A stretch of 64,000 bases of DNA, from the IMG/VR virus record IMGVR_UViG_3300024339_000012, positions 1 through 64,000 of that record. One strand, given 5' to 3'. A model generated the notes under the pieces. That model did not search any database. It was not told the DNA's origin and saw only the letters and a list, made by a program, of their open reading frames with translations. Numbering within the stretch: the stretch's first letter is position 1; each line of letters begins with the position of its first letter. The translations under genes and the position numbers were made by a program. This document shows, one piece after another, positions 1 to 64,000 of this stretch. Origin of the DNA: a virus.

Positions 1-2
1 AC

Positions 3-3000
3 TCAAAAGCCTCCGAAATTCGCGCGAATACACCTGAGAAACAACAAAGAGCTAAACTCGACAGTCTCTATAACGAATTCCTAACGAAATTAACAGGTTT
101 AGACTGGTCTGGTTATCTGAACAGTCCAAGTACTGAAGAAGAATACGTAAGCGGTAAAATCGACAAGCCGAATATCATTAAGTATATGAAGATCGGTGCC
201 AACAGATTTGTTGGTTTTGCAGACTCCAAGAAAAAAGCAAGAGATTATTTCATCACTACCCCTGAGCATGTACAGTCTGAATCCAATGTTGTTAAGTTAG
301 TCAACACAGCAAGGGGTACAGACAATATCTCATTCAGGTTTAGGAATGTGGATAATACCATGGAAAGCAGTCTTGAACAGTCTTCCAATTTCTTACGCTC
401 ACTTCATTCTGCAGGTAATAGTATTGACCATGCTGAGTACAAAGAAAATGGCGTTACCCAGCATCTTGCTAAAAATCCTCTTAATTTAATCAAGCATAGT
501 GGAACACTGGGTAACAGCAATAAGAATGTTGCACCAGTAAAATCAATGTCTGATTATGATATAGTTGCTGACCTTGCTTTCTTATTCAAATCAGGTAAGA
601 AAAGTTATTTACAGCACACAGGCCAGTACTCCAATAAGAATCAGTTTTACTTACTTGAAGTTCCTAAATACGACAATGCTGAGAAAGAATATCGTAAACG
701 ATATGAAGATCTATTAGCCCTTGATAAAAAGAAAAAGAAAGGTGAACAGTGGGAAACTTCCTACATGAAGCATCCTGATCAGGTAAAAGATGATATAGGT
801 CTTTTGGAAGAAGTTGTTTCTCGTCAGGGTAAAGTATTTGAAGATGTCAGGTCCGGAGATAGAAAAGCATTTATTAATAACATGCTGTTCAACTATGCTC
901 TTAATAAATTTGACCTTGACTATATTACATTAGGTCGCCCAAGTAACTTCAAAAATGCAATTAAGGCAGCAAAGCGAGCAGGATCTGCAGTTAGTCCTGG
1001 TATTGCCGGTAATGTATTTATTGAGAATGGAGTTGGTCAATTCAACGAGAACCATGTTGTTTCAAATGAAATGAATGGAGCTGAGGAACTGCTTGACGGT
1101 TTACAGCTTGCTATGCCTGAATGGATGGGTAAGAAAGCTATTTCATTAGGTGATGTGTTCTCTCAAGTTGATAAGTACAATGGCAAATACACAAGCACAA
1201 AAGATGTTCATTATGATGTTGTAGAGGGTTCTGCAAAGCTTGATAAGACAAATACGATGGACATTGAGCCTCTTGCACAAGCATTTCCTAATTCTGTATA
1301 CGGCAAAATGTATGCCTACATGAAGATACATGGTATTAATACAATAACATTTACTTCAGGAACTAAATCAACAACCGATACTGTTAACAAATTATTCAAA
1401 GGAACTGAGTTTGATGGTAGCAATGCTCCAGTACTCTCAAGGCGTAACAATAGTAATACATTCATGCAAACTAATTTAAGGCATCAAACTGAACCTGATC
1501 TGGCTAAACAGCCTATTCAGACCACAGCGAACATGATGATCTTTAAAAGTTCTGAAGGTATTGCAAGATTCTGGGAAAAGATACAAGGTGAAATTATTGA
1601 TGAGATGTCCAATTATTTCGGAGATCTTAAAAAGCATGAAGTTGACTTTAAGCTTTTGGAAGATGTTGATAAAGAAACATTGTCGGCATTTCATGATTAT
1701 ATCAAGAGTGGTGGCAACCAAGTAAACCCATATTATGACCGTCTAACACAGAAGATTCGTTCTGCAATTCTTACAAAGAAAGTCCTGAATAAGAATGTAA
1801 ATAGGACAACACTTGTTGAGGTACCAGTCGCTGATATCGGTTTGTTAGGATCAAGACCTACAAAAGATGAACGTCATGTTAGAATGCCACAGGTTAACCT
1901 AAATATTAATGGTATTCGTTATAGCAGTGAGCCAATGACTCGCAAAGAAGCTATGACTAAGATTGAAAAGAATAAAGCACAGTACATTGACATGTACGAT
2001 GTGAATGCTGATCCTAAGCTTGAGAAAATTAAAGAGTGGGCATTGGAAGATGCAGGTGATGGTAAAGTATATATTCCCGGAGAAGTAATATCATATGTAA
2101 ATGTTCCTGCAGAGAACTTGCGTAACCATACATTTGCAAGAGCTCACAAACCTATTCCCGGAGCAGGTAATATTATAATTACTGACAGACAATCCCAGAA
2201 AGATGCTGGCCGTGACTTTGACGGTGATGTAAGATATGCAGAAAGTTCATTCAAGGACAAAAATGGCAGACCGATTACAGGTATTGGTTCAAAAAAGGGC
2301 CTGACTAATCATATTCAAAGGATGCTGCAGGAGGAATTTGAAAACCCTGCAAACTATGATATGATCCATGAGGCCATTGATATAGAAAAGTACGATTATA
2401 TGTTTGAGGATCGCCAACAAAGCGAAACAGATAACCTTTCTTCTAATCACTTATTCGATGTCTTGAGAACGAGAAAAATTAACCTTGCAAGTAATATTGC
2501 CATTGGTATAATTCAGGATTTCTCTACCTCATATGACTTTATCAAAAAGCATAAGCTCCAGTTTAAAGTTGATAAGAATAAAAGAAAACGCTTTTCAATA
2601 TCGCTGTTCGACTATAAGAATCCTAATAAGAGGGTTGGTCAATTAGAAATATCAGGCTTTTCTACTGACAGATTCAATCTTATTAAGAATGACATTGGTA
2701 ACTTTATGAATATAGCCCTTGATAATGCACAAGACCCAAGAGCTATTTACATGGGCATTAATGAATACACAGCACATATGTTTATGACATTTGTGGCAAG
2801 TGATATAACCATTGATTTCAAAGCAACAAAAGAAGAGCAGCAAGCCGCTATAATGAAACGGATTGAGCAGGCTGTAGCTTACTTCAATTCTCCTATTGTC
2901 AAAAGGTTTATCGAACTAAACGAAGAAGTTAAAAGTGTTGACAATAATCTCGAGAAAAAAGATGTGCTTAAAATGCTTAAAGCTGAATTCAAGGATAGTG

Positions 3001-6000
3001 AATACCCTGGCTTTAATAATTTGAGAAAGCTTTCCAACGAGGTTAATAGGATCTTTAACTATGTCCAGATGTCAAGGGAATTTCCAAAGTCCACTGTTGA
3101 TTTTGATATGGCTGTAGTAGCAGGTGAATTCTTGCGTGACAATAAACAGGAATATATAAACACAAACAATCTTTTCAATTATAATGGTACTGATCAGGAT
3201 TCGCCATTCATAAGTACAGCTGATAAGTCAATTGACTATGCAAGAGAGAATAACTTCAGTAAGTCACTTGAGGGTACAGTAAATTCTCAAGGAGTTATAA
3301 AACGGTTCCTAAACATCAAGTCTGGTGGCAATCCATACATATACCTTACTCGTGAGGAATATGATATGATTCTAAAAAAGATGACAGCTACTTTATTGCT
3401 TGATTCTTTTGATACAGGTCAGACTGTTGACAGGGCAGGAAGAGATCTTGAAAAGTATATTGAAGAAAATAAAGACAAAAATTTATTCATAAACTTATTG
3501 GAAGTTAATGACGGTGTTATATCTATAAACGAGAACTATAGAAACAGGCAACTGTCAGATGATCTATTAAGTAGAACACATGAATATTTCGATGACTTAC
3601 CATTAGATATTCAGGAAAAGTTCTTATTTTATTCTGTTGGAAAGTATGGCGTTAACGTAACTAATGCCAGGGGGAACTTTGCAAACTTATTCAGTATTAA
3701 ATTTCAGGTTCATGTAGGTGATGTATTGGCAGATAATACTAAAGATTGGATGGATGCAAAACTCAGTGATTATAAAATTGACAAGATCGCTGAAACTATA
3801 GCAATGTCAACTCCAGCTTTGGACTTTAAGCAACGTTCAGGTGATAATACATACAAACATTCACCCGGCAGTAATTACATAGACTACAATGTACGTGAGG
3901 CTGCTGCATTAGCAATTGTCAATAAAGCTAAAGGTTCAGGATTGAAAGATGTTGAGCAAAGTGTAAGAGATCAATTTAAAAATGATCCACGTAAGTTATC
4001 CATTGTTAATAGGATATTCGTTGAGGCAAGTCACTTTGTTAATAGAACTACCAAAGCTGAAGCTATCAGAGATTATGCTGAAATGATTCTAAGCAAGAGT
4101 GATTTAGTGAGGGGTAACAAAGCTTTGAAAATATCCACAGTCGTAGATATAGCAACTGCTACAAATCATTCAGGTGGCGCATTAGGTTCTGATACTGCAT
4201 GGGATGTTATTGGCAAGGAATTTGGAATGGTTAATAATAAACATTACTATTTTGAAGGTAATAAAACTCCAAACGGTAATACTGAAATTCCAATAGGACT
4301 AAAACATGAAGCTGATGAAAAACTAAAGGCTGCAAATAAAACTCTTGGTAGAAGATTTCCTACTTCTAAAGAATATGTAAATAATCTATTAAGACGTAAT
4401 TGGTGGCAAGTAAAGAATTCTGATGCCGTATTTGCAATATCAACAATAACTAACAACAAAGTCGATGGTGGTACTGGTTGGGCTGTTCATATGGCAATAG
4501 CTGAGAACAAACCTGTATTTGTATTCGATCAGGAAGAAGGACAATGGTTTACATGGAATGGAGATTACTTTGTTAAAGCAGATACACCATCATTAACACA
4601 AAACTTTGCAGGGATAGGAACTCGTAATATAAATCCACTTGGAAAACAGGCTATTCGTGATGTCTATGAAAAGACTATTGATAAAGAGCCTGGTCAAGAG
4701 GAAAAACCTATCGAACATCAACTTGATAGTATCAATGAGCCATTGGCTAACTTGAATCCTAAGTTACAGGAATTTATTCGCAAGCATTTTCAGAAAATCT
4801 TCCCGGAACTTAAAATATTTGAATCCCCTAAAGCATTCCAAAACTATATCCGTAAAATGAACGGAGAAGTTGACAGATTTGATCTTAAATCAATGGGTGC
4901 TGCATTCGGTAAAGCTGTATTCATCGATCCAAATAAATCAGTACAGAGTACTTTCTTTCACGAAAATGCTCATATCTATTGGAACATGCTACCTGCCGAC
5001 AATAAGGCTAAACAAGAACTTGTGGAGTTATATGGTTCCAAAGAAGATGCCATTCAGGAAATTGGTAAGATAGGTTCTATGATGGCAGAGAATGAAATGA
5101 ATTCTCCTTTCTTAACTAAGGTCAAAAATTCACTTCGTAAATTCTGGATAGCTGTCAGAAAATTCTTTGGTAAAAAAACAGCAGTAGATCCTGCATTACA
5201 ATTTGCACAAGACATCTGGGCTAATAAGGATAATGTTTTTTCTCAAGAGGAACAACTTGGAACTATAGAACATCAAAAACAGGAGCTCGACTACGATGAT
5301 CCTACACACACTTACAAAAGTGGTGATATAGAATTCGGGTCCGCAACTACAATTATAAAAAGATTAAAACAAGAAAAGTTTAATCCGGAAGTTGTTGCCA
5401 ACAGATTAGCAGATGCTGAAAGTAGGAGATTAGTAGAAGAGGGTGAAAATGCTCTTAGTACTCCACAGAAAAATGACTTCAGAGAAAATAAACTTCGTGA
5501 ATGGCAACAAGACTCAGAAAGAGGAACTGCAGGTCATAGCATAATCGAAAAGCACCGTAAAGGTCATCAAATTGGTGATGAAGAAAAGCAATATTTCACA
5601 GATGAAGCATTTGAAGAATTTAAGGTAGCAATTGACGATTATTTCGCTGGTCTTGAAGCTTACCCTAATAGTGAGGTGTTTGAAGAAATGACAGCCGACT
5701 TTGATAGCTATATTGCCGGTCATATAGATTTCCAATATGAAAATGATCTTGGTAATCATATACGCGACTTCAAATTCTCTAAGAATAGTAAATGGGATGG
5801 CGACGAACTCTCAACTAAATATACTGAAGCATATGAGGGTAGGACATTATTGCCTCCATTGAATAACCTGAATGACTCTAAAGAGAATGCTGAACGTATG
5901 CAGGTAAATATCTATAACCTCATAAAAGGTGGTAACGCTGATAGTCTCGGTATCATTCCAATTAAGTATGAGCTCAATGATGACGATCTTATTTCAAAAA

Positions 6001-8984
6001 TAGAATTTGAAAGGGATATTCCTGTAAACATAAACAAGAAAACTACTCAGGAACTATTCGATTATAACAAGAATGTAACTGAAAGAAAGATTTCCGCAGC
6101 TGAAAAAATTGCATCTGAAAATAATTATGTCGATGGAATTGCTAAGAACGCAGAAATAGAAAGCATTACTATTCTTGAGGATCTGCTACCACAGGGAGTT
6201 GAATTGTCTGAATTAAGTGATAATCCACTTGCAGTTGATAGATTATTTAAACATAATCGTGTTGATGCTAAGTCAATGCTTATTGATGACAAAGGATTTA
6301 CACAACAAGATCTTGATACTTATTCATTAAATACACTTCTTACTCATTGGTTAGGAGGCCCTAAACCAGAACATGCAAAAGATGATTATGATGTTCCGTT
6401 TATGACAGTCGAAGAATATAATAATAAGTTTCCTGGTGCATTAACTCCATTTATGCTTACAAAATTTGTAAATGATTCTGCTAAGTCTAAAAAGATATAT
6501 GATGAACTGGAAGAAACAGCCCGTAGAAGAGGCATAAATGTACTCTCCCTGCTTGAATCAATGTCATATGATCAATTGTATCACTATGAAAATAGATTGC
6601 GTGGTCTTGAAGAAGAAGCAGCTGGTCCGCTCAGAGAATTTATAAATAGAAAACTTGTCCGGGAAATAATTGTCAATAGAGTAAGTGAAGAAAATTCATC
6701 AGATTTTAGTGGATATCGTTTCTCAACAGTTTTATTAGCTGAAATGATTCAAGGTACTCGTAAAAATACAGACATAACATTACTTGCTAAATATTATATG
6801 AATGACAGATTTGTTACAAGTGATCATAAATTAGTTCAGCAATTAATGATAGTGACAAGAGAACAACTTGATAAGTCTCAGGCTCAGAAGATAAAGGTAA
6901 ACAGGGATATTAAGAAAATATATGATAGTGGTGATATTGATATGAATAATATTACTGAAGTCAAAAGAGGTGTCAAGTATTATAAAGAGATCAACGATGA
7001 TATGACTGATGCTGAGAAGCGTTTAATTCGTTATCTTGAAGATTTTTATGGTAGGTTTAATGACAGGCATAAGTTCATAAAGAATCACCCTATAGCCTCA
7101 AAAAGAAAGACTCCGCCAATTCCTGTATTTAAGCATTATGAATTAAAGTGGAAATGGGGAATGTTTAAAAAGCATGGTCTTAACTGGCCATCATATCACA
7201 AATATTTCAAGCCTCAACCATGGGATAGTTATAATTTAGGTTCTATAATAGATCCTGTCACTTTTGAAGATTACAAACGTAATTTCAACGTTGGTATTGA
7301 TAAATTATCTGATCTGAAATCTGCATATAATCGTGCTAAAGAAATGTACGAAAACGACAAAAAAGATAGTCCTAATTTCAAGCCTGAACAGACACATGTT
7401 AAACTTAAAAATACTTCACAGGCATACAATAAGTTTGAATCTAAAGAAGATATGGTAATAACCATACAGGGTTTAAATTCAATGACTGATAAGCATTTCA
7501 TGGAACACGTTATTCCATTGTATAAGTATGCAACTGAAAGTTATGCAAATACTAAAAATATGCTCAGTGTAATTAAAATATATTCAACGAAACAGATATT
7601 TGGCGGAAATAATGAGCAAAAAAGTAAATTAGAAATGTCATTGTTTACTGTAATGGCTCTTTTAGCAATGAAATCACTTGCTCTTAATGAAATGGCCGCT
7701 ACAATAAATCTATCTATAGGATTAGTGCAAAATTGGATAGAAGCAGTAAAACTTGATGCTACAGGTTGGAGAGCAATAATATCAACAGCTTTTTTCGACG
7801 GAGTATATAGAATTAGTAGATATCCTATGAAATCATTTAATATTTTAAATAAATATCAAGTTGTTAATGTAGCTGATGAACATGGCTTAAGTAAACTTGG
7901 TAAAGTAAAAGAGACTGCATCTACTGCTTCTTTAATATACACAGTAATTGTTGAAAATATATTACATGGAATATCATTTACAGGTGTGATGGATCAGGCT
8001 ACTTGGGATGCTCATGATAAATTTGGTAATTTAGCTCCAAATAAAAAACATTTGTTCGCTCCTCAAAAAAGAAGAGCTACAGAAAATGTTACGAGATCTG
8101 CCCATGGTGACTATGGAACTAAAAATTATATTTTACTAAATTCAATGGCTTTTGGAAAAATGTGGACTCAGTTTAGAAATTGGATGGCTGCTTACTATGC
8201 TTCACGTTTTCTTTCAGCAGGATTAGATCTCAATGGAATAGTGCATGAACCTATGTATAGAGCTTTATTTAATCAGGCAATGATTACAATTTATAACCAT
8301 GGAACAAGTAAAGGACAAAAGAAAAGGATTTATGAAAATGTAAAGCCAAAACCTATTTCAGAAGGTGGTACTAAATTACAACTTAAAAAAAATGATGAAT
8401 TATTAGGAACATTTGCATATCTAAAAAGAGAAGCTGCAGGTGATCGAATAAATTTTTCTGAAATGCCTAAACATCATCAACAAGCAACAGGTAAAGCAAT
8501 AAGAGAACTTGTTGCATATGGTGTAATTATGGGATTACTAAAAGGTTATTTGGATGATGATGATGAGAAGAGTCTATTTATGAGAATATTTTCTGTAAGA
8601 TTTACAGGAGATTTATTAATGTCATTTGACCAAGATTCTTATGCTTGGTATTTACAAGCTCCATCTCCTATATTAACATTTCTTGTTGATATAATGATTG
8701 CCTCTGATCTTGTAGCAAGAACTTCTATTGCATATCTTCAGGAAAATATACTTAATTTTAAGGATAAACCTTACAGTGATCCTAATAATTCTACTATAAG
8801 ATATCAGTCTAATACAGAATATGGTAATGAAGGTGATCTTAAACTTTGGAATAAAGTTATTAAGATACTTCCATTCGGTAGTGGTTGGTATCAAAAGAAA
8901 CTTTTCTATAAGGATGCACAAAATAGTAAAAAGAAAAAAAAGAAAAAAGGTAAAAAAAGTATCTTTAGTTCTGGTAGTATTTGA
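3..8984 (+). CDS. Giant virion-associated RNA polymerase polyprotein (crAss-like), 5'-truncated by the window edge
   Basis: The frame is open from nt 3 to the annotated ATG at 186, so the true start lies upstream. Catalytic-type motif AGRDFDGD (DFDGD at 2214-2228). Also an HENAH zincin motif (4959-4973), a SLOG-like domain (~4160-4680) and a PD-(D/E)XK-like domain (~5285-6030). Size and position before the tail genes match crAss-like virion RNAP genes. Confidence 0.8.
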   Translation, partial: SKASEIRANTPEKQQRAKLDSLYNEFLTKLTGLDWSGYLNSPSTEEEYVSGKIDKPNIIKYMKIGANRFVGFADSKKKARDYFITTPEHVQSESNVVKLVNTARGTDNISFRFRNVDNTMESSLEQSSNFLRSLHSAGNSIDHAEYKENGVTQHLAKNPLNLIKHSGTLGNSNKNVAPVKSMSDYDIVADLAFLFKSGKKSYLQHTGQYSNKNQFYLLEVPKYDNAEKEYRKRYEDLLALDKKKKKGEQWETSYMKHPDQVKDDIGLLEEVVSRQGKVFEDVRSGDRKAFINNMLFNYALNKFDLDYITLGRPSNFKNAIKAAKRAGSAVSPGIAGNVFIENGVGQFNENHVVSNEMNGAEELLDGLQLAMPEWMGKKAISLGDVFSQVDKYNGKYTSTKDVHYDVVEGSAKLDKTNTMDIEPLAQAFPNSVYGKMYAYMKIHGINTITFTSGTKSTTDTVNKLFKGTEFDGSNAPVLSRRNNSNTFMQTNLRHQTEPDLAKQPIQTTANMMIFKSSEGIARFWEKIQGEIIDEMSNYFGDLKKHEVDFKLLEDVDKETLSAFHDYIKSGGNQVNPYYDRLTQKIRSAILTKKVLNKNVNRTTLVEVPVADIGLLGSRPTKDERHVRMPQVNLNINGIRYSSEPMTRKEAMTKIEKNKAQYIDMYDVNADPKLEKIKEWALEDAGDGKVYIPGEVISYVNVPAENLRNHTFARAHKPIPGAGNIIITDRQSQKDAGRDFDGDVRYAESSFKDKNGRPITGIGSKKGLTNHIQRMLQEEFENPANYDMIHEAIDIEKYDYMFEDRQQSETDNLSSNHLFDVLRTRKINLASNIAIGIIQDFSTSYDFIKKHKLQFKVDKNKRKRFSISLFDYKNPNKRVGQLEISGFSTDRFNLIKNDIGNFMNIALDNAQDPRAIYMGINEYTAHMFMTFVASDITIDFKATKEEQQAAIMKRIEQAVAYFNSPIVKRFIELNEEVKSVDNNLEKKDVLKMLKAEFKDSEYPGFNNLRKLSNEVNRIFNYVQMSREFPKSTVDFDMAVVAGEFLRDNKQEYINTNNLFNYNGTDQDSPFISTADKSIDYARENNFSKSLEGTVNSQGVIKRFLNIKSGGNPYIYLTREEYDMILKKMTATLLLDSFDTGQTVDRAGRDLEKYIEENKDKNLFINLLEVNDGVISINENYRNRQLSDDLLSRTHEYFDDLPLDIQEKFLFYSVGKYGVNVTNARGNFANLFSIKFQVHVGDVLADNTKDWMDAKLSDYKIDKIAETIAMSTPALDFKQRSGDNTYKHSPGSNYIDYNVREAAALAIVNKAKGSGLKDVEQSVRDQFKNDPRKLSIVNRIFVEASHFVNRTTKAEAIRDYAEMILSKSDLVRGNKALKISTVVDIATATNHSGGALGSDTAWDVIGKEFGMVNNKHYYFEGNKTPNGNTEIPIGLKHEADEKLKAANKTLGRRFPTSKEYVNNLLRRNWWQVKNSDAVFAISTITNNKVDGGTGWAVHMAIAENKPVFVFDQEEGQWFTWNGDYFVKADTPSLTQNFAGIGTRNINPLGKQAIRDVYEKTIDKEPGQEEKPIEHQLDSINEPLANLNPKLQEFIRKHFQKIFPELKIFESPKAFQNYIRKMNGEVDRFDLKSMGAAFGKAVFIDPNKSVQSTFFHENAHIYWNMLPADNKAKQELVELYGSKEDAIQEIGKIGSMMAENEMNSPFLTKVKNSLRKFWIAVRKFFGKKTAVDPALQFAQDIWANKDNVFSQEEQLGTIEHQKQELDYDDPTHTYKSGDIEFGSATTIIKRLKQEKFNPEVVANRLADAESRRLVEEGENALSTPQKNDFRENKLREWQQDSERGTAGHSIIEKHRKGHQIGDEEKQYFTDEAFEEFKVAIDDYFAGLEAYPNSEVFEEMTADFDSYIAGHIDFQYENDLGNHIRDFKFSKNSKWDGDELSTKYTEAYEGRTLLPPLNNLNDSKENAERMQVNIYNLIKGGNADSLGIIPIKYELNDDDLISKIEFERDIPVNINKKTTQELFDYNKNVTERKISAAEKIASENNYVDGIAKNAEIESITILEDLLPQGVELSELSDNPLAVDRLFKHNRVDAKSMLIDDKGFTQQDLDTYSLNTLLTHWLGGPKPEHAKDDYDVPFMTVEEYNNKFPGALTPFMLTKFVNDSAKSKKIYDELEETARRRGINVLSLLESMSYDQLYHYENRLRGLEEEAAGPLREFINRKLVREIIVNRVSEENSSDFSGYRFSTVLLAEMIQGTRKNTDITLLAKYYMNDRFVTSDHKLVQQLMIVTREQLDKSQAQKIKVNRDIKKIYDSGDIDMNNITEVKRGVKYYKEINDDMTDAEKRLIRYLEDFYGRFNDRHKFIKNHPIASKRKTPPIPVFKHYELKWKWGMFKKHGLNWPSYHKYFKPQPWDSYNLGSIIDPVTFEDYKRNFNVGIDKLSDLKSAYNRAKEMYENDKKDSPNFKPEQTHVKLKNTSQAYNKFESKEDMVITIQGLNSMTDKHFMEHVIPLYKYATESYANTKNMLSVIKIYSTKQIFGGNNEQKSKLEMSLFTVMALLAMKSLALNEMAATINLSIGLVQNWIEAVKLDATGWRAIISTAFFDGVYRISRYPMKSFNILNKYQVVNVADEHGLSKLGKVKETASTASLIYTVIVENILHGISFTGVMDQATWDAHDKFGNLAPNKKHLFAPQKRRATENVTRSAHGDYGTKNYILLNSMAFGKMWTQFRNWMAAYYASRFLSAGLDLNGIVHEPMYRALFNQAMITIYNHGTSKGQKKRIYENVKPKPISEGGTKLQLKKNDELLGTFAYLKREAAGDRINFSEMPKHHQQATGKAIRELVAYGVIMGLLKGYLDDDDEKSLFMRIFSVRFTGDLLMSFDQDSYAWYLQAPSPILTFLVDIMIASDLVARTSIAYLQENILNFKDKPYSDPNNSTIRYQSNTEYGNEGDLKLWNKVIKILPFGSGWYQKKLFYKDAQNSKKKKKKKGKKSIFSSGSI

Positions 8985-9011
8985 CATGCAAAATGCCTTA
9001 ACTTAATTTTG
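8980..9011 (+). promoter_or_regulatory. Bacteroidota sigma70-type promoter (-33 TTTG / -7 TAnnTTTG)
   Basis: TTTG at 8980-8983, 20-nt spacer, TAATTTTG at 9004-9011, just upstream of the ATG at 9036. Confidence 0.6.
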
Positions 9012-9035
9012 TCGTAAGAATAAATAATAACGCAA

Positions 9036-10773
<1,738 letters not shown>

Positions 10774-10774
10774 A

Positions 10775-11110
10775 ATGTCGGATTTAAACGGAACATCATA
10801 TAGATCAAATGAGGAAAATTCTTCAAATATACTTAACGGACTTTATAAAAGGGGTGACATAAGTATATCTGCTGATTTTCCAACTCCTGTGGAAGCCAAA
10901 GTAAGATTTGTATGGGAGATACTGGTGATCGTAACAGATAATGATGTAACAAAAACAAATACAGGAGACTCATTCGGAGTAGGAGATATGATAATGTGGA
11001 ATGGAAATGGATGGAAACTATTAGGAAACACTCAAGAGGTTCCTGTACATGCACCTCAACATGAAATACTTGGGGATGATATAGTAGATATTGACGGAGG
11101 TTCATTTTAA
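10775..11110 (+). CDS. Small fibre-associated structural protein
   Basis: 111 aa with a GDMIMWNGNGW motif and C-terminal IDGGSF; tightly coupled to the fibre genes. Confidence 0.5.
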   Translation: MSDLNGTSYRSNEENSSNILNGLYKRGDISISADFPTPVEAKVRFVWEILVIVTDNDVTKTNTGDSFGVGDMIMWNGNGWKLLGNTQEVPVHAPQHEILGDDIVDIDGGSF

Positions 11111-11120
11111 ATAAAAAGTT

Positions 11121-12458
11121 ATGCCAAATACAATTCAAATTAAAAGAGGTCTTTTTGCTTCACTACCAACATTAGTTGCGGGTGAGTTTGGATTCTCTAC
11201 GGACACAAAGCAGGTACATATTGGAGACGGTGCTGCTAATCATGAAGTATTGATGCACAGAAAATTCGATGCTAATACAATCTTGGCTGCGAACGCTGAT
11301 AATACACCTTTAGCGTTATCCATTTCTGAACAAAGAATTGTAGGTAGGCTTACAGGTGGTAATATATCTGCTATTACAATTGGTATTGCTGATAACAATA
11401 TGCTTCAGGTAGATGGCTCTCCTAATGATAATGAGTTTGCAAAGTTTACTGCAGCTGGATTAGAAGGAAGGACATATGCTGAGACATTAGCAGACCTTAG
11501 TAATCAAGCAGGTGCAGACTTTGCATGGAACTCGAAAAAACTTACAGGTTTGCTCGATCCGACCTTGGCACAGGATGCCGCAACTAAAGCTTATGTTGAT
11601 TTAATCGCCCAGGGCATTAAAAATAAATCTGTGGCAGATGTAAGAGCTCAAGGAAATGTTGCTGCTTTAACAGGACTGCAAACAATTGATGGTGTCGCCT
11701 TGACTGATGGTGAGCAGATCCTTTGTGATTCACAAACAACCGTTACTCAAGATGGTCTTTACATTGTACGGTCCGGAGCATGGGAACGTGAATCAAGTTG
11801 GTTAGTAGGTGAAGAAGTTGGTGGATACTTTATATTTATCAAAGGTGGTACCGACGATGGAAAAGGATTCGTTTGTACAAATGATGATGGTGCAGATGTT
11901 GTAGGAACTGACAACTTAGTATTCGTTCAATTCTCAAGTGCCGGTGGTGTTATGGCGCATAAGGATACACATGATCCAAATAATGGCTCAGATGCATTGG
12001 ATACTGCCGCTGCTATCGAGATCTCTGCTGTAGTGGCCGCTGGTGTCGGAACGTCTCATTCGTTCTCAAGAGCCGACCACGTACATGCAATTAACCATGG
12101 TATTACCGATAACCATATTGTAACAATAGATGGATCTGCAAACAGTTCTGAATATGCTAAGTTTACAGCCAATGGATTAGAAGGTAAAACCTTTGCCGAA
12201 GTAATGGCTGACTTAAGTGGACAGGCTGGTGCTAATTTCTCAATGAATACTAAAAAGATTACTGAGGTAGTTGACCCGACTTCTAACCAAGATGCAGCCA
12301 CAAAGAAATATGTTGACGACCAAGTTAACACACATGATACATTTCTTGAACTTACAGATACTCCTGCTGGTTATGGATCAGGATATGATTTTGTTCAGAT
12401 GAATGCAGGAGGAACAGCTTTAGTTTATGTATCAGTAGTTGATGGAGGCGCATTTTAA
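11121..12458 (+). CDS. Tail fibre protein with Mtd-N-like N-terminal domain
   Basis: N-terminus MPNTIQIKRG..LPTLVAGEFGFSTDT; two DAATKxYVD motifs in an internal ~75-aa duplication; GLQTIDGV..QDGLY fibre segment; C-terminal VDGGAF. Confidence 0.8.
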   Translation: MPNTIQIKRGLFASLPTLVAGEFGFSTDTKQVHIGDGAANHEVLMHRKFDANTILAANADNTPLALSISEQRIVGRLTGGNISAITIGIADNNMLQVDGSPNDNEFAKFTAAGLEGRTYAETLADLSNQAGADFAWNSKKLTGLLDPTLAQDAATKAYVDLIAQGIKNKSVADVRAQGNVAALTGLQTIDGVALTDGEQILCDSQTTVTQDGLYIVRSGAWERESSWLVGEEVGGYFIFIKGGTDDGKGFVCTNDDGADVVGTDNLVFVQFSSAGGVMAHKDTHDPNNGSDALDTAAAIEISAVVAAGVGTSHSFSRADHVHAINHGITDNHIVTIDGSANSSEYAKFTANGLEGKTFAEVMADLSGQAGANFSMNTKKITEVVDPTSNQDAATKKYVDDQVNTHDTFLELTDTPAGYGSGYDFVQMNAGGTALVYVSVVDGGAF

Positions 12459-12481
12459 AAACTTTCTAATATATATATAAG

Positions 12482-12943
12482 ATGGAAGATGCAAACGTAA
12501 CTGATTTACCTCAGCCTAATACAAATACAACTCTTAGTGTCGATGACCTGATAATGGAAATCGGTAGGCAACACGTAGACAAAATGAGTGACAGTAAGGA
12601 AAAAAACCTATTCCTTAATGAAATATCCAGACTTAAAGCGAATCAAGCAGGTGCAGAGAAAAAGAGGCTTGATGCGAATACTTATGCTGAAGGGTTTAAA
12701 AAATCAAATGATCAGTATATAGCTAATAACCAAAAGCTGGATAAGGCATTAGTTGAACTTCGTCAGGAACTTAAAGTTGAAAAGAGTAAGATTACTGAAC
12801 TTGAGAATGTAAAAATTGTAAAAGGGAAAGAGATTATTGTAAAAGAAAAAGAGATTCAGGAATTAAAAAGCAAATGCGTTCTTCTCGAAAAACAAGTTAA
12901 GAAATTGACTCCTGCAGTAAAGAGGAAAAGAAATACAAAGTAG
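12482..12943 (+). CDS. Coiled-coil protein (possible fibre assembly chaperone)
   Basis: 153 aa, heptad-rich K/E/L sequence lying between two fibre genes. Confidence 0.4.
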   Translation: MEDANVTDLPQPNTNTTLSVDDLIMEIGRQHVDKMSDSKEKNLFLNEISRLKANQAGAEKKRLDANTYAEGFKKSNDQYIANNQKLDKALVELRQELKVEKSKITELENVKIVKGKEIIVKEKEIQELKSKCVLLEKQVKKLTPAVKRKRNTK

Positions 12944-12955
12944 TAATTAAATGTT

Positions 12956-15900
12956 ATGTCGAACACCATACAAATAAGGAGAGGCCCTTCAGCCTCGTTG
13001 CCAGTCTTGAACGCAGGAGAGCTTGGATTTGCAACTGATACGTATGGAACTTACATTGGCGACGGAGCCGCTAACCACGAACTTTTAAAAGTAGAACATC
13101 ACGAGTACGGAACTGCAGCTGGACAAATGTCCTTTTGGGATGGTAGTAAGTGGGCTCACACAGAAACATCAGAAGTCTTTTGGGATGATAGTAATAAGAG
13201 GTTAGGAGTAAATGAATTATCTCCTACTGCCAGAGTCCATATAACGGGGGATAATTGGGGAGCTGCTAACTTATCTGAGATGTTTGGTTCTAAAAGTTTT
13301 AGACTTCAAACGAGGATAGATTCAGAAAGTTCTATATTAATATCAACAACTGGCAGTTCTGTTATAGGAATACAGGCTGCAACATCAGCAAGTGTGACTT
13401 TTCCTATCACACTACAACCTTTTGGTGGGTATGTAGGTATTGGTACTGGAGTTACTGCTCCATTAGCCAAATTACACATAAACGGTGGAGTAGGTAGCCT
13501 TGCTACAGGATTAGCATTTGGTGATGGTAACACAGGTATTTATGAAAGCTCAGATAATATATTAACAATTGCTCTTGCTGGTAGCGATAAATTCAAATTT
13601 AATGACAGTTGGCTTAGGGGCACGGGTGGAAATCGTTCTGCAGCAATATATTATACTGTTGGAACATTAGCTAATCCCGTATACTCATTTGAAGGCGATT
13701 TTAATACAGGAGTAACAAGTTTTGCTTATGACCAACTCTCCCTTATAACAGGTGGAGTAGAAGCAATACGTATTGATGCTAGCCAGAATGTAGGAGTCGG
13801 AACAACAGCCTACCTTAGCTCTTACGGATTTCACATTAAAAATACCCCTGGAAGAATACGTATTTCTAATGAAGCCGATGTATCAGGAGGACAGTATCTG
13901 TTTTTGGGCAGCCCCAATTATGATTTAGTTAAAGTAGGCTCTGTTGTAACTACAGGAACGGGTAGCGCTTATCTTTCGGTATCTGTAGCGTTAGAGAACG
14001 TTATGCACGAAAGATTGATGATTAATCCATCAGGAAACGTATCAATAGGCAATACTAATAATGCTTATAAGTTAGATGTAGGTAGTGGTTCAGTATCAAA
14101 TGTGGCTTCCTTTACAGGAGATATTGGGGTAATGAATATTATAGGTGGTTATAAATTAGACTTCACGAGAGGTGGTGCTAACTATATAACTGCAACAAAT
14201 GGGGTAGGGTACTTATATTTTAGAACGGCTGGTGGAAATAATTCACTAAGGCTTAACGCTGATACATCTGCTTTATTTTACGATACGGTAACTATTAATA
14301 ATATACCAACATCAACTTCAGATTCCATCATAGTTGAGACTTCTGGAGTAATTCAAAAAAGGAACTTGTCTGAAATGATTACTGGTGACTTGGATAACAC
14401 CTACCTAAGATTAGATACAGCTAATGATCCTTTGACTGACTTATTGGAGATCACAAAACAAGGAGCAACGTCTACATATGTCTCTACTTTAAAGTTAACT
14501 AGTAGTGGAAGTTATGCATCCTCATCGCACGGTATTGATTTTTATAGTGCCACATCTGTTAATTCTGCTAAAATTAGTGTACTAAGGAATGGTTCGGATG
14601 ATAACTACCACCTAACCTTTTCGACCTATGGCACTTTGGATGTACTCACAGAAAGAATGCGAATATCTGATGATGGCAACGTACTAATAGGAACTACTAC
14701 AGATAGTGGATCTAAAATTACAATACAACAAACTTCCGATAGTAATGGTATACGTGTATATGGTTATGACGACCAATCAGGTAAGGATTCACGATGGTAT
14801 ATTAACAGTAGCGGTAATAGTTATCTTACAAGCTCAGGAGCATTAGCATTAGCGGTTAATGACGGAACAAGTGATTTAGCTCTTAGGGCAGGATCAACTT
14901 CAGGTATAGTTGATATTGATCAAGGTCTTGGTTTAAGAGTAAGAGACGGGAAGACAGTTTATATAGCAGGAACTACGCCCTTAGTATTCAATGGAACTAC
15001 AAGTAAAATATGGGGCTCTCTAGGGGTGGAGTTGTCTATACAAACTAGTCAATTAGCATTCAGGAACACTAGCGGTACTGTGATAATGTTGATGACGGGC
15101 GGTACATTCACAATGAAGAACGGAATGGATTTGGTACTTCATCATGACGCAGTGCTTGATATGGAAGCTGTCACCCTGCAACAAATGGAAGCTGCAGTAG
15201 CAACAGAAAACTTGTGGGACAGAGATAGCGCAGGGTTTTTATACCCTGCTACGGGGACAGACAAGGTAGTGGTAGGAGGTTCAACGCAAGTGAACTCAGA
15301 CTACCAGTTTCAAGTTAAGACAAGTGGTGCTCATGCTGCTATACTCCAAGGAGCAGGAGATACTTTCCTTACAATAAGGAAAGCAGGCACTCCTGATAAA
15401 GATTATAATATAGTAAACGAGGGTAACAGATTAACTTTCAGGAAAGATAATACTTCATTTGCCGGGTTTGGAAATACAGGAGGATTGGGTATAGGAACAA
15501 CTGCTGCATATCAGTCTCCTACTGTAAATCAACTGTGGGTAGAAGGCAACGTAGGAATAGGTACTACTAGTCCTGCCTATAAGTTAGATGTTAGTGGTAC
15601 AGGTAGATTTACAGGGACGATAAGTAGCACCAGTACAAATGGTTGGACTATAGGTAATTTAACTAATACAGCTAGAATTTATTATACATCGGGTTCAGGT
15701 TTATTCTCAGCTTTAACTCATTGGAATTCTTACGCAACTTTAGCTGTAGGAAATGCTACAGTAAACGGCCAGTTAACAGTTACCACGATTAACAATGCTG
15801 CAGATACTGTAGAAAATATCCTCGTAGAAGATAGTGGAGTTGTTAAATATCGCACAATCTCTAGTGTTATAGGAGACGAACTTGATTCTGTTTACCTAAG

Positions 15901-18900
15901 ACTCGATACAGCTAATGATCCACTAACAGGAAACCTTGAAATTAGAGGCGCAACAAACCCTTATTTATTGGTTAAAGACTCTACGAATAACTTAGAATTA
16001 TTACATCAAGCCTTTGATTCATATGCCATTGTTGGAACAGGAAATAACTATGCCTTTAGCTTATACCAAAACAGCACAAGGGTACTTACTATTGATACTG
16101 CACAAAATATAGGAATAGGTATCGCATCTGGGATAGACCAAAAATTACATATTGAAGGAACAGGAACTACCTTAACTCAAATAGAAACAACGGCTATTAA
16201 TACAGAATATACTGGAGTAAAGATTAAAACTCCTGTTGGTTACTGGGGATTATTTGTTGGAGCCTCAGCACATTCTACTATAGCAGGGGATTTAGGCTTT
16301 TATGATGGCGATGCAGGCGAGTACAGAATGACTCTTAAAGATTCAGGCAACCTCTTAGTTGGAACTACTACAGACAGTGGATATAAGTTAGATGTTAGTG
16401 GTAATGCTCAGATTGGTGATGGGGGTGGTGCTAGTGTACTGAATTTCAACAATACTAGTTACGGTGCAGTTCAATTTGCTGGGAATACAAGATTCGCAGT
16501 CAATAATATAGGAACAACATTTGGAACTGTTACTAATGATGGAGTTGGTCAAATCCAAGTTAAGTCAATCTCAGCAAGTAGGTACTTCGCTAACTTCTAC
16601 GCAAGTACAGGTAGTGGATTCGCTAAGTTCTACCAAGATTCAAATAATCATGTTGGGCTTTATATGGCTAACTCTGCTGGAACTTCGAATGTTTATATTA
16701 ACCCAGCAGGTTTTTCTTATTTCAAAGGTGGTAATGTAATGATAGGCGGCTCTGCTGACACTGGACACACCTTCCAAGTTAATGGTAACATGTCCATTGC
16801 AACAATAGCAAATGCAGCCGACACAGTAGAAAACCTCTTAGTAACAGATGGCGGAACAGTCAAGTACCGTACAATAGCATCAGTAATAGGAGATGAATTA
16901 GATAGTGTATATCTAAGACTCGATACAGCTAACGACCCGTTGACCGGAAGTCTAAGACTTAATCAGACAGCAGATAGTGTTGGTTATAGTGTATATGGCT
17001 ATGATGACAAATCTACAAGCTCAGCAACTATTTCTATTAATGCAATAGGACATACCGTTATAACCTCTACAGGAGACTTGCTACTAAACAATGCTGCAAC
17101 CAAACTTGGCATATTGGGAGTATCCAGTTATATATATAATCATAACTATGGTAGTGCTAACGGCAAGTTAACCTTTGATAACGCAAAAATTTATTTTGAG
17201 AATGCTAACGTAGGAATAGGGACAACTACTCCAGTCTTTAAAACTCAGATAAAAGGAGAAGCTGTAACTTTATTATCAATACATCGTCAAAATTCTGACT
17301 TATTAGAAACAAGTCCTGTTGGTATTTCTTTTGGAATGAGAGGTGATACAGGAAGTGGTTCAAGTGACCAAAGAGCAGGTATCTATTATGAATATAATGG
17401 AGATTTATACATATCAGCAAAGAACTCAGTAACTGATTTAGCTACATCTCCAAAGCAATATGCAAGAATATTTATAGACGGCAATAATGATAGAGTAGGA
17501 ATAAATACTACAGCTCCACAGGCGACATTCGATGTTAGATCTGCTTATAGCCACTTTGGAGCAAATTCTGGCGACTCATATTTTAAGGGTAATGAATTAA
17601 ATTTCGGATATTATGCCGGAGCTAACTATGTAGGTTATATAAATTGGAATGGTTATAATCATGGAACATCACAATTCAGAGATTTACATATTTCTGACGG
17701 TAAGAACGGTGTAATAGCTTTCTTTGATGGTTCTACTAAGGAAGTAGGATTCGGTACTGTTAATCCTGAAAGAGCAGTCCATGTATTGCACACTGACCCG
17801 TATATTTTAGTAGAACAAGCAGCTGCTTCAGGTAGTGCTGGAATGATGTTTCGTTCAGGCGATTCTACTGGATATACCATGATTCGTACAACTGACGGTG
17901 ATGATTTTCAGATTCTCACAAGAATAGGTGGTGATACACAAAGATTTAGAATAGCAGGAACAACTGGTTATGTAACAATAAACAATGTAGCCAATGCCCC
18001 AATAACAGATGATAACATATTAGTATGGGCAGCAGATAATAGTATTAAATACCGTACAGTAGCTTCTGTAATAGGTGATGAATTAGATAGTGTATATCTA
18101 AGATTAGACACAGCTAATGATGCTACATTAAATAGATTCGATTTATCAGGTACTTTTGCTGGCACAACAGTTAGTTCATTTACAAATCTAAGTGCTACTG
18201 GATATGGCTTGGGAGTACGAGCTGGGACAGGATCTTTATATGCTTTTAACGTTGTAGATTACTCTAATAGCTACGATATATTTACTGCCAAAGGTTCTGG
18301 TGAAATATATATGAAAGGCAACGTAGGTATAGGAACTACTAGTCCAGATACTAATTTGGAGGTTGAAACTGGAGGCCTAACTTATACAAGATTTACTGGT
18401 AATCGAGGCGATGGTAATGATTTACATATTGCTAACCTAGAGTTTAGCAATTCTTATACATCTGTAGGCGTAATAGCAGAGATAAGGGCTATAACTGGAA
18501 ATACAGGAACACAGAGTACTAAAGGTCAATTAGCATTTTATACAGACGATGGATTAACATATGCTGAAAGAGCTAGAATAGATAGCACAGGTAACGTAGG
18601 AATAGGTACTACTAGTCCTGATACATTATTACATCTATATAGAGCAAGTGGTGACACTTTCCTTAAGATTGAAAGCGTAGCATTGGGCGATCCAACAATA
18701 CTTTTCCAAAGTGGTAATGATAGATTAGGTGTTATTGATTTTAATGATGGAACAACTACTGCAAGATTTAACTTTGACCATAGTACTTCTAAGTTCGAAT
18801 TTAAACCTCGTAACAGTAGTACTGTAGATGCTTTTATAAGCGAAACCACAAATTACTTTGGAGGCAACGTAGGGATTGGAACAGCTACACCTGCTACTAA

Positions 18901-21900
18901 ATTAGATGCAGCAGGAACGATTAGAAGTACCGCCCAGACAATTCCTACAAGTGGAGCAGGAGTAGAACTTATTTATGATAATAGCACTGGATATGTAGTT
19001 TCGTACGATAGAACTGGTAGCTCTTATAAAGCACTACGATTGTATGGTAGTACAATAGCATTGATGGAGGGCAACGTTGGAATAGGAACAGCAAGTCCAA
19101 GGGGTTTGTTAGATATTACAACCACAGGTTCAGACGCTGAATTACATATCGGTACAACAACATACCCAGCCACAAACCTTATAATAGGGCATACTAGACG
19201 ATATAATTATTATGATGTAATAATAGGGAGAAATCTAAGCGGAACTGATGGTTCTGATGTATATAAAACGGTATATACACACTCTTCTGGTGGGTACAAT
19301 GGTATTGAATATAAAAATGGTTCAGATATAGTATTTTACGCATTTGATGGGGCTACTGTTGCAGGAGCTACTGTTGTTCCTACAGCTAGGATGATGATTA
19401 ATGGCAGTACCGGCAACGTCCTAATAGGAACTACTACAGATAGTGGATACAAGTTAGCTGTTTTAGGAACTAGTTTCTTCAGCGATGACATACAAATGTC
19501 TTCAGGCAAGAAAATCTATTTTAGAAGCGGAACGGACTGGTCAATTGGGCAAGAGCTAACACCGGTGGTTGGAGCAAGTAATGTAACAGACGGAGCATTG
19601 GTATTGGAGGTATACAACGTCGCTGCCCAAGGTTTACTAGTCAGAAACAATGGTAATACTGGTTTATTTGAAATTGGAGGAACTGGGATAATAAATATTC
19701 CCGTAACCCCAGCAGATGCAGGAGCTACTGATGAAGTTCTTAGGATAACAAGTGGTGGCGATATAGTTGCTAGTAGTGTAGCAGAACTTATAGGGGATAT
19801 GGGTTACTGGGATAGAACGGGTAGTACCCTTACACCCGCTACAGTAGGAGATGATATCTTAATGAGTGGAGGAGATTTCTATATCAAGACTTCTGGAGGT
19901 ACAGCAAGAGCACGATTAAGGGAATCAGGTGACTTATCTCTATATAATAGCGTGGGCACAGGAACAGTATTTATCTCAGGCGACCAAGGCACAGCATCTT
20001 ACATCAATAACGCCGGCAACGTAGGAATAGGCACTACTAGTCCTTTAGCTAAATTGCATGTTAAAGACGGTAACACTTTATCTTCGGCTTTAACAAACAC
20101 ATCTGCGCTTATAGAAGGATTTAGTCAATCAATACTTCAAATTGCTTCTCATAGTTCAGGTTATTCTCAGATAGCTTTTGGAGATCAAGACGATGGTTTT
20201 GATGGAGGTTTTATTTACAGCAATGCTTCAAGATATTTATCTATAGAAACTGCCAACGCTGAAAGAATGCGTATCACCTCTGGAGGCAACGTAGGAATTG
20301 GAACTACTAGTCCAGATTACTTATTGGATCTCTATAAGTCTACAGGAACATCCTCTTCTGCTACAGGTACTACACTACAACAATTGTGGAATTATGTAGG
20401 TAGTGATCTAAGTCAACAAAAGACATTTGTGGATTTTGTATTTCAAGATGATAACAGTAATGAATATCCTCAAGTAAGAATAGGGGCGGAAGTTGGTCAA
20501 AATGGAGACGCAAACAGTCTAGAAAAAGAAGGTAGCGGTGCCTTTGTTATATATACAAACAACGCTACAGGTGTTGGGCCTGGTACACCAACTGGTTTAG
20601 CGGAAAGATTTAGAGTTGATTATCAAGGCAACGTAGGAATAGGTACTACTAGTCCTGCCTATAAGTTAGATGTAAGTGGTTCAACACGTATTCAGACACC
20701 AGCCGCAGCAGGGTATGCTCATATCTTTAGTGATAATAATGGGGCAATCTATTCTTCAAATGGAGACTTACAATTTTATACAAATAATGCAGCGTATAAC
20801 ACGAGATTTTTTAGTGCTAACAAAGGAACGCCTTTACTTAATATTGCAGAGAGTGGTATTATTAATATAGCCACAACCCCAGCAGATGCAGGAGCTACTG
20901 ATGAAGTTCTTAGGATAACAAGTGGTGGCGATATAGTTGCTAGCTCAGTAGCTGAACTCATAGGTGATGCAATAGCTATTCCTGATACACAGATAGCCGT
21001 AGGTACTGGTACGGGTATAACAGGTAACGCTAATTTTATATGGAACGATTCTGCAGCAACATTCAGACATGGTACTGCAAATGAATTTAGTTCTACAATA
21101 TTCGGTTCAGTCTTTGTTCCAACAGGTGATGGTACAACAAACCTAACCTCAACAGGATTTACTGCCGCTGAGAAGTCACAGTATAAATTAAAAGTATTTA
21201 TTACCGGTGATACGAGTACACAAACTGGTGTAACATACCTGATCAGAAATGACAAAGCATATACTGCAGACCCCGACAATTTTACAATGAGATTAGTTTC
21301 TCGTTCAGGCTCAGCTTCCAATCATCTTAGAGCCGTAATAGATTCTTCAAGCGGTCTTGTAAGTGTTGCTCATTATCACCCATCTGCAACTTATACGTTA
21401 GCTTGGGAATTTGAAGAGTTAGGAACTAATAATGAAAATTCATTCCATTTATTCGGTGCTCATTATGGTTGGGTAAGAGATGTTAATACTTTATACTATG
21501 CCGAGGGCTCTGTTGGTATAGCTGTAACAGATCCAGAGGCGCAATTAGAATTAGGCGCACAATCAGGAAAGATATTTCAAGCTGGTATTACAAGCAATAA
21601 TTGGGCAGCTAACTATGCGCTTGGTCTTGTAAATGCTAATGGTATGTTGTTGAGTAAAAATGCTACTTCCAACAACTCATACAGATTATTCCTATTTTAC
21701 AGACATGATACTGCAGGAAATCAGTTTCAGATATATAATAACAGTAATGTAAACACTATTAACCTCAACGCTGCTGGGCATTCATGGCTTAATGGTGGAA
21801 ACATATCAATAGGTACGTCAACAGATAATGGTGAAAAGTTACAAGTATTAGGAGCAACAAGATTCGACTCATATAGTTTAACAGATCCTGACAGTACATC

Positions 21901-24900
21901 AAGAACAAACTACGCAGCTGCTCACATGTTTACTCATTATAATGAAGCTAATGGAGTTTCTATTATCGGTGGGGAAGGGGGTTTTGACGGTACTACTTTA
22001 ACGGTAGGAGAAGAAACAAGTGCAAGTTCAGCCTTTAATTTATTTAGGGCAATTGCAGATACTAATGGAACTCCAATAACACAGTTTGTTGTGAGAGGTG
22101 ATGGATATACTGCTATTGGGCAGACTACACCTATTGACCAATTAACAGTTAAGTCTGCTAATTCAACAGGTATCACTTTGATTGATGGGAACAGCCGTAA
22201 ATTTATTCTGCGAAAAAGAACTACGGATAACTCAGCGACAATGTATGTTGACAATGGAACTGAGAGGGCATTTATGGTAGTTGGGGAAAGCAATACTTGG
22301 ATGCATCTTAAATCCGATGTTGTCAGCCTAACATCTACACCAGCCGATGCAGGTTCTACAGATGAAATTTTGAGAATTACTTCTGCGGGAGCAATTGTTG
22401 GTTCAAGCGTTACCGAACTCGCTGGAGATATAGGATTAACAGGCAATTATGTTCTGAAGTCTGGTGACAGTATGCAAGGACATCTTGTAATGGATAACCA
22501 AGTTGAAATTAGAAGTAAAAATGCTGCGTTAGGAGAAAGAACCTGGTTCAGATATATTGGGGATGATACCCTTGAATACTGGAATAGTTCTGGGAACATA
22601 AATGTAAAAGGAACGGGAGCATATCTATTTACCGTTGAAAGAGATTTATGGGTAAGCACACCAAATCCATTAATAAAACTTAATGACACATCGGGTTCAG
22701 CGGCAGATGCCCTAATTCAAGTTGAGGATAGCGAATTTAAAATAGGAACTGGTTCTGTTCCCACAATGTTTACCCTTGACTTAACCTCTGATGTAGGGAC
22801 TGCTTATTTCTACGGAAATATTGGGTTGAAGACTACTCCTGAAGATTGGTACAGTGCTGGTTCTGTAATAGAAGCACCCAAGACATCTTTCTTTATGGGG
22901 AATGTTACTGACATACACATGAACAGTAATGTTTACATAGCTGCTGCTGGAGGATGGAAATATAAGTCCTCAAATAAAGCAGCAAATTATTATCAATATT
23001 TAGGAGAACATTTTTGGAGAGTCGCTGGTAGCGGATTAACAGATGCAGCGGTAAACTGGAACTACGCTATGAAACTCCATAACTCCGGAAATCTATCTGT
23101 AGGGAATCAAACAGATAGCGGATACAAAGTTGACATTAGCGGTTCTTTTAGAGCAGGGACTAACACCGAAATGATTATTTCAGGTTCATATCCTTATACA
23201 GCCTCTATTATTAATTCAGCAAATGCTGGAAATGTTTATTTCCAAGCAGGCTCAACATTAGAAACTAAAATAATCTTGGGTGGACCGACCCACGCTGATG
23301 CTGGATTAGGAATTTACACTAACGCTATTGAGCGAATAAATGTGAATCTCGCTGGAGATGTTAACATAACTAATAGGCTTCTTATTAATAACGCATCTGA
23401 TGCCGCTTTAGCCAAATTATTAGTTGGAGATGCAATGCATACAGGTTCAGCAGCAATAGCCCAATTCGCAGGATTTATTCGTGTGATTGACCAAATAGGT
23501 TTTCACGGAACTTCAAGTGGGGAAGCTTGGTTGGGTGTTGATGCGTCAGCCTCAGCTTTTGATATGGATAAAGTATTAATCCATCCTGCCGCAACAGACC
23601 CAACACACTCAGCTTTACTATCACAAGTAACAAGTGCTGTATCAGGAATGGTTACAGGCACAGGAACAGCCTCTTATATACCAGTTTGGCAAGATGCGAA
23701 TACATTAGGTAATAGTGCAATGACCTCAGATGCCACGTACATAAACGTATTAAGCAGAAGATTTAAGGTTTCTACAGGAACAGCTACACTTACTTTAGGA
23801 CAGTGGGACGGTACAAATAATAGAATAGAATCAGCAAATATGCCTCTGTTCTTAACAACCTATACAGGAACAATTAAATTGGGTTTACTCGGAAGTGTAG
23901 GATATGAAATGCAGGCTGGAAGTAACCACGACTTCAAAAGTGGTACAGCTACTTTTGGTGGGACGGTTAGTATAACAAAGGGTACTGCCCTTAGGCTAAT
24001 ATCTGTATCAGCAGGTACACCTGTGAATATGGGATTTTTTGATGGCTCAACAGAGAAATGGAGATTGTATAAAGAAACAAATAATCATCTTTATCTATAC
24101 AATCCAACAACAAGCAAATTTCCTTTCCATATAGATCCCAGCGATAATATGTTCCTTAACGAAGATGCAGGGAATCTTAATGTTGGAATTAATACAGACC
24201 AAGGTTATCAATTACACGTACAGGGAACATCTAATAGCTTGGACGTAATAACAGGAGGCTTAAGGGTTACCGATAATAAAGCTACTGGCTACATTGCAGT
24301 TAGTGATGGTTCTGGAAACCTTATATGGACTGATCCAAGTGCTTATATCTATACTCTACCTGTAGCATCAGCATCAGTATTAGGTGGTGTTAAAATATCA
24401 TATGTTGGTACTCCACAAGAAATACCATTAGAAATTGCTGGTACAGATAAAGCATATATTACATTAACTAAAGCTGGTATTGAAGCTGTACTCACAGGAG
24501 CAATAACAACACACACTCATGCCGGTGGTGTAACAATTAACAATAATGCAGATAATAGATTAATCACAGGTTCTGGCACAGCTGATACTCTAAACGGAGA
24601 ATCTACCTTAACTTATAATGGTTCATCATTATTCCTCTTAGATGCAGCTACTAATGCCACTATCCAAGTTCAAAGTAATGAAGCTTCGGTTAATGGAACA
24701 TCATTCGTTGCAAAACACAGTAGGGCTGGCTCTTACTTACTAAGTGGTGACGCAATAGGCTCTTTTAACATGTATGACAGTCATGGCCATACTGCAGGAA
24801 TGTCTGCATATGCCACTCAGAACCATGCAAGCAGTGATTACGGGTCTGAATTAAGATTTATGACTACTATCATAGATGAGCAAACTGCATCGCTTAGAGC

Positions 24901-25390
24901 TACTATAAATGACTCCGGACTAAGTTTAGTTGAAGGTCTAACTGTTAATAGTGGATTGGGTAATTATGATACTCAAATAAGTGGTGACAGTATTGAAAAT
25001 CTATTCTATGTTGATGCCAGTGCAGATTCAGCAGGTATCAAGATCAGTACACCAAAATCAAGTTGGCATGTTTATAGCAACCAGAGCTGGAAAAGTAGTG
25101 TTCTTGTTTCTGAAGAAGAAGAGCCAACACCTGCAATAACAAATACATTAGCAGACGAAACAATAGTCTATTTAGAGCCTGATGCTGGGAAAACAGCATA
25201 TTACTTACCTTCGCCAGCTTCTGATAGGGTATATTTTATTACAATATTTTCAACAAGAGGAGCAACATTATATCCACAAGGAGGACTCGTTTCTATAAAT
25301 GGAGGTGCATCTTTAACATTACCTCTAAGTACTTCATGGTTTATTCACATGAAGACAGCAACAAGATGGGTAGCAGTACAAATAAGTTAA
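12956..25390 (+). CDS. Giant modular tail fibre / receptor-binding protein (4144 aa)
   Basis: N-terminal SNTIQIRRG..GELGFATDT; many GNVGIGTTSP / GNVLIGTTTDSG beta-repeat units; repeated YLRLDTAND and TPADAGATDE linkers; G/T/S/N-rich. Confidence 0.85.
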   Translation: MSNTIQIRRGPSASLPVLNAGELGFATDTYGTYIGDGAANHELLKVEHHEYGTAAGQMSFWDGSKWAHTETSEVFWDDSNKRLGVNELSPTARVHITGDNWGAANLSEMFGSKSFRLQTRIDSESSILISTTGSSVIGIQAATSASVTFPITLQPFGGYVGIGTGVTAPLAKLHINGGVGSLATGLAFGDGNTGIYESSDNILTIALAGSDKFKFNDSWLRGTGGNRSAAIYYTVGTLANPVYSFEGDFNTGVTSFAYDQLSLITGGVEAIRIDASQNVGVGTTAYLSSYGFHIKNTPGRIRISNEADVSGGQYLFLGSPNYDLVKVGSVVTTGTGSAYLSVSVALENVMHERLMINPSGNVSIGNTNNAYKLDVGSGSVSNVASFTGDIGVMNIIGGYKLDFTRGGANYITATNGVGYLYFRTAGGNNSLRLNADTSALFYDTVTINNIPTSTSDSIIVETSGVIQKRNLSEMITGDLDNTYLRLDTANDPLTDLLEITKQGATSTYVSTLKLTSSGSYASSSHGIDFYSATSVNSAKISVLRNGSDDNYHLTFSTYGTLDVLTERMRISDDGNVLIGTTTDSGSKITIQQTSDSNGIRVYGYDDQSGKDSRWYINSSGNSYLTSSGALALAVNDGTSDLALRAGSTSGIVDIDQGLGLRVRDGKTVYIAGTTPLVFNGTTSKIWGSLGVELSIQTSQLAFRNTSGTVIMLMTGGTFTMKNGMDLVLHHDAVLDMEAVTLQQMEAAVATENLWDRDSAGFLYPATGTDKVVVGGSTQVNSDYQFQVKTSGAHAAILQGAGDTFLTIRKAGTPDKDYNIVNEGNRLTFRKDNTSFAGFGNTGGLGIGTTAAYQSPTVNQLWVEGNVGIGTTSPAYKLDVSGTGRFTGTISSTSTNGWTIGNLTNTARIYYTSGSGLFSALTHWNSYATLAVGNATVNGQLTVTTINNAADTVENILVEDSGVVKYRTISSVIGDELDSVYLRLDTANDPLTGNLEIRGATNPYLLVKDSTNNLELLHQAFDSYAIVGTGNNYAFSLYQNSTRVLTIDTAQNIGIGIASGIDQKLHIEGTGTTLTQIETTAINTEYTGVKIKTPVGYWGLFVGASAHSTIAGDLGFYDGDAGEYRMTLKDSGNLLVGTTTDSGYKLDVSGNAQIGDGGGASVLNFNNTSYGAVQFAGNTRFAVNNIGTTFGTVTNDGVGQIQVKSISASRYFANFYASTGSGFAKFYQDSNNHVGLYMANSAGTSNVYINPAGFSYFKGGNVMIGGSADTGHTFQVNGNMSIATIANAADTVENLLVTDGGTVKYRTIASVIGDELDSVYLRLDTANDPLTGSLRLNQTADSVGYSVYGYDDKSTSSATISINAIGHTVITSTGDLLLNNAATKLGILGVSSYIYNHNYGSANGKLTFDNAKIYFENANVGIGTTTPVFKTQIKGEAVTLLSIHRQNSDLLETSPVGISFGMRGDTGSGSSDQRAGIYYEYNGDLYISAKNSVTDLATSPKQYARIFIDGNNDRVGINTTAPQATFDVRSAYSHFGANSGDSYFKGNELNFGYYAGANYVGYINWNGYNHGTSQFRDLHISDGKNGVIAFFDGSTKEVGFGTVNPERAVHVLHTDPYILVEQAAASGSAGMMFRSGDSTGYTMIRTTDGDDFQILTRIGGDTQRFRIAGTTGYVTINNVANAPITDDNILVWAADNSIKYRTVASVIGDELDSVYLRLDTANDATLNRFDLSGTFAGTTVSSFTNLSATGYGLGVRAGTGSLYAFNVVDYSNSYDIFTAKGSGEIYMKGNVGIGTTSPDTNLEVETGGLTYTRFTGNRGDGNDLHIANLEFSNSYTSVGVIAEIRAITGNTGTQSTKGQLAFYTDDGLTYAERARIDSTGNVGIGTTSPDTLLHLYRASGDTFLKIESVALGDPTILFQSGNDRLGVIDFNDGTTTARFNFDHSTSKFEFKPRNSSTVDAFISETTNYFGGNVGIGTATPATKLDAAGTIRSTAQTIPTSGAGVELIYDNSTGYVVSYDRTGSSYKALRLYGSTIALMEGNVGIGTASPRGLLDITTTGSDAELHIGTTTYPATNLIIGHTRRYNYYDVIIGRNLSGTDGSDVYKTVYTHSSGGYNGIEYKNGSDIVFYAFDGATVAGATVVPTARMMINGSTGNVLIGTTTDSGYKLAVLGTSFFSDDIQMSSGKKIYFRSGTDWSIGQELTPVVGASNVTDGALVLEVYNVAAQGLLVRNNGNTGLFEIGGTGIINIPVTPADAGATDEVLRITSGGDIVASSVAELIGDMGYWDRTGSTLTPATVGDDILMSGGDFYIKTSGGTARARLRESGDLSLYNSVGTGTVFISGDQGTASYINNAGNVGIGTTSPLAKLHVKDGNTLSSALTNTSALIEGFSQSILQIASHSSGYSQIAFGDQDDGFDGGFIYSNASRYLSIETANAERMRITSGGNVGIGTTSPDYLLDLYKSTGTSSSATGTTLQQLWNYVGSDLSQQKTFVDFVFQDDNSNEYPQVRIGAEVGQNGDANSLEKEGSGAFVIYTNNATGVGPGTPTGLAERFRVDYQGNVGIGTTSPAYKLDVSGSTRIQTPAAAGYAHIFSDNNGAIYSSNGDLQFYTNNAAYNTRFFSANKGTPLLNIAESGIINIATTPADAGATDEVLRITSGGDIVASSVAELIGDAIAIPDTQIAVGTGTGITGNANFIWNDSAATFRHGTANEFSSTIFGSVFVPTGDGTTNLTSTGFTAAEKSQYKLKVFITGDTSTQTGVTYLIRNDKAYTADPDNFTMRLVSRSGSASNHLRAVIDSSSGLVSVAHYHPSATYTLAWEFEELGTNNENSFHLFGAHYGWVRDVNTLYYAEGSVGIAVTDPEAQLELGAQSGKIFQAGITSNNWAANYALGLVNANGMLLSKNATSNNSYRLFLFYRHDTAGNQFQIYNNSNVNTINLNAAGHSWLNGGNISIGTSTDNGEKLQVLGATRFDSYSLTDPDSTSRTNYAAAHMFTHYNEANGVSIIGGEGGFDGTTLTVGEETSASSAFNLFRAIADTNGTPITQFVVRGDGYTAIGQTTPIDQLTVKSANSTGITLIDGNSRKFILRKRTTDNSATMYVDNGTERAFMVVGESNTWMHLKSDVVSLTSTPADAGSTDEILRITSAGAIVGSSVTELAGDIGLTGNYVLKSGDSMQGHLVMDNQVEIRSKNAALGERTWFRYIGDDTLEYWNSSGNINVKGTGAYLFTVERDLWVSTPNPLIKLNDTSGSAADALIQVEDSEFKIGTGSVPTMFTLDLTSDVGTAYFYGNIGLKTTPEDWYSAGSVIEAPKTSFFMGNVTDIHMNSNVYIAAAGGWKYKSSNKAANYYQYLGEHFWRVAGSGLTDAAVNWNYAMKLHNSGNLSVGNQTDSGYKVDISGSFRAGTNTEMIISGSYPYTASIINSANAGNVYFQAGSTLETKIILGGPTHADAGLGIYTNAIERINVNLAGDVNITNRLLINNASDAALAKLLVGDAMHTGSAAIAQFAGFIRVIDQIGFHGTSSGEAWLGVDASASAFDMDKVLIHPAATDPTHSALLSQVTSAVSGMVTGTGTASYIPVWQDANTLGNSAMTSDATYINVLSRRFKVSTGTATLTLGQWDGTNNRIESANMPLFLTTYTGTIKLGLLGSVGYEMQAGSNHDFKSGTATFGGTVSITKGTALRLISVSAGTPVNMGFFDGSTEKWRLYKETNNHLYLYNPTTSKFPFHIDPSDNMFLNEDAGNLNVGINTDQGYQLHVQGTSNSLDVITGGLRVTDNKATGYIAVSDGSGNLIWTDPSAYIYTLPVASASVLGGVKISYVGTPQEIPLEIAGTDKAYITLTKAGIEAVLTGAITTHTHAGGVTINNNADNRLITGSGTADTLNGESTLTYNGSSLFLLDAATNATIQVQSNEASVNGTSFVAKHSRAGSYLLSGDAIGSFNMYDSHGHTAGMSAYATQNHASSDYGSELRFMTTIIDEQTASLRATINDSGLSLVEGLTVNSGLGNYDTQISGDSIENLFYVDASADSAGIKISTPKSSWHVYSNQSWKSSVLVSEEEEPTPAITNTLADETIVYLEPDAGKTAYYLPSPASDRVYFITIFSTRGATLYPQGGLVSINGGASLTLPLSTSWFIHMKTATRWVAVQIS
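15543..20673 (+). repeat. 49-bp exact direct repeat within the fibre gene (15543-15591 and 20625-20673)
   Basis: aaggcaacgtaggaataggtactactagtcctgcctataagttagatgt occurs at both positions. Confidence 0.85.
19705..20943 (+). repeat. 69-bp exact direct repeat within the fibre gene (19705-19773 and 20875-20943)
   Basis: aaccccagcagatgcaggagctactgatgaagttcttaggataacaagtggtggcgatatagttgctag is identical at both sites. Confidence 0.9.
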
Positions 25391-25413
25391 ATAATGAAAA
25401 AAACAAAATAGCC

Positions 25414-26046
25414 ATGTCAGTAGTAGTAGAGTCAATACAAATAATAGGCAGTTCAGCAACAACATTGTTGTTAACCTTCCTTGGATTTAAAGGAAAGTTT
25501 AGATTTGATAAGTTCGACACTAAACTTGAAAACCTGGAGATGAAAAATCAAGAAGAGTATGAACAGATCCAACGAACTATAGCCTATGTTAATTCAAGGG
25601 ATAGTTTAAGCCATGCACTTGCAAAAGTCTGTAATAGTAGTATTTCATATACAGTAGGAGATAATGACCTGAATACCTTTAAAACAATGTTCACTAACTC
25701 AATAATTAAGCTTGGTACTTCAACAGTACGTACAGGTTTTAAGCATTTGAATAAAGATATCTTTCATGGATACATGGTTGTAGGTGGTACTGAAATAAAA
25801 AAATCATACGCTGAATTGGATGATGTATTTACTGCTTTAGTGGATAATCATATTCAGGAAGCGTCTGAGGTTTACTATACTGGAATCCTTGCATTGATTA
25901 ACGATGATGTGTTTAACGACAAGTATGACAGGTTTGTTGATGCGACAATTTCTTTCCTAAGAACTGAGCTTATGATTATAACAAAACACTGGTGGAGTTA
26001 TAAAGCAATGAGTGACCCTATTATTGAAAAGGAGGCAAAAAAATAA
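25414..26046 (+). CDS. Hypothetical membrane-anchored protein
   Basis: Likely ATG at 25414; N-terminal hydrophobic helix followed by coiled coil. Confidence 0.55.
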   Translation: MSVVVESIQIIGSSATTLLLTFLGFKGKFRFDKFDTKLENLEMKNQEEYEQIQRTIAYVNSRDSLSHALAKVCNSSISYTVGDNDLNTFKTMFTNSIIKLGTSTVRTGFKHLNKDIFHGYMVVGGTEIKKSYAELDDVFTALVDNHIQEASEVYYTGILALINDDVFNDKYDRFVDATISFLRTELMIITKHWWSYKAMSDPIIEKEAKK

Positions 26047-26054
26047 ATTCTTTA

Positions 26055-26062
26055 TATATTTG
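26055..26062 (+). promoter_or_regulatory. Bacteroidota -7 promoter element (TATATTTG)
   Basis: TAnnTTTG in the intergenic gap ~28 nt before the ATG at 26090. Confidence 0.5.
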
Positions 26063-26089
26063 CAATTAAATAAACTTAAAATCAAAACG

Positions 26090-26446
26090 ATGGGACTAAT
26101 TAATTCAAACGGTAACTATGCTATTATCACTAATACTGACAAGCATAGAGTAGATGTTCAGGTTTACAAAGACAAAGCAGAACACGATGCAGGGCTAAAT
26201 CCTTTCTTCGATACGTTCACTGCTGCATCTTTCCAATGTGGTGAAGACTTGAACACAAAATATAGTACAACTGGGGCCAGTGGTGCAGGTGGTAAAACTG
26301 TTGCTGACAATGTAATCTTAGCTGCTGAAGCATGTGTTGCTGAACAGGCTGCTGTTGATGCTGATCGTCACAGAGTAGCAAAGCATGTTGATGGAGCAAC
26401 CGAATATCTTGCTGGTGATTGGACTGTTTGGGCAGCTGCTGCCTAA
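26090..26446 (+). CDS. Hypothetical protein (possible fibre/tail assembly protein)
   Basis: ATG at 26090 after an A-rich leader; 118 aa. Confidence 0.55.
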   Translation: MGLINSNGNYAIITNTDKHRVDVQVYKDKAEHDAGLNPFFDTFTAASFQCGEDLNTKYSTTGASGAGGKTVADNVILAAEACVAEQAAVDADRHRVAKHVDGATEYLAGDWTVWAAAA

Positions 26447-26694
26447 TGTCCGAACCGGGCAACATAGAGCATCAAAAGACCTTTACTAACGCACAAGTAA
26501 TAAGGATAGTTATAGCAACCATTCTAATTACTTTTACGCTTACAGGTATCTTCTTTCGTTTTTTAGAGCTTGAGAAAGATATGAAATCTATGCAGACAAT
26601 TCATGACTTAGAAACTCAAGTTTTGAAAGATAAAATTGATTATGTTAATGAGAGATTATCACGTAAAATAGGAAAAGATGAACCAACTGATTGA
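26446..26694 (+). CDS. Small membrane protein (lysis region)
   Basis: TAATG overlap with the previous stop; one TM helix plus coiled coil. Confidence 0.55.
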   Translation: MSEPGNIEHQKTFTNAQVIRIVIATILITFTLTGIFFRFLELEKDMKSMQTIHDLETQVLKDKIDYVNERLSRKIGKDEPTD

Positions 26695-27061
26695 TTACTT
26701 AAAAGAACTTGACTGGTTACTATTAGGGTTTATTGCCCTGTGTGGATTAGCCAATAGGTTATTCGACGAGTTACAAGACCATTCAATGACTAACAGGTGG
26801 ACAAAGTTCACTTGGTTTCTGAATACTAATGAGGGATGGAAAAGGAAGTGGAAAAAAGGCAGTACAACAATTCCTCGATTTTGGTTATCCTCTACAGCCC
26901 TCGTATTTGTCACTGATGGCGAACACCTTTTCCAATTCCTTAAAAATAGAATGATTGAAGTAGCCTTACTGATCATATGCTGGCAGTTTGCTGTTGTATG
27001 GATAGTTGGCTCAATACTCATGTCGTTCATTAAAGAGAAGTTCTTAAAAAGAGTACAATGA
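26678..27061 (+). CDS. Membrane protein (lysis region)
   Basis: Several hydrophobic segments; W-rich motif WKRKWK..FVTDGEHLFQ. Confidence 0.55.
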   Translation: MNQLIDYLKELDWLLLGFIALCGLANRLFDELQDHSMTNRWTKFTWFLNTNEGWKRKWKKGSTTIPRFWLSSTALVFVTDGEHLFQFLKNRMIEVALLIICWQFAVVWIVGSILMSFIKEKFLKRVQ

Positions 27062-27312
27062 AACAGTCAATAATAAAAGATGAAAGAGGAAAGACCAGTA
27101 GCAAACGAGTTACAGGTCTTTTGCTCATTGTATATGCCTTGGTTGTGACTACACTTGATGGATTTGATTTCTTTGATGTAGATGCCACTATAATCATATC
27201 ATTACTATCCTTGGCTGCAGCTATGCTAAGTTTAGATTCAGTAACAGATATTTGGAAACAAAACTCAGGAAATAATGGCACGACAACGAACACTCAAGGG
27301 GAGCCGGACTAA
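27058..27312 (+). CDS. Putative holin
   Basis: 84 aa with two TM helices and an SSKRV motif, directly upstream of the endolysin. Confidence 0.6.
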   Translation: MKQSIIKDERGKTSSKRVTGLLLIVYALVVTTLDGFDFFDVDATIIISLLSLAAAMLSLDSVTDIWKQNSGNNGTTTNTQGEPD

Positions 27313-27739
27313 TTACTATTCTCGCACTACTATTGGAAAACTCCATGTAGAAGGACAGTATTTCGGTTTCACATTAGAAGATACCGTAAGACCTTTTGGT
27401 ATCAAACTCTACGGAGAAACAGCAATACCTGAAAATCCCATCGAGGGTTACAAAATAGGTATTCATTACTCAGCAAGATTCAAAAGAGAAGTTCTTATTA
27501 TTTATACCGAAGCCGATGGCAAGACACTCAAGTACGGGGGGATCTCCTTTGAGTACACTTACTTTCATGGTATGAATACTCACGAACATACTTTAGGCTG
27601 TGTTGGTATAGCTAAGAACCATAATGCAAATACTATTCAAGGCTCATTGGAAAAGGAACTATTTGATAAAGTAGCACCTTGGGTAAGAGCTGGTGATGAT
27701 GTTCGTTATTTCGTAGAGAACCAACCTCAAGCAGCATGA
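27275..27739 (+). CDS. Putative endolysin, DUF5675 (L,D-transpeptidase-like) family
   Basis: TIGKL..FTLED..ETAIP..Y..H..HTLGC motifs; sits between the holin and spanin-like genes. Confidence 0.75.
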   Translation: MARQRTLKGSRTNYYSRTTIGKLHVEGQYFGFTLEDTVRPFGIKLYGETAIPENPIEGYKIGIHYSARFKREVLIIYTEADGKTLKYGGISFEYTYFHGMNTHEHTLGCVGIAKNHNANTIQGSLEKELFDKVAPWVRAGDDVRYFVENQPQAA

Positions 27740-28074
27740 TACAAAAAAATCTATTCCTAATATGCGCCCTAATTGCTATGGGCATATTTGCTTACCTGTA
27801 TTTCACTAAGGAAACCCTAATTGTAAACACCGGTGATGCTGAGATACTGAAACTAAAAACTGAAATTTCCACTCTTGAAAATGCATACAATCTGGATATT
27901 GAAAGATTGCAGGATAGTATTGCCAGGGAAATACATGTAAAGGATTCAATCATAAAACAGAAGAATGTTAACTACTGGTACTTAAAAAAGAAGCATGAAA
28001 AAGAACTTGCTGATATTATGGATATGCCTATTGACAGTCTCTATAAGCTATTCTCAAGACTCACTACAGAGTAA
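27736..28074 (+). CDS. Spanin-like inner-membrane protein
   Basis: N-terminal TM plus coiled coil; follows the endolysin. Confidence 0.5.
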   Translation: MIQKNLFLICALIAMGIFAYLYFTKETLIVNTGDAEILKLKTEISTLENAYNLDIERLQDSIAREIHVKDSIIKQKNVNYWYLKKKHEKELADIMDMPIDSLYKLFSRLTTE

Positions 28075-28399
28075 GAAATACTTTGTTACAGCAGACCAGC
28101 TCAGGGTATCTGTATTCAAGATGGTACGATTTGAGCAGTTAGAAATTGAAGTGGATTCTCTCGTTAAGATTAATGAAGACCTGTCCGTTTTAAACCTTGA
28201 CTATTTCAACCAGAGCGAGATTGATAAGCGTGCCATTGAGAACCTTAAAAAACGCGTTGTTCACTATAAAGATTACGTGGTCCGGGATAGTATTCAAGAT
28301 GTGAAAATAAAAAAAGATAATAAAAAGAAAAGAGTAAAGCAGGGTATAGTTGCTGTTTCTGCAGGTATAATTGTTGGACTATTATTGTCTTTGCTTTAA
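27995..28399 (+). CDS. Spanin-like partner protein
   Basis: Overlaps the previous gene; signal peptide, coiled coil and C-terminal hydrophobic tail. Confidence 0.45.
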   Translation: MKKNLLILWICLLTVSISYSQDSLQSKKYFVTADQLRVSVFKMVRFEQLEIEVDSLVKINEDLSVLNLDYFNQSEIDKRAIENLKKRVVHYKDYVVRDSIQDVKIKKDNKKKRVKQGIVAVSAGIIVGLLLSLL

Positions 28400-28452
28400 A
28401 TGAAAATTAAGTACATTTACCAAATATTTATATAAATTAAATTCTCTCTCTA

Positions 28453-29496
28453 ATGAAAAAAATTATTATTAATGCAGATCTCGCTTTCATGCAGACTGCC
28501 CTACAGGGTAAAGGAATTAACTCCAAGCCAAAAGCCACACACAGGATCACCGTATCACGTAGACGTAAGCAAATAGATGCTGAATTAAAGCATATTGGCG
28601 AAGCTATGGCAGCTGACGACGACTACAAAGAATACATTACCGAACTTAAAGAATTAAAGGATAAGTACTGTGATAAAACCGAATCAGGTAAGCCTGTTGA
28701 GGAAGAAGTCGGCACCGGTAAGGAAAAAGTTAAAATCCCTGTTATTACCAAAAAGCTCGATACTTATATGAAAGCAATGCAGAACCTTAAAAAGAAACAT
28801 AAGGTTGCTATTGATAAGTACGATACTATTAATGAAACCTATGAAGAAAGTTTACTGGAAGTTGCTGATGTGAAACTCGCACCTGTTGTATTGGCTGACT
28901 TTGTACAGGAAAAAACAGCCTTCGGTGAACTGTTTGGTTTGTTCCCACTAATTGATGATTTTGAAGATGATAAACTGTTAAAGACCAAGGTTGATATTAC
29001 TCTTACTGTACGTGAGATAATGGGTCGTGAGAATGTGGTTGGACTATTCAGCCCTCAAACTGTCACACAGCTTAATTCATTCATTAATTGGGATCTTAAT
29101 CTTATACTTGCTTTTAACTTGAGATCAATACGTTCTCATGGATTTTTGATCAAAAAGGAAAAAGTATATGCCGATTACTTTGATGGTTACGAAAATAAAC
29201 GTAACAAGCTAATTATTAAGCATTCGAAAAAGAACATTGACGATATGCCAATAGTAAGTGAAAATAGCTATGTCCTTGAAGATGCATCATTATTCAACAA
29301 GGAAATGGCTGTACTTGAAAAAGAGTCAAAAGGTATTATAAAAGCCTTTGATAAATTCTTAGACAAGGAAATAATAGTCAAAGCTGTAATGATTCCTGAT
29401 GTTCTGTTAACAGAGCTTGATAAATTACTTGAAGACGATGAATTCAAGATAAGTATCCAGCAGTCTGACATTCTCGACTATTTTGTAAAAATTTAG
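28453..29496 (+). CDS. Hypothetical helical protein with two tandem related domains
   Basis: 347 aa; repeated pattern ELKDKYCDKTESGKPV / KLIIKHSKKNIDDMPI. Confidence 0.55.
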   Translation: MKKIIINADLAFMQTALQGKGINSKPKATHRITVSRRRKQIDAELKHIGEAMAADDDYKEYITELKELKDKYCDKTESGKPVEEEVGTGKEKVKIPVITKKLDTYMKAMQNLKKKHKVAIDKYDTINETYEESLLEVADVKLAPVVLADFVQEKTAFGELFGLFPLIDDFEDDKLLKTKVDITLTVREIMGRENVVGLFSPQTVTQLNSFINWDLNLILAFNLRSIRSHGFLIKKEKVYADYFDGYENKRNKLIIKHSKKNIDDMPIVSENSYVLEDASLFNKEMAVLEKESKGIIKAFDKFLDKEIIVKAVMIPDVLLTELDKLLEDDEFKISIQQSDILDYFVKI

Positions 29497-29551
29497 TTTA
29501 GAACAGAATAATTTCTTTACTTTTGTTTCATATATATATAAAATTTATGAA

Positions 29552-31432
29552 ATGAAAGAAAAAACAATTTGCCTTACATTTATCTGCAAAGACAACGAAG
29601 ACACTATCAAAAGAATGATTGATAGTTGTCTTCCTCTTGTCGACGAGATCATTGCCTGTGACACCGGATCAAAAGACGACACAGTAAAACTGATCCATAA
29701 ATTCAAAAAAAACCTCCCCGTAACCACATACTACCACAAATGGAAGAATTTCGGTCATAACCGAACCCTTATGATGCAAGCAGCTGCTAAGTCCAAATGC
29801 GATTATATATTAGTAATGGACAGCGACGAAAAGATGATGCATTTAGAATCCTTTGATTTTAAGAATATGGTTGGTGACGTTGTTATGATAAAAACTGTTT
29901 CAGGTAGCATGGAATACTATAGAGACAGGATGTTCAAAAATAGCCATGACTGGAAATGGATAGGCTATGCCCACGAGTACCCACATTCAGAAACATTCAA
30001 ACTAAAGCAGCATGCCAAATCAATACAGCTCGAACTGTATCCTAAACATAACTCAAACCACATTACCCGTAACTACAACCTATTACAGGAAGAGGAAAAA
30101 GACGGCCTCGCAACTTCAAGAACATATTTCTACTTAGGACAATCTGCTAAAGACCTCGGCTTACTTAATGAAGCTTTGGAATATTACATGAAGTGTATTG
30201 GTCTTGCAATTTGGGATCAGGAAAAGTTCTTTGCATTGTATGACATTGCCAGGATAAATCATCAGCTAAATAAATTCGATATTGCTCAGGAGTATTATCT
30301 CAAAGCACATGAAGTATTACCTGAAAGGGCAGAGCCTTTATATAATCTCGCTAAGTGCCTAAGAGAGCAGGAACTATACAATCAAGCACTAATATATTTA
30401 AAAGTCGCTTTAGGCATTCCTATTCCATCTGATGGACTATTCCTTGAGTGGGCTGTATATAAGTATTTGATCGAATTTGAAATGTCAATTTGCAGTTACT
30501 GGACAGAAGATTATATGAAAGCATTAATCTGTTCTAAAAAGGTAAAAGAAACGATTACAGCTGACAAAATATCTGATCATGGGGTAGAAGTACAAAATCT
30601 AAAGAACATATCATATACCCGTCTTAAATTGATTGCTCAGGGAAATTTGGACATACTTATAATAGAGCTTCCTGAAGGATATGACGGACTTGGTGATCAT
30701 TTGTTATTTTCACACATTCCGGAACTTGCAAAAAAGAAAGGTTTTAAGGAAGTTCTTGTAAGTGACCATAACAAATATAAGACTGCAGGAACTAAAGAAG
30801 CAGTATGGGAAACCAATCCTTTTGTTGATGGATTCATTGATGAGAGAGGAACCCACTTTGATGCAGCACAGCTATTCGAAATACTCAACGGTAAACCTAT
30901 TGTAAATAACATGCCAATGCTTAAACAGATATCAATGGTCTATGATGTGTACGATGATGACTACAATGGTTTGCCAATACTGTATATGGGTGAAAGAAAG
31001 TCTGTATTTGACAATGTACAGGAACTTGTTGATTTAGAAATGAAAAAAACAAGAGAGGGTAAAAATAAACACTTGTTTTATGATGGTAACTGGAAGCATT
31101 ATGCCGGTATTGAACAGAAAGATGTGGATGATTATTTTTTAACAAATTCTGAAATATATGACCTTGAATATCCTGTTAAGTATCAGGCTGAAAATTTAGG
31201 AAGTTGTTTAACTGCAAAAGTTCTTGGAATGGATGAATGGGAAACGGGAACACTTGAAACCTACATACTAAGAATACTTGCCTGTCACAGATTCATATGC
31301 CTTATGTCAGGTGGAAGTGTTGTATCCGCAGCGATAGGAAAACCATGTGTTGTTATTGATGATAAATCAAGTAGCAAATACTATAAATTTCCACAGATTA
31401 ATTTTTATTTATCCGATATACCAGATGCTTAA
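29552..31432 (+). CDS. GT2 glycosyltransferase with TPR repeats and a C-terminal GT-B-like domain
   Basis: ICKDNED..DTGSKDDT..FGHNR..MDSDE (GT-A DxD); TPR-like helices; C-terminal GLGDHL..SG..AAIGKP. Confidence 0.85.
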   Translation: MKEKTICLTFICKDNEDTIKRMIDSCLPLVDEIIACDTGSKDDTVKLIHKFKKNLPVTTYYHKWKNFGHNRTLMMQAAAKSKCDYILVMDSDEKMMHLESFDFKNMVGDVVMIKTVSGSMEYYRDRMFKNSHDWKWIGYAHEYPHSETFKLKQHAKSIQLELYPKHNSNHITRNYNLLQEEEKDGLATSRTYFYLGQSAKDLGLLNEALEYYMKCIGLAIWDQEKFFALYDIARINHQLNKFDIAQEYYLKAHEVLPERAEPLYNLAKCLREQELYNQALIYLKVALGIPIPSDGLFLEWAVYKYLIEFEMSICSYWTEDYMKALICSKKVKETITADKISDHGVEVQNLKNISYTRLKLIAQGNLDILIIELPEGYDGLGDHLLFSHIPELAKKKGFKEVLVSDHNKYKTAGTKEAVWETNPFVDGFIDERGTHFDAAQLFEILNGKPIVNNMPMLKQISMVYDVYDDDYNGLPILYMGERKSVFDNVQELVDLEMKKTREGKNKHLFYDGNWKHYAGIEQKDVDDYFLTNSEIYDLEYPVKYQAENLGSCLTAKVLGMDEWETGTLETYILRILACHRFICLMSGGSVVSAAIGKPCVVIDDKSSSKYYKFPQINFYLSDIPDA

Positions 31433-32060
31433 GCAATATGAAAAATTACCCAGCGGCGTTGTCAAACAGAAACGCATACGACAATCAGGATCTTCTCTGG
31501 TTGACTACAAGAAAGCCTACAATGATTTAGGACAGATCGTTGAGAATATGTCATATCTTAGACTTGGCTATATTTTAGGTGTTATTAACAAGCCCGGAAG
31601 TTTACTCGATGTTGGATACGGCAATGCATCATTCCTTAGAGTAGCAAGTAGTGTTATTACCAGATGTTACGGCTATGACATTAATGACTATCCAGTACCA
31701 GATAATGTACAGCGTATTAATAATATGAAAAACTCATACTATGATGTGATAACGTTCTTTGATAGCTTAGAACACTTTACTAACATAGACTTTGTTGGAG
31801 ATTTAAGATGCAGTTTTATAGTTGTGTCAGTTCCGGAGTGTCACTATCCTGAAAACACAGAATGGTTTATCGGGTGGAAACATAGAAGACCTGACGAACA
31901 CATATTTCACTTCAGTAGAAAAGCACTACTTAGGTTTATGGCCTCTCATGGATATACTTGTGTAGGTATTGGCAATGTTGAGGATTCTATACGTGGTAAT
32001 CTCAATGGAGAAACCAATATTTTAACGGGAGTATTTAAGAAGATAAACGTACAGGTATGA
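31425..32060 (+). CDS. Class I SAM-dependent methyltransferase
   Basis: LLDVGYGNASF, YDVITFFDSLEH and PDEHIFHF motifs. Confidence 0.8.
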   Translation: MLKQYEKLPSGVVKQKRIRQSGSSLVDYKKAYNDLGQIVENMSYLRLGYILGVINKPGSLLDVGYGNASFLRVASSVITRCYGYDINDYPVPDNVQRINNMKNSYYDVITFFDSLEHFTNIDFVGDLRCSFIVVSVPECHYPENTEWFIGWKHRRPDEHIFHFSRKALLRFMASHGYTCVGIGNVEDSIRGNLNGETNILTGVFKKINVQV

Positions 32061-32545
32061 TCGATATTATAAAATACAAAGGCGATATATATCCTGAATT
32101 TCAAACAATAGGATTTGCATCACAATTTGCTATTCCTTATGCAAAGCATGTATGCAAAGGCAAGGGCGTTGACATAGGTTGTGGTAAAGAAGAATGGGCT
32201 TTTCCGGGAGCTATGATTGTAGATACTAAGATTAGCTATAATGCAATGGAATTTCCTCATTCGAATTTAGATTATATCTTTTCCTCTCATACGTTGGAAC
32301 ATTTACCTTTATGGGTAGAGGCATTAGATTACTGGACACACAAACTAAAATCAGGTGGTACATTGTTTTTGTACCTGCCCGACTATTCTCAAGAGTATTG
32401 GAGACCATGGAATAACAGAAAACACTTCAATATATTTACACCTGAAATAATTGAAGATTACATGGAAGAACATGGGTATCACAAGATATTTCGTTCATGT
32501 GTTGATCTTAACAATTCATTTATGATAATGGGAGAGAAGTTATGA
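32057..32545 (+). CDS. Class I SAM-dependent methyltransferase (Methyltransf_11-like)
   Basis: GVDIGCG, LDYIFSSHTLEH and LKSGGTLFLYLP motifs. Confidence 0.85.
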   Translation: MIDIIKYKGDIYPEFQTIGFASQFAIPYAKHVCKGKGVDIGCGKEEWAFPGAMIVDTKISYNAMEFPHSNLDYIFSSHTLEHLPLWVEALDYWTHKLKSGGTLFLYLPDYSQEYWRPWNNRKHFNIFTPEIIEDYMEEHGYHKIFRSCVDLNNSFMIMGEKL

Positions 32546-32775
32546 CAGAACAGTATAACCAAGTATGTGAGTGGCATGGGGATTTAGCAATACATCTGCT
32601 ATGGTGGCCTGTTGGGTTTGTTGATAAGCATGTTTATGATGGTATTGGCGTTCTTAATTACATGGAAAAAGAAATGAGTAGAATGTCAGGAATACCGAAG
32701 GATATGTTTGGCCCTAAGACATCAACCAGTTTATTATTACTTGATATGTCAAAAAAAGTACCCCGACTTGATTAG
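32542..32775 (+). CDS. Hypothetical protein
   Basis: ATGA overlap with the previous gene; 77 aa. Confidence 0.4.
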   Translation: MTEQYNQVCEWHGDLAIHLLWWPVGFVDKHVYDGIGVLNYMEKEMSRMSGIPKDMFGPKTSTSLLLLDMSKKVPRLD

Positions 32776-32786
32776 TCAGGGTACTT
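32756..32786. terminator. Hairpin / probable intrinsic terminator
   Basis: aagtaccccgact-tgatt-agtcagggtactt inverted repeat. Confidence 0.45.
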
Positions 32787-32802
32787 AACTTATTTTTGCA
32801 GT

Positions 32803-33060
32803 ATGACACAAGATCAATTAGATATCCTTTGCGTAAATACTCAGTCCGATATTGGAGATCAGGCAGTAGTACTGGTAAGGCTCATTAAAAATGTAGACCT
32901 AAGCGCACAAGCCTATGCAGCAAATTTCTTTGCCCTGCATGCACACATGAAATCTATTCAACATATGGACATTGATTCAGGAGACCTGACCGATGAACAA
33001 ATGTTCCTGTGCCAACAAAATATTACATGGTTGGTAAACAATGCCCAGCGTTGGCATTAA
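32803..33060 (+). CDS. Hypothetical protein with its own host-type promoter
   Basis: 85 aa; TATTTTTG at 32791-32798; last + strand gene before the convergence point. Confidence 0.55.
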   Translation: MTQDQLDILCVNTQSDIGDQAVVLVRLIKNVDLSAQAYAANFFALHAHMKSIQHMDIDSGDLTDEQMFLCQQNITWLVNNAQRWH

Positions 33061-33166
33061 TCATGTACCTGCATAATCCTTGCCGGGGCGTCAACCAATC
33101 TGTTTCGTGATTCAGCCCCATAAATTCTGCGATTCTTTTATTGTTTTCCATATTATATATTTTTAT

Positions 33167-33760
33167 CTATTTATTGTTTTCTTCCACTTTATGCATGGCG
33201 TCATTATATATTTCTTCTATTTCCTCCTTCTTTGCGTAAGGACAATCTTCTAAAGCATCTTCTAAAGTAAGGTGCTCATCAGCAAACATCGAACTTAAAT
33301 CAGATTCCCAACCTATAATATTTTCTATGTATCGCCATTCCCCATAAGAGTACTCCTCATCTTTTACTATTCCGCTTTGATTAAATGTTGTCCTACCTGC
33401 GAAATCACATCCAGGTTCTTCATACTCTATACATGCTTCAAGTTCGTACTTTTTACAAATTTCTTCGACAAGTTTAATTGGGGGGGACCAAGCAGAATCA
33501 CCAATGACTATTAATCCATTATCATTCCATTCAATTTCAAAATCAAACCATTTAGTCCCATACATATAGTAGACACCAAAGTCAGTTCCATACTTTTTTT
33601 CAAAGCCTTCGCCTCCATCAAGTTCACCTTTACCTATAACATATTCACTCCACTCCGTAAAGTATTCAGATTTGTCATAAGTTTTTAATTTCTCTTCTAA
33701 TTTGTTGAGAGCAGTTTTACTGCCATCAAACGATATCCAGTTGTAACAATAATTTGCCAT
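33167..33760 (-). CDS. DUF1281/YubB ferredoxin-like (Api92-like) protein
   Basis: MANYCYN, YGTKW, SAWSPP and YEEPGCDFAG motifs. Confidence 0.7.
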   Translation of the reverse strand: MANYCYNWISFDGSKTALNKLEEKLKTYDKSEYFTEWSEYVIGKGELDGGEGFEKKYGTDFGVYYMYGTKWFDFEIEWNDNGLIVIGDSAWSPPIKLVEEICKKYELEACIEYEEPGCDFAGRTTFNQSGIVKDEEYSYGEWRYIENIIGWESDLSSMFADEHLTLEDALEDCPYAKKEEIEEIYNDAMHKVEENNK

Positions 33761-33799
33761 ACTATATAGTTTTATTATATTCGTTTTTAATTCTTTTAG

Positions 33800-33976
33800 T
33801 TATTCACTTGTTATCAGTAGTACTTCTCCTTCTGGATATCCACTACTTCCTTTTCTATACTCTTCAACTTCAACAACCCAATAATTAGTCGGATCATCGC
33901 TGCCGCTCATGACTGTGTTTACTTCACTATCAGGGTCACAAAACTGTAACTCGTGTATTAATTCTTGTACTGTCAT
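33800..33976 (-). CDS. Small hypothetical protein (58 aa, not in ORF track)
   Basis: Hand translation MTVQELIHELQFCDPDSEV...LLITSE*; common small-phage-gene N-terminus. Confidence 0.6.
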   Translation of the reverse strand: MTVQELIHELQFCDPDSEVNTVMSGSDDPTNYWVVEVEEYRKGSSGYPEGEVLLITSE

Positions 33977-34009
33977 AATGCTTAGTTTAAATTTTTAAGT
34001 CTATTTTGT

Positions 34010-34279
34010 TTAATCAAAATGTGAATACAACCCTTGTAAGAAATTAGGAACAGAGTTGTGTTGTTCAATTCCATCTTCATCGCCTGAATGTTCAACCATA
34101 GAGGTGCCACCGACTTTTAGGGTAACTGTTATGGTTTTATCTCTACGAACTATTGAATCTATACCAATAGAGGCATATCCTTCCCAACAGAAAGCATCTT
34201 CAATTCTGAGTTCTTCGTCGACTGACTTTATAAACTCTTCATTCACTGTTAATTTTTTCATATCTCTTAATTTATGCAA
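34010..34279 (-). CDS. Hypothetical protein
   Basis: ORF in the - strand small-gene run; start uncertain. Confidence 0.4.
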   Translation of the reverse strand: MHKLRDMKKLTVNEEFIKSVDEELRIEDAFCWEGYASIGIDSIVRRDKTITVTLKVGGTSMVEHSGDEDGIEQHNSVPNFLQGLYSHFD

Positions 34280-34482
34280 ACTGAATTAATTGGTTGGTCA
34301 TCTTGTAAGTCATCTGTACTGAAATCATCATTCTCATCCAAATGTCCTTTTGTTGGTGTAAACAGAACTTTGTTGTAGGAGTTTCCTTCATCGTCTGAAC
34401 TTGAAACAACTTCCATTTCTTTACACTCAGGATTTTTGTTCAGGAAATCATTAAGTGTTGCTACGTAATCTATAAATTTCAT
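34267..34482 (-). CDS. Hypothetical protein
   Basis: SSDDEGNSY..VCIN motif typical of small phage proteins. Confidence 0.6.
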   Translation of the reverse strand: MKFIDYVATLNDFLNKNPECKEMEVVSSSDDEGNSYNKVLFTPTKGHLDENDDFSTDDLQDDQPINSVCIN

Positions 34483-34733
34483 TATTCTATGGGTTTAGTA
34501 GGCTTAATAGCCTGTAAGTAATCATCATAACCTATTCGTATTCCATCGTACTTTATAAAGCTACATCTTCCAATGTGAGCCCAATAAATAGAGTCTTTCC
34601 AATGCTGATATTTTACTAATTCTGTAATACTATCAGTTAGGATTGTGTTCTTTGATTGCTCGTCATGTACCTGTCTTACAGATACAACACATACAGCAAC
34701 CAATAATGCAATTATTACTACCGATACTTTCAT
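34482..34733 (-). CDS. Hypothetical membrane-anchored protein
   Basis: N-terminal hydrophobic helix; translationally coupled to the next gene. Confidence 0.5.
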   Translation of the reverse strand: MKVSVVIIALLVAVCVVSVRQVHDEQSKNTILTDSITELVKYQHWKDSIYWAHIGRCSFIKYDGIRIGYDDYLQAIKPTKPIE

Positions 34734-34807
34734 AAATAATAAGTGTTAGTTAAAAACAAAAAGCCCCATAACTTTCGTTATGAGGCTCACAGATGAAATA
34801 TTCCCTA

Positions 34808-35293
34808 TTATTTAATAGGCTCTTTTTGTTCAGGCAATGGATTGCTGAACAGTATGTTTTGGTTTACTCCAAGTATATCCTGCCAATGAATTATGGCAAA
34901 GATAGTTTGTTCTTCTCCAAATTTTATAGGTTCCCAGTTAGGTGACAGCGTTATTTCATCGCCAAGCTGTAGTTCATCCTCTTCTGAAAATTCTGCAATT
35001 TGCTTTTCATTCTTAACGTATTCCGGAATAAGGTTTACTTTGTTCATCCTGAGCTGTTCATTAACTTCAGGAGCCATTGCTACAACAAAGTATCTGTTAC
35101 CGGCATCAGGATTTTCAGTTGCACGGTTGTCCATATTCTTTTCTATGGCAAGATCTTTAGGTATGAGTATATCAACGCCTTTAGCCTTAGTATATCTATC
35201 ATCCCTCATTATATTCAGGACTATACGACCGTTAACAGGTCTTAGTCGTGGTGACTGTAATTTAAAATCATCTTTTTTTTCTGATTCTTCCAT
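34808..35293 (-). CDS. groES: Co-chaperonin GroES-like protein
   Basis: LRPVNGRIVL..GVDILIP..VVAMAP..LQLGDEI..IIHWQDILGV matches the GroES fold with insertions. Confidence 0.65.
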   Translation of the reverse strand: MEESEKKDDFKLQSPRLRPVNGRIVLNIMRDDRYTKAKGVDILIPKDLAIEKNMDNRATENPDAGNRYFVVAMAPEVNEQLRMNKVNLIPEYVKNEKQIAEFSEEDELQLGDEITLSPNWEPIKFGEEQTIFAIIHWQDILGVNQNILFSNPLPEQKEPIK

Positions 35294-35296
35294 TGG

Positions 35297-36142
35297 TTAA
35301 GTTTTAAAATTGATTTCGTATAACTTTCTAATCTTTGGATCGTTCATGGCAATAAATTCTCCAATACGACCGTTGACAAATTTAATAGTATTTGTGAGGT
35401 TTTCTTCCTCGATGCTGATATTCTTTATTTGTAGCCATTCCCTTATATGATCTGACAGGTCTTTCCAGTCATATCGTTCAGTAATCAGATCTCGCATACT
35501 CTCAAAGAATATCTGTTGTAGCAGGGCCTGTATTTGTGTAAAGTGACCATTGCCAAAGAATCCTTTGTCAGCTGACAATGGTGAGGGGTGTACACCTGTA
35601 AGAACAAAGTGTTTAAATGAATCTATTTCACATTCAAGGTTTTTAGCATTGTTTCCCCATAGAACGAATATTACACGTCTGGGATACTTTTCAGAAATTT
35701 CATGAATAACCTTGGTAGTAAAGTACTCCCAGCCTTTGTCTTTATGGCTATTACTTGCACCCTCGACAACGGTAAGCACTCTATTCAAAAGCAGTACTCC
35801 CTGTTCTGCCCATGGCGTAAGATCATTACTCTTAAATAAATCGTGTTTTCCACCATACAGTTGAGCAGAGATCTCTTTAAATATGTTTCCTAATGATTTG
35901 GGTGTCTTAGGTGATTTTGAGCTAAATGACAGCCCATGTGCATCCTTTGAATTTGGATAGGGGTCTTGGCCTATTATGACAACTTTAAGTTTGTCATATG
36001 GACATAGCTTAAAAGCATTGAGTACTTCCTCTTTTTTCGGTAGTACTTCTTTGTATTTACGTTCATAATTTACAAACGCTCTAAGGTCAGCCATCTTTGG
36101 CTCTTTCAGTATCGGGCTAATTATATGATCCCAGTCTTTCAT
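35297..36142 (-). CDS. ung: Uracil-DNA glycosylase, family 1
   Basis: GQDPYP, AHGLSFS, WAEQGVLLLN, VLWG and HPSPLS motifs. Confidence 0.95.
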   Translation of the reverse strand: MKDWDHIISPILKEPKMADLRAFVNYERKYKEVLPKKEEVLNAFKLCPYDKLKVVIIGQDPYPNSKDAHGLSFSSKSPKTPKSLGNIFKEISAQLYGGKHDLFKSNDLTPWAEQGVLLLNRVLTVVEGASNSHKDKGWEYFTTKVIHEISEKYPRRVIFVLWGNNAKNLECEIDSFKHFVLTGVHPSPLSADKGFFGNGHFTQIQALLQQIFFESMRDLITERYDWKDLSDHIREWLQIKNISIEEENLTNTIKFVNGRIGEFIAMNDPKIRKLYEINFKT

Positions 36143-36333
36143 ACGAATAGTCTTTGTCGTGATTCTGTATTATCGAGTTCGTTTCTGAGAAAACTGACAC
36201 TCTTATTTTTACTGAATACTCTACTGAAAGTATGTATCATTTTCACAGTACACATTAGTTGTGTATATGTTTTACATGATTCTATACATTTCTCTATCTT
36301 GTCGAAATGCACATAAATGTTAGGATTTGTCAT
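36139..36333 (-). CDS. Hypothetical protein
   Basis: Overlap-coupled small ORF. Confidence 0.5.
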   Translation of the reverse strand: MTNPNIYVHFDKIEKCIESCKTYTQLMCTVKMIHTFSRVFSKNKSVSFLRNELDNTESRQRLFV

Positions 36334-36647
36334 AAGTTCAGATTTTCAATTGCATTAAGCAACCCTAATTCAAATGTGCCGTCCTTTCTTGTAAATTCTC
36401 TGATTTCTCCTACAAGATTATTTGCGATTTCTCCGAATCCTGCTAATTGTTCATCTTTAGCATCACAATCACTTATCATATGATTAGTGCGTTTCTGATA
36501 TTCTGCTATTCTATATATTTCAATAGCTTGATTCATTGTAACATTTGATGATTTCATCAAATCTTCACATACCATTGTTATCTCTTCAAGATATGGTAAT
36601 GTCATGAAATTGTTTTTTCTTTGTGATTGATCAAATAGTGTTCCCAT
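36330..36647 (-). CDS. Hypothetical protein
   Basis: MGTLFDQ..DAKDEQLAGFGE; overlap-coupled. Confidence 0.55.
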   Translation of the reverse strand: MGTLFDQSQRKNNFMTLPYLEEITMVCEDLMKSSNVTMNQAIEIYRIAEYQKRTNHMISDCDAKDEQLAGFGEIANNLVGEIREFTRKDGTFELGLLNAIENLNL

Positions 36648-37107
36648 CGTTTTTATTTTTAATTTGTAAATTAACTCCGTATTTGTAATGATCAGGTGGT
36701 AACGGGTGTATATCCTTTTCTGCTAAGAAATTCAATACATCCTCAATATAAACAGCCATCTGACCAACGCTGTACTGTTTAAGATCATCAACATATCTTA
36801 AGATGTTTTCTGATCCATCCGGAAATACAACAACCTTGGTATTTGTTCTCAAATGAGCAACAATAGCCTGGTGTATTTCATCGTATGTCCAACCAGCAAA
36901 TGCTGTTGATTTCATACATGTACCCTTGATAATACCTCCGAAATAATATGCCCATTGATATTTAGTTACAGGCTCATGCTCAAGCTCAAGAGAAACATCC
37001 ACACGCTTACCCTCAAGTGACTTTAACTTGCCAGAATATAGTTTCGGATAATCATAAACTATTATACCATTCCTTACAGTTCCTTTATGTAGTACAGTAA
37101 CATCCAT
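36631..37107 (-). CDS. NinB/YbcN-like recombination accessory protein
   Basis: QWAYYFGGII..DEIH..MAVYIEDV..AEKDIHPLPP pattern. Confidence 0.5.
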   Translation of the reverse strand: MDVTVLHKGTVRNGIIVYDYPKLYSGKLKSLEGKRVDVSLELEHEPVTKYQWAYYFGGIIKGTCMKSTAFAGWTYDEIHQAIVAHLRTNTKVVVFPDGSENILRYVDDLKQYSVGQMAVYIEDVLNFLAEKDIHPLPPDHYKYGVNLQIKNKNDGNTI

Positions 37108-37161
37108 TTCGTTATATTAAAAAGTTAAGGAAGGAAATAACTCCCTCCTTAACTCTAATGA

Positions 37162-37812
37162 CTAAAAATCGTCTTCTGCAATTTCCATGTCTGGATTAGC
37201 GTTCGTAGTTGCAGCTGGTGCATCACTCTTTGGCTGTGCTTCTTTTCTTTCAATGGTAGGTTCTGGTTCTGCAGGTGCTCCTGCAGGTGGTCTTTTATCA
37301 TCAGTTCTTTTGTAAAAGTCTCCTGACGGTACTCCTCCACTTTGTTTCAAAGAAGGATCTCCAATTATTGCAGGTGGTGTATCTCCATCGGAAAAGAACT
37401 TCTTAGCAAGAAAGCTATATTCTTTACCTGTAGGTTTGCCATTCCAATAATGTACATCAAGACCAACGATTCCCCAACATTTAGCTTTTGCAAGCTGTTC
37501 TTTAGAAACTTCACCTTCAGGAAAGCCTAATGCTTTCTTCATATTGGTTAACAGGAATTCGCTTTTACAACGAATATTGTCATCTTTCCTGCCAGGATCT
37601 CCAATTGGTAGAGTTGAGTAATAGAATCCGCCGTTTATGGTTTCTTTATTGACATTAATAAATGTTATATCCAATCCGGGGTTTCCATTTTTATCCTTTA
37701 ATTCTTTTCCACTCTTATCCACAAAGGGTTTAATAGATAAGATTTTCATTCTGTGCAATCCGGGGCTCATTATGCCTCCAGTTGACTTTTCAGTTGCTGG
37801 TAATCCACTCAT
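37162..37812 (-). CDS. Putative single-stranded DNA-binding protein
   Basis: PGLHRMKI N-terminal strand and acidic C-terminal tail (EDDF); adjacent to the Sak4-like ATPase. Confidence 0.55.
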   Translation of the reverse strand: MSGLPATEKSTGGIMSPGLHRMKILSIKPFVDKSGKELKDKNGNPGLDITFINVNKETINGGFYYSTLPIGDPGRKDDNIRCKSEFLLTNMKKALGFPEGEVSKEQLAKAKCWGIVGLDVHYWNGKPTGKEYSFLAKKFFSDGDTPPAIIGDPSLKQSGGVPSGDFYKRTDDKRPPAGAPAEPEPTIERKEAQPKSDAPAATTNANPDMEIAEDDF

Positions 37813-37829
37813 AAGTGTAAGTATTAGTA

Positions 37830-38567
37830 TTAGTTATAAAATTCTTCAAATTTAGCAAAAACCTCAACCAAATCATTAGGAATGAATTGATCATCAAACA
37901 TTCCAAGAGGTGATTTAGCCTGTGTGCCATTTCCTTTTTGTGTACGGAAAACATATTTGTTTCCTTGATCAGATTCCTGAACTTCTGCCCAGAATACTGT
38001 TGTGAATAATCCTTCAGGAGTAATTGCCTCTCTGGTAAACTGTCCTGATGGTATTTTAAATTCACGAGTAGGAGTTGTATCATTAGTACTCTTACTTTGA
38101 GTAACATCTTCATGTGACATGATAACAACGATGAAGTCATTACGCAGTTTCTTAATGGTATCAACGAGATCTTTAAACTCTTTTGCAAACTTCTTATATT
38201 TGCTCCAGTTGTCATCCTCAAGCACGTCAAGAACACTTCTCAGCATTGCGTAAGTAAATGTATCAATGATGACATAATCAATCGGACGTGCCTTTATTTG
38301 GTTTTCAGGCATATTGTGGATATCGATCAGAATCTTTTTTATTTCAGGAATGTAATCTTCCGGAATATAATTAGACTTCAATGAATACTTAGAAGTTCCT
38401 TCTTTAACTTCCTTTTTGTAAAGAGTTCTGAAATTCTTTGCAAATCCACGAAAAGGTAGTTCCTTGTCTTCAGGTACAATCCATATGCCCCTTTCGGGAT
38501 CAAGGTTTCTCCCGCTTGTTGTTTTGCCACTACCCGAAGGTGCAACAACTAAAATTGCTCTCGCCAT
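37830..38567 (-). CDS. AAA_24 / Sak4-like ATPase (recombination)
   Basis: Walker A APSGSGKT, VIIDT, MSHE and AKSPLGMF..IPNDL. Confidence 0.8.
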   Translation of the reverse strand: MARAILVVAPSGSGKTTSGRNLDPERGIWIVPEDKELPFRGFAKNFRTLYKKEVKEGTSKYSLKSNYIPEDYIPEIKKILIDIHNMPENQIKARPIDYVIIDTFTYAMLRSVLDVLEDDNWSKYKKFAKEFKDLVDTIKKLRNDFIVVIMSHEDVTQSKSTNDTTPTREFKIPSGQFTREAITPEGLFTTVFWAEVQESDQGNKYVFRTQKGNGTQAKSPLGMFDDQFIPNDLVEVFAKFEEFYN

Positions 38568-38606
38568 CTTTTATGATTTTAATTAAAATATTTAGTAAAA
38601 AAATAA

Positions 38607-38942
38607 TCACTTCAATTTCATTTTGTATTTCTCTATTAAGTTTTTGTATGCATTTTTATTCTCAAACTTGCGCCTGATCTTATACCTTAGCTTTTCGTTA
38701 TACACTTTTTTGTGGAAATAGAATTTCCCAAATCCATATATACTTATTTCTATGCCCAACTTAATGAAGTATTTAATCCCATACTTTCCAAAGAATGCAT
38801 CTACATACTGCTTTACCTTTACTGGTGGTAAATTCATATCAGATGCTATTCTCTGGATAGCCTTGAAATTACTTGTAGGTTCTTTAGAATAGTGTGATAT
38901 CCTCTGATTCCTGAAAACTTTCTTTTTGTTCATTTTTCGCAA
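38607..38942 (-). CDS. HU/IHF-like DNA-binding protein
   Basis: Basic protein with IASDMNL..V..EISIYGFGKF motif. Confidence 0.55.
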   Translation of the reverse strand: MRKMNKKKVFRNQRISHYSKEPTSNFKAIQRIASDMNLPPVKVKQYVDAFFGKYGIKYFIKLGIEISIYGFGKFYFHKKVYNEKLRYKIRRKFENKNAYKNLIEKYKMKLK

Positions 38943-40752
38943 TTAATATTGGATCGGTTTCATTGTAATTCAAGAAGTGATGATCACGACCTCTGAAACG
39001 TAATAATACTGGATATTCCTTTCTTGTCTTAACTCCAATTAGCTTAGGTGTTTTAACTTTCTGGACATGAACTTCACTTATAACTTCCTCTTTATTTTCA
39101 TCTTTCAAATGAACACAAAGGATCTCATAAAACTTCTTATTCCATACTGCACCACCAGTAATCTGAAACACTGATGGAGCTGATGGATTCTTTCTATCCT
39201 CACCTTGAGGTGTTGGGGGATGCACTACAATAACTTTAATGATATTGTGAGTAGTACAGAATCTCTGTTCGGCTGATAATTCATTTTCAAGATACTGATC
39301 TAATGAGCCAGTATATCTATGATTTAATGCGTTCCAAGGGTCTGTAACAAAACCTATAATACCACGTTGACGTATCATTCTCCTTGCTACCTGACGTAAT
39401 TCTTCAGGTGTATATCCCTCTTCACGATCAATAAATTCGAAATGCTCAGATATAAACTTCTTAGCAATAGCCATGTCCTTTTCAGTAGCACGCCCATTAA
39501 CATCTAAATCTATGGTGTTACCAATATAAATTTCAATGAATATTATGTAAGCATCTTCTACGGGATAGTTCTCTGGTAGGTAACATCCGAATTTATAACC
39601 ATATTTTATAGCGGCTAATATTAACAGATTAAACATGAATGTACTCTTACCCATATTACCATAACCATTGAATCCTACTAAGTGGCCAGTCTTCCATCGG
39701 AAATGAGCCTCAAGATCTCTTACACCTGTAGGCTTACCCTTTTTCAATCCATAAGTATATTGTTCATTGATTTTATCGCTAACATCATCAATAGTAACTA
39801 CATCATCCAAAGGAAAGCTTTCAGCTCTGTCAAATGCTTCCTGTAATGCTTCAGGACCGATATGCCAAAGCACATCATTACCATCATTGCAGACAATCAT
39901 TTTACCCTTCTTATCTTCATAAGTGTAATTATGGAACTTGATTATCCTGCATTTGTCATAGCCAAAACGTCTGCCTATTTCATTACGCAGTTTAATGCCA
40001 GCGCCATCATTGTCAGTTGCAATGTAAATGATCTCAACCTCTTCAAAATACTGATATGTATGATCAAAGTAGGATAGTGCTAAGTGATTACCTGAGTCAA
40101 CTTTACCAGTCTTTACATAATACTCATTTTCCTCAACAGATATTGACGATCCATTAGGAACACTGCAGGAATGTACTATTCCTATTTCATGGAATGATAG
40201 TGTGTCAATTTCTCCTTCAGTAATAACACAATAGTTCTTGTTATTGCGTACCCAGTCAATACCCCATGGTATAAGTTTACTACCTTTCTCAATCTTAAAA
40301 TTCTTCTGACCATCACGATATTTAATCATGGTTAGCCAGCCATTTTCACGATACGAGAATGCTATACAGGGCTTCTCTACAAATGTATTGTTATGCTTTT
40401 GCCTGATAGATACTGTGGCATTACGAACTTCTCTTGAATCAAGCGTTTGGTTACTGATACCACGCTTATTAAAGTATTCACGTTGCTTGTCAGTAAGGTC
40501 TTGTAAGTGTTTTTTCTCGATTATAGGTTTGTTCTTAACCCAGTCTTTAGGAGTAAGTCCACCAGTATGACCACAATGCTGACAATACCACGTTCCTTTA
40601 ACAACGTTTACAGCAAGTTTCTTCTGACCTTTCTTCTTACGGTGAGGTTCACACTTAGGACATATAACATACGCTTCGTCCTGTTCGTTTACTTTTGCCT
40701 CTACAACTCCTACAATACTAAATTCCTGATAATTATTTGCGAATTCTGTCAT
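38884..40752 (-). CDS. T7 gp4/Twinkle-type primase-helicase
   Basis: Zn finger CPKC..CQHC, TOPRIM TEGEID and ATDND, Walker A GYGNMGKS, DPWN, HVQKVK. Confidence 0.9.
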   Translation of the reverse strand: MTEFANNYQEFSIVGVVEAKVNEQDEAYVICPKCEPHRKKKGQKKLAVNVVKGTWYCQHCGHTGGLTPKDWVKNKPIIEKKHLQDLTDKQREYFNKRGISNQTLDSREVRNATVSIRQKHNNTFVEKPCIAFSYRENGWLTMIKYRDGQKNFKIEKGSKLIPWGIDWVRNNKNYCVITEGEIDTLSFHEIGIVHSCSVPNGSSISVEENEYYVKTGKVDSGNHLALSYFDHTYQYFEEVEIIYIATDNDGAGIKLRNEIGRRFGYDKCRIIKFHNYTYEDKKGKMIVCNDGNDVLWHIGPEALQEAFDRAESFPLDDVVTIDDVSDKINEQYTYGLKKGKPTGVRDLEAHFRWKTGHLVGFNGYGNMGKSTFMFNLLILAAIKYGYKFGCYLPENYPVEDAYIIFIEIYIGNTIDLDVNGRATEKDMAIAKKFISEHFEFIDREEGYTPEELRQVARRMIRQRGIIGFVTDPWNALNHRYTGSLDQYLENELSAEQRFCTTHNIIKVIVVHPPTPQGEDRKNPSAPSVFQITGGAVWNKKFYEILCVHLKDENKEEVISEVHVQKVKTPKLIGVKTRKEYPVLLRFRGRDHHFLNYNETDPILIAKNEQKESFQESEDITLF

Positions 40753-40755
40753 TGG

Positions 40756-41421
40756 TTATTCAAATTTCTTGTCAACATCATCTCTACTGGTAATAGTGTT
40801 GGCACTTTCTTGTTGCTTGTCGCCACCACTTTCTTTTACAATCGCCTCTTCTAAGTATTCCGTCCAGTTTTCGGAAAACCGTTGTGTTTCAAGATTAAGA
40901 AAAGTCGTTATATTCATTATGCTCCTGAAACCGGTACTTGGATGGTTCAGGTATTTAAAGTAAGCCTCTTTCTGATCATTTATGTACTGTGATCCTACTC
41001 TGGCCACCACTTTATTATAGAGTTCTTTTCCAGCTTTTTTACTGCCATGCCATTTCCTGTCACCACGTTTTTGCCAAAAGAATTCATAGTCATCGTCAAG
41101 CTCTATTTTGTGAGCTTTCTGATATCGCTTGCTAACAAAGAATTTATCTTCTCCATCAACAACTTTAACCTCGTACAGTCCTTTACTTTTAAGACTGCTG
41201 AGTATGGGTCTTACTTCATCAACTTTCATTGCAATCCACCTCAAAAGCCTACCTTCAGTAAACTCTTTATTCTGAATGGATAATCTGTGAATTAAGTCAA
41301 TGACAACATATTCATCATTAGACAATTTTAGTCGGTGTCTAACCTTATGATTTATCACGGATTTACCATGTATGCCTCTTGTTGTGGAGAGGAACTTTTC
41401 AAACATATTACCTGTAGTCAT
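40756..41421 (-). CDS. Putative replication initiator (wHTH plus C-terminal domain)
   Basis: N-terminal wHTH-like region; EFFW..GSKKAG..TTFLN..F pattern seen in lambda O/DnaD-like phage initiators; upstream of the primase-helicase. Confidence 0.5.
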   Translation of the reverse strand: MTTGNMFEKFLSTTRGIHGKSVINHKVRHRLKLSNDEYVVIDLIHRLSIQNKEFTEGRLLRWIAMKVDEVRPILSSLKSKGLYEVKVVDGEDKFFVSKRYQKAHKIELDDDYEFFWQKRGDRKWHGSKKAGKELYNKVVARVGSQYINDQKEAYFKYLNHPSTGFRSIMNITTFLNLETQRFSENWTEYLEEAIVKESGGDKQQESANTITSRDDVDKKFE

Positions 41422-41456
41422 TGTTATGAGATTAGGGATAAAAATAATGATATTCG

Positions 41457-42926
41457 TTACTCTGCATTCTGACTAACAATCTTCTTAGCCTCGTAGTACT
41501 GACCAGCTGTGATATTACCTTTCAGATCATAATTCCATTTTCTGAGGTCTCTAAGCTGCCATGGCTTTGCAGGTAGGTTACTAATGAATTCACTTGCCTG
41601 ACCTTTAGTATAAGTTATGTCGTCAGTCCATATTCCTTCATTTTTGAGCCAACCTAATTGTTTTTCAGTTGCAGGTTCGTTGAGTCTTCCAACGTGCCTT
41701 ATACTGCGTTTCTTTGGTAGATTGAACAGATCAAATCTACCTGTCTCTTGAGTTAACCGTTTAATTCTGGCTTCTCTTACTACGCGAATCTTTTCAATGT
41801 AAATATCTCTTTGTTCTTCAGAAATAAGCACACGCTCTTCCATAGGAACATCTTTTTCGATAGTCCAGTGATTTACTAAGCGATGCTGTCCAAAGTTGTC
41901 AACGAAGTCAACGATAGTACAATCAGCACGACCAAATATAGATTTATATAGTTCTGATTTCAAACGAGTACCACGACCTATCATTTGCATATATAATGCA
42001 AGTGATTCTGTTGGCCTTGCCATAAGGATAATACCTACATCACTGTAATCAAATCCTTCAGTCAGGATATTAACATTAGTGAGTACTTTAATGTCGCCGT
42101 TCTTAAACTTACGAACTAAAGCTTTACGTTCATCAGGATCTGTCTTACTGGTTATACATTCGCAACTAATACCATGGTTATGCTTAAATACATCTCGTAC
42201 ATTTTCAGCATGCTTGATATTAGCACAGAATACTATTCCCTGCCTGTCAGCACCATATTGCTTATACTTTGTAACAATAAGGTTATTACGAACAGAGATA
42301 TCTACCTTGGTGGACAGTTCCTTTATGTTAAAGTCTCCCATTGACCTTTTCACTCCTGCAATATCAACATCGGTCTTTACTCTATATGCTTCAAGTGCAC
42401 ATAGCCAGCCCTCGTTGATTCCTTGCTGAATAGTATATTCAAATGATATTTTCTCAAACAGATCAGTAAAGTTCAATCCGTCTAATCTTATTGGAGTAGC
42501 AGTAAAACCATATCTGTGTTTAACTTCAAAATACTCAACTGATTCTTTGTATGTTGGCGCAAGATAATGGTGCACTTCATCAATCAATATACAGTCGAAA
42601 TGTTTTGGTTTTATTTTATCCAGGCGATTGTATATGGTCTGAACAGATGCTATTACTATTTTACGATCTATTTCAAATCGTGGGCCTTTCACAATGCCAA
42701 CTTCCATAGGATACATCTGTGCGAAATCAATGTATGCCTGTTCTATTAGTTCCTCTCTATGACAAAGGAATAGAATCTTTTTGTATGACTGAGATATACC
42801 CACTGAGAGTATTCTCTTGCCTGTACCGGTTGCCATAACAATAAGATGGTTTACTATACCATTACCTATCTCTTTGGCTACAGACTCAAACATCCTATCC
42901 TGATAGGGTCTCCATGTTATATTCAT
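41457..42926 (-). CDS. Superfamily 2 DEAD/DEAH-like helicase
   Basis: RPYQ, ATGTGK, DEVHH, TATP, LTEGFD and QMIGRGTR motifs. Confidence 0.92.
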   Translation of the reverse strand: MNITWRPYQDRMFESVAKEIGNGIVNHLIVMATGTGKRILSVGISQSYKKILFLCHREELIEQAYIDFAQMYPMEVGIVKGPRFEIDRKIVIASVQTIYNRLDKIKPKHFDCILIDEVHHYLAPTYKESVEYFEVKHRYGFTATPIRLDGLNFTDLFEKISFEYTIQQGINEGWLCALEAYRVKTDVDIAGVKRSMGDFNIKELSTKVDISVRNNLIVTKYKQYGADRQGIVFCANIKHAENVRDVFKHNHGISCECITSKTDPDERKALVRKFKNGDIKVLTNVNILTEGFDYSDVGIILMARPTESLALYMQMIGRGTRLKSELYKSIFGRADCTIVDFVDNFGQHRLVNHWTIEKDVPMEERVLISEEQRDIYIEKIRVVREARIKRLTQETGRFDLFNLPKKRSIRHVGRLNEPATEKQLGWLKNEGIWTDDITYTKGQASEFISNLPAKPWQLRDLRKWNYDLKGNITAGQYYEAKKIVSQNAE

Positions 42927-42951
42927 GTTGTTTTGATTAAAATTTGATTGA

Positions 42952-43006
42952 CAAAGGTAGCCTTTTTATTTCACATAACGGTTAATTAAATGAAATAAAA
43001 AGGCTG
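42952..43006 (-). promoter_or_regulatory. Hairpin (terminator of the PRTRC operon) abutting a host-type -7 promoter for the helicase operon
   Basis: agcctttttatttca...tgaaataaaaaggct inverted repeat; TACCTTTG on the - strand at 42952-42959. Confidence 0.5.
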
Positions 43007-43011
43007 AGTAT

Positions 43012-43818
43012 TTATACACTCATGGCTGTTATCGGTTGACTCTTTTCAAGGTCAATGAAATATCCATGATGTTTAATTTGGTGATCTTTGACAAGTTGCC
43101 ATATGATCTTTGCAGCATAAGTTGCTACAATAGAATTAATGAAAGGGTCTTGTCTTTTCAAGGCTTCGAATGTACTACAGCTTGCTTCTTTATCTTCAGA
43201 TTCAGATGCTTTATTCAGGTCATTACTGCTGAACACATCAAATATCCCGCGCAGTCTTTTCTTATAACCTTTGCCGGGCTGTTTAATATCTGCAGTAGTT
43301 CCACAAATTACCTGACCTTTATCGTATGAGTTACCACAATCAATGTGATAGTATATCTGATCAGAATTATGATATCCATGCCTATATGTACTCGGACCTT
43401 TAATGATATGATCCATTTCAAATCTTGCTGACACATTATCAACACAGCACACATTGAAGTTAGACGCCTTATACACTATATGATCAAAATCATCACTGTA
43501 CTTCATGTATCTGTCAATAGCAGACCAGTTAAATCCAAAGTTCCTGTTTATGCGCTCGATGGTTGTACTTGCCTTTTGCTTTCCAATATCTTCCACATAA
43601 TACAGCTGTCTACCAACATTAGAATCAGAAACTATATCACCATCAATGACTGTAACATGTAGTCCTACATGATCAAGTTTTCTAAGCATGATGTTCATTC
43701 TGACAAGTTCAGAAATTAGCCTGGTACCGGTTCCTCCACATCCTACGATTGTAATAGAAATTACTTCGTCAGGATTCGTGATCTTTGCAGGAGCAAAGTG
43801 TGTATAAGTCTTTTTCAT
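43012..43818 (-). CDS. PRTRC system ThiF/E1-family activating enzyme
   Basis: VGCGGTG, IDGDIVSDSNVGRQ, CCVDN..AR, DCGN..GQV and ASCS..EAL..QDPFIN motifs. Confidence 0.9.
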   Translation of the reverse strand: MKKTYTHFAPAKITNPDEVISITIVGCGGTGTRLISELVRMNIMLRKLDHVGLHVTVIDGDIVSDSNVGRQLYYVEDIGKQKASTTIERINRNFGFNWSAIDRYMKYSDDFDHIVYKASNFNVCCVDNVSARFEMDHIIKGPSTYRHGYHNSDQIYYHIDCGNSYDKGQVICGTTADIKQPGKGYKKRLRGIFDVFSSNDLNKASESEDKEASCSTFEALKRQDPFINSIVATYAAKIIWQLVKDHQIKHHGYFIDLEKSQPITAMSV

Positions 43819-44537
43819 ATTAAATCTCCTATCGTTTTATCGTGAGGAATTATTGGCAACAGCCTTATTTCTTTCTTTTTGATATACATATTCCAAGCGT
43901 CTACAAATGTCTTAGGCTTGAATGATTTCTTATACATATCCATTTGCTTATTCATGTGCGTAAATGGACTCTTGAAGAATATCTGTTCCCAATGAATCAG
44001 GAACTCAGCAATAGACTTACATTCATAAAGAGTCATGATATTCTGTGACCCTAAACAAACATTATCTTTGTAATCAACATTCATAAATGGAGTAGGATAC
44101 AGAATAGTATCCATTCCTTCATTTTCCTTTGCGAAATATACATTCAGGTCTCTCTCGCTGGCATGAAATACCATCGCGGGTATCATTATATCATATCTGC
44201 CCTGCTTAATAGTTCCGTATCTATTAACTATTACTGTACGAATACATTTCTCAACGTACCATATGGCATTGTCATAGCTTTTTAGATTAAAGTAAATCAA
44301 GCCTTTTGGAATCTGATTATAAGTAACAGCACTATTCTTTATTAGCACCTCGTCTTTCTGTATGAGAATGGTTAACATGTTCTGAAGTATCTTAGCCTCA
44401 AATGGCCTGAATGAATTATCATTCTCACCTTTCATTTCAGCATAACAAACAGTATTGGCACCATTCTCATAGAAACGCATTTCTGTTTTGAGTGACATTT
44501 TACCAACGGGAATGTCTACGATTTTCTTTTTTTCCAT
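43815..44537 (-). CDS. PRTRC system protein B (prokaryotic E2 family D)
   Basis: IP.GL..IWY..PAMVF..LY.TPFMNV....VCLGS..WE..FF.SPFTH, including the conserved Cys. Confidence 0.8.
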   Translation of the reverse strand: MEKKKIVDIPVGKMSLKTEMRFYENGANTVCYAEMKGENDNSFRPFEAKILQNMLTILIQKDEVLIKNSAVTYNQIPKGLIYFNLKSYDNAIWYVEKCIRTVIVNRYGTIKQGRYDIMIPAMVFHASERDLNVYFAKENEGMDTILYPTPFMNVDYKDNVCLGSQNIMTLYECKSIAEFLIHWEQIFFKSPFTHMNKQMDMYKKSFKPKTFVDAWNMYIKKKEIRLLPIIPHDKTIGDLI

Positions 44538-45588
44538 GTTTCTTGTTTATGAAATTATTAACCATTTTACCATTTACAAATTCATTTGCATCTAAGAACC
44601 TGTTTGCTATGTATGCTATTCCGCCATTCCTCCAAATTGGTTTGCAATCTGTTTTCTTTCCGGGCTTATGCAATACAGACCTCATGAACGGATATACATA
44701 TACATTCTTAGAATTCTTAATACCATGCCAATCATGCATTGTTAATCCACCTTTTGTACATGACCAAACAAATTTAATCCTGTGCTGATTATCTGCAAGT
44801 TTCATATTCTCAGCATTACAAAAATCAAGTATTACATCATCAACATTGTACTTAGATAATTTGAATGAATCTCTATTAAATATGCTGTATAATTTCTTCT
44901 GCAGCTTTCGTACTGTTCCAAACTTCCTTTCTTTCTTAAAGTATGCAGTTATTGATGATTTCCTCATAGTAGCGCCTTTATTGAGTAATTTGATAGCACG
45001 ACTAAGTTCCGGAGTTTCTTCACGACCTTGCATATATTCCTTGAAATAAGGATCATTTGCAGGACAGTATAGTTCAAAGTTTTTAGACATCCATCCAATT
45101 GCTTTGAACATATCGTCAACAAATTCAGGATCTCTTTCCTTTATGCTGTAGATTATATCCAATGGTATTGTCGATGCTAATTCAAGCCATGTAAAACAAT
45201 CTGTTATCATTACAGCAAGTCGTACATCATATGATTTTTCACAGTAATACTGTACAAATTCATATGTATAACTGAACGTATCCAATGGAACGTAAAAGTT
45301 ATGCCTGATCTTTATATCACAAGCATCCCTTGTCATCTTAATTATTCGATGTGATTTGAATCCTTTATTGAAATACTTAATAATTGTATCGAATACATCC
45401 AACCAAGACCTACTACTTGAAAATTCAGTTATAATAGGCAGTTTAGGATTGAGTCTGCAATACAGGTTATAAGCATCCTTAATAAGAACTTGTGGGGCTA
45501 TCTGGAGTAATTCTTTATTATTGCCAACATCAAGCATCCCCGGCTTTGCGTTTGTACCCATTAGGGCCATTATGTTATTTATGCTCAT
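44500..45588 (-). CDS. Uncharacterised protein in the PRTRC protein-F position
   Basis: 362 aa between protein C and protein B; assignment is by synteny only. Confidence 0.45.
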   Translation of the reverse strand: MSINNIMALMGTNAKPGMLDVGNNKELLQIAPQVLIKDAYNLYCRLNPKLPIITEFSSSRSWLDVFDTIIKYFNKGFKSHRIIKMTRDACDIKIRHNFYVPLDTFSYTYEFVQYYCEKSYDVRLAVMITDCFTWLELASTIPLDIIYSIKERDPEFVDDMFKAIGWMSKNFELYCPANDPYFKEYMQGREETPELSRAIKLLNKGATMRKSSITAYFKKERKFGTVRKLQKKLYSIFNRDSFKLSKYNVDDVILDFCNAENMKLADNQHRIKFVWSCTKGGLTMHDWHGIKNSKNVYVYPFMRSVLHKPGKKTDCKPIWRNGGIAYIANRFLDANEFVNGKMVNNFINKKHGKKENRRHSRW

Positions 45589-45785
45589 GGTAGTTCCTGT
45601 TTAAGTTCAGCTATTGGAAGTATTCTCTTTTCCTTCATAACCTGATCAGTAGTGTGTCTGTCGTGGTATTTCAAATGATTGGTCTCTTTAATGATCAATG
45701 ATATTTTTATACCACTTTCCTTAATAGAAAAAGGCAGGTCAATCAACCTGCCTTCTGTCTGTTTAAAATACTCTTCGATTTTCAT
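45585..45785 (-). CDS. Small hypothetical protein inside the PRTRC operon
   Basis: Translationally coupled on both sides (TAATG / ATGA). Confidence 0.55.
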   Translation of the reverse strand: MKIEEYFKQTEGRLIDLPFSIKESGIKISLIIKETNHLKYHDRHTTDQVMKEKRILPIAELKQELP

Positions 45786-45988
45786 TACCCTTTAGGTTTA
45801 AATGATAATGTAAATACGTATTCAGCTTTTCCTGTCTTGTATTCAGGGCCTTTTATGGTCGCTGTTGCAAGTTCCGGAAACTGATTAGCATAGAAGCTCT
45901 GGACTTCTTTCGGAGACATGTTCGGATTTGGATCCGTTAAGTCTTTCTTTTCAAACTTGAAAACTCGAGGTATAGTCTTAGTCGCCAT
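45785..45988 (-). CDS. PRTRC system protein C (prokaryotic ubiquitin-like, Prok_Ub)
   Basis: RVFKF..LTDPNP.MSP.EV..FYA..FPELATATIKGP..Y.F...PKG; ends in Gly. Confidence 0.88.
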   Translation of the reverse strand: MATKTIPRVFKFEKKDLTDPNPNMSPKEVQSFYANQFPELATATIKGPEYKTGKAEYVFTLSFKPKG

Positions 45989-45997
45989 AGTCGTAGT

Positions 45998-46582
45998 TTA
46001 AAAGTCATCTTCAATATCATTATTCATACCAGCAAATGCATCACCTTTTTCTTCAGGTTCAACTGCTTTTGGTTCAACAACCTTTTCAGCTGCTTTTTCA
46101 AGTGGAGCTTTTGGTTTTTCTTTAACCTCTTCTTCAACCTGTTTGAACATATCACCAGTTTCACCTGTTGGAGCAACCTTTTCCTTAACTTCTTCCACTG
46201 CTTTCACATCAGTCTTAGTTTCAGTAGTTTTAGTTTCAGTAGTCTTTGGAACAGGTTTCTTTCGTGGTGTGGTAGTCTTTGTGCCAGTAGCTTTCTTTTG
46301 CTTCTCGTCTGCAACTCTTTTGATTTGCTTATCGAAAAACTCTACATTGTCAGTCATTTCAACAACTTTATTCAATGATGGTTTTAAAGCATCATAGAAG
46401 TTATCTTCTAACTGTTCGGGAGTGCCTGATATTACTAAATTAGGCATGTGAGTATCTTTGTCCTTTGACTTAAAGAATATAGCCATAGTGACAATTCCAT
46501 TCTTACTTGAGAATATGATATTCATATCCAACTTCTCACAATAGTCGGATATGAATTCAAAAAACGTAGGTATATTTTCCAT
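45998..46582 (-). CDS. PRTRC system protein E
   Basis: FF..I..P.LVISGTPEQLEDNF..AL motif followed by a low-complexity K/E/T tail. Confidence 0.8.
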   Translation of the reverse strand: MENIPTFFEFISDYCEKLDMNIIFSSKNGIVTMAIFFKSKDKDTHMPNLVISGTPEQLEDNFYDALKPSLNKVVEMTDNVEFFDKQIKRVADEKQKKATGTKTTTPRKKPVPKTTETKTTETKTDVKAVEEVKEKVAPTGETGDMFKQVEEEVKEKPKAPLEKAAEKVVEPKAVEPEEKGDAFAGMNNDIEDDF

Positions 46583-47610
46583 TACGGTAGTCCTTGTTCG
46601 TTAGTTTCACCAGATTTATCTTTATCCTCTTCTTCAAGAGTATTTGGAGTAGGCTCATCTTCCATGATGTCCTTAGCATTTTCAGCATCTTCTTTTTCAA
46701 GATCAATAACTTCAATTATTTCGCCCAGGCGATATCTGTCAGTAAAGAATTTACCGGTTGCAGCAGATTGAATTATTCTTGCTTCTAATCTGTTACTGGA
46801 AGAGGTTACAGCTGTTATGTGATTAAAGAAATCCCACAACGGTACGAGGTTGTCACCTTTGTCATCATAAGAAAGCATATTTGCAGCAAGTTTGGAACAT
46901 TCGCTTATGTTCAATGGTACTTCAAGAGTACTGTCAATATAAGCACCTTTAACCGCAAGTGATAGTAAGCTACCAAGGATGCTGTTTCTCTCTGTTATAG
47001 CAGGTACGCGCATCATAATAAGCCTATTAATGAATGCACCCTGTTCTTGCCAAAACTCTTTGATATTATCAATACGCTTTTCAATCAATTCAAGAATGTG
47101 ACTGAAATCCATACCGTCTTTACCATAATTTCTGAAGATGTGATTAGCACCCATTATAGTGAAGTTTGAGCATATTGTAACACGAGCACCAACACCAAAG
47201 ATAAAACCCTTTTCATTCTGAGTAATACCAATAACAAGACCAATCTCATCATTAGTAAACTCACCAAGTACTCTTATCGAGCATATCATTTCACGAATGA
47301 TAGTAACGGTTGTGTCATTAACCTCAACAAGATCTTTAGATTCTGGATTGTCCTTGAGGGCTCTTTTGTTCATTCGATCAACTTGCTTCTGTGTTCCTGG
47401 AATTGTTCCTTTTTCGGTTATGAATAAATCACACACCTCGAAAGGTATTTTCCTTGAGTCAAGCATATCAGTTATTTCAGCGATAACATCATAATGCGAC
47501 ATTGGAAATTTCTTTTCATTTTGGTTACGATAGTCCGCAGACTTCTCCAAAGTCTCAAGATCAATTTCCATTACTTTTTGGCCTTCACCAAAGACAATTT
47601 GTTTTTGCAT
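46582..47610 (-). CDS. DUF932-like protein
   Basis: GVGARVTICSNF and LWDFFNHIT motifs; coupled to PRTRC protein E. Confidence 0.55.
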   Translation of the reverse strand: MQKQIVFGEGQKVMEIDLETLEKSADYRNQNEKKFPMSHYDVIAEITDMLDSRKIPFEVCDLFITEKGTIPGTQKQVDRMNKRALKDNPESKDLVEVNDTTVTIIREMICSIRVLGEFTNDEIGLVIGITQNEKGFIFGVGARVTICSNFTIMGANHIFRNYGKDGMDFSHILELIEKRIDNIKEFWQEQGAFINRLIMMRVPAITERNSILGSLLSLAVKGAYIDSTLEVPLNISECSKLAANMLSYDDKGDNLVPLWDFFNHITAVTSSSNRLEARIIQSAATGKFFTDRYRLGEIIEVIDLEKEDAENAKDIMEDEPTPNTLEEEDKDKSGETNEQGLP

Positions 47611-47650
47611 TTTTATAAAGATTAGTTAAAAATATTAAGAAGAAAAATAA

Positions 47651-48016
47651 TCAATTTGGAAGTATTGGGAAGAGGTTTGCCATGTCACTCATGGATACGT
47701 TGGGGGCTGTTTCAACCTTGCGTATGAACGCTCTCACGTTGTCTATAACCTCATTTATGTTCGGGAATGCATGAAGGGTAGCAATGGATCGTATATAGCT
47801 TACAATAGCTTTCTCGTCATCGGTTGTTATAGCCATAAATGTATTGTCTGGCATTCTAAATAGTAGGTGAATGATATCACCACTTGATATTAATAATGAA
47901 TTCACCACACCTGTATCCTTAGAAATGTTATTAAACCACTTCATGGTTTCATCATTGCGTACATTCTTACGAATCCACTCTTCGATATCTTGTGTATTAA
48001 ATGTAGTAAAAAACAT
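47651..48016 (-). CDS. Hypothetical protein
   Basis: 121-aa ORF with an AT-rich leader. Confidence 0.55.
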   Translation of the reverse strand: MFFTTFNTQDIEEWIRKNVRNDETMKWFNNISKDTGVVNSLLISSGDIIHLLFRMPDNTFMAITTDDEKAIVSYIRSIATLHAFPNINEVIDNVRAFIRKVETAPNVSMSDMANLFPILPN

Positions 48017-48098
48017 ATTACAGAATTATTGGGTAAAATTAACATTAATTATTAGATTAAATAATGAAGTCACAGCCTGTGAATCTATATTACAAATA

Positions 48099-48133
48099 AA
48101 ACCCCAAACTGGGTAGATAGCTTGGGGCTTTTT
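48099..48133. terminator. Probable intrinsic terminator
   Basis: aaaccccaaact...agcttggggctttt inverted repeat with A/T tails. Confidence 0.45.
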
Positions 48134-48206
48134 ATGTTTATCTGTCAATCAGATATTCGGGAATCATATGGCTCGAACACTTGCCTTGTTAAAGGACTTT
48201 CAGGAT

Positions 48207-48599
48207 CTAATTGACATTGTAAAAATTTGATAGGTCAGTTTCAAATGAAAGACCGATCGCCTCTCTTTCTTGCTTATAGATATCAGTACCGGTTTTAGTG
48301 GCTGATGGGGTCTCAGAGTAGTAGATCTTTTTAGTTGCCTCAAACTCATTCGATGTGTAATAAACTTTGACATCTGCTTCGAGCATAAACGTGGTAAAGT
48401 ACCAACTGTTCTCATTTTCCTGGGCAGTGAACTTAGAGTCCGTTATAGTTATAATGTCATCAGCTGTAAATTCGCTGTCAACAACATAGACAATTTCATC
48501 TGCCTCGCTCTTCGCATCGGTGATATAGATCACGTCCGCGGCAACTGATAAGCTAAACATTAGCGCAATCAGGAATAAATAAACCGTTTTCATAAGCAT
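48207..48599 (-). CDS. Secreted repeat protein (DUF6150-like)
   Basis: Signal peptide plus repeated VY.VDS...AD units; host-type promoter TATATTTG (- strand) at 48626-48633. Confidence 0.55.
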   Translation of the reverse strand: MLMKTVYLFLIALMFSLSVAADVIYITDAKSEADEIVYVVDSEFTADDIITITDSKFTAQENENSWYFTTFMLEADVKVYYTSNEFEATKKIYYSETPSATKTGTDIYKQEREAIGLSFETDLSNFYNVN

Positions 48600-48658
48600 T
48601 GATTTTAATTAGTAATAAAGTGATACAAATATAATATAATTGAGATATTTACAATAGC

Positions 48659-48976
48659 TTATATCAGACCATTGTAAAGTATAACACTTGGATGACCATG
48701 TTCACAATGACCATCTGGTTCTGTTACGCAGCCCTGAGAACAGCAAGCATCAACTATACTGTCCAAAAGAAGTGAGGGATTATCCATATAAGAACTTAAC
48801 CCTATTGGCTGGAAATAGGACTTGTATCGTTTCTGTTTAGCCTCTTCCATTTTGAGGATCTTACTGGCACGAGATTGAAGTTTCTTTTCGACATTATCAG
48901 GGAGCATTACTACACCCCCTGCTCTTTCAATATCGTCAATCTTTTCTTTTAGCCTATCAATTTCACCTGTTTTCAT
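48659..48976 (-). CDS. Hypothetical protein with C-terminal Cys/His metal-binding motif
   Basis: Likely ATG at 48976; ACCSQGCVTEPDGHCEHGHPS. Confidence 0.55.
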   Translation of the reverse strand: MKTGEIDRLKEKIDDIERAGGVVMLPDNVEKKLQSRASKILKMEEAKQKRYKSYFQPIGLSSYMDNPSLLLDSIVDACCSQGCVTEPDGHCEHGHPSVILYNGLI

Positions 48977-48977
48977 A

Positions 48978-49241
48978 TCAGGTATGTATTGACCAGCCTT
49001 TGCTGTGTTCATGATAAATAATGCCACCATTCATTTTATGCCCTTCTCTTTCAATAGCAAATGACATTGACATATGAGCAAAGTCTGTACCTATTACTAC
49101 ATCATAGCCTTCAGATAAGTATCTGTACAGTCTTGACATTGTTAACCAGAATTCATCAGTTAAGTTGTTCGTATCAGCAAAGTCAATGATTTCCTTGAGT
49201 CTGCCATTGGTGTAATCTGTAATCGTTTTTTCTTTTTCCAT
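48978..49241 (-). CDS. DUF4120-like protein (Bacteroidota mobile elements)
   Basis: DFAHMSMSF..MNGGIIYH..GWSIHT C-terminus. Confidence 0.6.
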   Translation of the reverse strand: MEKEKTITDYTNGRLKEIIDFADTNNLTDEFWLTMSRLYRYLSEGYDVVIGTDFAHMSMSFAIEREGHKMNGGIIYHEHSKGWSIHT

Positions 49242-49252
49242 GATTTAATTGT

Positions 49253-49573
49253 TTATGAATTATCGCCAGCAAATTGAGCTGCAAATTTACCATGAAATAT
49301 CTTCCAGTCTTCGTCTAAGCCATATCTACAGAACCTTGTTATTCGTTTAGGTCTGTTCTTTTGAGTATCATTATCAAACCAGTCATCCATAATGGCATAA
49401 CCAAGTTTCTTATCATCAAAGTTTGGTACATCAAACATTCTTAAGTTGAAGTTCTTTCCATCACATACCTGTCTTGTTTCGGAGATCTTTATACAGTAAT
49501 GAAGCATCCCTTGAGTCCACTCGTCCAGTGGTACTTCTTTAAGTCCTTCCGGAGTTTTATTATAGTCGTTCAT
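49253..49573 (-). CDS. Hypothetical protein
   Basis: 106-aa ORF in the - strand run. Confidence 0.55.
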   Translation of the reverse strand: MNDYNKTPEGLKEVPLDEWTQGMLHYCIKISETRQVCDGKNFNLRMFDVPNFDDKKLGYAIMDDWFDNDTQKNRPKRITRFCRYGLDEDWKIFHGKFAAQFAGDNS

Positions 49574-49585
49574 AGCTATGCTTTT

Positions 49586-50041
49586 TTAGTGAATTAATCC
49601 TTCATCTGCAAATGAATAATATTTATAATTCTCTGATGAGAGTATTATATGGTCAAGCAACCTAATGCTAAAATAGTTTAATGCTTTCTTAATATTATTA
49701 GTTATTCTTATGTCTTGATCACTGGGTTTCATTCTTCCCGATGGATGGTTATGACATAGTATAACTGCTACACATAATGATTCAATAGCATATTTAGTTA
49801 TTAATCTTTCATCAACGACTGTGCCCATGAGACCTCCTTGACTTATCTTAACCCAACCAATAGTATTGTTAGCACTGTTAAGGAATACGGTAAAGAAACT
49901 CTCATAGATAGCAATATCATCATGATAGAACTGCCTTGCATATTCATCAATATCTCCTGACTTAGTAATTTTTACTTTTTTAATATTTGTTGGTTCTTTA
50001 ACTAATCTGTACTGTGGTGTATTTGATTTATAAGTTTTCAT
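49586..50041 (-). CDS. radC: RadC-like JAB/MPN domain protein
   Basis: ESF..LN.AN..ISQGG..TVVD..LCHNHPSG..PSDQD..LLDHII; metal ligands intact. Confidence 0.9.
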   Translation of the reverse strand: MKTYKSNTPQYRLVKEPTNIKKVKITKSGDIDEYARQFYHDDIAIYESFFTVFLNSANNTIGWVKISQGGLMGTVVDERLITKYAIESLCVAVILCHNHPSGRMKPSDQDIRITNNIKKALNYFSIRLLDHIILSSENYKYYSFADEGLIH

Positions 50042-50085
50042 AATAAATAGTTTAGTTAATAAAAAAAATAAGTAGAGCGTTAGCC

Positions 50086-50322
50086 CTACTTAGTGTCATC
50101 AATGTTAAAGAATTCAATTTCTTTGGTATGTCTTGTAATCTTTTTGTATTCCAAAGCATTGAAATTGTTCTTGTTAATTTTGTCGGCAATAAGAGTAATC
50201 CCTTTTGCCATTTCGAAACTCATTTCTCCGCGCCTTACATCAAGTAAAGCACCCGTAAGCATCTTGGTTAGATTCTCTGATGAGTCTGCCTTAATCTTTG
50301 TTAAATCTCTTTCCATGTTCAT
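50086..50322 (-). CDS. Hypothetical protein
   Basis: Coupled to the upstream gene. Confidence 0.55.
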   Translation of the reverse strand: MNMERDLTKIKADSSENLTKMLTGALLDVRRGEMSFEMAKGITLIADKINKNNFNALEYKKITRHTKEIEFFNIDDTK

Positions 50323-50909
50323 GATTGCATAGTTTTAAGTTCACGTTTTATAAGTATTGTTAATCTTTTCTGTTCAATTAATTCTTTAGGAATATCTAAA
50401 GATTCCAATCCATTATTATATCTTTTAATACTTTTTATGATATAATGATCAGGTAATTCTTTGGTTCGTTTATCATCTTTCTTTTTATTCCTAACTTTCC
50501 ATTTTTGAGGATTGGTCTTTCGGTCATTTCTTAATCTCTCATTTATACTATCCCTATTGTTCTTTTCATATTTACGTCTTATTTCAACAATCTTTTCAGG
50601 ATACTTTTTATAATATTTATCTCGTCTTATTTTATCGTTTTCCTTTATCATTAAGTCAGCTTTTTCAGGATCTGATTTTCTAAGCTCCATTATAATAACT
50701 TTTCTTTTATATGTACTGTCAGTTTTCATTCTTTCTTTTCTGTATTCCTTTTGTTTCTTTGCATTTCGGACTCTATTTGCTTTAGCTATACATTTTTTAC
50801 AAGCATAAGTAAAATAGACTCTATCATATCCTTTGCATTTAACTGGTTTGAAGTTTTTCTTAGTTAATGGCAATTCATCACCACATTGCTTACATATTCT
50901 GGTTTCCAT
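50319..50909 (-). CDS. Basic Zn-finger (CxxC..CxxC) putative DNA-binding protein
   Basis: Likely ATG at 50909; CKQC..CKKC, K/R-rich helix, ELPDHYI..IPKELIEQKRL. Confidence 0.6.
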   Translation of the reverse strand: METRICKQCGDELPLTKKNFKPVKCKGYDRVYFTYACKKCIAKANRVRNAKKQKEYRKERMKTDSTYKRKVIIMELRKSDPEKADLMIKENDKIRRDKYYKKYPEKIVEIRRKYEKNNRDSINERLRNDRKTNPQKWKVRNKKKDDKRTKELPDHYIIKSIKRYNNGLESLDIPKELIEQKRLTILIKRELKTMQS

Positions 50910-50960
50910 AATAAATAGTTTAGTTAATAAAAAAAATAATCTCAAAAGAAAAAAGCCTGG

Positions 50961-51440
50961 CTAATTGCCAAGCTTAGTTTTAATTTCCATAACATACTTC
51001 TTCGGTTTCTCTCCTGGTCGGAGTCGTTCCAAGTTAATTCCTTGCATCGTCATAATACTGTCATGATAGTGCATAGCCTCAATTACTTTCATGTTGGCTG
51101 AGTTATTACTATCAGAAATGATCTGAGTATATAACTGCAAGTATTTCATTGCCTGCTCTTCGGTAATTAACTCACCTTTTACCCGGTTACATGAGAACAT
51201 GCCATGATCAGAACTACCAAAGAATCTACAAATAAATGGTCTGTTCTCATACTGTGAACAGCCCTCATCAGTCATGAATTCACATTCATATTTGTCATTC
51301 CAGTTGGTGTACAGTCTACCTTCAGGTAAACCCATTGCTTTAGCCTCACTCGGAAGCATATAAACAGGACTGCAACACACGTTACAGTCCTTCTGACATT
51401 CAACGTCAGGTAAGCATTTGTTAAGCTTTTTTAAGTTCAT
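50961..51440 (-). CDS. YkgJ-family (CxxxCxxCC) cysteine-cluster protein
   Basis: CQKDCNVCC..CEF..GCSQYENRPFICRFF. Confidence 0.8.
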   Translation of the reverse strand: MNLKKLNKCLPDVECQKDCNVCCSPVYMLPSEAKAMGLPEGRLYTNWNDKYECEFMTDEGCSQYENRPFICRFFGSSDHGMFSCNRVKGELITEEQAMKYLQLYTQIISDSNNSANMKVIEAMHYHDSIMTMQGINLERLRPGEKPKKYVMEIKTKLGN

Positions 51441-51606
51441 CTTCTTTTAGTTCTTTAATCCAACGCTTGAGCCTTTGGATACGTGCAATTAAATTTGTTA
51501 TTTGAAGTCTTACATCAACAGTTTTCTTGAGTTTCTTAAGCTCTGTAAGCCTTGCAGGTAATGGTACAAGTTTCTGTTCAATGAATGCTATGTCTGCTTT
51601 ACTCAT
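51421..51606 (-). CDS. Small coiled-coil protein
   Basis: 61 aa; resembles the upstream ORF 51599-51769. Confidence 0.55.
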   Translation of the reverse strand: MSKADIAFIEQKLVPLPARLTELKKLKKTVDVRLQITNLIARIQRLKRWIKELKEDELKKA

Positions 51607-51769
51607 GTGCTGACTCCTTTCTGATTATCCATGCATGTGCAGTTTTAATACGTCCGCGAATGTAGTTAATTCTTGACTTAACATCACTGGTGCGTTTGAG
51701 TGGCAGTAATCTTTGCAACTCTGTTTTCTTACTTTTCAGTAATCTTTTAACAATTTTGATTTCACTCAT
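51599..51769 (-). CDS. Small coiled-coil protein (56 aa, not in ORF track)
   Basis: Hand translation MSEIKIVKRLLKSKKTELQRLLPLKRTSDVKSRINYIRGRIKTAHAWIIRKESAHE*. Confidence 0.55.
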   Translation of the reverse strand: MSEIKIVKRLLKSKKTELQRLLPLKRTSDVKSRINYIRGRIKTAHAWIIRKESAHE

Positions 51770-51791
51770 AATTTCATATTTAGAGGTTAAA

Positions 51792-51925
51792 AAGGAAGCT
51801 ACCCTTCAAAAGATCAACAGCGAGATCAACCGAAGCTAACCTGTCAGGGATTTGACATTGGGCTAATACGGGTCGTTTTATCCCGTAAATTTCATGAAGG
51901 CATCATTGATCTTTACAGCTCCCTT
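51792..51925 (-). ncRNA. Candidate structured ncRNA / cis-regulatory RNA
   Basis: On the - strand: closing stem aagggagctg/tagcttcctt, inner stem aaagatcaa/ttgatcttt, hairpins tacggg/cccgta and tgtca/tgaca; lies in a long ORF-free gap. Confidence 0.4.
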
Positions 51926-52116
51926 TGTAATAATTATCAACAAGAATAAAAATAATCATTGCTTACAACCAAGAGAATAGCAAGCCTTTTGTACTTACTG
52001 CTACCATAAGGTTGGGGCCTGCTATCTCTCAATCAAAGTATTATGAGCCGATCCAAAATGTTACCAAAAAACGGCACGCACAGCTTCACAGACAATGCGA
52101 TACTTTAATTTATTCA

Positions 52117-52386
52117 CTAAACTAATCTTGTATTGTTCTTCCTATTGAATTCGCTCAATGATATGTAAGTTCTATCGAAATCATCTTCCTCTTTACAAAA
52201 TTCAGCCAGTTCTTTCTCTTTGTTATCAATCTTATCAGTTATCATTGTAGGTATATCTTTCGTGTATTCTATATACGATATGGCTGTGTTGTTAATGGTA
52301 CGAGCATATCGTTTAGTTACAGTTACCAGCTTTCTTGAAAAGATATTGATAAACCTATTCTTTTGATTGGGGTCTTCAAATAACAT
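52117..52386 (-). CDS. Hypothetical protein
   Basis: 89 aa, preceded by the conserved leader motif. Confidence 0.55.
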   Translation of the reverse strand: MLFEDPNQKNRFINIFSRKLVTVTKRYARTINNTAISYIEYTKDIPTMITDKIDNKEKELAEFCKEEDDFDRTYISLSEFNRKNNTRLV

Positions 52387-52417
52387 GGTCGTAAATATTG
52401 GTTAAAAATAGAAATAA

Positions 52418-52966
52418 TCATTTTATGATAACCGATAATATCATGCATTCGTTTTTATTCTTAGGAAATTCAAGCTTCTTAATATGGCTGTAACCTCCTT
52501 TGTACTGCATATGCTTGAACATTTTGAGCTTCATCTTGAATATTTCTGTTCCCCAGCCTTTGGTATCAACAATCATGTTGTGGTCCGGGAGATAGAAGTC
52601 AGCTACCCATTTAATGGCTCGGATGGTCTTACCGTCTCGCTTAAATGAAGGCTGAAGTGTAATTACATACTGTAGCTCCATTTTGATGTTTTTAGCCTTA
52701 AATAGCTTATACATGTATGCCTCAAGCTTTGAATCAAACTTGATCTTATTAACCTCGACTTTGGTTGCATTTCTTACTCTGGCATTACCTTTCTTCATCT
52801 TATTTGGATTGAATTTAACTGGTTCCAATGGTGTAGGATCTACGTTGATCTTCAAATTCGATTTAGGGCCATAGTCGAGCATGGGGCTCTCCTTAGACAC
52901 TAACCTGCCTTTAATGATTACGATGCGACCATCAGCAATCATTTCCTGTAGTTCTTGACCTGTCAT
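52418..52966 (-). CDS. DUF1064-family PD-(D/E)XK endonuclease
   Basis: IKFDSKLEA..LQPSF..AIKWVADF..IVDTKG; likely ATG at 52966. Confidence 0.8.
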   Translation of the reverse strand: MTGQELQEMIADGRIVIIKGRLVSKESPMLDYGPKSNLKINVDPTPLEPVKFNPNKMKKGNARVRNATKVEVNKIKFDSKLEAYMYKLFKAKNIKMELQYVITLQPSFKRDGKTIRAIKWVADFYLPDHNMIVDTKGWGTEIFKMKLKMFKHMQYKGGYSHIKKLEFPKNKNECMILSVIIK

Positions 52967-52967
52967 C

Positions 52968-53135
52968 TTATTCTTCATTAGTGAACATATCTGTTTGTCC
53001 TGATAACTCTTTATCAACCTTTGCTTCTAATTCCTTAGCTATTGGAAGAATGATAAATTTATCTCTTGTCCTGAAATACTCTTTCTGAGCATCACGCATA
53101 GCTTTTACAAGCTTCTTAAATTGTTCGTCTTTCAT
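52968..53135 (-). CDS. Hypothetical protein
   Basis: Likely ATG at 53135; MRDAQKEYFRTR..LEAKVD, a common small phage protein pattern. Confidence 0.6.
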   Translation of the reverse strand: MKDEQFKKLVKAMRDAQKEYFRTRDKFIILPIAKELEAKVDKELSGQTDMFTNEE

Positions 53136-53278
53136 AACATTATGTGGTATAGTGCGAACATTACAACAAAACAAAGCAGCATGAAATACATCAGTGCTGA
53201 AAACATTTTGTCAAGGAAGTCGCCTCTAAATAATGCAACATCTCTTACTTCATCAAAAATAATTCTGAATAGTTTCAT
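53132..53278 (-). CDS. Small membrane protein (48 aa, not in ORF track)
   Basis: Hand translation MKLFRIIFDEVRDVALFRGDFLDKMFSALMYFMLLCFVVMFALYHIML*. Confidence 0.4.
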   Translation of the reverse strand: MKLFRIIFDEVRDVALFRGDFLDKMFSALMYFMLLCFVVMFALYHIML

Positions 53279-53373
53279 ATTTGGTATTGTTATTAAGTGA
53301 GTGTAAAATTAGTTTAAATAATTGAAGTTAGATAGTAAAATAAGTATATTTGCTTCAAATTAAAATACTAAAC

Positions 53374-53919
53374 ATGAAACCGTCAACGACACTGCGCTAC
53401 AAAGAGAAGTATGAATTCAATCCTTTGACCAAATCAAATGAGATATATCTGACTAAGGATACTAAACTTATCAACGTGGATGGTAAGGAAATAGATATTG
53501 TACATGATATCCCTGCCATAGATATTTATGAAGCGTTTGTAAAATATATAACAACAGCTCTCAAGCTATCTAACAAAGCCAAAGCTGTGCTTAGGTATAT
53601 TGTAATGTACAGCAAACTCACTGATGATATAACCGTTATTGATATGGATAAGCTCAAAGAGAATACAGGTTATAACTCTCTTGGGCCAATATATGCAGGA
53701 TTTAATGAGCTTATCGAAGCACAGCTACTAGCAAGGACTAAGTACGATGATCAGTTCTTTATCAATCCTAACTTCATTTATGACAAGGTAAATGTTATTG
53801 CATTAAACAATAAATATCTTATCGAGAAATACACTGAAGCACCAGTTCCAAAGAAAAAACAAGATCTACCTGCTGGTTTTGATATTTCCAGCAAGATAGA
53901 TCCAGGGGAAGACTTTTAA
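53374..53919 (+). CDS. RepL-like / wHTH replication-maintenance protein
   Basis: LSNKAKAVLRYI..IYAGFNELIEAQLL..FFINPNF; lone + strand gene with TATATTTG at 53345-53352. Confidence 0.6.
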   Translation: MKPSTTLRYKEKYEFNPLTKSNEIYLTKDTKLINVDGKEIDIVHDIPAIDIYEAFVKYITTALKLSNKAKAVLRYIVMYSKLTDDITVIDMDKLKENTGYNSLGPIYAGFNELIEAQLLARTKYDDQFFINPNFIYDKVNVIALNNKYLIEKYTEAPVPKKKQDLPAGFDISSKIDPGEDF

Positions 53920-53922
53920 AGG

Positions 53923-54195
53923 TTAGTGTTCATAACCGGTGTCGTGTACTACCATATCATCACCATATATTTGTTTCAGCTGTTCTGCGCTGGTATCAAA
54001 GCATAGATCACAATGGTCGTGGTAAACTTTACGTGCAAGCAATTGTGTCTCACAACGAGGACATTCTTTAAATGAATGTTTCTTGGCTAGCTTCCATAGA
54101 TATTCAATTAATACCCAGAATAGGAATATGCCAATAACGAGAAGTATCCACCAATACTGATGGAAGTTGTCGATTAAATTAAATGTGTTTTCCAT
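53923..54195 (-). CDS. Membrane protein with CxxC..CxxC motif
   Basis: N-terminal TM, then CPRC..CDLC. Confidence 0.55.
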   Translation of the reverse strand: MENTFNLIDNFHQYWWILLVIGIFLFWVLIEYLWKLAKKHSFKECPRCETQLLARKVYHDHCDLCFDTSAEQLKQIYGDDMVVHDTGYEH

Positions 54196-54410
54196 GATTA
54201 CTCTTCTTTTAACTGTTCATACTGTAATTCGGTCATGGCTACATAGCCAGTGTTCTTACTCATAATGTATATCGCCTACTTTAATCTCTTCAACGATTAC
54301 GTTCCCTTTGGTGTTTGTCATATTTATTAAGTTTAGTGAATGTCTGCCATAGTTAAGAAAGGGCGACAAAAAACATACCCGCTCGCGCGGGCTATGCTTT
54401 ATTAGCAATA

Positions 54411-54968
54411 CTAATATGTTTCTTGCTTTACTGCAACTTGTTTCAATACTCTGAAACCAGTTACCTTATCGGAAGTCTTACCGTCAAACTCTTCTGCCTC
54501 TATGATAATGTTAAGCTCGCAACTTACTAAGTCACGATAACCACTACCCTCTGGCAAAGCACATGCCTCAAAGAATTGATTAACGATGTTGGCACAACTT
54601 GCAGAACGGTCAGTATCCTCAAGACGCATCTTGGTTACTTTGTCTACTGCATATCCCTCACTACCGAGTTCATCATATGACTTACGGTCTTTCTTAGCCA
54701 ATTCGTCAAAACGAACAAACCCTTTACCGTTAAATCTGCGTACTGCAACGCCTTGCTTATTGTGAAACACAACAGCCATTTGTGGAGTGGCATCCAACCA
54801 TTCAGGAAGATTCTTCTTCTCAATTGGGTTTTTCAAACCAGACTTACGGTCATCAATGATGTACACTTCATGTACCTTTACTGAATGAGTTCCTACTGGA
54901 AGACGACTTACACCTTTGTCGTCAAAATTGTTTTCTGATGGTGCACTAACATGTTTAATAAAATCCAT
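54411..54968 (-). CDS. Hypothetical protein, possibly a second SSB/DUF669-like OB-fold protein
   Basis: LPVGTHSVKV N-terminal strand and ..EEFDGK..KVTGF C-terminal pattern. Confidence 0.45.
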   Translation of the reverse strand: MDFIKHVSAPSENNFDDKGVSRLPVGTHSVKVHEVYIIDDRKSGLKNPIEKKNLPEWLDATPQMAVVFHNKQGVAVRRFNGKGFVRFDELAKKDRKSYDELGSEGYAVDKVTKMRLEDTDRSASCANIVNQFFEACALPEGSGYRDLVSCELNIIIEAEEFDGKTSDKVTGFRVLKQVAVKQETY

Positions 54969-55142
54969 TTTATAAATGTGTTTGTTATTAATAAAAAACT
55001 AAAAAGAAAAATAATAAAAGCTGACTACTATAAATGTGGAACAAAATGAAATGACACATAATGTGAATGAGGTACTCGAAAAGAGTGTTGGGGATGTCCT
55101 CTCACTTAACCGAGCGTTAACGTGTTATTTATTTTATTAAGA

Positions 55143-55224
55143 ATATTATTATTATTATTATATATATATATATTATACTAAGAAATAGCTGTGCGCACGC
55201 ACACGCGTACACGCGCACGCGAGG
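55143..55224. repeat. Low-complexity (TAT)n/(TA)n tract followed by an alternating purine-pyrimidine CG/CA tract
   Basis: tattattattattattatatatatatata...gtgcgcacgcacacgcgtacacgcgcacgcg in a non-coding gap. Confidence 0.8.
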
Positions 55225-55347
55225 GTTACATTTCTGACATAGTAAACGTGAAGTGGTAAAAACAAAGAGCCACATAATGTGATCCTTTTATTGTTTACTG
55301 GTTTTGTCATCCGAGGATTTATTATTTGAACCAGCATCCTCTGTATC

Positions 55348-55776
55348 TTACAACCAATCTTCTAATTCCTCGATTGCATCATTCAGTTTACTCTTTGCAA
55401 CACTCTTTTTGTATATGATAATATCTTCTGGTGAGAAACAAAGTAGTGTGTTATCAATTCTTTTACCACGTTCACAAAGCATGAGGTATTCCTCTTTCCA
55501 TGTGATAGCCTCACGGATATCACTCTTCATGGCACGAGCCTCATCCATTTCTTTGTCCATTACATAGCTAATGTCAGTACCACTGGCTTTAGCATATTCA
55601 GCGATCTCTCTGATCTTCTGTGTTTGGATTGCCATAGCGTAAAAGAGGTATTGTAGGTCAAGCTCTGACCAGTACCTCTTAAGTTTGTGACATGCAACCT
55701 TTGGTTTTGTTTCATCAAGCTTAACCTGATCATCAATGTTCTTGTCACGTAATTCAATAACATCTGCATAATTCAT
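55348..55776 (-). CDS. Hypothetical helical protein
   Basis: 142 aa, preceded by the leader motif. Confidence 0.6.
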   Translation of the reverse strand: MNYADVIELRDKNIDDQVKLDETKPKVACHKLKRYWSELDLQYLFYAMAIQTQKIREIAEYAKASGTDISYVMDKEMDEARAMKSDIREAITWKEEYLMLCERGKRIDNTLLCFSPEDIIIYKKSVAKSKLNDAIEELEDWL

Positions 55777-55840
55777 AAAGCGTATAGTTTAAGTTAAAAA
55801 GAAAAATAACTCTTGCGATGATCTGCAAGAGCCACTCAAA

Positions 55841-56218
55841 CTAATTCATACTTAACCATACTGCCATGGGATAACCTGTCTTATTAAGTTTATAATAACA
55901 GTACTTGCCCTTTGGACTTTTGTGAACAATGAAACCTTTGTACTCGTGTTCTGTCTGCTCGTGAATCCAAACGGGGTATTCATTGCCACTCTTGGCACTG
56001 ATGCACTTCACGAAGTTAGCGCCACTCTTAGTTTCGAATACAGGAAACACTGTTCCCTCAACATCTATTGTTTCGCCGATGTCAATGGCGATGTTCAGGT
56101 CAGTTTTAAATGGTTGTGCCTCCGAGAAGGTCTGACCGGTACAATTAAATACTCCAATGAGTAATAATCCAACAACTGATATTGCAAGCAGTAAAGCTTT
56201 TGCACGATGATTTTTCAT
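55841..56218 (-). CDS. Hypothetical exported/membrane protein
   Basis: N-terminal signal/TM segment; leader motif upstream. Confidence 0.6.
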   Translation of the reverse strand: MKNHRAKALLLAISVVGLLLIGVFNCTGQTFSEAQPFKTDLNIAIDIGETIDVEGTVFPVFETKSGANFVKCISAKSGNEYPVWIHEQTEHEYKGFIVHKSPKGKYCYYKLNKTGYPMAVWLSMN

Positions 56219-56259
56219 GATAATAGTGTTTGTTAATAGTTAAAAAGAAAAATAACTCC

Positions 56260-56424
56260 CTACTGGGGAGCTATTGGTAAAGGGTTATTCTGAATGTGTT
56301 CATAGTGTTCCTGTGCTTGTGCCTCAGCTATAGCCTCAGCATCTGCACGGGTATGACCGTCATCCATTAAGTGTACTATGTACTCTGCATCACTAATGCA
56401 ATGGTATGTCTCTTCTGTACTCAT
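56260..56424 (-). CDS. Hypothetical protein
   Basis: The position of the leader motif indicates ATG 56424 (MSTEETY). Confidence 0.5.
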   Translation of the reverse strand: MSTEETYHCISDAEYIVHLMDDGHTRADAEAIAEAQAQEHYEHIQNNPLPIAPQ

Positions 56425-56479
56425 GGTAGCATATGTATTGGTTAATAAGAAAAATAAGCACGCGTTAGCGTGCCTACTA

Positions 56480-56686
56480 CTACATACGTACACCTACACT
56501 CACACCTGTTGTACCTACACCTATGGCCTTGGCTCTGTTGCTGGCCTCAGTAGTAAGTGCATCATGCAAGTAGTACAATTCATTCCAACGTATAGTGTCC
56601 TTACCGTGCACCTTATACATTTCCTCTTGTACTTCATTGATCTTGTTGTTTAACTCTTGATAAGTCATCTGCTTAATGTGTCTCAT
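56480..56686 (-). CDS. Hypothetical protein (first gene of the leftward arm)
   Basis: 68 aa; leader motif at ~56695-56722. Confidence 0.55.
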   Translation of the reverse strand: MRHIKQMTYQELNNKINEVQEEMYKVHGKDTIRWNELYYLHDALTTEASNRAKAIGVGTTGVSVGVRM

Positions 56687-56870
56687 GTCTGTAAGATTAA
56701 ATTAGTTAATTAAAAAAATAAAAAGTCTTAGCTACACAAAACAAGCCCCCCTACCCCGATCCAAAAAGAAAAGTTGAAAAACCCGTATATGACCCTCTCG
56801 AAGTTTTCTAAAATTAAATTTTTTTTGGTTTCACGTTTACGTGCCTTATTATGGATTCGCTTATAAGTTG

Positions 56871-56878
56871 TATATTTG
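56871..56878 (+). promoter_or_regulatory. Bacteroidota -7 promoter element
   Basis: TATATTTG upstream of 56918; similar elements at 58847 and 60842. Confidence 0.5.
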
Positions 56879-56917
56879 TAGTGATTATTTTTCTTTTAGA
56901 ATTTAAAATTTTAATTT

Positions 56918-57172
56918 ATGAAAACGTATATTGATAGTGCTGGCAGTTCTCATCATATTGACGAGAATAATATTTTTGGATTGGCTTATATAAAACCTGT
57001 AATGATTATTGTAAATGGTTTGTGTGTAAGTTTTAATGGTAAGGATGCGGCTACTGATGCTTATGAGGAGTTATTGCATACTATGATGGCTAAGGCTCAG
57101 AAGGAGAAGGATAGGCTTGCTGTAAAGGCTAATAATGAGAGGGTGGAGAAGTTGAGGGAGTTGTATGGGTAA
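56918..57172 (+). CDS. Hypothetical protein
   Basis: 84 aa; its stop codon is the TAA of hairpin site 1. Confidence 0.6.
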   Translation: MKTYIDSAGSSHHIDENNIFGLAYIKPVMIIVNGLCVSFNGKDAATDAYEELLHTMMAKAQKEKDRLAVKANNERVEKLRELYG

Positions 57173-57301
57173 CGGTTTGACTATGTTTAGTGCCGACAAA
57201 AAGAAACGAAATTTTTATAAACTTAAACACTTTAGAAATGAAAAAAGGAACTAATAAATTACCACAAAATGAGGCATTAAATATAAGTATTGTTATGCCC
57301 C
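57167..57301 (+). repeat. attC-like hairpin site 1
   Basis: taacggtttgactatgtttagtgcc ... ggcattaaatataagtattgtta imperfect inverted repeat. Confidence 0.65.
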
Positions 57302-57474
57302 GTTTTAAGGTTTTCACCTACTCGGTATACAAAACAGATAAAATAGGATATTGCCATTGGGCAAAGGGGCTTAATATGATTATTGAAAAAGATGGTGTAA
57401 AAATAGAGCTAAGTAGTGATGAGGTGCAAAAGATAGTAAAATCTTTGCCCCGTACAATAGGGGGCAGATACTAA
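57238..57474 (+). CDS. Cassette gene 1, hypothetical
   Basis: ATG 57238 lies inside the loop of site 1 and reads in frame through GTT (..ALNISIVMPRF..). Confidence 0.55.
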   Translation: MKKGTNKLPQNEALNISIVMPRFKVFTYSVYKTDKIGYCHWAKGLNMIIEKDGVKIELSSDEVQKIVKSLPRTIGGRY

Positions 57475-57476
57475 AT

Positions 57477-57611
57477 GGGGCATAACGGTGTTGGTATGTT
57501 GTCGTTGCGTAATTATAATACAAATTTTAAAAATATAGCAAATGATACAGTTTATTAAAAACCTATTTAATGGCAGTAAGCAGCAATGCAATATACCTGT
57601 TGTTAGGCGTA
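57477..57611 (+). repeat. attC-like hairpin site 2
   Basis: taacggtgttggtatgttgtcgttgc ... gcaatgcaatatacctgttgtta. Confidence 0.7.
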
Positions 57612-57832
57612 TGTGCCTTGAGCAGGAGGAAATGAATGAATACCAATACACGGATGTAGTTATTAATGTACTGAATGTCCCTTTTATGACTTTAACGGAG
57701 AGTAAAATGGGAAACGTATGGTATCATGATGAAATTGATGCATTATTTTGTTTAACAGCAAGAGGCTTTAAGGTTATAAAAGGTAGTAAGAAAATATTGT
57801 TTGAGCGTGGACTTGGGAGGCATTACGCCTAA
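57542..57832 (+). CDS. Cassette gene 2, hypothetical
   Basis: ATG inside the loop of site 2, in frame through GTT (..QCNIPVVRR..); stop is the TAA of site 3. Confidence 0.6.
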   Translation: MIQFIKNLFNGSKQQCNIPVVRRMCLEQEEMNEYQYTDVVINVLNVPFMTLTESKMGNVWYHDEIDALFCLTARGFKVIKGSKKILFERGLGRHYA

Positions 57833-57914
57833 CGGTTTGTGTATGGCAAGTAGCCCAAGCCAACGAATTAAAAACTAAATATTAATAGGCTATTTGCTAT
57901 ACACGTTGTTATGT
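57824..57914 (+). repeat. attC-like hairpin site 3
   Basis: taacggtttgtgtatggcaagtagcc ... ggctatttgctatacacgttgtta. Confidence 0.7.
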
Positions 57915-57948
57915 GTTGTGCGGATTTAAAGCAAAAAACTTAATTAAA

Positions 57949-58359
57949 ATGACTGATAAAGAGATTTACGAAAGATTTATGTTATGGATGGGAATGAAGC
58001 CTTCTAAAACAAAACAAGTAGAAGAAAACACAGTAATAAGATATGAGGATATTGACAACTGTGATGTTAGATTTACAAAAACTGGTTATGGTGAATTTTA
58101 TGCTGGTGCTGCTATAAAGGGTGGTAAGAAAGTTGCGAGAGCTGGTTGGAACGGCAGGGATATGTATGCTGTTATAATGCCAGGGTATCCAGATGGCGTT
58201 ACTGTGAATGAAGTGACACAGAAAGCGCATAATCTTCCGGAAGGAACTGTTTTGTATTACAGGCCCTATTTCCAATTGTACACAGCACAGAAGGATGTGG
58301 CGATGTGGGCACCGAGTGGATCGGATGCATTGGCAGAGGATTGGTTGATTGTTGAGTAA
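57949..58359 (+). CDS. DUF2829 / Tad2-like domain protein with an unrelated N-terminal segment
   Basis: AIKGGKKVARAGWNG..MY..PYF..WAPSGSDALAEDW is the DUF2829 signature; likely ATG at 57949. Confidence 0.75.
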   Translation: MTDKEIYERFMLWMGMKPSKTKQVEENTVIRYEDIDNCDVRFTKTGYGEFYAGAAIKGGKKVARAGWNGRDMYAVIMPGYPDGVTVNEVTQKAHNLPEGTVLYYRPYFQLYTAQKDVAMWAPSGSDALAEDWLIVE

Positions 58360-58399
58360 TCAGCGATAATTATTTTCTTTTTTGTTTGTTATTAATACT

Positions 58400-58441
58400 A
58401 CAGTCCGTTGGTTGTCATGATTGATCAACGGGCTGTTTTTT
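58400..58441 (+). terminator. Intrinsic terminator
   Basis: acagtccgttg...caacgggctgt followed by a T-tract. Confidence 0.6.
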
Positions 58442-58454
58442 AAACCTGATAAGA

Positions 58455-58835
58455 ATGTTAAGTAAAGTAAAACAAATTGCGATACAACCGATAGTTGAAT
58501 ATCTGAAAGAAAATGCTGTTGGAAAAGAAAATGAAGTTAAGAATATAGAACTTAAATGCTACATATCCGACTGGTATAATATTTCTCTTGAAGATACTGA
58601 TGTAAGAAGAATAATTAATTTGATCAGATTGAATAGATTAATTAAAGGATTACTTGCGGGAAAGAAAGGTTATTACATTTCTACCAAGGTTGAAGAGGTT
58701 GACGCTTATGTAACCTCACTTAAGAAAAGAATAATGAAGCTACAGCAACTGGCAGGCTCATTTGAGAAAGGATATGACGAGATACTGAATCCAAAACAAA
58801 TATCAGAAAATAAGGATGTCGATGCTGACTTCTAA
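58455..58835 (+). CDS. wHTH-like hypothetical protein
   Basis: DVRRIINLIR..LAGKKGYYI pattern. Confidence 0.55.
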   Translation: MLSKVKQIAIQPIVEYLKENAVGKENEVKNIELKCYISDWYNISLEDTDVRRIINLIRLNRLIKGLLAGKKGYYISTKVEEVDAYVTSLKKRIMKLQQLAGSFEKGYDEILNPKQISENKDVDADF

Positions 58836-58914
58836 GATAATTACTTTATATTTGTAGCCAATAAGTGAAACGATGTGATTATTTTTATTTTTAACCAAAC
58901 AATAGTAATAGTGT

Positions 58915-59205
58915 ATGAATAGAATGTTTAGTGTCGATGAAATAATCGATCAGAATGCATTTCGAGTATCAATCCAAAAATACGCTACCGAGTTTACCCC
59001 GCGCTCAATTGAGAAATTTGAGAATCAGGCAATGTCATGTAGTAGCATTGGCCCTGTTATATGGTGGTGTGAAATCGGAAGAGTATTCTCCGGAACAATA
59101 TATATTTTCGAAAGTGTAGAGGACTATAACAAGTTCACAAAATTAAACCAGGATCTTAAATTTAAAATAAACTTTATACCATGGGCAAAAAAATTAGAAT
59201 CGTAA
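58915..59205 (+). CDS. Hypothetical protein
   Basis: 96 aa after a promoter and leader. Confidence 0.5.
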   Translation: MNRMFSVDEIIDQNAFRVSIQKYATEFTPRSIEKFENQAMSCSSIGPVIWWCEIGRVFSGTIYIFESVEDYNKFTKLNQDLKFKINFIPWAKKLES

Positions 59206-59951
59206 GTATTAAACTTCTCAACGATGGAATGAGAGGCGTTGAATATGTGGCTGACAGCCCAGTATTCAAACAGAACGTTGAGATTAAAACCTCGGCAAAA
59301 GTAACATATCCATTACCGGTACCAGACGAGATCAAGAATTTGATCCAACGCATGAAACGCTACATGCTGCATCTATCAGGACATTGGATTAAGGAATACG
59401 ATAAGTTCCTTAGCAAAGGTGAAATAGTTGATACAGGTGATAATGATGAAAATTATTACAAACTTGTATCACTGATGCAGAAAACTAAAGTTGAAACAAT
59501 AGCTCGCGTCAATAACAAGTTTGATATAAAAGGCATCTTCATTAATGAATGGCATCTTGTAGTTAAAATCGAAGTTAAGGGAATTACAATAAATACAGGA
59601 TACAGTGATTATACCAAAGTTAATAAAGGTATGAATCATATATTCGACCTTACAACAGCTTGGATTTTTGAGGATAATATCCGTAAGATGAATTCTACAC
59701 AGTACATGCTGAAACTATGGGAGGGCAAAGAGGAATTGCTTGAACGCCTTAATGATCTTGATGAAGGTCAGATTGACGAGTTAATGATTAAACACCTTGA
59801 GGAAAAAGGCCATCTTGTATTGCAGGAAGATCTCGAACATAAGACTGACGAGAAAGTTCAGGATACCGGTACTACAGAAAAAACAGATGACAGTGTTGCT
59901 CCTGAACCTGAAGAAAAGGATTTAGAAAGCGACAAAAAGGTTGAGCTGTAA
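59181..59951 (+). CDS. Hypothetical protein with acidic C-terminus
   Basis: 256-aa ORF coupled to the exonuclease gene. Confidence 0.6.
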   Translation: MGKKIRIVSIKLLNDGMRGVEYVADSPVFKQNVEIKTSAKVTYPLPVPDEIKNLIQRMKRYMLHLSGHWIKEYDKFLSKGEIVDTGDNDENYYKLVSLMQKTKVETIARVNNKFDIKGIFINEWHLVVKIEVKGITINTGYSDYTKVNKGMNHIFDLTTAWIFEDNIRKMNSTQYMLKLWEGKEELLERLNDLDEGQIDELMIKHLEEKGHLVLQEDLEHKTDEKVQDTGTTEKTDDSVAPEPEEKDLESDKKVEL

Positions 59952-60841
59952 TGATAGCCAGAACTAAAGATATTGTTTTTGAACCAATAAAGCATACTTA
60001 CACCCATGTAGAAACTGGTCTCCTATTGAGATCGGTTTCTCGTGTATATAGAGAGTTCATTGAACCCTTTGATGCAGAAAAGATAAGTTGGTTTGTTGCT
60101 CAAAAAGAATTACGACTTGAGATAAGTCCTACATGGCAGAAAGGTGATCCACAACCCAGTGATCAAGCAATCTTGGAAAGACAGAAGATTGTAAAAGCTC
60201 AATGGGAAAAGAAGCGTGACGATGCTGGTGGATACGGAACTACTATTCATGACATCTGTGAAAAGATAATGCTTGGTCAGGAAGTTGATCCTGTCTATGG
60301 CAAATTAGTAGTTGCTCTTAATGGCTTATTCGGTCACTACCACAAAACATTTCCTGAGTTCATTGCATACTCTATGAAATGGGGAGTGGCTGGAACACCC
60401 GACTTGCCACTTGTAAGGCAACGCTCAGATAAATCTATTATTGATATTGATGACTTTAAGACCAATGTTGAAAAAGGAATTGTCTTTGACTCTACGAGCC
60501 TTGATAAAAAATCAGGCAAACTAAAACATTACAACCGATTCATGTTAGATCCTGTATCTCACCTTGAAGATTGTAATTATAATAACTATGCTCTTGCCGA
60601 GAGTATTTACGGTGTACTATTGGAAGATATGTTTCCAACTCATAAGATTGGGCGAATCAGTTTAACATTTGTCGAAGAGCATATATTGCCTGGTCTAAAC
60701 GACTACACTATTACTACTATACCCATGCCGTACTTGAAACTTGAAGCGATCGCTATACTAAATGCGTTTAATAAAAAGTATCCATTCAAGAGTGAAAAGA
60801 AGATAAAAGTTGTCGAAACGTCGGGAACTGAAGATTTTTAG
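59951..60841 (+). CDS. PD-(D/E)XK (Cas4/RecB-like) exonuclease
   Basis: HTY..SVS..GTTIH..E..VAGTPDL..IDDFKTN..Y..Y motifs. Confidence 0.8.
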   Translation: MIARTKDIVFEPIKHTYTHVETGLLLRSVSRVYREFIEPFDAEKISWFVAQKELRLEISPTWQKGDPQPSDQAILERQKIVKAQWEKKRDDAGGYGTTIHDICEKIMLGQEVDPVYGKLVVALNGLFGHYHKTFPEFIAYSMKWGVAGTPDLPLVRQRSDKSIIDIDDFKTNVEKGIVFDSTSLDKKSGKLKHYNRFMLDPVSHLEDCNYNNYALAESIYGVLLEDMFPTHKIGRISLTFVEEHILPGLNDYTITTIPMPYLKLEAIAILNAFNKKYPFKSEKKIKVVETSGTEDF

Positions 60842-60896
60842 TACTTTTGCAATGTTTCACACACTAAACAGCATTTGGTTAAATGTTAAACATCGG

Positions 60897-60927
60897 AACC
60901 TCTACCACTCGGTAGGGGTTTTTTTTT
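60897..60927 (+). terminator. Intrinsic terminator
   Basis: aacctctacc-actc-ggtagggg followed by a long T-tract. Confidence 0.7.
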
Positions 60928-60975
60928 GACACAAGAATTGGTTTATGCTTTCTTTGTTGAAAATCTCTCTCTATT

Positions 60976-61533
60976 ATGCCCGGTATATTTACAGTCAACA
61001 ATAGCCATACGGTTATTCTTTCCTCAGAAGCAGTTAAACTCTGCACAGAACTTTCCAAACTTACAGAAGAACAGGTGCTCTATATAATCTTAGCTTATGA
61101 TTATTTAGATAGTCCATGGCGTAGATATCCACTTGAGGATCGGAAACGACTTTCTAAAAGAAAAATTTGGGGTGATCAGGAATTTGTCCCGGAAGAATTT
61201 GCCAACATGCAATTGGCGATCGACGAATACAAAGGATTGATTTACGATATAGATTATGAGATGCGTGATGCATTGCTCAGTAAATTAAAAACCTTAGATC
61301 ATAATCTGATTATCGAAACAGATACAAGTAAGATTAATTTGATATTACGTTCTCAGGATATTTTAAAAGCCAGGCTCGATGAACTTGATATAAAAATTGA
61401 TATAAAGCAGGAAGCTATAAAACTTAAATCCAGTAAGAAGCTCAGTTATATTGAAATGTTCATGCGTAATCGCGAACAGTACAATATAAAAATGGCTGAA
61501 GTAATGAGATTAAAGGAAGAAGCTGATGCTTAA
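60976..61533 (+). CDS. Putative terminase small subunit / conserved TerL-upstream protein
   Basis: Helical 185-aa protein overlapping the TerL start; assignment is positional. Confidence 0.4.
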   Translation: MPGIFTVNNSHTVILSSEAVKLCTELSKLTEEQVLYIILAYDYLDSPWRRYPLEDRKRLSKRKIWGDQEFVPEEFANMQLAIDEYKGLIYDIDYEMRDALLSKLKTLDHNLIIETDTSKINLILRSQDILKARLDELDIKIDIKQEAIKLKSSKKLSYIEMFMRNREQYNIKMAEVMRLKEEADA

Positions 61534-63553
61534 TCTTGACAGGACAGAGTATATCTATACTCCCATAATTAAACAGGGTGGGTTTAATCCCTCTCCTGTA
61601 GCTGGCAGAATTCCTTACTGGGCGGATTCTATATCGAATCCAAAATGTGCAGGAACTAAAGCATGGGAAGATTTCTGGCTTGAGCAAATATATTATTGTT
61701 TCAATGGATACGATACTGGTGGCATACATATACCCGGGCCATATTATCACTACCTGAATTTCAATTCGATTAAAGGATTACATGGAACGATATACCCTCA
61801 CTTTCTTGACGTTCACCAATCCTTATTTACCATTCGTGAAGAGATTAAAGCAGATGACACTCTTGTAGGAGCGATCATACCAAAGGCCCGTAGAAAGGGT
61901 CTTTCTTTATTTGGTAATGCACTGGCCGCTTATGGCATGCGCTTTATTGAGGATTACCGAATGGCTGTAGCTGGTGGTCTTGAACGCTATGTAAATGGTT
62001 TCCGTGCCAAGTTATATATGTCGTACAATAACGTTCCTCCGGAACTTGCCTTGAATCACATTCGCAGAAATAGCGAAGAGATAGTTGTGGGTTATGAGGA
62101 AATGATCAACAATCAATATGAAGATGTAATTAATGCAATTGGTCTTTTCAAAACTTTACAGGACAAAGCATCAAAACTTGAAGGTGAGTTTTTCCATGAT
62201 TGTATTTTTGAAGAGATGGGCGAATTTGAGAACTCAAGACCGGCATATGAGTCTATACGTCCAGCGCTTGAAATTGGTGAACAAACAAAGGGTACGTTCT
62301 GGTTCTACGGCACAGGTGGTAACATGCTTAAAGGATCAGGTCCGTTCAAACAATTCTGGCATGAGGCTGAATCATACGGATTAGTAAAATTCTTTATCAG
62401 TGGTGCTCGTTACTATTTTCCATATTATCGTGGAGCTGTAAACCAAGATGGAATAAGCGAAGCCAAGACTCCAATACTCGACGCACAATATCCAGATCTA
62501 AAACCTGAACAGCTATTAGGTTGTGAAGATGTTAAAGCTGCTACTGATTCAATCAAGACTGAACGTTTAAAGAGAGCTAAGAATCCAAACAAAAAAGCAT
62601 TAGCCGAATGGAACCAAAAATATCCACTAACAGTTGAGGAAGTATTTACATCTTCAGGATTTAATAATTTCAACAGCGATCTTCTTTATAATCAGCAATA
62701 CCAAAATGATTCTAAGGAACGCAGATGGACTGAGCATGTACTTGACTTTGTAAAAGATGACAAAGGAAATATTCAGTTACCACTTGAAGTAACAGCAAGA
62801 CCGGCAAAGAAAACTGATAAGGAATGGGAGATTGTAGATATATACCTGCATCCTAAAAAGAATTATAAAAATCTTGACATTGGTGGTTTCGATGGTTATA
62901 ACGAAGATCTAACTTTAACAAGTAAATCCCTGGGGGGAATTGTTGTTGTCAGAAGATTCGACGAATTTGAATATGCCGAAAAGGAACATAATGAAAAAAC
63001 GGTTATCTGCCATTACATGAAGCGACCACCGAGAAAAGAACTTCATTGGGATATTGGATTAAAGGTTGCTGTTTATTATGGCCTGCTAAAAAATATGATG
63101 ATATCTGCAGAGAGTGATCTTGTCATTGGATACTTCAAAGCAAACAACGGCAGAAAGTTTTTATCACCACGTCCTAAGTCATTCGAATCACAAGATTCAA
63201 AATTAGTTCATGACTATGGTGCAAAAATGACGACATATTCTAAGCCAAGGATGTTAGGTTTACTACAAAGTTTTGTAGAAGATTCTATAATGACATGTTT
63301 CTTTAATGTGCTTATACAAAACTTCCTTGCTTATGACTATGAGAACATCGGAACTGACTGGGATGATGTTGATGCACTCGGGCTGGCACTCATGAGAATC
63401 AGCGACATGAAACAAAAACCTGAGAAGACTGGAGATGCAGAATCATATGAAATTGAGATGGGCTTAGGTGATTTTAAACTGGTAAATGGTGAGATCGTAA
63501 TGGAGGGAGAATATGATGATTCTCTTGATCAGGATTTCAGTTCTATGTTTTAA
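61526..63553 (+). CDS. terL: Terminase large subunit (crAss-like)
   Basis: PGPYYHYLNF, Walker A-like KARRKGLS, Walker B FEEMG, GTGG, YPLTVEEVF, nuclease GGFDGY and DDVDA. Confidence 0.88.
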   Translation: MLNLDRTEYIYTPIIKQGGFNPSPVAGRIPYWADSISNPKCAGTKAWEDFWLEQIYYCFNGYDTGGIHIPGPYYHYLNFNSIKGLHGTIYPHFLDVHQSLFTIREEIKADDTLVGAIIPKARRKGLSLFGNALAAYGMRFIEDYRMAVAGGLERYVNGFRAKLYMSYNNVPPELALNHIRRNSEEIVVGYEEMINNQYEDVINAIGLFKTLQDKASKLEGEFFHDCIFEEMGEFENSRPAYESIRPALEIGEQTKGTFWFYGTGGNMLKGSGPFKQFWHEAESYGLVKFFISGARYYFPYYRGAVNQDGISEAKTPILDAQYPDLKPEQLLGCEDVKAATDSIKTERLKRAKNPNKKALAEWNQKYPLTVEEVFTSSGFNNFNSDLLYNQQYQNDSKERRWTEHVLDFVKDDKGNIQLPLEVTARPAKKTDKEWEIVDIYLHPKKNYKNLDIGGFDGYNEDLTLTSKSLGGIVVVRRFDEFEYAEKEHNEKTVICHYMKRPPRKELHWDIGLKVAVYYGLLKNMMISAESDLVIGYFKANNGRKFLSPRPKSFESQDSKLVHDYGAKMTTYSKPRMLGLLQSFVEDSIMTCFFNVLIQNFLAYDYENIGTDWDDVDALGLALMRISDMKQKPEKTGDAESYEIEMGLGDFKLVNGEIVMEGEYDDSLDQDFSSMF

Positions 63554-63607
63554 CAGTTGACATATTTCTCATAATTTGTTTTTTTTGTATTAAATAAGAA
63601 CAAAATA

Positions 63608-64000
63608 ATGTCATTACCTATAGCGACAGTTGAATCTGAAAAGACCAAGGATAAGAATATGGAATACATTGATTCCATAATTCAATTCCATAAAAACAAT
63701 GCAGGTGTTAGGGAAACAGTCATAAACGACCTATATGATTCCTATAATGGCATTGTTAAAAAGAAAACTAAAGTTCTACTTGAGAAGAAATTCGGAAAAC
63801 AGATATCAACCCAATTCCTCGACTACAAGTTGGGGCATGCTAAAATAAAGCTCTTAAAGGGCGAGTACTTAGGTATTGAATTCTCTCCAACCGTAACATC
63901 AATAAACCCAGACATACTTGACAAAAGGATAAAGTTCGCCAACAAATTACGTGGCGCAGCTAAAATGAAAAAATTCCTCACTGCATTAAAGAAGCAACAT
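63608..64000 (+). CDS. Portal protein (crAss-like), 3'-truncated
   Basis: Open frame from ATG 63608 to the window end; YDSYNG..KIKLLKGE..PTVTSINPD; follows TerL. Confidence 0.65.
   Translation, partial: MSLPIATVESEKTKDKNMEYIDSIIQFHKNNAGVRETVINDLYDSYNGIVKKKTKVLLEKKFGKQISTQFLDYKLGHAKIKLLKGEYLGIEFSPTVTSINPDILDKRIKFANKLRGAAKMKKFLTALKKQH

What the first reader, a model, noticed from the sequence alone, without database searches (positions are those of the whole stretch)
43012..47610. Phage-encoded PRTRC ubiquitin-like conjugation operon (Ub + E1 + E2)
Seen: a tightly coupled - strand operon of DUF932-like, protein E, Ub-like protein C (ends ..KPKG with a free C-terminal Gly, so no processing is needed), a 66-aa ORF, a 362-aa ORF, E2-like protein B (NV..VCLG Cys) and ThiF/E1 (GxGGxG, SNVGRQ, SCS Cys). 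It lies directly upstream of the helicase/primase genes. Known: PRTRC (ParB-related, ThiF-related cassette) is a functionally uncharacterised system described mainly from plasmids and ICEs, and bacterial E1/E2/Ubl systems such as CBASS Cap2 and Bil act in anti-phage defence. Here the cassette is in a crAss-like phage, with no ParB and no cognate protein A (JAB) in the operon. Inference: the phage runs its own protein-tagging pathway early in infection, modifying host defence or replication proteins or acting as a decoy. Protein E or the 362-aa ORF could be the target or adaptor.
Basis: partly seen in the sequence, partly recalled or inferred. Interest (0 to 1): 0.85.

Follow-up and report, generated by a model that had tools for sequence, protein, structure and literature searches.

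The report
Phage ubiquitin-like tagging cassette, protease-less
A marine phage carries, at the head of its DNA-replication genes, an intact trimmed-down set of ubiquitin-like tagging genes of a catalogued but never-tested type, and related phages share it, so it is probably a working part of phage replication or takeover.

Summary
All seven minus-strand ORFs lie at the stated coordinates. HMMs identify a PRTRC-type E1 (ThiF), an E2 (Prok-E2_D), a ready-made Ubl ending in Gly, and protein E. The 362-aa ORF is a very divergent member of the conserved protein that sits between Ubl and E2 in this cassette (hhalign 95.5%). "DUF932-like" is supported only by an embedding search, not by Pfam.

The host is a seawater phage only distantly like crAss phages (TerL 21-24% identity). 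No JAB or ParB gene lies in the cassette. That is the rule in virus records, where PRTRC_A occurs in 4 of 50.

The cassette is not a misassembly. An independent 9.8-kb contig spans it, and three phages with related terminases carry it.

In 28 of 79 viral loci a phage sliding-clamp gene lies beside it. Protein E tails are enriched in clamp-docking-like or acidic ends. A replication-linked role is therefore my best guess, untested.

This scan met the same cassette before on other DNA: 19 notes in at least 16 genomes.

Verdict: new variant of a known kind.

The parts
43012..43818 (-). E1: PRTRC-type ThiF-family adenylating enzyme, 268 aa
   Evidence: TIGR03736 198.5 bits, above cut-off 144.75. 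PF00899 51.1 bits. GxGGTG, D59, R70-Q71, K82, D127 and S213-C214-S215 are invariant in 14 sequences. Best solved relatives are the NEDD8, UBA6 and ThiF E1s, E about 1e-10.
43815..44537 (-). E2-like protein B, 240 aa
   Evidence: PF14460 Prok-E2_D 71.7 bits. TIGR03737 71.3 bits, below cut-off 131.45. E34, W93, P120, P150, N153, C161 and G163 are invariant and H194 is present in 97% of 70 sequences.
44500..45588 (-). 362-aa ORF: divergent member of the conserved protein between Ubl and E2 (position of PRTRC protein F)
   Evidence: No Pfam, NCBIfam, PHROG or PADLOC hit. Only one remote homologue among 1.84 billion representatives. hhalign against the F-position family of related loci gives 95.5%, E 1.3e-8, over 183 columns; controls give at most 0.3%. 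An ORF of this kind holds the same position in 61 of 79 viral loci.
45585..45785 (-). 66-aa ORF, translationally coupled; function unknown
   Evidence: It overlaps both neighbours. A 57-66 aa ORF follows the Ubl gene in the window and in L043, L080 and L070. Only the L043 and L080 copies are significantly alike.
45785..45988 (-). Ubl (PRTRC protein C), 67 aa, made with a free C-terminal Gly
   Evidence: PF14454 79.3 bits and TIGR03738 68.6 bits, above cut-off 45.95. 72 of 75 relatives end in Gly.
45998..46582 (-). Protein E, 194 aa: N-terminal domain plus a Lys/Glu/Thr/Pro-rich tail with an acidic end finishing in Phe
   Evidence: PF19556 26.4 bits (gathering score 26); TIGR03741 26.8 bits, below 37.95. 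Tail features. A 6-nt in-frame length variant in the tail occurs in an independent sample.
46582..47610 (-). 342-aa ORF in the slot upstream of protein E; possibly DUF932-like
   Evidence: Relatives hold the same slot in L043, L080 and L059. No DUF932 Pfam match. Atlas feature score 0.97 to clusters auto-named DUF932. No hhalign link to true DUF932 or to DnaN.
41457..42926 (-). Context: SF2 helicase directly downstream of E1
   Evidence: ResIII and Helicase_C domains. Strong orthologues downstream of the cassette in L043 and L080, 508 and 500 bits.
38884..40752 (-). Context: primase-helicase
   Evidence: phrog_239, E 2.6e-58. Toprim_2 domain. Orthologues in L043 and L080.
48098..48131 (-). Terminator-like hairpin upstream of the unit
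   Evidence: 13-pair stem followed by a T run. The only terminator-like site found on this strand between it and the E1 stop is a weak 8-pair one inside the E2 gene.
49586..50041 (-). RadC-like JAB gene 2 kb upstream; not shown to belong to the cassette
   Evidence: PF04002 120.6 bits. RadC occurs in only 3 of 50 cassette-bearing virus records.

Best explanation
This is a functional ubiquitin-like conjugation cassette of the PRTRC kind (operon type 6d of Iyer, Burroughs and Aravind 2006). It has no protease and no ParB. It is a long-standing resident of the replication arm of a marine phage lineage.

Inferred steps:
- The 67-aa Ubl is made with its C-terminal Gly already exposed.
- The ThiF-type E1 adenylates that Gly and takes it as a thioester on C214.
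- The Ubl passes to C161 of the E2-like protein.
- It is then attached to target protein(s).
- Protein E and the fast-evolving F-position protein (the 362-aa ORF) supply targeting.

The targets most likely sit at replicating DNA. Three observations point that way: the cassette heads the helicase/primase genes here, it abuts a phage sliding-clamp gene in many other phages, and protein E tails often look like clamp-docking peptides or acidic SSB-like tips.

Shown: gene identities, intact catalytic motifs, conservation across related phages, and contiguity in an independent sample. Inferred: every biochemical step and the target.
For: - HMM identities and intact, invariant active-site residues.
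- Free terminal Gly in 72 of 75 Ubls.
- The order Ubl, 350-415 aa ORF, E2, E1 holds in 61 of 79 viral loci.
- The same cassette occurs in three phages with related terminases: L043 (49% TerL identity, complete with terminal repeats), L080 (47%) and L070 (29%).
- On the E1 tree the window groups with L070 (support 91) and lies in a 15-row set with L043 and L080 (support 83), apart from the 143-row main set.
- One 9,800-nt contig from another seawater sample spans 41000-48387.
- Replication genes flank the cassette.
- A DnaN-like gene lies in 28 of 79 viral loci against 1 of 80 genome loci, confirmed by Pfam and PDB.
- In E-position proteins an x[LM]F motif lies within the last 15 residues in 40 of 124, against 84 of 2471 background ORFs. 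Acidic tails occur in 32 of 124 against 15 of 2471.
- The beta-binding motif consensus QLxLF at C-termini is from PMC4549789, passages read.
Against: - No activity has been shown for any PRTRC system. My searches found no functional study.
- This record has no clamp gene.
- Its own protein E lacks a QxxLF motif. It has only GDMF and GDAF motifs and an acidic ...DDF end.
- The tail enrichment is not corrected for relatedness, and E-position ORFs were picked by position.
- E2 and protein E score below NCBIfam cut-offs.
The Ubl and E2 profiles match no solved structure by sequence.
- RNA-library contigs cover parts of the cassette, but this does not prove transcription.
Confidence: 0.55

Rival explanations
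1. Counter-defence. The phage tags or titrates host immune proteins, or acts as a decoy against host Ubl-based defences such as CBASS Cap2 or Bil.
For: - The cassette is spread over phages, proviruses and Bacteroidota genome loci: 309 of 439 viral stretches and 582 of 600 genome stretches.
- The F-position protein evolves very fast (mean column identity 18%), as in arms races.
- A RadC gene lies 2 kb upstream, and the record's other arm encodes a giant multidomain ORF with DprA-like and exonuclease domains.
- A 2026 preprint reports PRTRC protein B as a mutational hotspot in a Phocaeicola prophage (passages read).
Against: - PADLOC gives no similarity to defence systems beyond the E1 nucleotide-binding fold: Cap2-type E1-E2 at 32 bits, BilD at 14.9 bits, and nothing for E2 or Ubl.
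- The flanking genes are replication genes, not known anti-defence genes.
- Clamp linkage in 28 of 79 viral loci is not predicted by this idea.
Confidence: 0.2
2. Sulfur-carrier or other non-conjugating chemistry. The E1 adenylates the Ubl as ThiF and MoeB do for ThiS and MoaD, for thiolation of a nucleic acid or cofactor.
For: The E1 is of minimal ThiF/MoeB size (268 aa) and matches ThiF and MoeB models weakly. The Ubl ends in a single Gly.
Against: - An E2-like protein with an invariant Cys and Asn is always encoded next to the E1.
- The E1 has no rhodanese domain.
- No sulfurtransferase was seen among the neighbours scanned.
- Best solved E1 relatives are protein-conjugating E1s.
Confidence: 0.07
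3. Partition or maintenance accessory, as the name "ParB/ThiF partitioning cassette" used in some papers implies.
For: The name PRTRC links it to ParB. ParB_N is present in 21 of 50 cassette-bearing virus records. A 2026 paper calls it a partitioning cassette, without data.
Against: - No ParB in this record, nor in the records of L043 and L070 (both complete) or L080.
- No tyrosine integrase was found, so nothing suggests a maintained prophage or plasmid state; the record is estimated 65% complete.
Confidence: 0.05
4. Assembly chimera or inert cargo recently picked up from a conjugative element.
For: The nearest genome-borne E1 relatives are in Bacteroidota genomes, 78 of the 80 best loci by record title.
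Against: - An independent 9.8-kb contig bridges both borders, and a second run bridges the helicase-E1 junction.
- At least 12 DNA runs hold half or more of the sampled words.
- Related phages carry the cassette in the same place.
- GC content is flat across the region, 0.345-0.371.
- All catalytic residues are intact.
Confidence: 0.03

Closest known systems
PRTRC system (ParB-Related, ThiF-Related Cassette; NCBIfam TIGR03735-03742), equal to operon type 6d of Iyer, Burroughs and Aravind 2006 (PMC1779556, passages read)
   Same: It has a small Ubl with a conserved C-terminal Gly. Its E2-like protein has a conserved Cys and a conserved His downstream in place of the classical His. It has a ThiF-type E1. 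A rapidly diverging protein lies between Ubl and E2. Protein E lies upstream. The gene order E-C-F-B-(A)-ThiF matches Ralstonia phage Dina.
   Different: No JAB protein A and no ParB. The E2 and E proteins score below the NCBIfam cut-offs. The F-position protein is not recognised by TIGR03742 and shows no profile link to canonical protein F. It sits in a phage replication module, not on a plasmid or conjugative element.
PRTRC cassettes of temperate proteobacterial phages: Ralstonia phage Dina (NC_055026) and Burkholderia gladioli phages AB2 and BgVeeders33
   Same: They are phage-borne with the same core genes. The E1 is 31-34% identical.
   Different: Dina keeps protein A, and AB2 is described with protein A and ParB. 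Their hosts are Proteobacteria, and the Burkholderia phages are described as prophages. Here the cassette is reduced and lies among replication genes of a large marine phage in which no integrase was found.
Bil (BilABCD) and type II CBASS Cap2/Cap3: the experimentally studied bacterial E1/E2/Ubl pathways
   Same: The predicted chemistry is the same: E1 adenylation, then Cys thioesters on E1 and E2, then conjugation.
   Different: Only weak E1 similarity (32 and 14.9 bits), and no match for E2 or Ubl. Those systems are host defences with a JAB partner. This one is virus-encoded and has no JAB.
Eukaryotic PCNA ubiquitylation and SUMOylation (analogy only, recalled rather than taken from a call)
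   Same: A Ubl system associated with a sliding clamp. A clamp gene lies beside the cassette in 28 of 79 viral loci, and protein E tails resemble clamp-binding motifs.
   Different: There is no evidence that the clamp is the substrate. This window has no clamp gene. There is no homology beyond the general E1, E2 and Ubl folds.

Membership tests
PRTRC system (NCBIfam TIGR03735-03742) | ThiF-family E1 matching TIGR03736 above its cut-off | tested here: met
   198.5 bits against 144.75
PRTRC system (NCBIfam TIGR03735-03742) | Protein C (Ubl) matching TIGR03738 above its cut-off | tested here: met
   68.6 bits against 45.95; PF14454 79.3 bits
PRTRC system (NCBIfam TIGR03735-03742) | Protein B (E2-like) matching TIGR03737 above its cut-off | tested here: inconclusive
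   71.3 bits, below 131.45. Pfam Prok-E2_D at 71.7 bits exceeds its gathering score of 25, and the family's invariant Cys, Asn and Pro are present.
PRTRC system (NCBIfam TIGR03735-03742) | Protein E matching TIGR03741 or PF19556 | tested here: inconclusive
   TIGR03741 26.8 bits, below 37.95. PF19556 26.4 bits against a gathering score of 26.
PRTRC system (NCBIfam TIGR03735-03742) | Protein A (JAB peptidase, TIGR03735) | tested here: not met
   No match at E<=1 in the 89-kb record. The only Prok-JAB signal is the RadC gene, at 12.2 bits.
PRTRC system (NCBIfam TIGR03735-03742) | Protein F (TIGR03742) between C and B | tested here: inconclusive
   No NCBIfam hit at E<=0.01. A 362-aa ORF holds the position and matches the F-position family of related loci by hhalign at 95.5%. 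That family shows no link to canonical F sequences.
PRTRC system (NCBIfam TIGR03735-03742) | Associated ParB-related protein | tested here: not met
   PF02195 gave no match at E<=1 in the record, which is estimated 65% complete.
Iyer et al. 2006 operon type 6d | Small Ubl with a conserved C-terminal Gly; E2-like protein with a conserved Cys and a conserved downstream His; E1-like protein | tested here: met
   definition from PMC1779556 passages.
Iyer et al. 2006 operon type 6d | JAB protein with a JAB-N domain | tested here: not met
Iyer et al. 2006 operon type 6d | Beta-grasp fold of the Ubl and UBC fold of the E2 | not testable with these tools
Profiles find no solved relative by sequence.
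Bil / CBASS Cap2 defence systems | Matches to PADLOC models for E1, E2, Ubl and JAB | tested here: not met
   Only weak E1 matches (32 bits to E1-E2 models, 14.9 bits to BilD). None for E2 or Ubl.
crAss-like phages (Crassvirales) | Clear similarity of TerL, portal and major head protein to crAss-like phages | tested here: inconclusive
   The TerL query matches 24 phage records, all below 60% identity. The 15 listed lie at 20.7-24.1% and are mostly uncultured gut/faecal 'cr' phages, plus Azobacteroides phage ProJPt-Bp1 and a Bohxovirus. The major head protein has no tblastn match. The giant ORFs look like tail-fibre and DprA/exonuclease proteins, not an RNA polymerase.

The most novel reading that the evidence does not exclude
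The protease-less PRTRC cassette is a virus-encoded, replisome-directed ubiquitin-like system. Protein E docks on the bacterial or phage sliding clamp, or on the SSB interaction network, through its C-terminal peptide. The E1/E2 pair then attaches the Ubl to the clamp or to clamp-bound proteins. This would be a prokaryotic-virus counterpart of PCNA ubiquitylation or SUMOylation, used to capture or rewire the host replication fork. In this phage lineage a DUF932-like protein would take the place that the clamp gene holds elsewhere.
Probability: 0.2. Interest if true: 0.85.

Novelty: new variant of a known kind. Interest (0 to 1): 0.6.

Why it matters
PRTRC, or type 6d, was catalogued in 2006. 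In the papers I could search it has never been tested. A 2026 paper says outright that its function has not been studied.

This work shows that a reduced form without JAB or ParB is a stable, inherited part of phage replication modules. The lineage carrying it includes this abundant seawater phage, seen in at least 14 DNA runs. The form is often joined to a phage sliding-clamp gene.

That turns an orphan cassette into a concrete, testable idea: viruses of bacteria may use ubiquitin-like tagging at the replication fork. If true, it would extend the known uses of bacterial E1/E2/Ubl chemistry from host defence to viral replication or takeover.

Tried and rejected
- Megablast of the cassette against 50,697 phage records: no match.
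- Single-protein E1 scan of viral contigs: nothing. An alignment was needed.
- PHROGs: no family for any cassette gene other than weak E1 hits.
- Atlas search on the 362-aa ORF: uninformative, model pLDDT 0.33.
- phmmer and hmmsearch of the 362-aa ORF against the F-position ORFs: no hit, best E 0.055. Only profile-profile comparison linked them.
- Canonical protein F (Dina, L065, L045, L073) against the Bacteroidota-type F family or the 362-aa ORF: no link, at most 0.5%. That small alignment was itself heterogeneous.
- F family: no Pfam domain (three single-member chance hits) and no meaningful PDB match.
- The 342-aa family against DnaN, true DUF932 and three other upstream-slot families by hhalign: at most 0.4%.
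- Sigma-70 promoter scan: 48 sites against 38.4 +/- 5.4 in shuffles, so not informative.
- Window TerL in the records or genomes of L019, L020, L035, L115 and L128: nothing. The three viral records are fragments (20-41% complete); completeness of the two genomes is not given.
- RadC as the missing deconjugase: rejected as a general partner. It occurs in 3 of 50 virus records and within 10 kb in 5 of 80 genome loci. It cannot be excluded for this lineage, because the three positive records include L043 and L070.
- SSB (PF00436), DnaN (PF00712), ParB (PF02195) and tyrosine integrase (PF00589) in the own record: none found. The record is estimated 65% complete.
- Pfam terminase models hit 16 of 50 virus records. 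They miss the three records that have a window-like TerL, so they undercount phages.

Choices that limit the counts:
- Searches used 50 of the 79 viral loci, which is the cap per call. I picked mostly the longer records and left out 29.
- The E1 tree left out E1 ORFs outside 230-300 aa (for example L023, L050 and L073) and 3 duplicates. It used a quick search and a midpoint root.
- E-position and F-position ORFs were chosen by position with my own ORF caller.

Supplementary files of papers were not asked for. Supplements of the phage Dina and B. gladioli papers might hold more on their cassettes.

Full report
**What is there.** They overlap by 1-38 nt or are at most 9 nt apart.
- The E1 (43012-43818) matches the PRTRC ThiF model at 198.5 bits (cut-off 144.75).
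- The 67-aa protein C matches TIGR03738 (68.6 bits, cut-off 45.95) and Pfam Prok_Ub (79.3 bits).
- The E2-like protein matches Pfam Prok-E2_D (71.7 bits) but falls below the NCBIfam cut-off for protein B (71.3 against 131.45).
- Protein E is borderline: PF19556 at 26.4 bits against 26, and TIGR03741 at 26.8 bits against 37.95.
- The 66-aa, 362-aa and 342-aa ORFs match nothing in Pfam, NCBIfam, PHROGs or PADLOC.

**Active sites.** In 14 E1 sequences the glycine-rich loop, D59, R70-Q71, K82, D127 and S213-C214-S215 are invariant. In 70 E2 sequences E34, W93, P120, P150, N153, C161 and G163 are invariant, and H194 is present in 97%. That fits Iyer et al.'s description of an E2 with a conserved His downstream of the Cys. 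The Ubl ends in Gly, as do 72 of 75 relatives; 60 of them end GTKG. No processing protease is therefore needed. The best solved relatives of the E1 are the NEDD8, UBA6 and ThiF E1s, at E about 1e-10. Profiles of the Ubl and the E2 find no solved structure by sequence.

**The element.**
- The window is the first 64 kb of an 89,236-base IMG/VR virus record, classed linear and estimated 65% complete.
- It has TerL, portal, major head and tail-fibre genes.
- Its TerL matches 24 of 50,697 phage records. The 15 listed are 20.7-24.1% identical and are mostly uncultured 'cr' phages from faeces, plus Azobacteroides phage ProJPt-Bp1 and a Bohxovirus. The major head protein matches none. "crAss-like" is therefore at best a distant relationship.
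- The stretch 41000-49000 is held by at least 14 seawater or marine DNA runs.
- The nearest genome-borne E1 relatives are Bacteroidota, 78 of the best 80 loci by record title. That list is ranked by likeness to the query.
- No tyrosine integrase, ParB, DnaN or SSB was found in the record.

**Not a misassembly.** In another seawater run, one 9,800-nt contig covers 41000-48387. It differs by three substitutions, a 6-nt in-frame deletion in the protein E tail and one inserted base near 48306. It bridges both borders of the cassette. A second run bridges the helicase-E1 junction. GC content is flat across the region.

**Relatives.**
- Among the 79 viral loci kept, E2 is found in 73 and Ubl in 74.
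- The order Ubl, 350-415 aa ORF, E2, E1 holds in 61 of the 79.
- L043 and L080 also share the window's SF2 helicase (508 and 500 bits), the 221-aa ORF, the primase-helicase and the 342-aa ORF. Their records have TerL at 49% and 47% identity. L043's record is a complete 80.5-kb genome with terminal repeats.
- L070, a complete 78-kb genome, has TerL at 29% identity and the same core cassette.
- On the E1 tree the window joins four metagenomic proteins (support 100), then L070 (91). It lies in a 15-row set with L043 and L080 (83), apart from the main 143-row set. This was a quick search with a midpoint root, and the support is modest.
- The picture is one of long residence in a phage lineage.

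**The unnamed ORFs.**
- 362-aa ORF: it has one remote homologue among 1.84 billion representatives (22% identity, E 8e-6). Profile-profile comparison links it to the F-position family of related loci at 95.5% probability, E 1.3e-8, over 183 columns (94.4%). Controls against E2, E1 and a reversed alignment give at most 0.3%.
- The F-position family: its mean column identity is only 18%. It has no Pfam domain or solved relative. [quoted passage not shown] In Ralstonia phage Dina the same slot is annotated PRTRC protein F. I could not link the two by sequence.
- 66-aa ORF: a 57-66 aa ORF follows the Ubl gene in the window, L043, L080 and L070. Only the L043 and L080 copies are significantly alike.
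- 342-aa ORF: it has relatives in the same slot in L043, L080 and L059. Pfam DUF932 does not match, and hhalign to true DUF932 proteins fails. Only the Atlas feature search points to DUF932-named clusters (0.97).

**JAB, ParB and RadC.** Among 50 of the 79 virus records (the cap per call, mostly the longer ones):

| Family | Records with it |
|---|---|
| PRTRC_A | 4 of 50 |
| Prok-JAB above cut-off | the same 4 of 50 |
| RadC | 3 of 50 (L010, L043, L070) |
| ParB_N | 21 of 50, none of L043, L070, L080 |

The reduced form is thus the common viral form. RadC tracks this phage lineage rather than the cassette.

**Link to replication.**
- In the window the cassette heads a run of replication genes: SF2 helicase, primase-helicase, a Sak4-like ATPase and a UDG-family gene.
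- I scanned the ORF just upstream of protein E in 41 loci. It is a full sliding clamp in 13-14, DUF932 in 6, a helicase in 3 and ParB in 1. One clamp was checked against PDB entry 8dt6, E 2e-41.
- A clamp HMM finds a DnaN-like gene in 28 of 79 viral loci and in 1 of 80 genome loci.
- The C-termini of 124 non-redundant E-position proteins carry an x[LM]F motif within the last 15 residues in 40 cases, against 84 of 2471 other ORFs of the same loci. Acidic tails occur in 32 against 15. This is not corrected for relatedness.
- Beta-clamp partners bind through a C-terminal QLxLF-type motif (PMC4549789, passages read).
- The window's own protein E has no such motif. It has GDMF and GDAF motifs and an acidic end finishing in Phe. 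That recalls the SSB tip, which I cite from memory, not from a call.

**Literature.**
- The system is operon type 6d of Iyer, Burroughs and Aravind 2006 (passages read).
- A full-text search for "PRTRC" gave 45 papers, 30 of them listed. Judged from titles and abstracts these are genome descriptions, transcriptome studies or false matches to other terms, and none reports a functional test.
- A 2026 BMC Genomics paper notes the cassette in B. gladioli phage AB2 and says its function has not been studied (passages read).
- A 2026 preprint reports PRTRC protein B as a mutational hotspot in a Phocaeicola prophage (passages read).
- Searches for crAss-like plus ThiF, for DUF932, for the Pfam names, and for phage plus ThiF plus anti-defense found nothing relevant.

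**Earlier notes of this scan.** After my own clamp and tail analyses, a word search showed 19 earlier notes in at least 16 genomes describing the same cassette, several of them beside a clamp. They agree with my reading but are not independent evidence.

**Mechanism and verdict.** The best reading is a working, protease-less Ubl conjugation cassette that belongs to the phage's replication programme. The chemistry is inferred from intact motifs, and the target is unknown. Counter-defence remains a live rival. Sulfur transfer, partition and misassembly are unlikely.

**Limits.** The folds, the complexes and the contexts of the closest E1 relatives (46-57% identity, on short contigs) were therefore not examined.

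Noticed in passing
window 186-8984 (+): A 2932-aa ORF carries DprA-like (residues 1318-1450) and exonuclease-like (1676-1869) domains. It looks like a giant multidomain 'polyvalent' protein of the kind described for phages and conjugative elements.
   Followed up: no
window 12956-25390 (+): A 4144-aa ORF has tail-fibre-like stretches (phrog_18345 and phrog_9942). It is one of the longest ORFs in the record and shows no sign of a crAss-type virion RNA polymerase.
   Followed up: no
window 46225 (protein E tail): An independent seawater sample (run X4) has a 6-nt in-frame deletion in the repetitive Thr/Glu/Lys tail of protein E. This is natural length variation in the linker.
   Followed up: no
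L157:11279-11749 and L123:10989-11480 (Bacteroidota genome loci): A RadC-like JAB gene lies within 230-490 nt downstream of the E1 gene in these two loci, and within 10 kb in 5 of 80 genome loci. This is an occasional, not regular, neighbour.
   Followed up: partly
L080:5300-5869 and L010:5113-6501: Both give weak DnaN-like matches: E 1e-6 for a 189-aa ORF and E 5e-9 for a 462-aa ORF (PF02768 at 20.1 bits). Both lie upstream of the cassette and may be degenerate or divergent clamps.
   Followed up: no
L045, L065, L073, L074 (viral loci): The four records that keep protein A have long Ubl genes of 115-130 aa. One has ParB directly upstream of protein E. They are the canonical form, distinct from the short-Ubl reduced form.
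   Followed up: partly
window 35297-36142 and 37830-38567 (-): A UDG-superfamily gene and a Sak4-like AAA_24 ATPase lie further down the same replication arm.
   Followed up: no
window 41000-49000 in RNA libraries X15 and X16: Metatranscriptome contigs from 2025 match pieces of the helicase, E1, Ubl/protein E and 342-aa genes at 100% identity. This hints at expression in the sea, but DNA carry-over is not excluded.
   Followed up: partly

Follow-up and report, generated by a model that had tools for sequence, protein, structure and literature searches.

Three attC-like hairpins and two putative gene cassettes in a virus contig, and their site family in Bacteroidota and phages

The window, i.e. 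the whole 64,000-nt stretch of DNA that was analysed (positions 1 to 64,000 of IMG/VR record IMGVR_UViG_3300024339_000012), comes from a seawater phage and contains three hairpins that separate small genes. These elements are likely to be the sites at which an integron-like cassette system, common to Bacteroidota and their phages, recombines; an Xer-like recombinase is its candidate enzyme. A cassette would consist of a site and the adjoining gene. In the circular form its two ends would lengthen the hairpin's foot by at least 10 bp, so that in a linear array the bases after GTTA would be complementary to those that precede the next TAAC. An Xer-like tyrosine recombinase without the insert of IntI would cut within TAAC on the folded strand and thereby insert or excise the cassette, presumably with single-stranded DNA as the substrate. 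The cassettes of the window may themselves have arrived by such recombination, the enzyme being supplied by the host, by a co-infecting phage or by the missing third of the genome (completeness of the contig by CheckV is 65%).

Sites and genes in the window

The features of the region are listed below. The borders of cassettes 1 and 2 were set at TAA/C by analogy with the border rule from other contigs.

56918..57172, + strand: ORF A, 84 aa, upstream, ends in the TAA of site 1
57170..57295, + strand: site 1, 126 nt, attC-like imperfect hairpin, TAAC-GGTTTG-ACTATG...ATAAGT-ATTG-TTA; covariance model R1 70.9 bits, E 2e-10; part of training alignment A1
57173..57485, + strand: inferred cassette 1, 313 nt, site 1 without its TAA, then gene B, through the TAA of the next site
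57238..57474, + strand: gene B, 78 aa with the ATG in the site 1 loop as start, 59 aa with that at 57295 (in GTTATG)
57483..57605, + strand: site 2, 123 nt, attC-like hairpin; R1 74.8 bits, E 3.8e-11; part of training alignment A1
57486..57832, + strand: inferred cassette 2, 347 nt, site 2 and gene C
57542..57832, + strand: gene C, orphan; 96 aa with the ATG in the site 2 loop as start, 73 aa with that at 57611
57830..57911, + strand: site 3, 82 nt, short-loop class; R1 68.0 bits, E 6.6e-10; absent from the training set
57949..58359, + strand: gene 3' of site 3, Tad2-like domain (PF11195, Pfam E 1.1e-17) behind an unrelated N-terminus

The three hairpins had been described in an initial annotation made from the letters of the window, and both the sequence and the R1 scores bear them out. 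All sites start with TAACGGT and end with GTTGTTA (sites 2 and 3) or ATTGTTA (site 1). They have in common the left arm TAACGGT-K-T-K-nn-TATG and the right arm ATA-nn-n-TTGTTA, in which the nn positions co-vary. The foot motifs GCCTAAC, GCATAAC, GTTAGGC and GTTATGC fit RYYYAAC/GTTRRRY; GGGTAAC of site 1 is a poorer fit. A regular expression search of the whole 89,236-base contig returned these three sites and no others, and when R1 was run on the whole contig with filters off, the next match after them scored 16.6 bits. Site 3 reaches only 16 bits with R1 on the opposite strand. TAACGGT occurs 12 times in the window versus 4.07 expected (none of 100 shuffles reached 12), and GTTGTTA is not enriched there (16 versus 13.4 expected). 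Two additional candidates were taken as chance: a fourth TAACGGT/GTTGTTA pairing at 53549-53638 (- strand), located inside a + strand ORF and scoring 13 bits, and a 23-nt mini-match at contig positions 86374-86396 (- strand, E 1.4) with neither a stem nor an array context. No Rfam family above noise was found in 56000-59000, and blastn of 55800-59200 against 50,697 phage records gave no match. On the + strand, sites 1, 2 and 3 have DNA fold z-scores of +0.51, +0.56 and -2.00, respectively; in RNA folding site 3 alone stands out (z -5.2). The single hairpins of sites 1 and 2 are thermodynamically unexceptional. Since the hairpins are singly not unusually stable, the structural case rests on family-wide covariation and not on energy.

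The TAA that opens site 1 is the stop codon of ORF A, and the TAA of site 3 is that of gene C. No Pfam or PHROG family above threshold was found for gene B, which has 10 cluster representatives including the window's own protein, i.e. nine homologues of 69-80 aa, and the N-termini of these homologues read through the right arm of the site. For gene C there are 17 cluster representatives including the window's own protein; in the 14 that were aligned, translation of the site's GTTGTT gives V-V or something close to it. The gene that follows site 3 probably belongs to a third unit, one without a closing site; its family PF11195 owes its name to Tad2, an anti-Thoeris protein. Homology of the window with viral locus L027 is limited to 57822-58111, and the contigs of runs X4 and X9 skip 58016-58360. 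The cassettes of genes B and C, and site 3 with the Tad2-like gene, are part of a + strand operon upstream of exonuclease and terminase genes. Genes in phage units of the family include DNA methyltransferases, besides the Tad2-like-domain gene that comes after site 3.

The initial annotation had also noted that the bases after a GTT are complementary to those before the next TAAC, and this holds for both inter-site genes (2 of 2 pairs in the window). Positions 57292-57305 (GTTATGCCCCGTTT) pair with 57473-57486 (AAATGGGGCATAAC) over 14 bp, one G.T among them, and 57602-57611 pair with 57824-57833 over 10 bp; beyond the latter, a 2x1 internal loop is followed by 4 bp between 57614-57617 and 57819-57822. 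By eye, no partner for the 3' flank of ORF A was seen upstream, nor a closing partner for the flank after site 3. Therefore only two units are taken as closed cassettes, and ORF A is not counted as one.

Spread, structure and cassette borders of the site family

Exact pattern searches of IMG/VR returned 31 and 71 loci. R1 gave 212 matches at E <= 0.01 in 100 IMG/VR loci, among phages also 6 matches at E <= 0.005 in Polaribacter phage P12002L, and a genome scan gave at least 120 loci, most of whose titles name Bacteroidota. A covariance model, as suggested with the initial annotation, was thereby built and scanned, and the sites are members of a large family. With the site finder 142 sites were identified, versus 4 in reversed-sequence controls.

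Each site is composed of a TAAC/GTTA foot, an internal loop (GGTTT versus nTT), a 7-bp box (G-nn-TATG with TATA-nn-C), and a variable stem and loop. The internal loop between the foot and the box is asymmetric, and three G.U pairs are conserved. In the alignment of 117 sites, TAAC and GTTA are invariant (117/117) and compensatory double changes occur at 14 of the 21 predicted pairs, e.g. UA 54, GC 35 and AU 12 at one of them. Family membership and the conserved structure of the sites are shown by these data. The sites fold on one strand only, the TAACGG strand: it is the more stable one in 101 of 117 sites, and the stem cells contain 398 G.T versus 24 A.C.

Complementary ends are more frequent in the larger set than expected by chance, the level against which the initial annotation had wanted them compared. 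At least eight of ten positions are paired in 50 of 58 adjacent site pairs of bacteria, versus 5.5% of random pairs; in viruses the corresponding count is 6 of 25, much weaker than in bacteria and above the random level. Part of the viral shortfall may be due to sites missed by the finder. Six or more contiguous pairs directly beyond GTTA/TAAC were seen in 1.4% of random pairs of family sites and in none of 138 flanks belonging to the same site, against 2 of 2 in the window. In the 63-site array of a Bacteroidales genome (G001) the end-pairing rule is legible row by row.

When hairpins were compared across contigs (oriented, and grouped by genome), linkage of a hairpin to its right flank was seen in eight pairs, not all of them independent, and linkage to the left flank in none. 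The hairpin of site 3 of the window itself recurs in loci L005 and L027, where the right flank is kept and the left flanks differ. Loci L254 and L255 have a 324-nt segment in common, 94.8% identical, which extends exactly from TAAC to TAAC between unrelated flanks; this clean case is a single contig pair. Sharp TAAC-to-TAAC borders of the putative cassettes are shown in other contigs by such alignments. They place the apparent crossover at the TAAC end, TAA/C on the + strand being equivalent to G/TTA on the other strand. The right-only linkage and the TAAC-to-TAAC segment indicate that the unit is a hairpin with its downstream gene. The initial annotation had placed the crossover at the right-hand GTT and had joined each gene to the hairpin downstream of it; the former is contradicted by the flank linkage (8 versus 0) and by the segment of L254 and L255, the latter by the movement of the hairpin with the gene that follows it. 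Of its main proposal, attC-like sites that bound mobile single-gene cassettes, the core stands, as does the term integron-like, but not the crossover end or the make-up of the unit.

Homologues of genes B and C found by protein search have a site directly upstream in 8 of 12 assessable loci; in the remaining four no upstream site was found at E <= 0.1. All 39 model matches in homologue loci are on the strand of the gene, and similarity among these loci is confined to the cassette, except for two near-identical records. In contigs of four seawater runs (X4, X6, X9 and X10) cassettes B and C are present without change, and a joint was seen at none of the sites. These contigs thus give no direct sign of excision or of polymorphic cassettes in this phage; as contigs hide rare forms, they are evidence of neither stability nor mobility. 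Relatives sought via the exonuclease gene comprise six loci, of which the sole close one (61% identity) begins at the exonuclease and lacks the cassette region for comparison.

Genes are oriented differently in phages and bacteria. In phages, 22 of 25 cassettes and 109 of 133 upstream frames have the well-folding strand as their sense strand, and the cassette ORFs seem to start inside the loop of the site. In bacterial arrays the sites are antisense to the genes, the reverse of the phage polarity, so the phage array is not just a fragment taken from a host array.

Candidate recombinase and alternative explanations

The initial annotation saw no tyrosine recombinase, and this was confirmed: PF00589 has no match in the window or in the whole 89-kb contig. 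Y1 transposase (PF01797) has no match in the contig either. The search for a co-occurring recombinase, likewise suggested, was successful beside bacterial arrays but not in this contig, and among site-bearing viral contigs it succeeded in only 5 of 50. Given this scarcity, the recombinase is inferred to act in trans. In bacteria, one-strand arrays of 36 to 63 sites lie beside a tyrosine recombinase. The finder places 63 sites over 67 kb in G001, the last ending at 2,627,098, with the recombinase gene at 2,627,432-2,628,580 (- strand) and 334 nt between this gene and the first site. In an IntI-type integron the attI site and the Pc promoter lie next to the integrase; the window has no region of this kind. 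An array of 36 R1 matches adjoins the recombinase in Olleya (G004), arrays adjoin it at three places in Maribacter (G003), and recombinase homologues of 264-267 aa adjoin arrays in the viral loci L033 and L043.

The array-linked recombinase aligns end to end with XerA (4a8e, 5hxy). With VchIntIA (2a3v) the alignment is split, leaving about 40 residues of the VchIntIA chain without a counterpart. The recombinase of G001, the best on TIGR02249 among the array-adjoining recombinases found, scores 178.6 bits in two pieces versus a cut-off of 265. The XerA-like alignment together with the lack of the IntI-specific insert makes the system integron-like, but not an IntI integron. The array-linked recombinase would be the catalyst of cassette exchange.

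The hairpins could instead act mainly at the RNA level, as intercistronic elements in the expression of the phage operon that govern translation starts, RNA stability or termination, with the mosaic borders incidental. The good folding of the sense strand in phages, the conserved G.U pairs, which favour that strand, the RNA fold of site 3, and the position of ORF starts in loops and of stop codons in TAAC are consistent with this. It is nevertheless unlikely, as the bacterial sites are antisense to genes and stand in arrays beside a recombinase, and as it leaves unaccounted for both the variable yet complementary ends and the TAAC-to-TAAC units in unrelated contexts. A secondary RNA role of the sites in phages may exist. 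We consider it decidedly unlikely that the sites are hotspots of general phage recombination, homologous or illegitimate, without a dedicated enzyme, in the manner of the promoter-stem-loop cassettes of T4-type phages. Although microhomology could be provided by the conserved arms (16 nt on the left, 13 nt on the right), and 20 of 23 complete site-bearing phage genomes are without a recombinase, the homology of L254 and L255 stops after the four bases TAAC, where the adjoining arms differ, and this is too short for homologous exchange. Hotspots would also leave the strand-specific wobble bias and the end-pairing rule unaccounted for, and in bacteria the arrays go together with a recombinase gene.

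Very little probability is given to a strict CALIN, i.e. ordinary attC sites served by the canonical IntI integrase of some host. The feet of the sites are close to RYYYAAC / GTTRRRY, e.g. GCCTAAC and GTTAGGC, and in the accessible text of Qi et al. 2023 (PMC9892861) IntI1 recombined one attC site of the P12002L CALIN, which may be a site other than the six R1 matches in that phage. Against it are the scores of the array-linked recombinases below the integron-integrase cut-off, the missing IntI insert, and the IntegronFinder 2.0 survey, which in its accessible part records almost no integrons in Bacteroidetes. A reading of the genes as small transposons or MITE-like elements, with inverted repeats at their ends and TA or TAAC as target, is hardly credible and was rejected. 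Each inter-site segment does have inverted-repeat ends, but these vary by cassette (TGCCCC, GGCGTA and many others), while one transposase needs constant ends; the conserved part is the hairpin between genes and not the gene ends, and the contig has neither of the two enzymes searched for. The preferred reading remains an integron-like system with an Xer-like recombinase.

Relation to known systems and significance

An attC site is an imperfect palindrome of approximately 57-141 nt with the inverse core RYYYAAC and the core GTTRRRY. The present sites resemble attC sites and CALINs in their hairpins of 82-126 nt, TAAC/GTTA feet, apparently unpaired spacer, single-gene cassettes and single folding strand; likewise, the part across the crossover belongs to the neighbouring cassette, and no integrase is nearby. 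They differ in that the array-linked recombinase is Xer/XerA-like without the IntI insert, the sites have conserved boxes and fixed G.T pairs of their own, and the phage gene is on the folding strand, seemingly starting inside the loop of the site. The sedentary chromosomal integron of Vibrio cholerae is a long one-strand array with homogeneous sites of about 125 nt and many cassettes without known function. Long one-strand arrays of similarly homogeneous sites of about this length, such as that of G001, and many cassettes of unknown function are found here as well, with another enzyme family, in another phylum, and in the window as three sites inside a phage operon. In T4-type phages, PeSL (promoter-stem-loop) cassettes carry an early promoter and are exchanged by homology. 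Like them, the present cassettes are small accessory phage ORFs that have repeated stem-loops on either side and are shuffled from genome to genome; unlike them, they have sharp borders at a 4-base foot, and in bacteria a tyrosine recombinase is linked to their site family.

CALINs are clusters of attC sites without an integrase that have been reported in phage genomes, among them one with HattCI and Infernal matches in P12002L (Qi et al. 2023, PMC9892861, accessible text). As far as that text describes them, the phage CALINs resemble the present system in carrying orphan DNA methyltransferases (here three of the ten largest ORFs scanned in viral cassettes), and P12002L itself carries sites of the window's family. 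The rAID-1 clusters are defined, in the accessible text of Ross et al. 2019 (bioRxiv 10.1101/471110), by a XerD-like recombinase at the 5' end that is at least 44% identical to B. fragilis BF9343_RS08045, at least two genes downstream of it in the same direction, and intergenic motifs that are conserved. The layout described there, a XerD-family recombinase, then co-oriented short genes, with intergenic repeats "reminiscent of integrons" (10.1101/471110; PMC12247911, as accessible), is also that of the arrays of G001 and Olleya G004, as far as the descriptions go. The window has co-directional genes and repeats but no recombinase, and thus cannot be a rAID cluster by the published definition; nor are its genes known immunity genes. 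Folded sites, end pairing, the crossover point and phage copies are absent from the accessible rAID-1 descriptions. The literature search on Xer-linked Bacteroidota arrays returned phage CALINs and rAID-1, and no account of folded sites, crossover or phage copies.

A broader reading is put forward tentatively, with the balance slightly against it. Bacteroidota and their phages would have a phylum-wide counterpart of the integron that runs on an Xer-like recombinase without the IntI insert, and the phage cassettes would be a separate pool of reversed polarity. There, the sense-strand site directly upstream would hold the start codon and double as recombination site and expression leader, and phages would swap counter-defence genes (methyltransferases, Tad2-like sponges) with the enzyme mostly in trans.

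The site family is abundant in Bacteroidota and in phages of marine Flavobacteriia despite the near-absence of this phylum from integron surveys, to the extent that their accessible text covers it. In the accessible integron papers the IntI insert is treated as defining and as necessary for integron recombination. If an Xer-like enzyme runs the system, capture of cassettes through folded sites would be possible without that insert. The base-exact movement of small accessory genes between unrelated phages would then be accounted for, and the sites would serve as a practical handle for finding such genes.

Sites of the phage contig and their family

The window derives from a tailed phage and covers the opening 64 kb of its contig. 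This contig is a single IMG/VR virus record of 89,236 bases (65% complete, CheckV), and encodes a large terminase, a primase-helicase, a helicase and tail-fibre-like proteins. The top database matches of the primase-helicase are to phages of Tenacibaculum, Riemerella, Cellulophaga and Flavobacterium. The stretch is present, in part or whole, in 24 seawater or marine runs. Reading of the sequence over 56400-58800 confirmed the three hairpins of the initial annotation, which are interspersed among small + strand ORFs.

Features of the window
57170-57295, + strand, site 1
57483-57605, + strand, site 2
57830-57911, + strand, site 3
61526-63553, large terminase

Each site reads, from left to right, TAAC, GGT-K-T-K, two variable bases, TATG, a variable arm, a loop rich in A+T, the arm complementary to the first, ATA, 2-3 variable bases, which pair with the variable bases on the left, and TTG-TTA. 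Sites 1 and 2 are individually of ordinary folding energy, so that energy alone is insufficient to make the case. A covariance model (R1) was built from an alignment of 117 non-redundant sites. Used unfiltered, it found exactly sites 1-3 in the whole contig, with scores of 68-75 bits, and a regular expression found the same three; site 3, which was outside the training set, reached only 16 bits on the reverse strand.

The element was found in 31 and 71 stretches by exact-pattern scans of IMG/VR and in at least 120 stretches by a genome scan. Among the genome-scan matches listed, most titles named Bacteroidota (Flavobacteriaceae, Bacteroidales, Cytophagales, Saprospiraceae), and a few were MAGs labelled otherwise. 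A looser site finder returned 142 sites in the viral loci and the contig, versus 4 in the same sequences reversed. RNAalifold predicted 21 pairs, 14 of them with compensatory double changes in many sequences, and three pairs stay G.U in 105-114 of the 117 sequences. Stem-wide, G.T outnumbers A.C by 398 to 24, and the strand reading TAACGG is the more stable one in 101 of 117 sites; together these indicate that the site folds on one strand. The model identified 212 sites in 100 viral loci, several of which carry at least 10 on one strand.

End pairing, crossover and cassette borders

The initial annotation had noted that the bases after each GTT match those before the next TAAC. This holds in both inter-site units, in which the bases following GTTA are complementary to those preceding the next TAAC.

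End pairings in the window
57292-57305 with 57473-57486, end pairing 1, 14 bp including one G.T
57602-57611 with 57824-57833, end pairing 2, 10 bp
57614-57617 with 57819-57822, extension of end pairing 2 after a 2x1 loop

When 8 or more of the 10 flank positions had to pair between adjacent sites, the rule was satisfied by 50 of 58 pairs in bacterial loci and 6 of 25 in viral loci, versus 5.5% of random site pairs; a site's own two flanks paired in 28 of 312 cases. The rule is thus strong in bacteria and weaker, yet enriched, in phages. A Bacteroidales MAG chromosome (G001) carries 63 sites on one strand (2,560,389-2,627,098). In nearly all neighbouring pairs, the six variable bases after GTTA complement the six before the next TAAC, and a fixed G.T follows the six paired bases in 57 of 62. 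This array (loci L231-L234) also includes a gene-less cassette in many copies, each about 253 nt long, bounded by CCATTT...AAATGG and devoid of ORFs of more than 80 codons.

Sites from different contigs with hairpin cores at least 85% identical were compared in their flanks: both flanks agreed in 13 pairs and both differed in 116, with agreement of only the right flank in 8 and of only the left in 0. Site 3 recurs in loci L005 and L027 with its right flank kept and differing left flanks. Loci L254 and L255 share a segment of 324 nt (94.8% identity), which extends from the T of one TAAC to the C of the next in unrelated surroundings. Right-flank linkage and this segment indicate that the unit is a site plus its downstream gene and that crossover occurs within TAAC, not at the right-hand GTT as proposed initially. 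Read on the other strand, this position is the G|TTA of integron usage. Within the window, family membership and the end-pairing signature point to two putative mobile units.

Putative cassettes of the window, by the TAAC border rule
57173-57485, cassette 1
57486-57832, cassette 2

Metagenomes contain 9 protein clusters homologous to gene B (between sites 1 and 2) and 16 homologous to gene C (between sites 2 and 3). Viral loci for both were retrieved by protein patterns alone. A model match lies directly upstream, overlapping the ORF start, in 8 of 12 assessable loci; no upstream match at E ≤ 0.1 was found in the other four. Four loci have a further match directly downstream: L245, L247, L251 and L255/L256, the last being duplicate records. 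All 39 matches in these loci are on the gene strand, and similarity among the loci is limited to the cassette, save for two near-identical records. The initial annotation had named homologues without such borders as contrary evidence; given the upstream sites and the cassette-confined similarity, this comparison does not refute it.

Recombinase and related systems

The integron integrase model has its best G001 match in a - strand ORF of 383 aa, 334 nt past the last site. In Olleya (G004), an array of 36 model sites begins about 1 kb beyond a homologous gene, and in Maribacter (G003) arrays of model sites abut all three copies; homologues occur in six other 8-kb bacterial loci. The Maribacter genome has two layouts (loci L238 and L240/L241): one recombinase gene lies on the TAACGG strand downstream of its array, the other two on the opposite strand with the 3' end towards the array.

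The G001 protein is below all curated cut-offs, with 192.7 bits on the XerA/integron model (cut-off 220) and 178.6 bits, in two pieces, on the integron integrase model (cut-off 265). It aligns unbroken with archaeal XerA structures; its match to VchIntIA is split, with about 40 VchIntIA residues lacking a counterpart. The IntI-specific domain is located in this region; integron papers place that domain around patch III.

Short homologues (264 and 267 aa) adjoin arrays in two viral loci. The gene was found in 5 of 50 viral loci searched (of 113, mostly longer contigs) and in 3 of 23 viral records at least 90% complete. The initial annotation saw no recombinase in the window, and none was found in the entire contig (89,236 bases, 65% complete); the enzyme would act in trans or be encoded in the third of the genome that is missing.

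Among 10,705 phage genomes, Qi et al. (2023) report 17 CALINs, one of them in Polaribacter phage P12002L; one attC site of this CALIN was recombined by IntI1. At E ≤ 0.005, this cultured virulent phage (L242, 30008-39245, - strand) has six model matches, every one of them on the gene strand; some, of 49-59 nt, are short forms flanking DNA methyltransferase genes. The attC site tested with IntI1 may be among these matches. The rAID-1 elements of Bacteroidales (Ross et al. 2019, and a 2025 follow-up) are described as an XerD-family recombinase accompanied by short genes in one direction, with intergenic repeats 'reminiscent of integrons', a layout shared by the arrays of G001 and G004. The IntegronFinder 2.0 report gives almost no integrons in Bacteroidetes. 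In the literature retrieved on the Xer-linked system, no account was found of the folded site, end-pairing rule, crossover point, phage copies or polarity reversal. The initial observation is real and its integron-like reading largely right, with two corrections, to the crossover end and to the enzyme family.

Cassette content and polarity

For genes B and C, no Pfam family scored above cut-off and no PHROG family matched. A Tad2-like domain (PF11195, E 1.1e-17) is encoded by the gene that follows site 3. A scan of the ten longest distinct ORFs from viral cassettes gave three DNA methyltransferases above cut-off and one weak match. Contigs of all four seawater runs compared carry cassettes B and C. 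Contigs of runs X4 (3146 nt) and X9 join 58015 to 58361; the missing 345 nt (58016-58360) encode the Tad2-like domain, and a 33-codon ORF remains. The domain thus varies between populations as an in-frame insertion or deletion, neither end of which coincides with a site. Homology to viral contig L027 (57822-58111, 93.8%) begins 8 nt ahead of site 3 and ends within the Tad2-like gene; the N-terminal part of this gene, but not the Tad2 part, therefore moves together with site 3.

Upstream of the array, a variable stretch was observed in the - strand small-gene region: 56459-56629 (171 nt) is replaced by 169 other letters in an X4 contig, and X6 and X9 contigs part from the window at the same point, 56458. 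Short X6 and X9 contigs match only at 56887-56921 (35 nt), with different flanks. This segment, just upstream of ORF A (which precedes site 1) and reaching into its start, may represent a promoter or leader element that is repeated.

In the window, ORF A and gene C both terminate with the TAA of a TAAC. The called starts of genes B and C are ATGs inside the site loops; their homologues retain the loop extension, with the GTTGTT of the site read as Val-Val or a near variant. Of 25 cassettes in viral loci, 22 have their ORF on the TAACGG strand, which also carries the longest upstream frame at 109 of 133 sites. Bacterial cassettes have 7 ORFs on this strand and 24 on the opposite one (four further cassettes lack an ORF of 40 codons), and upstream frames number 37 and 111, respectively; in G001 all cassette ORFs of more than 100 aa are antisense to TAACGG. 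With respect to the genes, the folding strand is thus the bottom strand in bacteria, as in integrons, and the sense strand in phages. This reversed polarity argues that the phage cassettes form their own pool rather than being pieces of host arrays.

Follow-up and report, generated by a model that had tools for sequence, protein, structure and literature searches.

The window, by which we mean the whole analysed stretch of 64,000 nt (positions 1 to 64,000 of IMG/VR record IMGVR_UViG_3300024339_000012), belongs to a marine phage that carries small accessory genes with integron-like, putatively folded recombination sites between them. Four co-directional genes (ORF0 to ORF3) are separated there by three hairpin sites (Table 1).

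Table 1. Coordinates in the window of the four genes, the hairpin sites between them, the ends of the gene modules and the flanking signals
Feature	Position	Strand	Remarks
Candidate promoter -7 box TATATTTG of the four-gene unit	56871..56878	+	weak candidate
ORF0, 84 aa, no family	56918..57172	+	upstream boundary of the array
Site 1	57170..57295	+	TAAC, left arm, AT-rich loop of ~80 nt, right arm, GTTA
ORF1 from loop ATG, 78 aa	57238..57474	+	other start ATG 57295, 59 aa
Gene module 1, 5′ end	57296..57306	+	complement is 57472-57482 (14 nt, 93% complementary)
Gene module 1, 3′ end	57472..57482	+	first bases are the ORF1 stop TAA
Site 2	57483..57605	+	
ORF2 from loop ATG, 96 aa	57542..57832	+	other start ATG 57611, 73 aa
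Gene module 2, 5′ end	57606..57617	+	complement is 57819-57829 (25 nt, 72%)
Gene module 2, 3′ end	57819..57829	+	coding; stop lies in the following TAAC; T at -7 is 57823
Site 3	57830..57911	+	shorter loop, no ORF start inside
ORF3, Tad2-like (anti-Thoeris sponge family)	57949..58359	+	Pfam PF11195, 64.8 bits, cut-off 25
345-nt segment with the Tad2 domain	58016..58360	+	missing from a phage variant
Terminator-like hairpin and T run, end of the unit	58400..58436	+	sole + strand terminator-like site

Cassettes 1 and 2 of the window are modules bounded by GTTA-N6-G at one end and T-N6-TAAC at the other, which matches the profile of the site family described below. The right-arm cores GTTA lie at 57292-57295 (site 1) and 57602-57605 (site 2), the longer core sequences of the three sites read GTTATGC, GTTAGGC and GTTATGT, and in gene module 1 the G at +7 (57302) stands opposite the T at -7 (57476), as in the family. 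ORF1 stops (57472-57474) 9 nt ahead of its TAAC. At sites 1 and 3 TAAC itself supplies the stop codon, as a preliminary description of this DNA had stated: TAA 57170-57172 ends ORF0 and TAA 57830-57832 ends ORF2. Compared with the family profile, the 3′ flank of ORF0 is without the T at -7 and the C at -4, and no partner complementary to this flank was found upstream. ORF3 starts 41 nt past the GTT of site 3; its 5′ flank is of the family type and the closing TAAC is absent. The arms of site 3 recur with an 11-nt loop in a different sequence context in runs X3 and X9, and the arm type and leader of site 1 recur in L094, ahead of an unrelated gene. TAACGGT occurs seven more times in the genome, in no case as part of a hairpin site.

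On the + strand, TANNTTTG, which we take to be the promoter -7 consensus, matches only at 56871 between 55688 and 56970, and next at 56971 and 58847. The -7 box is a weak candidate because this consensus is an assumption of ours and the window shows no enrichment of the motif (67 occurrences against 82 expected). Sigma-70-like matches number 10, against 8.6 expected. One contig from an RNA library spans 57115-57316, including site 1; it is perhaps DNA carry-over and no proof of transcription. The joint of the variant that is missing the Tad2 segment, 58015 to 58361, is present in contigs of X3 (a 24.8-kb contig, depth 11.8) and X9. Gain or loss of cassettes at sites 1 to 3 was not seen in four runs, in which contigs break near the sites and the RNA runs provide small shares only; we count neither the stable cassettes nor the contig breaks as evidence.

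On sequence grounds, sites 1 to 3 are members of a large family in phage contigs of Flavobacteriia type. In a strand-symmetric scan, TAACG...GTTA hairpins numbered 182, spread over 126 sequences, and a reversed-sequence control gave 3. Site length is 120-129 nt in 84 of 144 family sites, and of 126 unique sites, 115 have the surplus of unpaired bases on the 5′ arm. The core is flanked by C at -4 in 106 of 152 cases and by A or C at -1, and only 11 of 120 cores read GTTAGGC or GTTAGGT. At 26 of the 144 family sites TAAC supplies the stop of a frame that is open for 40 codons or more; the commonest arrangement has a stop codon 12 nt ahead of TAAC. Additionally, the two ends of a gene module are complementary: across 78 neighbouring site pairs a mean of 6.8 of 12 bases pair, against 3.95 with shuffled partners. 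This pairing reaches about 11 bp beyond the 4-nt core, the ends co-vary between relatives, and position 7 is G.T in 36 of 44 well-paired cases and never Watson-Crick.

Scans for TAAC...GTTA undercount the family, since the sites of Polaribacter phage P12002L, identified by eye, use CAAC or short loops; a scan of P12002L for TAAC...GTTA hairpins at -20 kcal/mol found no site. In bacterial genomes, a scan for the right-arm motif returned mostly chance matches, with sites at 9 of 120 loci, all on phage-sized or stray contigs. The notion that the family is restricted to phages was overturned by a search with the recombinase described below, which found arrays in three Flavobacteriaceae chromosomes. 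An Rfam search gave one chance-level match only (E 0.85). A MITE or IS200/IS605-type element was rejected for want of a transposase and of directly repeated flanks, and because cassettes differ in their ends.

Predicted RNA folds are more stable on the + strand than on the - strand at site 1 (-23.3 against -19.9 kcal/mol), site 2 (-32.3 against -20.6) and site 3 (-39.2 against -24.6). Compared with shuffled sequences, site 3 folds better (z -5.4) and sites 1 (z -1.3) and 2 (z -0.3) do not; with DNA parameters site 3 has z -2.8, and the long hairpin is not the minimum-energy fold at sites 1 and 2. Thus, we take the three sites as real because of the site family and not because of folding energy. 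The preliminary description had argued from the G-T mismatches in the arms that the top (coding) strand is favoured, which is true in the window and general in the family, where the arms carry 443 G.T against 135 A.C mismatches on the coding strand. The cassette ends, with position 7 excluded, have 18 G.T against 6 A.C on the same strand. These counts support selection for folding on the coding strand, and we infer that this is also the strand that is recombined.

Translation of ORF1 and ORF2 most likely starts within the preceding site, in its loop. ATG 57238 and ATG 57542 lie in unpaired A-rich loop sequence, 54 and 60 nt ahead of the right-arm GTT, and their frames were confirmed to run open through the right arm, with GTT as an in-frame Val (..ALNISIVMPR.. 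and ..QCNIPVVRR..). Across the family, 38 of 112 sites have a loop ATG in the frame of the gene; the two other frames, taken as control, give 20 of 224, so that the in-frame frequency is about four times that of the control. Of these 38 sites, 26 have their next in-frame ATG over 45 nt away, and 11 lack any other ATG, GTG or TTG in the 45 nt that follow GTT. The loop frame continues into the gene in 42 of 120 loops. These figures support loop starts as a real, non-random feature of the site family, common rather than universal. The reading frame of GTT, which had been thought fixed from the two cases in the window, is not: 78 related sites with a downstream frame open at GTTA divide 32/17/29 among the three frames, and 46 loop-start sites divide 25/6/15. 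The shortage in frame 1 arises because GTTAA and GTTAG give a stop codon there.

Conventional starts at ATG 57295 and ATG 57611 are a competing reading, with the loop ORFs either incidental or upstream ORFs that help ribosomes through the stem; we consider it rather unlikely. These ATGs are in frame, 3 and 9 nt after GTT, and together with an in-frame GTG in the core of L002 they make such starts possible. The earlier claim of starts in loops stood as to the frames, and gained the family-wide excess, but in the window itself the ATGs after GTT allow later starts. Downstream starts are obligatory at 62 of the 112 family sites because the gene frame is closed there, and 36 of 120 loops are without any ATG. 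In classical integrons, short attC ORFs and ORF-11 of attI1 act by coupling and usually end at or near the core, according to the excerpts of PMC8876359 on which we draw. However, the ATGs after GTT lie inside the stem, whereas the loop ATGs are unpaired; loop ORFs that stop in the core, as ORF-11 does, are found in only 6 of 120 loops; and the 11 sites with no alternative within 45 nt also speak against this reading.

The relatives of the two proteins bear on the same question. Searching viral contigs with the single ORF1 or ORF2 protein gave no match, and an alignment-based search of viral contigs gave 4 loci for ORF1 and 1 locus for ORF2. Most of the 24 ORF2 relatives keep an N-terminal M..(I/L)K.LF...V(V/M)R, without a Met at the position of 57611, which argues against a conventional start there. 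It was also expected at the outset that similarity would start exactly at the Val, and homology through the loop-encoded N-terminus had been named as the result that would refute the original reading; among ORF2 relatives the homology mostly does run through it. In the 34 ORF1 relatives, invariant columns run from F23 on and the N-terminal residues, about 20, vary; for those in L001 and L003 the stretch from GTTA to the conserved part is free of in-frame ATG, GTG and TTG. Leaders in database proteins are not independent evidence, because gene callers prefer long ORFs.

If translation does begin in the loops, the point of exchange decides whose leader a gene carries. The preliminary description placed it at GTT, where the hairpin of an upstream cassette would give a start codon and leader to the next gene and so create new fusions; we think this improbable. 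The same leader does precede unrelated proteins: nearly identical site modules with the leader MIDRITEQPFCQTR lie ahead of at least five of them, with identity stopping exactly at GTTA, and a site-1-type leader heads both ORF1 relatives and an unrelated 123-aa protein, the BLASTP similarity covering residues 1-23 only. Exchange at GTT is also consistent with four pairs that share only the downstream gene and have different sites, and with the joining of a P12002L site at G|TT by IntI1 in E. coli, as reported in the part of PMC9892861 used here. Linkage argues the other way. An inner site and its downstream gene are shared in 6 pairs, whereas an upstream gene and inner site with a differing downstream gene are shared in 0. 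A further 71 pairs share the site only, which fits re-use of stock sites and also free exchange at both cores.

The ORF2 family shows a leader inherited with its gene. In L005 a site 2 homologue precedes an ORF2 relative and the upstream gene differs; identity to the window is 64.7% for the upstream site, 67.3% for the gene, 57.8% for the next site and 53% for the upstream gene. The linkage is imperfect: between L001 and L003 the gene is 93% identical and the upstream site only 74%. As far as such sequence comparisons reach, sites tend to stay with the following gene rather than with the preceding one. Identical sites beside unrelated genes are, moreover, the rule in sedentary chromosomal integrons, where they do not come from exchange on that side. 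Re-use of a stock site in the making of cassettes thus accounts for shared leaders better than shuffling at GTT does. A shared leader acting as a targeting tag (for example, a capsid-targeting peptide) was rejected, as all three reading frames of one and the same arm are in use.

A second argument against exchange at GTT comes from a recombinase of related phages. Relatives of a 266-276 aa Xer-like recombinase are encoded on 198 viral stretches, of which 80 were kept. A T-N6-TAAC lies at most 140 nt before the recombinase start, mostly at a fixed offset, in 71 of the 77 with enough upstream sequence; co-oriented sites lie upstream of the gene in 35 of 61 cases and downstream in 0 of 77. At 39 distinct platform junctions the conserved motif meets the variable cassette end exactly after TAAC and not at GTT. 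Linkage and the TAAC junction together place the start codon and the gene most likely in one cassette, so that of the idea of a donated start and leader, the recurrence of one leader before unrelated proteins was borne out and the donation was not.

The recombinase falls below the curated cut-offs both for an integron integrase (163 bits; 265) and for XerA (188 bits; 220). It may be no more than a lysogeny integrase of the ordinary kind with accessory genes as neighbours; we infer that it moves the cassettes. Polaribacter phage Leef_1 has the recombinase and a similar motif after a TAAC, and Flavobacterium phages have loop sequences in common with the sites. In the 89-kb record that contains the window, we found no tyrosine recombinase, no match to TIGR02249 (IntI) and no platform motif with a recombinase gene after the terminal TAAC; a tyrosine recombinase is also absent from 15 of 19 related records that are at least 90% complete. 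The three Flavobacteriaceae chromosomes carry arrays with close relatives of the recombinase, and in the one mapped, that of Geojedonia litorea, the genes are antisense to the site's folding strand. As these genes are on the other strand, like those of classical integrons, the phage cassette genes are inverted.

We think it quite unlikely that no dedicated recombination is involved and that the hairpins are mRNA elements (translation-start insulators or processing sites) which double as conserved linkers where co-infecting phages recombine by ordinary homology, in the manner of the promoter-stem-loop cassettes (PeSLs) that excerpts of PMC2839356 and PMC4122927 describe in T4-type phages. In favour of this reading, folding as RNA would agree with the strand bias, a homologous linker would look like a conserved module set between variable genes, and the phage encodes an exonuclease of a recombination module (phrog_298) just downstream and no recombinase. 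But the co-varying, complementary module ends with their fixed position-7 G.T, which adjoin each other only in an excised circle, and the exact TAAC junction of the recombinase platform would go unexplained, and sites 1 to 3 have no promoter-like excess and no T run.

We regard as probable, taken as a whole, a model of integron-like cassette sites in phages of Flavobacteriia-type hosts, with starts in the loops and exchange at TAAC. Sites 1 to 3 would be structured recombination sites, and the window phage would carry an array without a recombinase. Read on the coding strand, a cassette would consist of a hairpin site (left arm, AT-rich loop, right arm, GTTA), a gene, a short end complementary to the start of that cassette, and TAAC, the exchange point. 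Gene and folding strand would coincide in phages, whereas they are opposed in bacterial arrays of this family and in classical integrons, and a hairpin of the same cassette would thus stand ahead of each gene. Roughly one cassette in three, cassettes 1 and 2 of the window among them, would use its unpaired AT-rich loop as the translation-initiation region, and the ribosome would pass from the loop ATG through the right arm and the GTT core into the gene. The leader of about 20 residues would be a by-product of the site sequence, and its frame would vary for that reason. More tentatively, and as a possibility rather than an expectation, the hairpin, reversed relative to the gene in phages, may have been co-opted as a portable, self-insulating initiation module, its folded strand being both the ssDNA substrate of the Xer-like enzyme and an mRNA clamp that displays the loop ATG.

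If this is true, each mobile cassette carries its own ribosome landing pad with no need of a Shine-Dalgarno sequence, and the making of a cassette joins a new gene in frame to a stock leader. Which hosts a phage can overcome depends on its accessory genes; here these include a Tad2-type anti-Thoeris gene, and among relatives many DNA methyltransferases. Movement of cassettes between unrelated phages would explain the turnover of counter-defence repertoires, and an expression signal brought by each cassette would explain how a newly acquired gene can work at once. For integron biology, the family offers a natural comparison, in which the same kind of site serves two gene orientations with a simpler recombinase, and it bears on the open questions of strand choice and of how cassettes are made. 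Tests in culture are feasible with Polaribacter phage Leef_1 and Flavobacterium phages.

As carried by phages, the site family resembles sedentary integrons, such as the Vibrio cholerae repeats, in its near-identical sites of about 120-130 nt beside unrelated genes, and differs from them in its viral carrier, in the inverted orientation of the gene in the cassette and in having no IntI. With classical attC sites it shares the imperfect AAC...GTT hairpin, the extra unpaired bases on one arm, whose role as extrahelical bases is only putative here, and first bases of the cassette that are complementary to its own inverse core. It departs from them in the core, which does not follow RYYYAAC / GTTRRRY (the R′ form is quoted in the part of PMC9892861 used here), in the absence of IntI beside the array and in the folding strand, which in classical attC is antisense to the gene and here, from the indirect evidence of wobble bias, is not.

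A search for printed accounts of arrays with Xer-like recombinases in Bacteroidota phages or chromosomes, supplements aside, found only Qi et al. 2023 (Front Microbiol, PMC9892861), who describe attC sites and CALINs (attC clusters without an integrase) in phages. As excerpts of that paper present them, these share with our family imperfect AAC...GTT hairpins between single genes, arrays without an integrase, ends complementary across the gene, unpaired bases on one arm and methyltransferases as common cargo; P12002L, a phage of that study, has an intergenic site with the same arm type as the window family. Set against the same excerpts, our sites differ in the end pairing of about 15 bp with a fixed G.T, in the loop start codons and in the enzyme of relatives, which is small, Xer-like and placed after the array, not an IntI before it.

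Like the PeSLs, as far as the quoted parts of PMC2839356 and PMC4122927 describe them, the sites are repeated structured intergenic modules that flank variable small genes in plastic regions of phage genomes; unlike them, they have no promoter or terminator signature and have self-complementary module ends and, in relatives, a recombinase platform. Translation signals within recombination sites also have precedent: the excerpts of PMC8876359 name ORF-11, ORF-17 and ORF-18 of attI1 and short attC ORFs as such signals in classical integrons, about a fifth of whose cassettes are without an initiation region of their own. Both there and here the recombination site provides a start codon and a frame that crosses the core, but in the phage sites, by comparison with those excerpts, the frame continues into the gene as a fusion.

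Four co-directional genes with three hairpin sites in between occupy 56.9-58.4 kb of the window, which is the initial 64 kb of a virus record of 89,236 nt, carries giant ORFs and a large terminase gene, and occurs in sequencing runs that are seawater metagenomes. The third gene in the wake of the sites is Tad2-like and starts 41 nt past site 3. Across the window's genes, the bases following GTTA complement those ahead of the next TAAC (14 nt, 93%; 25 nt, 72%). Only site 3 of the three folds better than shuffled sequence; sites 1 and 2, taken alone, do not.

Features bounding and separating the four genes
Feature	Position	Left end	Right end	Remark
Promoter-like box	56871			upstream end of the four-gene stretch
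Site 1	57170-57295	TAACGGT..	..GTTGTTA	arms pair
Site 2	57483-57605	TAACGGT..	..GTTGTTA	arms pair
Site 3	57830-57911	TAACGGT..	..GTTGTTA	arms pair
Terminator-like hairpin	58400-58436			downstream end of the four-gene stretch

Neither a tyrosine recombinase nor any site beyond these three was found in the 89,236-nt record. Between the record's two ends (window 3-485, genome 88754-89236), 447 of 483 positions match. This may reflect circular assembly of a nearly complete genome in which strains vary at the join; the lack of a recombinase would then hold for the whole phage. The Tad2 domain itself is a 345-nt in-frame segment (58016-58360) missing from a phage variant: in contigs of two sequencing runs, X3 (24.8 kb, depth 11.8) and X9, position 58015 is followed directly by 58361, leaving a 25-codon ORF, and a minor X3 contig (58095-58245, depth 2.1) retains the segment. 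Directly downstream of the array, a 256-aa ORF without family and an exonuclease (phrog_298) at 59181-60841 may form a phage recombination module.

The sites belong to a widespread family. Relatives of the proteins encoded between sites 1 and 2 (ORF1, n=34) and between sites 2 and 3 (ORF2, n=24) led to unrelated viral contigs of 12 to 70 kb with long arrays of like sites, separated by methyltransferases, a PAPS-reductase-like gene and many small ORFs. The ORF1 family (57295-57474; alignment A1) has an invariant C-terminus, VKSLPRTIGG-x-Y, and core, HW..GL.M.I, with no match among known families. The exact right-arm motif occurs in at least 120 viral stretches, and an energy-based scan returned 145 sites (7 in reversed sequence), a strand-symmetric one 182 (3 in reversed sequence). 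Most sites (84/144) are 120-129 nt long; the commonest stem start (49/126) comprises 5 bp, a 4-nt bulge, 4 bp and a 1-nt bulge, its bulges without exception on the 5' arm, which is richer in unpaired bases at 115 of 126 sites.

Gene modules are bounded by GTTA-N6-G (5') and T-N6-TAAC (3'), with G at +7 in 99/129 and at +4 in 94/129, T at -7 in 140/152 and C at -4 in 106/152. In 78 neighbouring site pairs these ends are complementary at 6.8 of 12 positions on average (3.95 for shuffled partners), and they vary among relatives of one cassette with complementarity kept (the window versus related loci L001 and L003). Position 7 is G.T in 36 of 44 well-paired ends and Watson-Crick in none (window equivalent 57302/57476), and may be a recognition mark. 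Incomplete and minimal sites also occur. L001 holds a half-site (3256-3340) of left arm and part of the loop, without right arm, with a small ORF behind it. Minimal sites (L126, L251, X3 and X9) repeatedly have one 11-nt loop, TCGTTTTAATG: in Polaribacter phage P12002L (L126) at about 30000-30060 and 30930-30960, in an 'empty cassette' adjoining the recombinase of record G017, and in an X3/X9 site whose arms are those of window site 3 (57848-57895).

A tyrosine recombinase is encoded in 9 of 50 site-bearing records, and in 4 of the 19 that are at least 90% complete. In four records an Xer-like protein of 266-276 aa, scoring under the cut-offs for integron integrase and XerA, starts 55-75 nt past the last cassette's TAAC, co-directional with the cassettes. 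Relatives of this protein are encoded in 198 viral stretches, 80 of which were analysed further. T-N6-TAAC lies within 140 nt upstream of the recombinase in 71 of 77 with enough upstream sequence, mostly at one offset; co-oriented sites lie upstream in 35 of 61 loci and opposite-oriented ones in 1 of 61, and none were found downstream in 77. Across 39 distinct junctions, sequence is variable left of TAAC and conserved to its right. Polaribacter phage Leef_1 has a similar arrangement with CAAC/GTTG cores.

The preliminary description held that the coding strand is the one that folds, and this is supported family-wide: mismatches in 145 distinct arm pairs number 443 G.T versus 135 A.C. Cassette ends, position 7 excluded, show 18 G.T versus 6 A.C and are adjacent only in the excised circle; thus, the bias is probably more than an mRNA effect. 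Sites of the attC type, in contrast, recombine as the folded bottom strand, and inverted genes are the best explanation of this difference, rather than a role in RNA alone. Close relatives of the Xer-like enzyme were present in four of five Flavobacteriaceae genomes searched, and site arrays adjoin it in all three regions examined. In the one region mapped, from Geojedonia litorea, a platform-like motif follows a TAAC adjoining the recombinase gene, and genes run opposite to the folding strand, as in classical integrons, starting about 25 nt past the site. Read along the folding strand, the arrays of phages and bacteria share one geometry, array then platform, and only the phage genes are turned round.

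Inversion would place a hairpin in front of the gene in each cassette. In hosts that do not rely on Shine-Dalgarno pairing, an open AT-rich loop would be a natural position for a start codon, so that the leader, the peptide read from the loop, may be a by-product of site sequence. Both window starts proposed earlier (ATG 57238 and 57542) do lie in loops, their frames are open across the right arm and read GTT as Val 54 and 60 nt on, and TAAC supplies the stop of ORF0, ahead of site 1, and of ORF2. Distinct sites with an evident gene behind them number 112. At 38 of these the loop has an ATG whose frame is that of the gene and stays open past GTTA, versus 20 of 224 in the other two frames; at 62 a closed gene frame requires a start further downstream. 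Of the 38, 26 have no further in-frame ATG within 45 nt, and 11 have no ATG, GTG or TTG over that distance. Of 120 loops, 42 have an ORF reading on, 36 lack ATG and 6 have an ORF stopping in the core. The fixed GTT frame does not extend to the family (32/17/29 overall, 25/6/15 among loop starts), and TAAC ends an open frame of 40 codons or more at 26 of 144 sites, less often than a stop codon occurs 12 nt ahead of it.

The preliminary description also proposed that each site donates its start and N-terminal peptide to whichever cassette follows, shuffling thereby creating fusion proteins. Two methyltransferase types and three further proteins are preceded by a module encoding MIDRITEQPFCQTR-V, with identity stopping exactly at TAAC on one side and GTTA on the other, and an unrelated 123-aa protein is preceded by one of site-1 type. 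In pairwise comparison of 138 site contexts, 71 pairs share the site alone, four the downstream gene alone and four the upstream gene alone; six share site and downstream gene and none site and upstream gene. An ORF2 relative (locus L005) retains site and leader although its upstream gene differs, with identity to the window of 64.7% in the site, 67.3% in the gene and 57.8% in the next site; for ORF1, L001 and L003 share 74%, 93% and 60%, respectively. Thus, the site travels with its downstream gene, if imperfectly. For the shared leaders, repeated use of a stock site in cassette formation, as with the uniform attC sites of chromosomal integrons, is a more probable source than shuffling at GTT.

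Our literature search found no printed description of an Xer-like platform beside cassette arrays, inverted gene orientation in phage cassettes, extended cassette ends with a fixed G.T, or start codons placed regularly in loops. One study describes attC clusters without integrase in virulent phages including P12002L, one of whose sites was recombined by IntI1 (PMC9892861); one intergenic P12002L site shares the arm type of the window's family. Classical integrons, too, have translation signals borne by their sites, namely ORF-11 and ORF-18 of attI1 and short ORFs in attC (PMC8876359).
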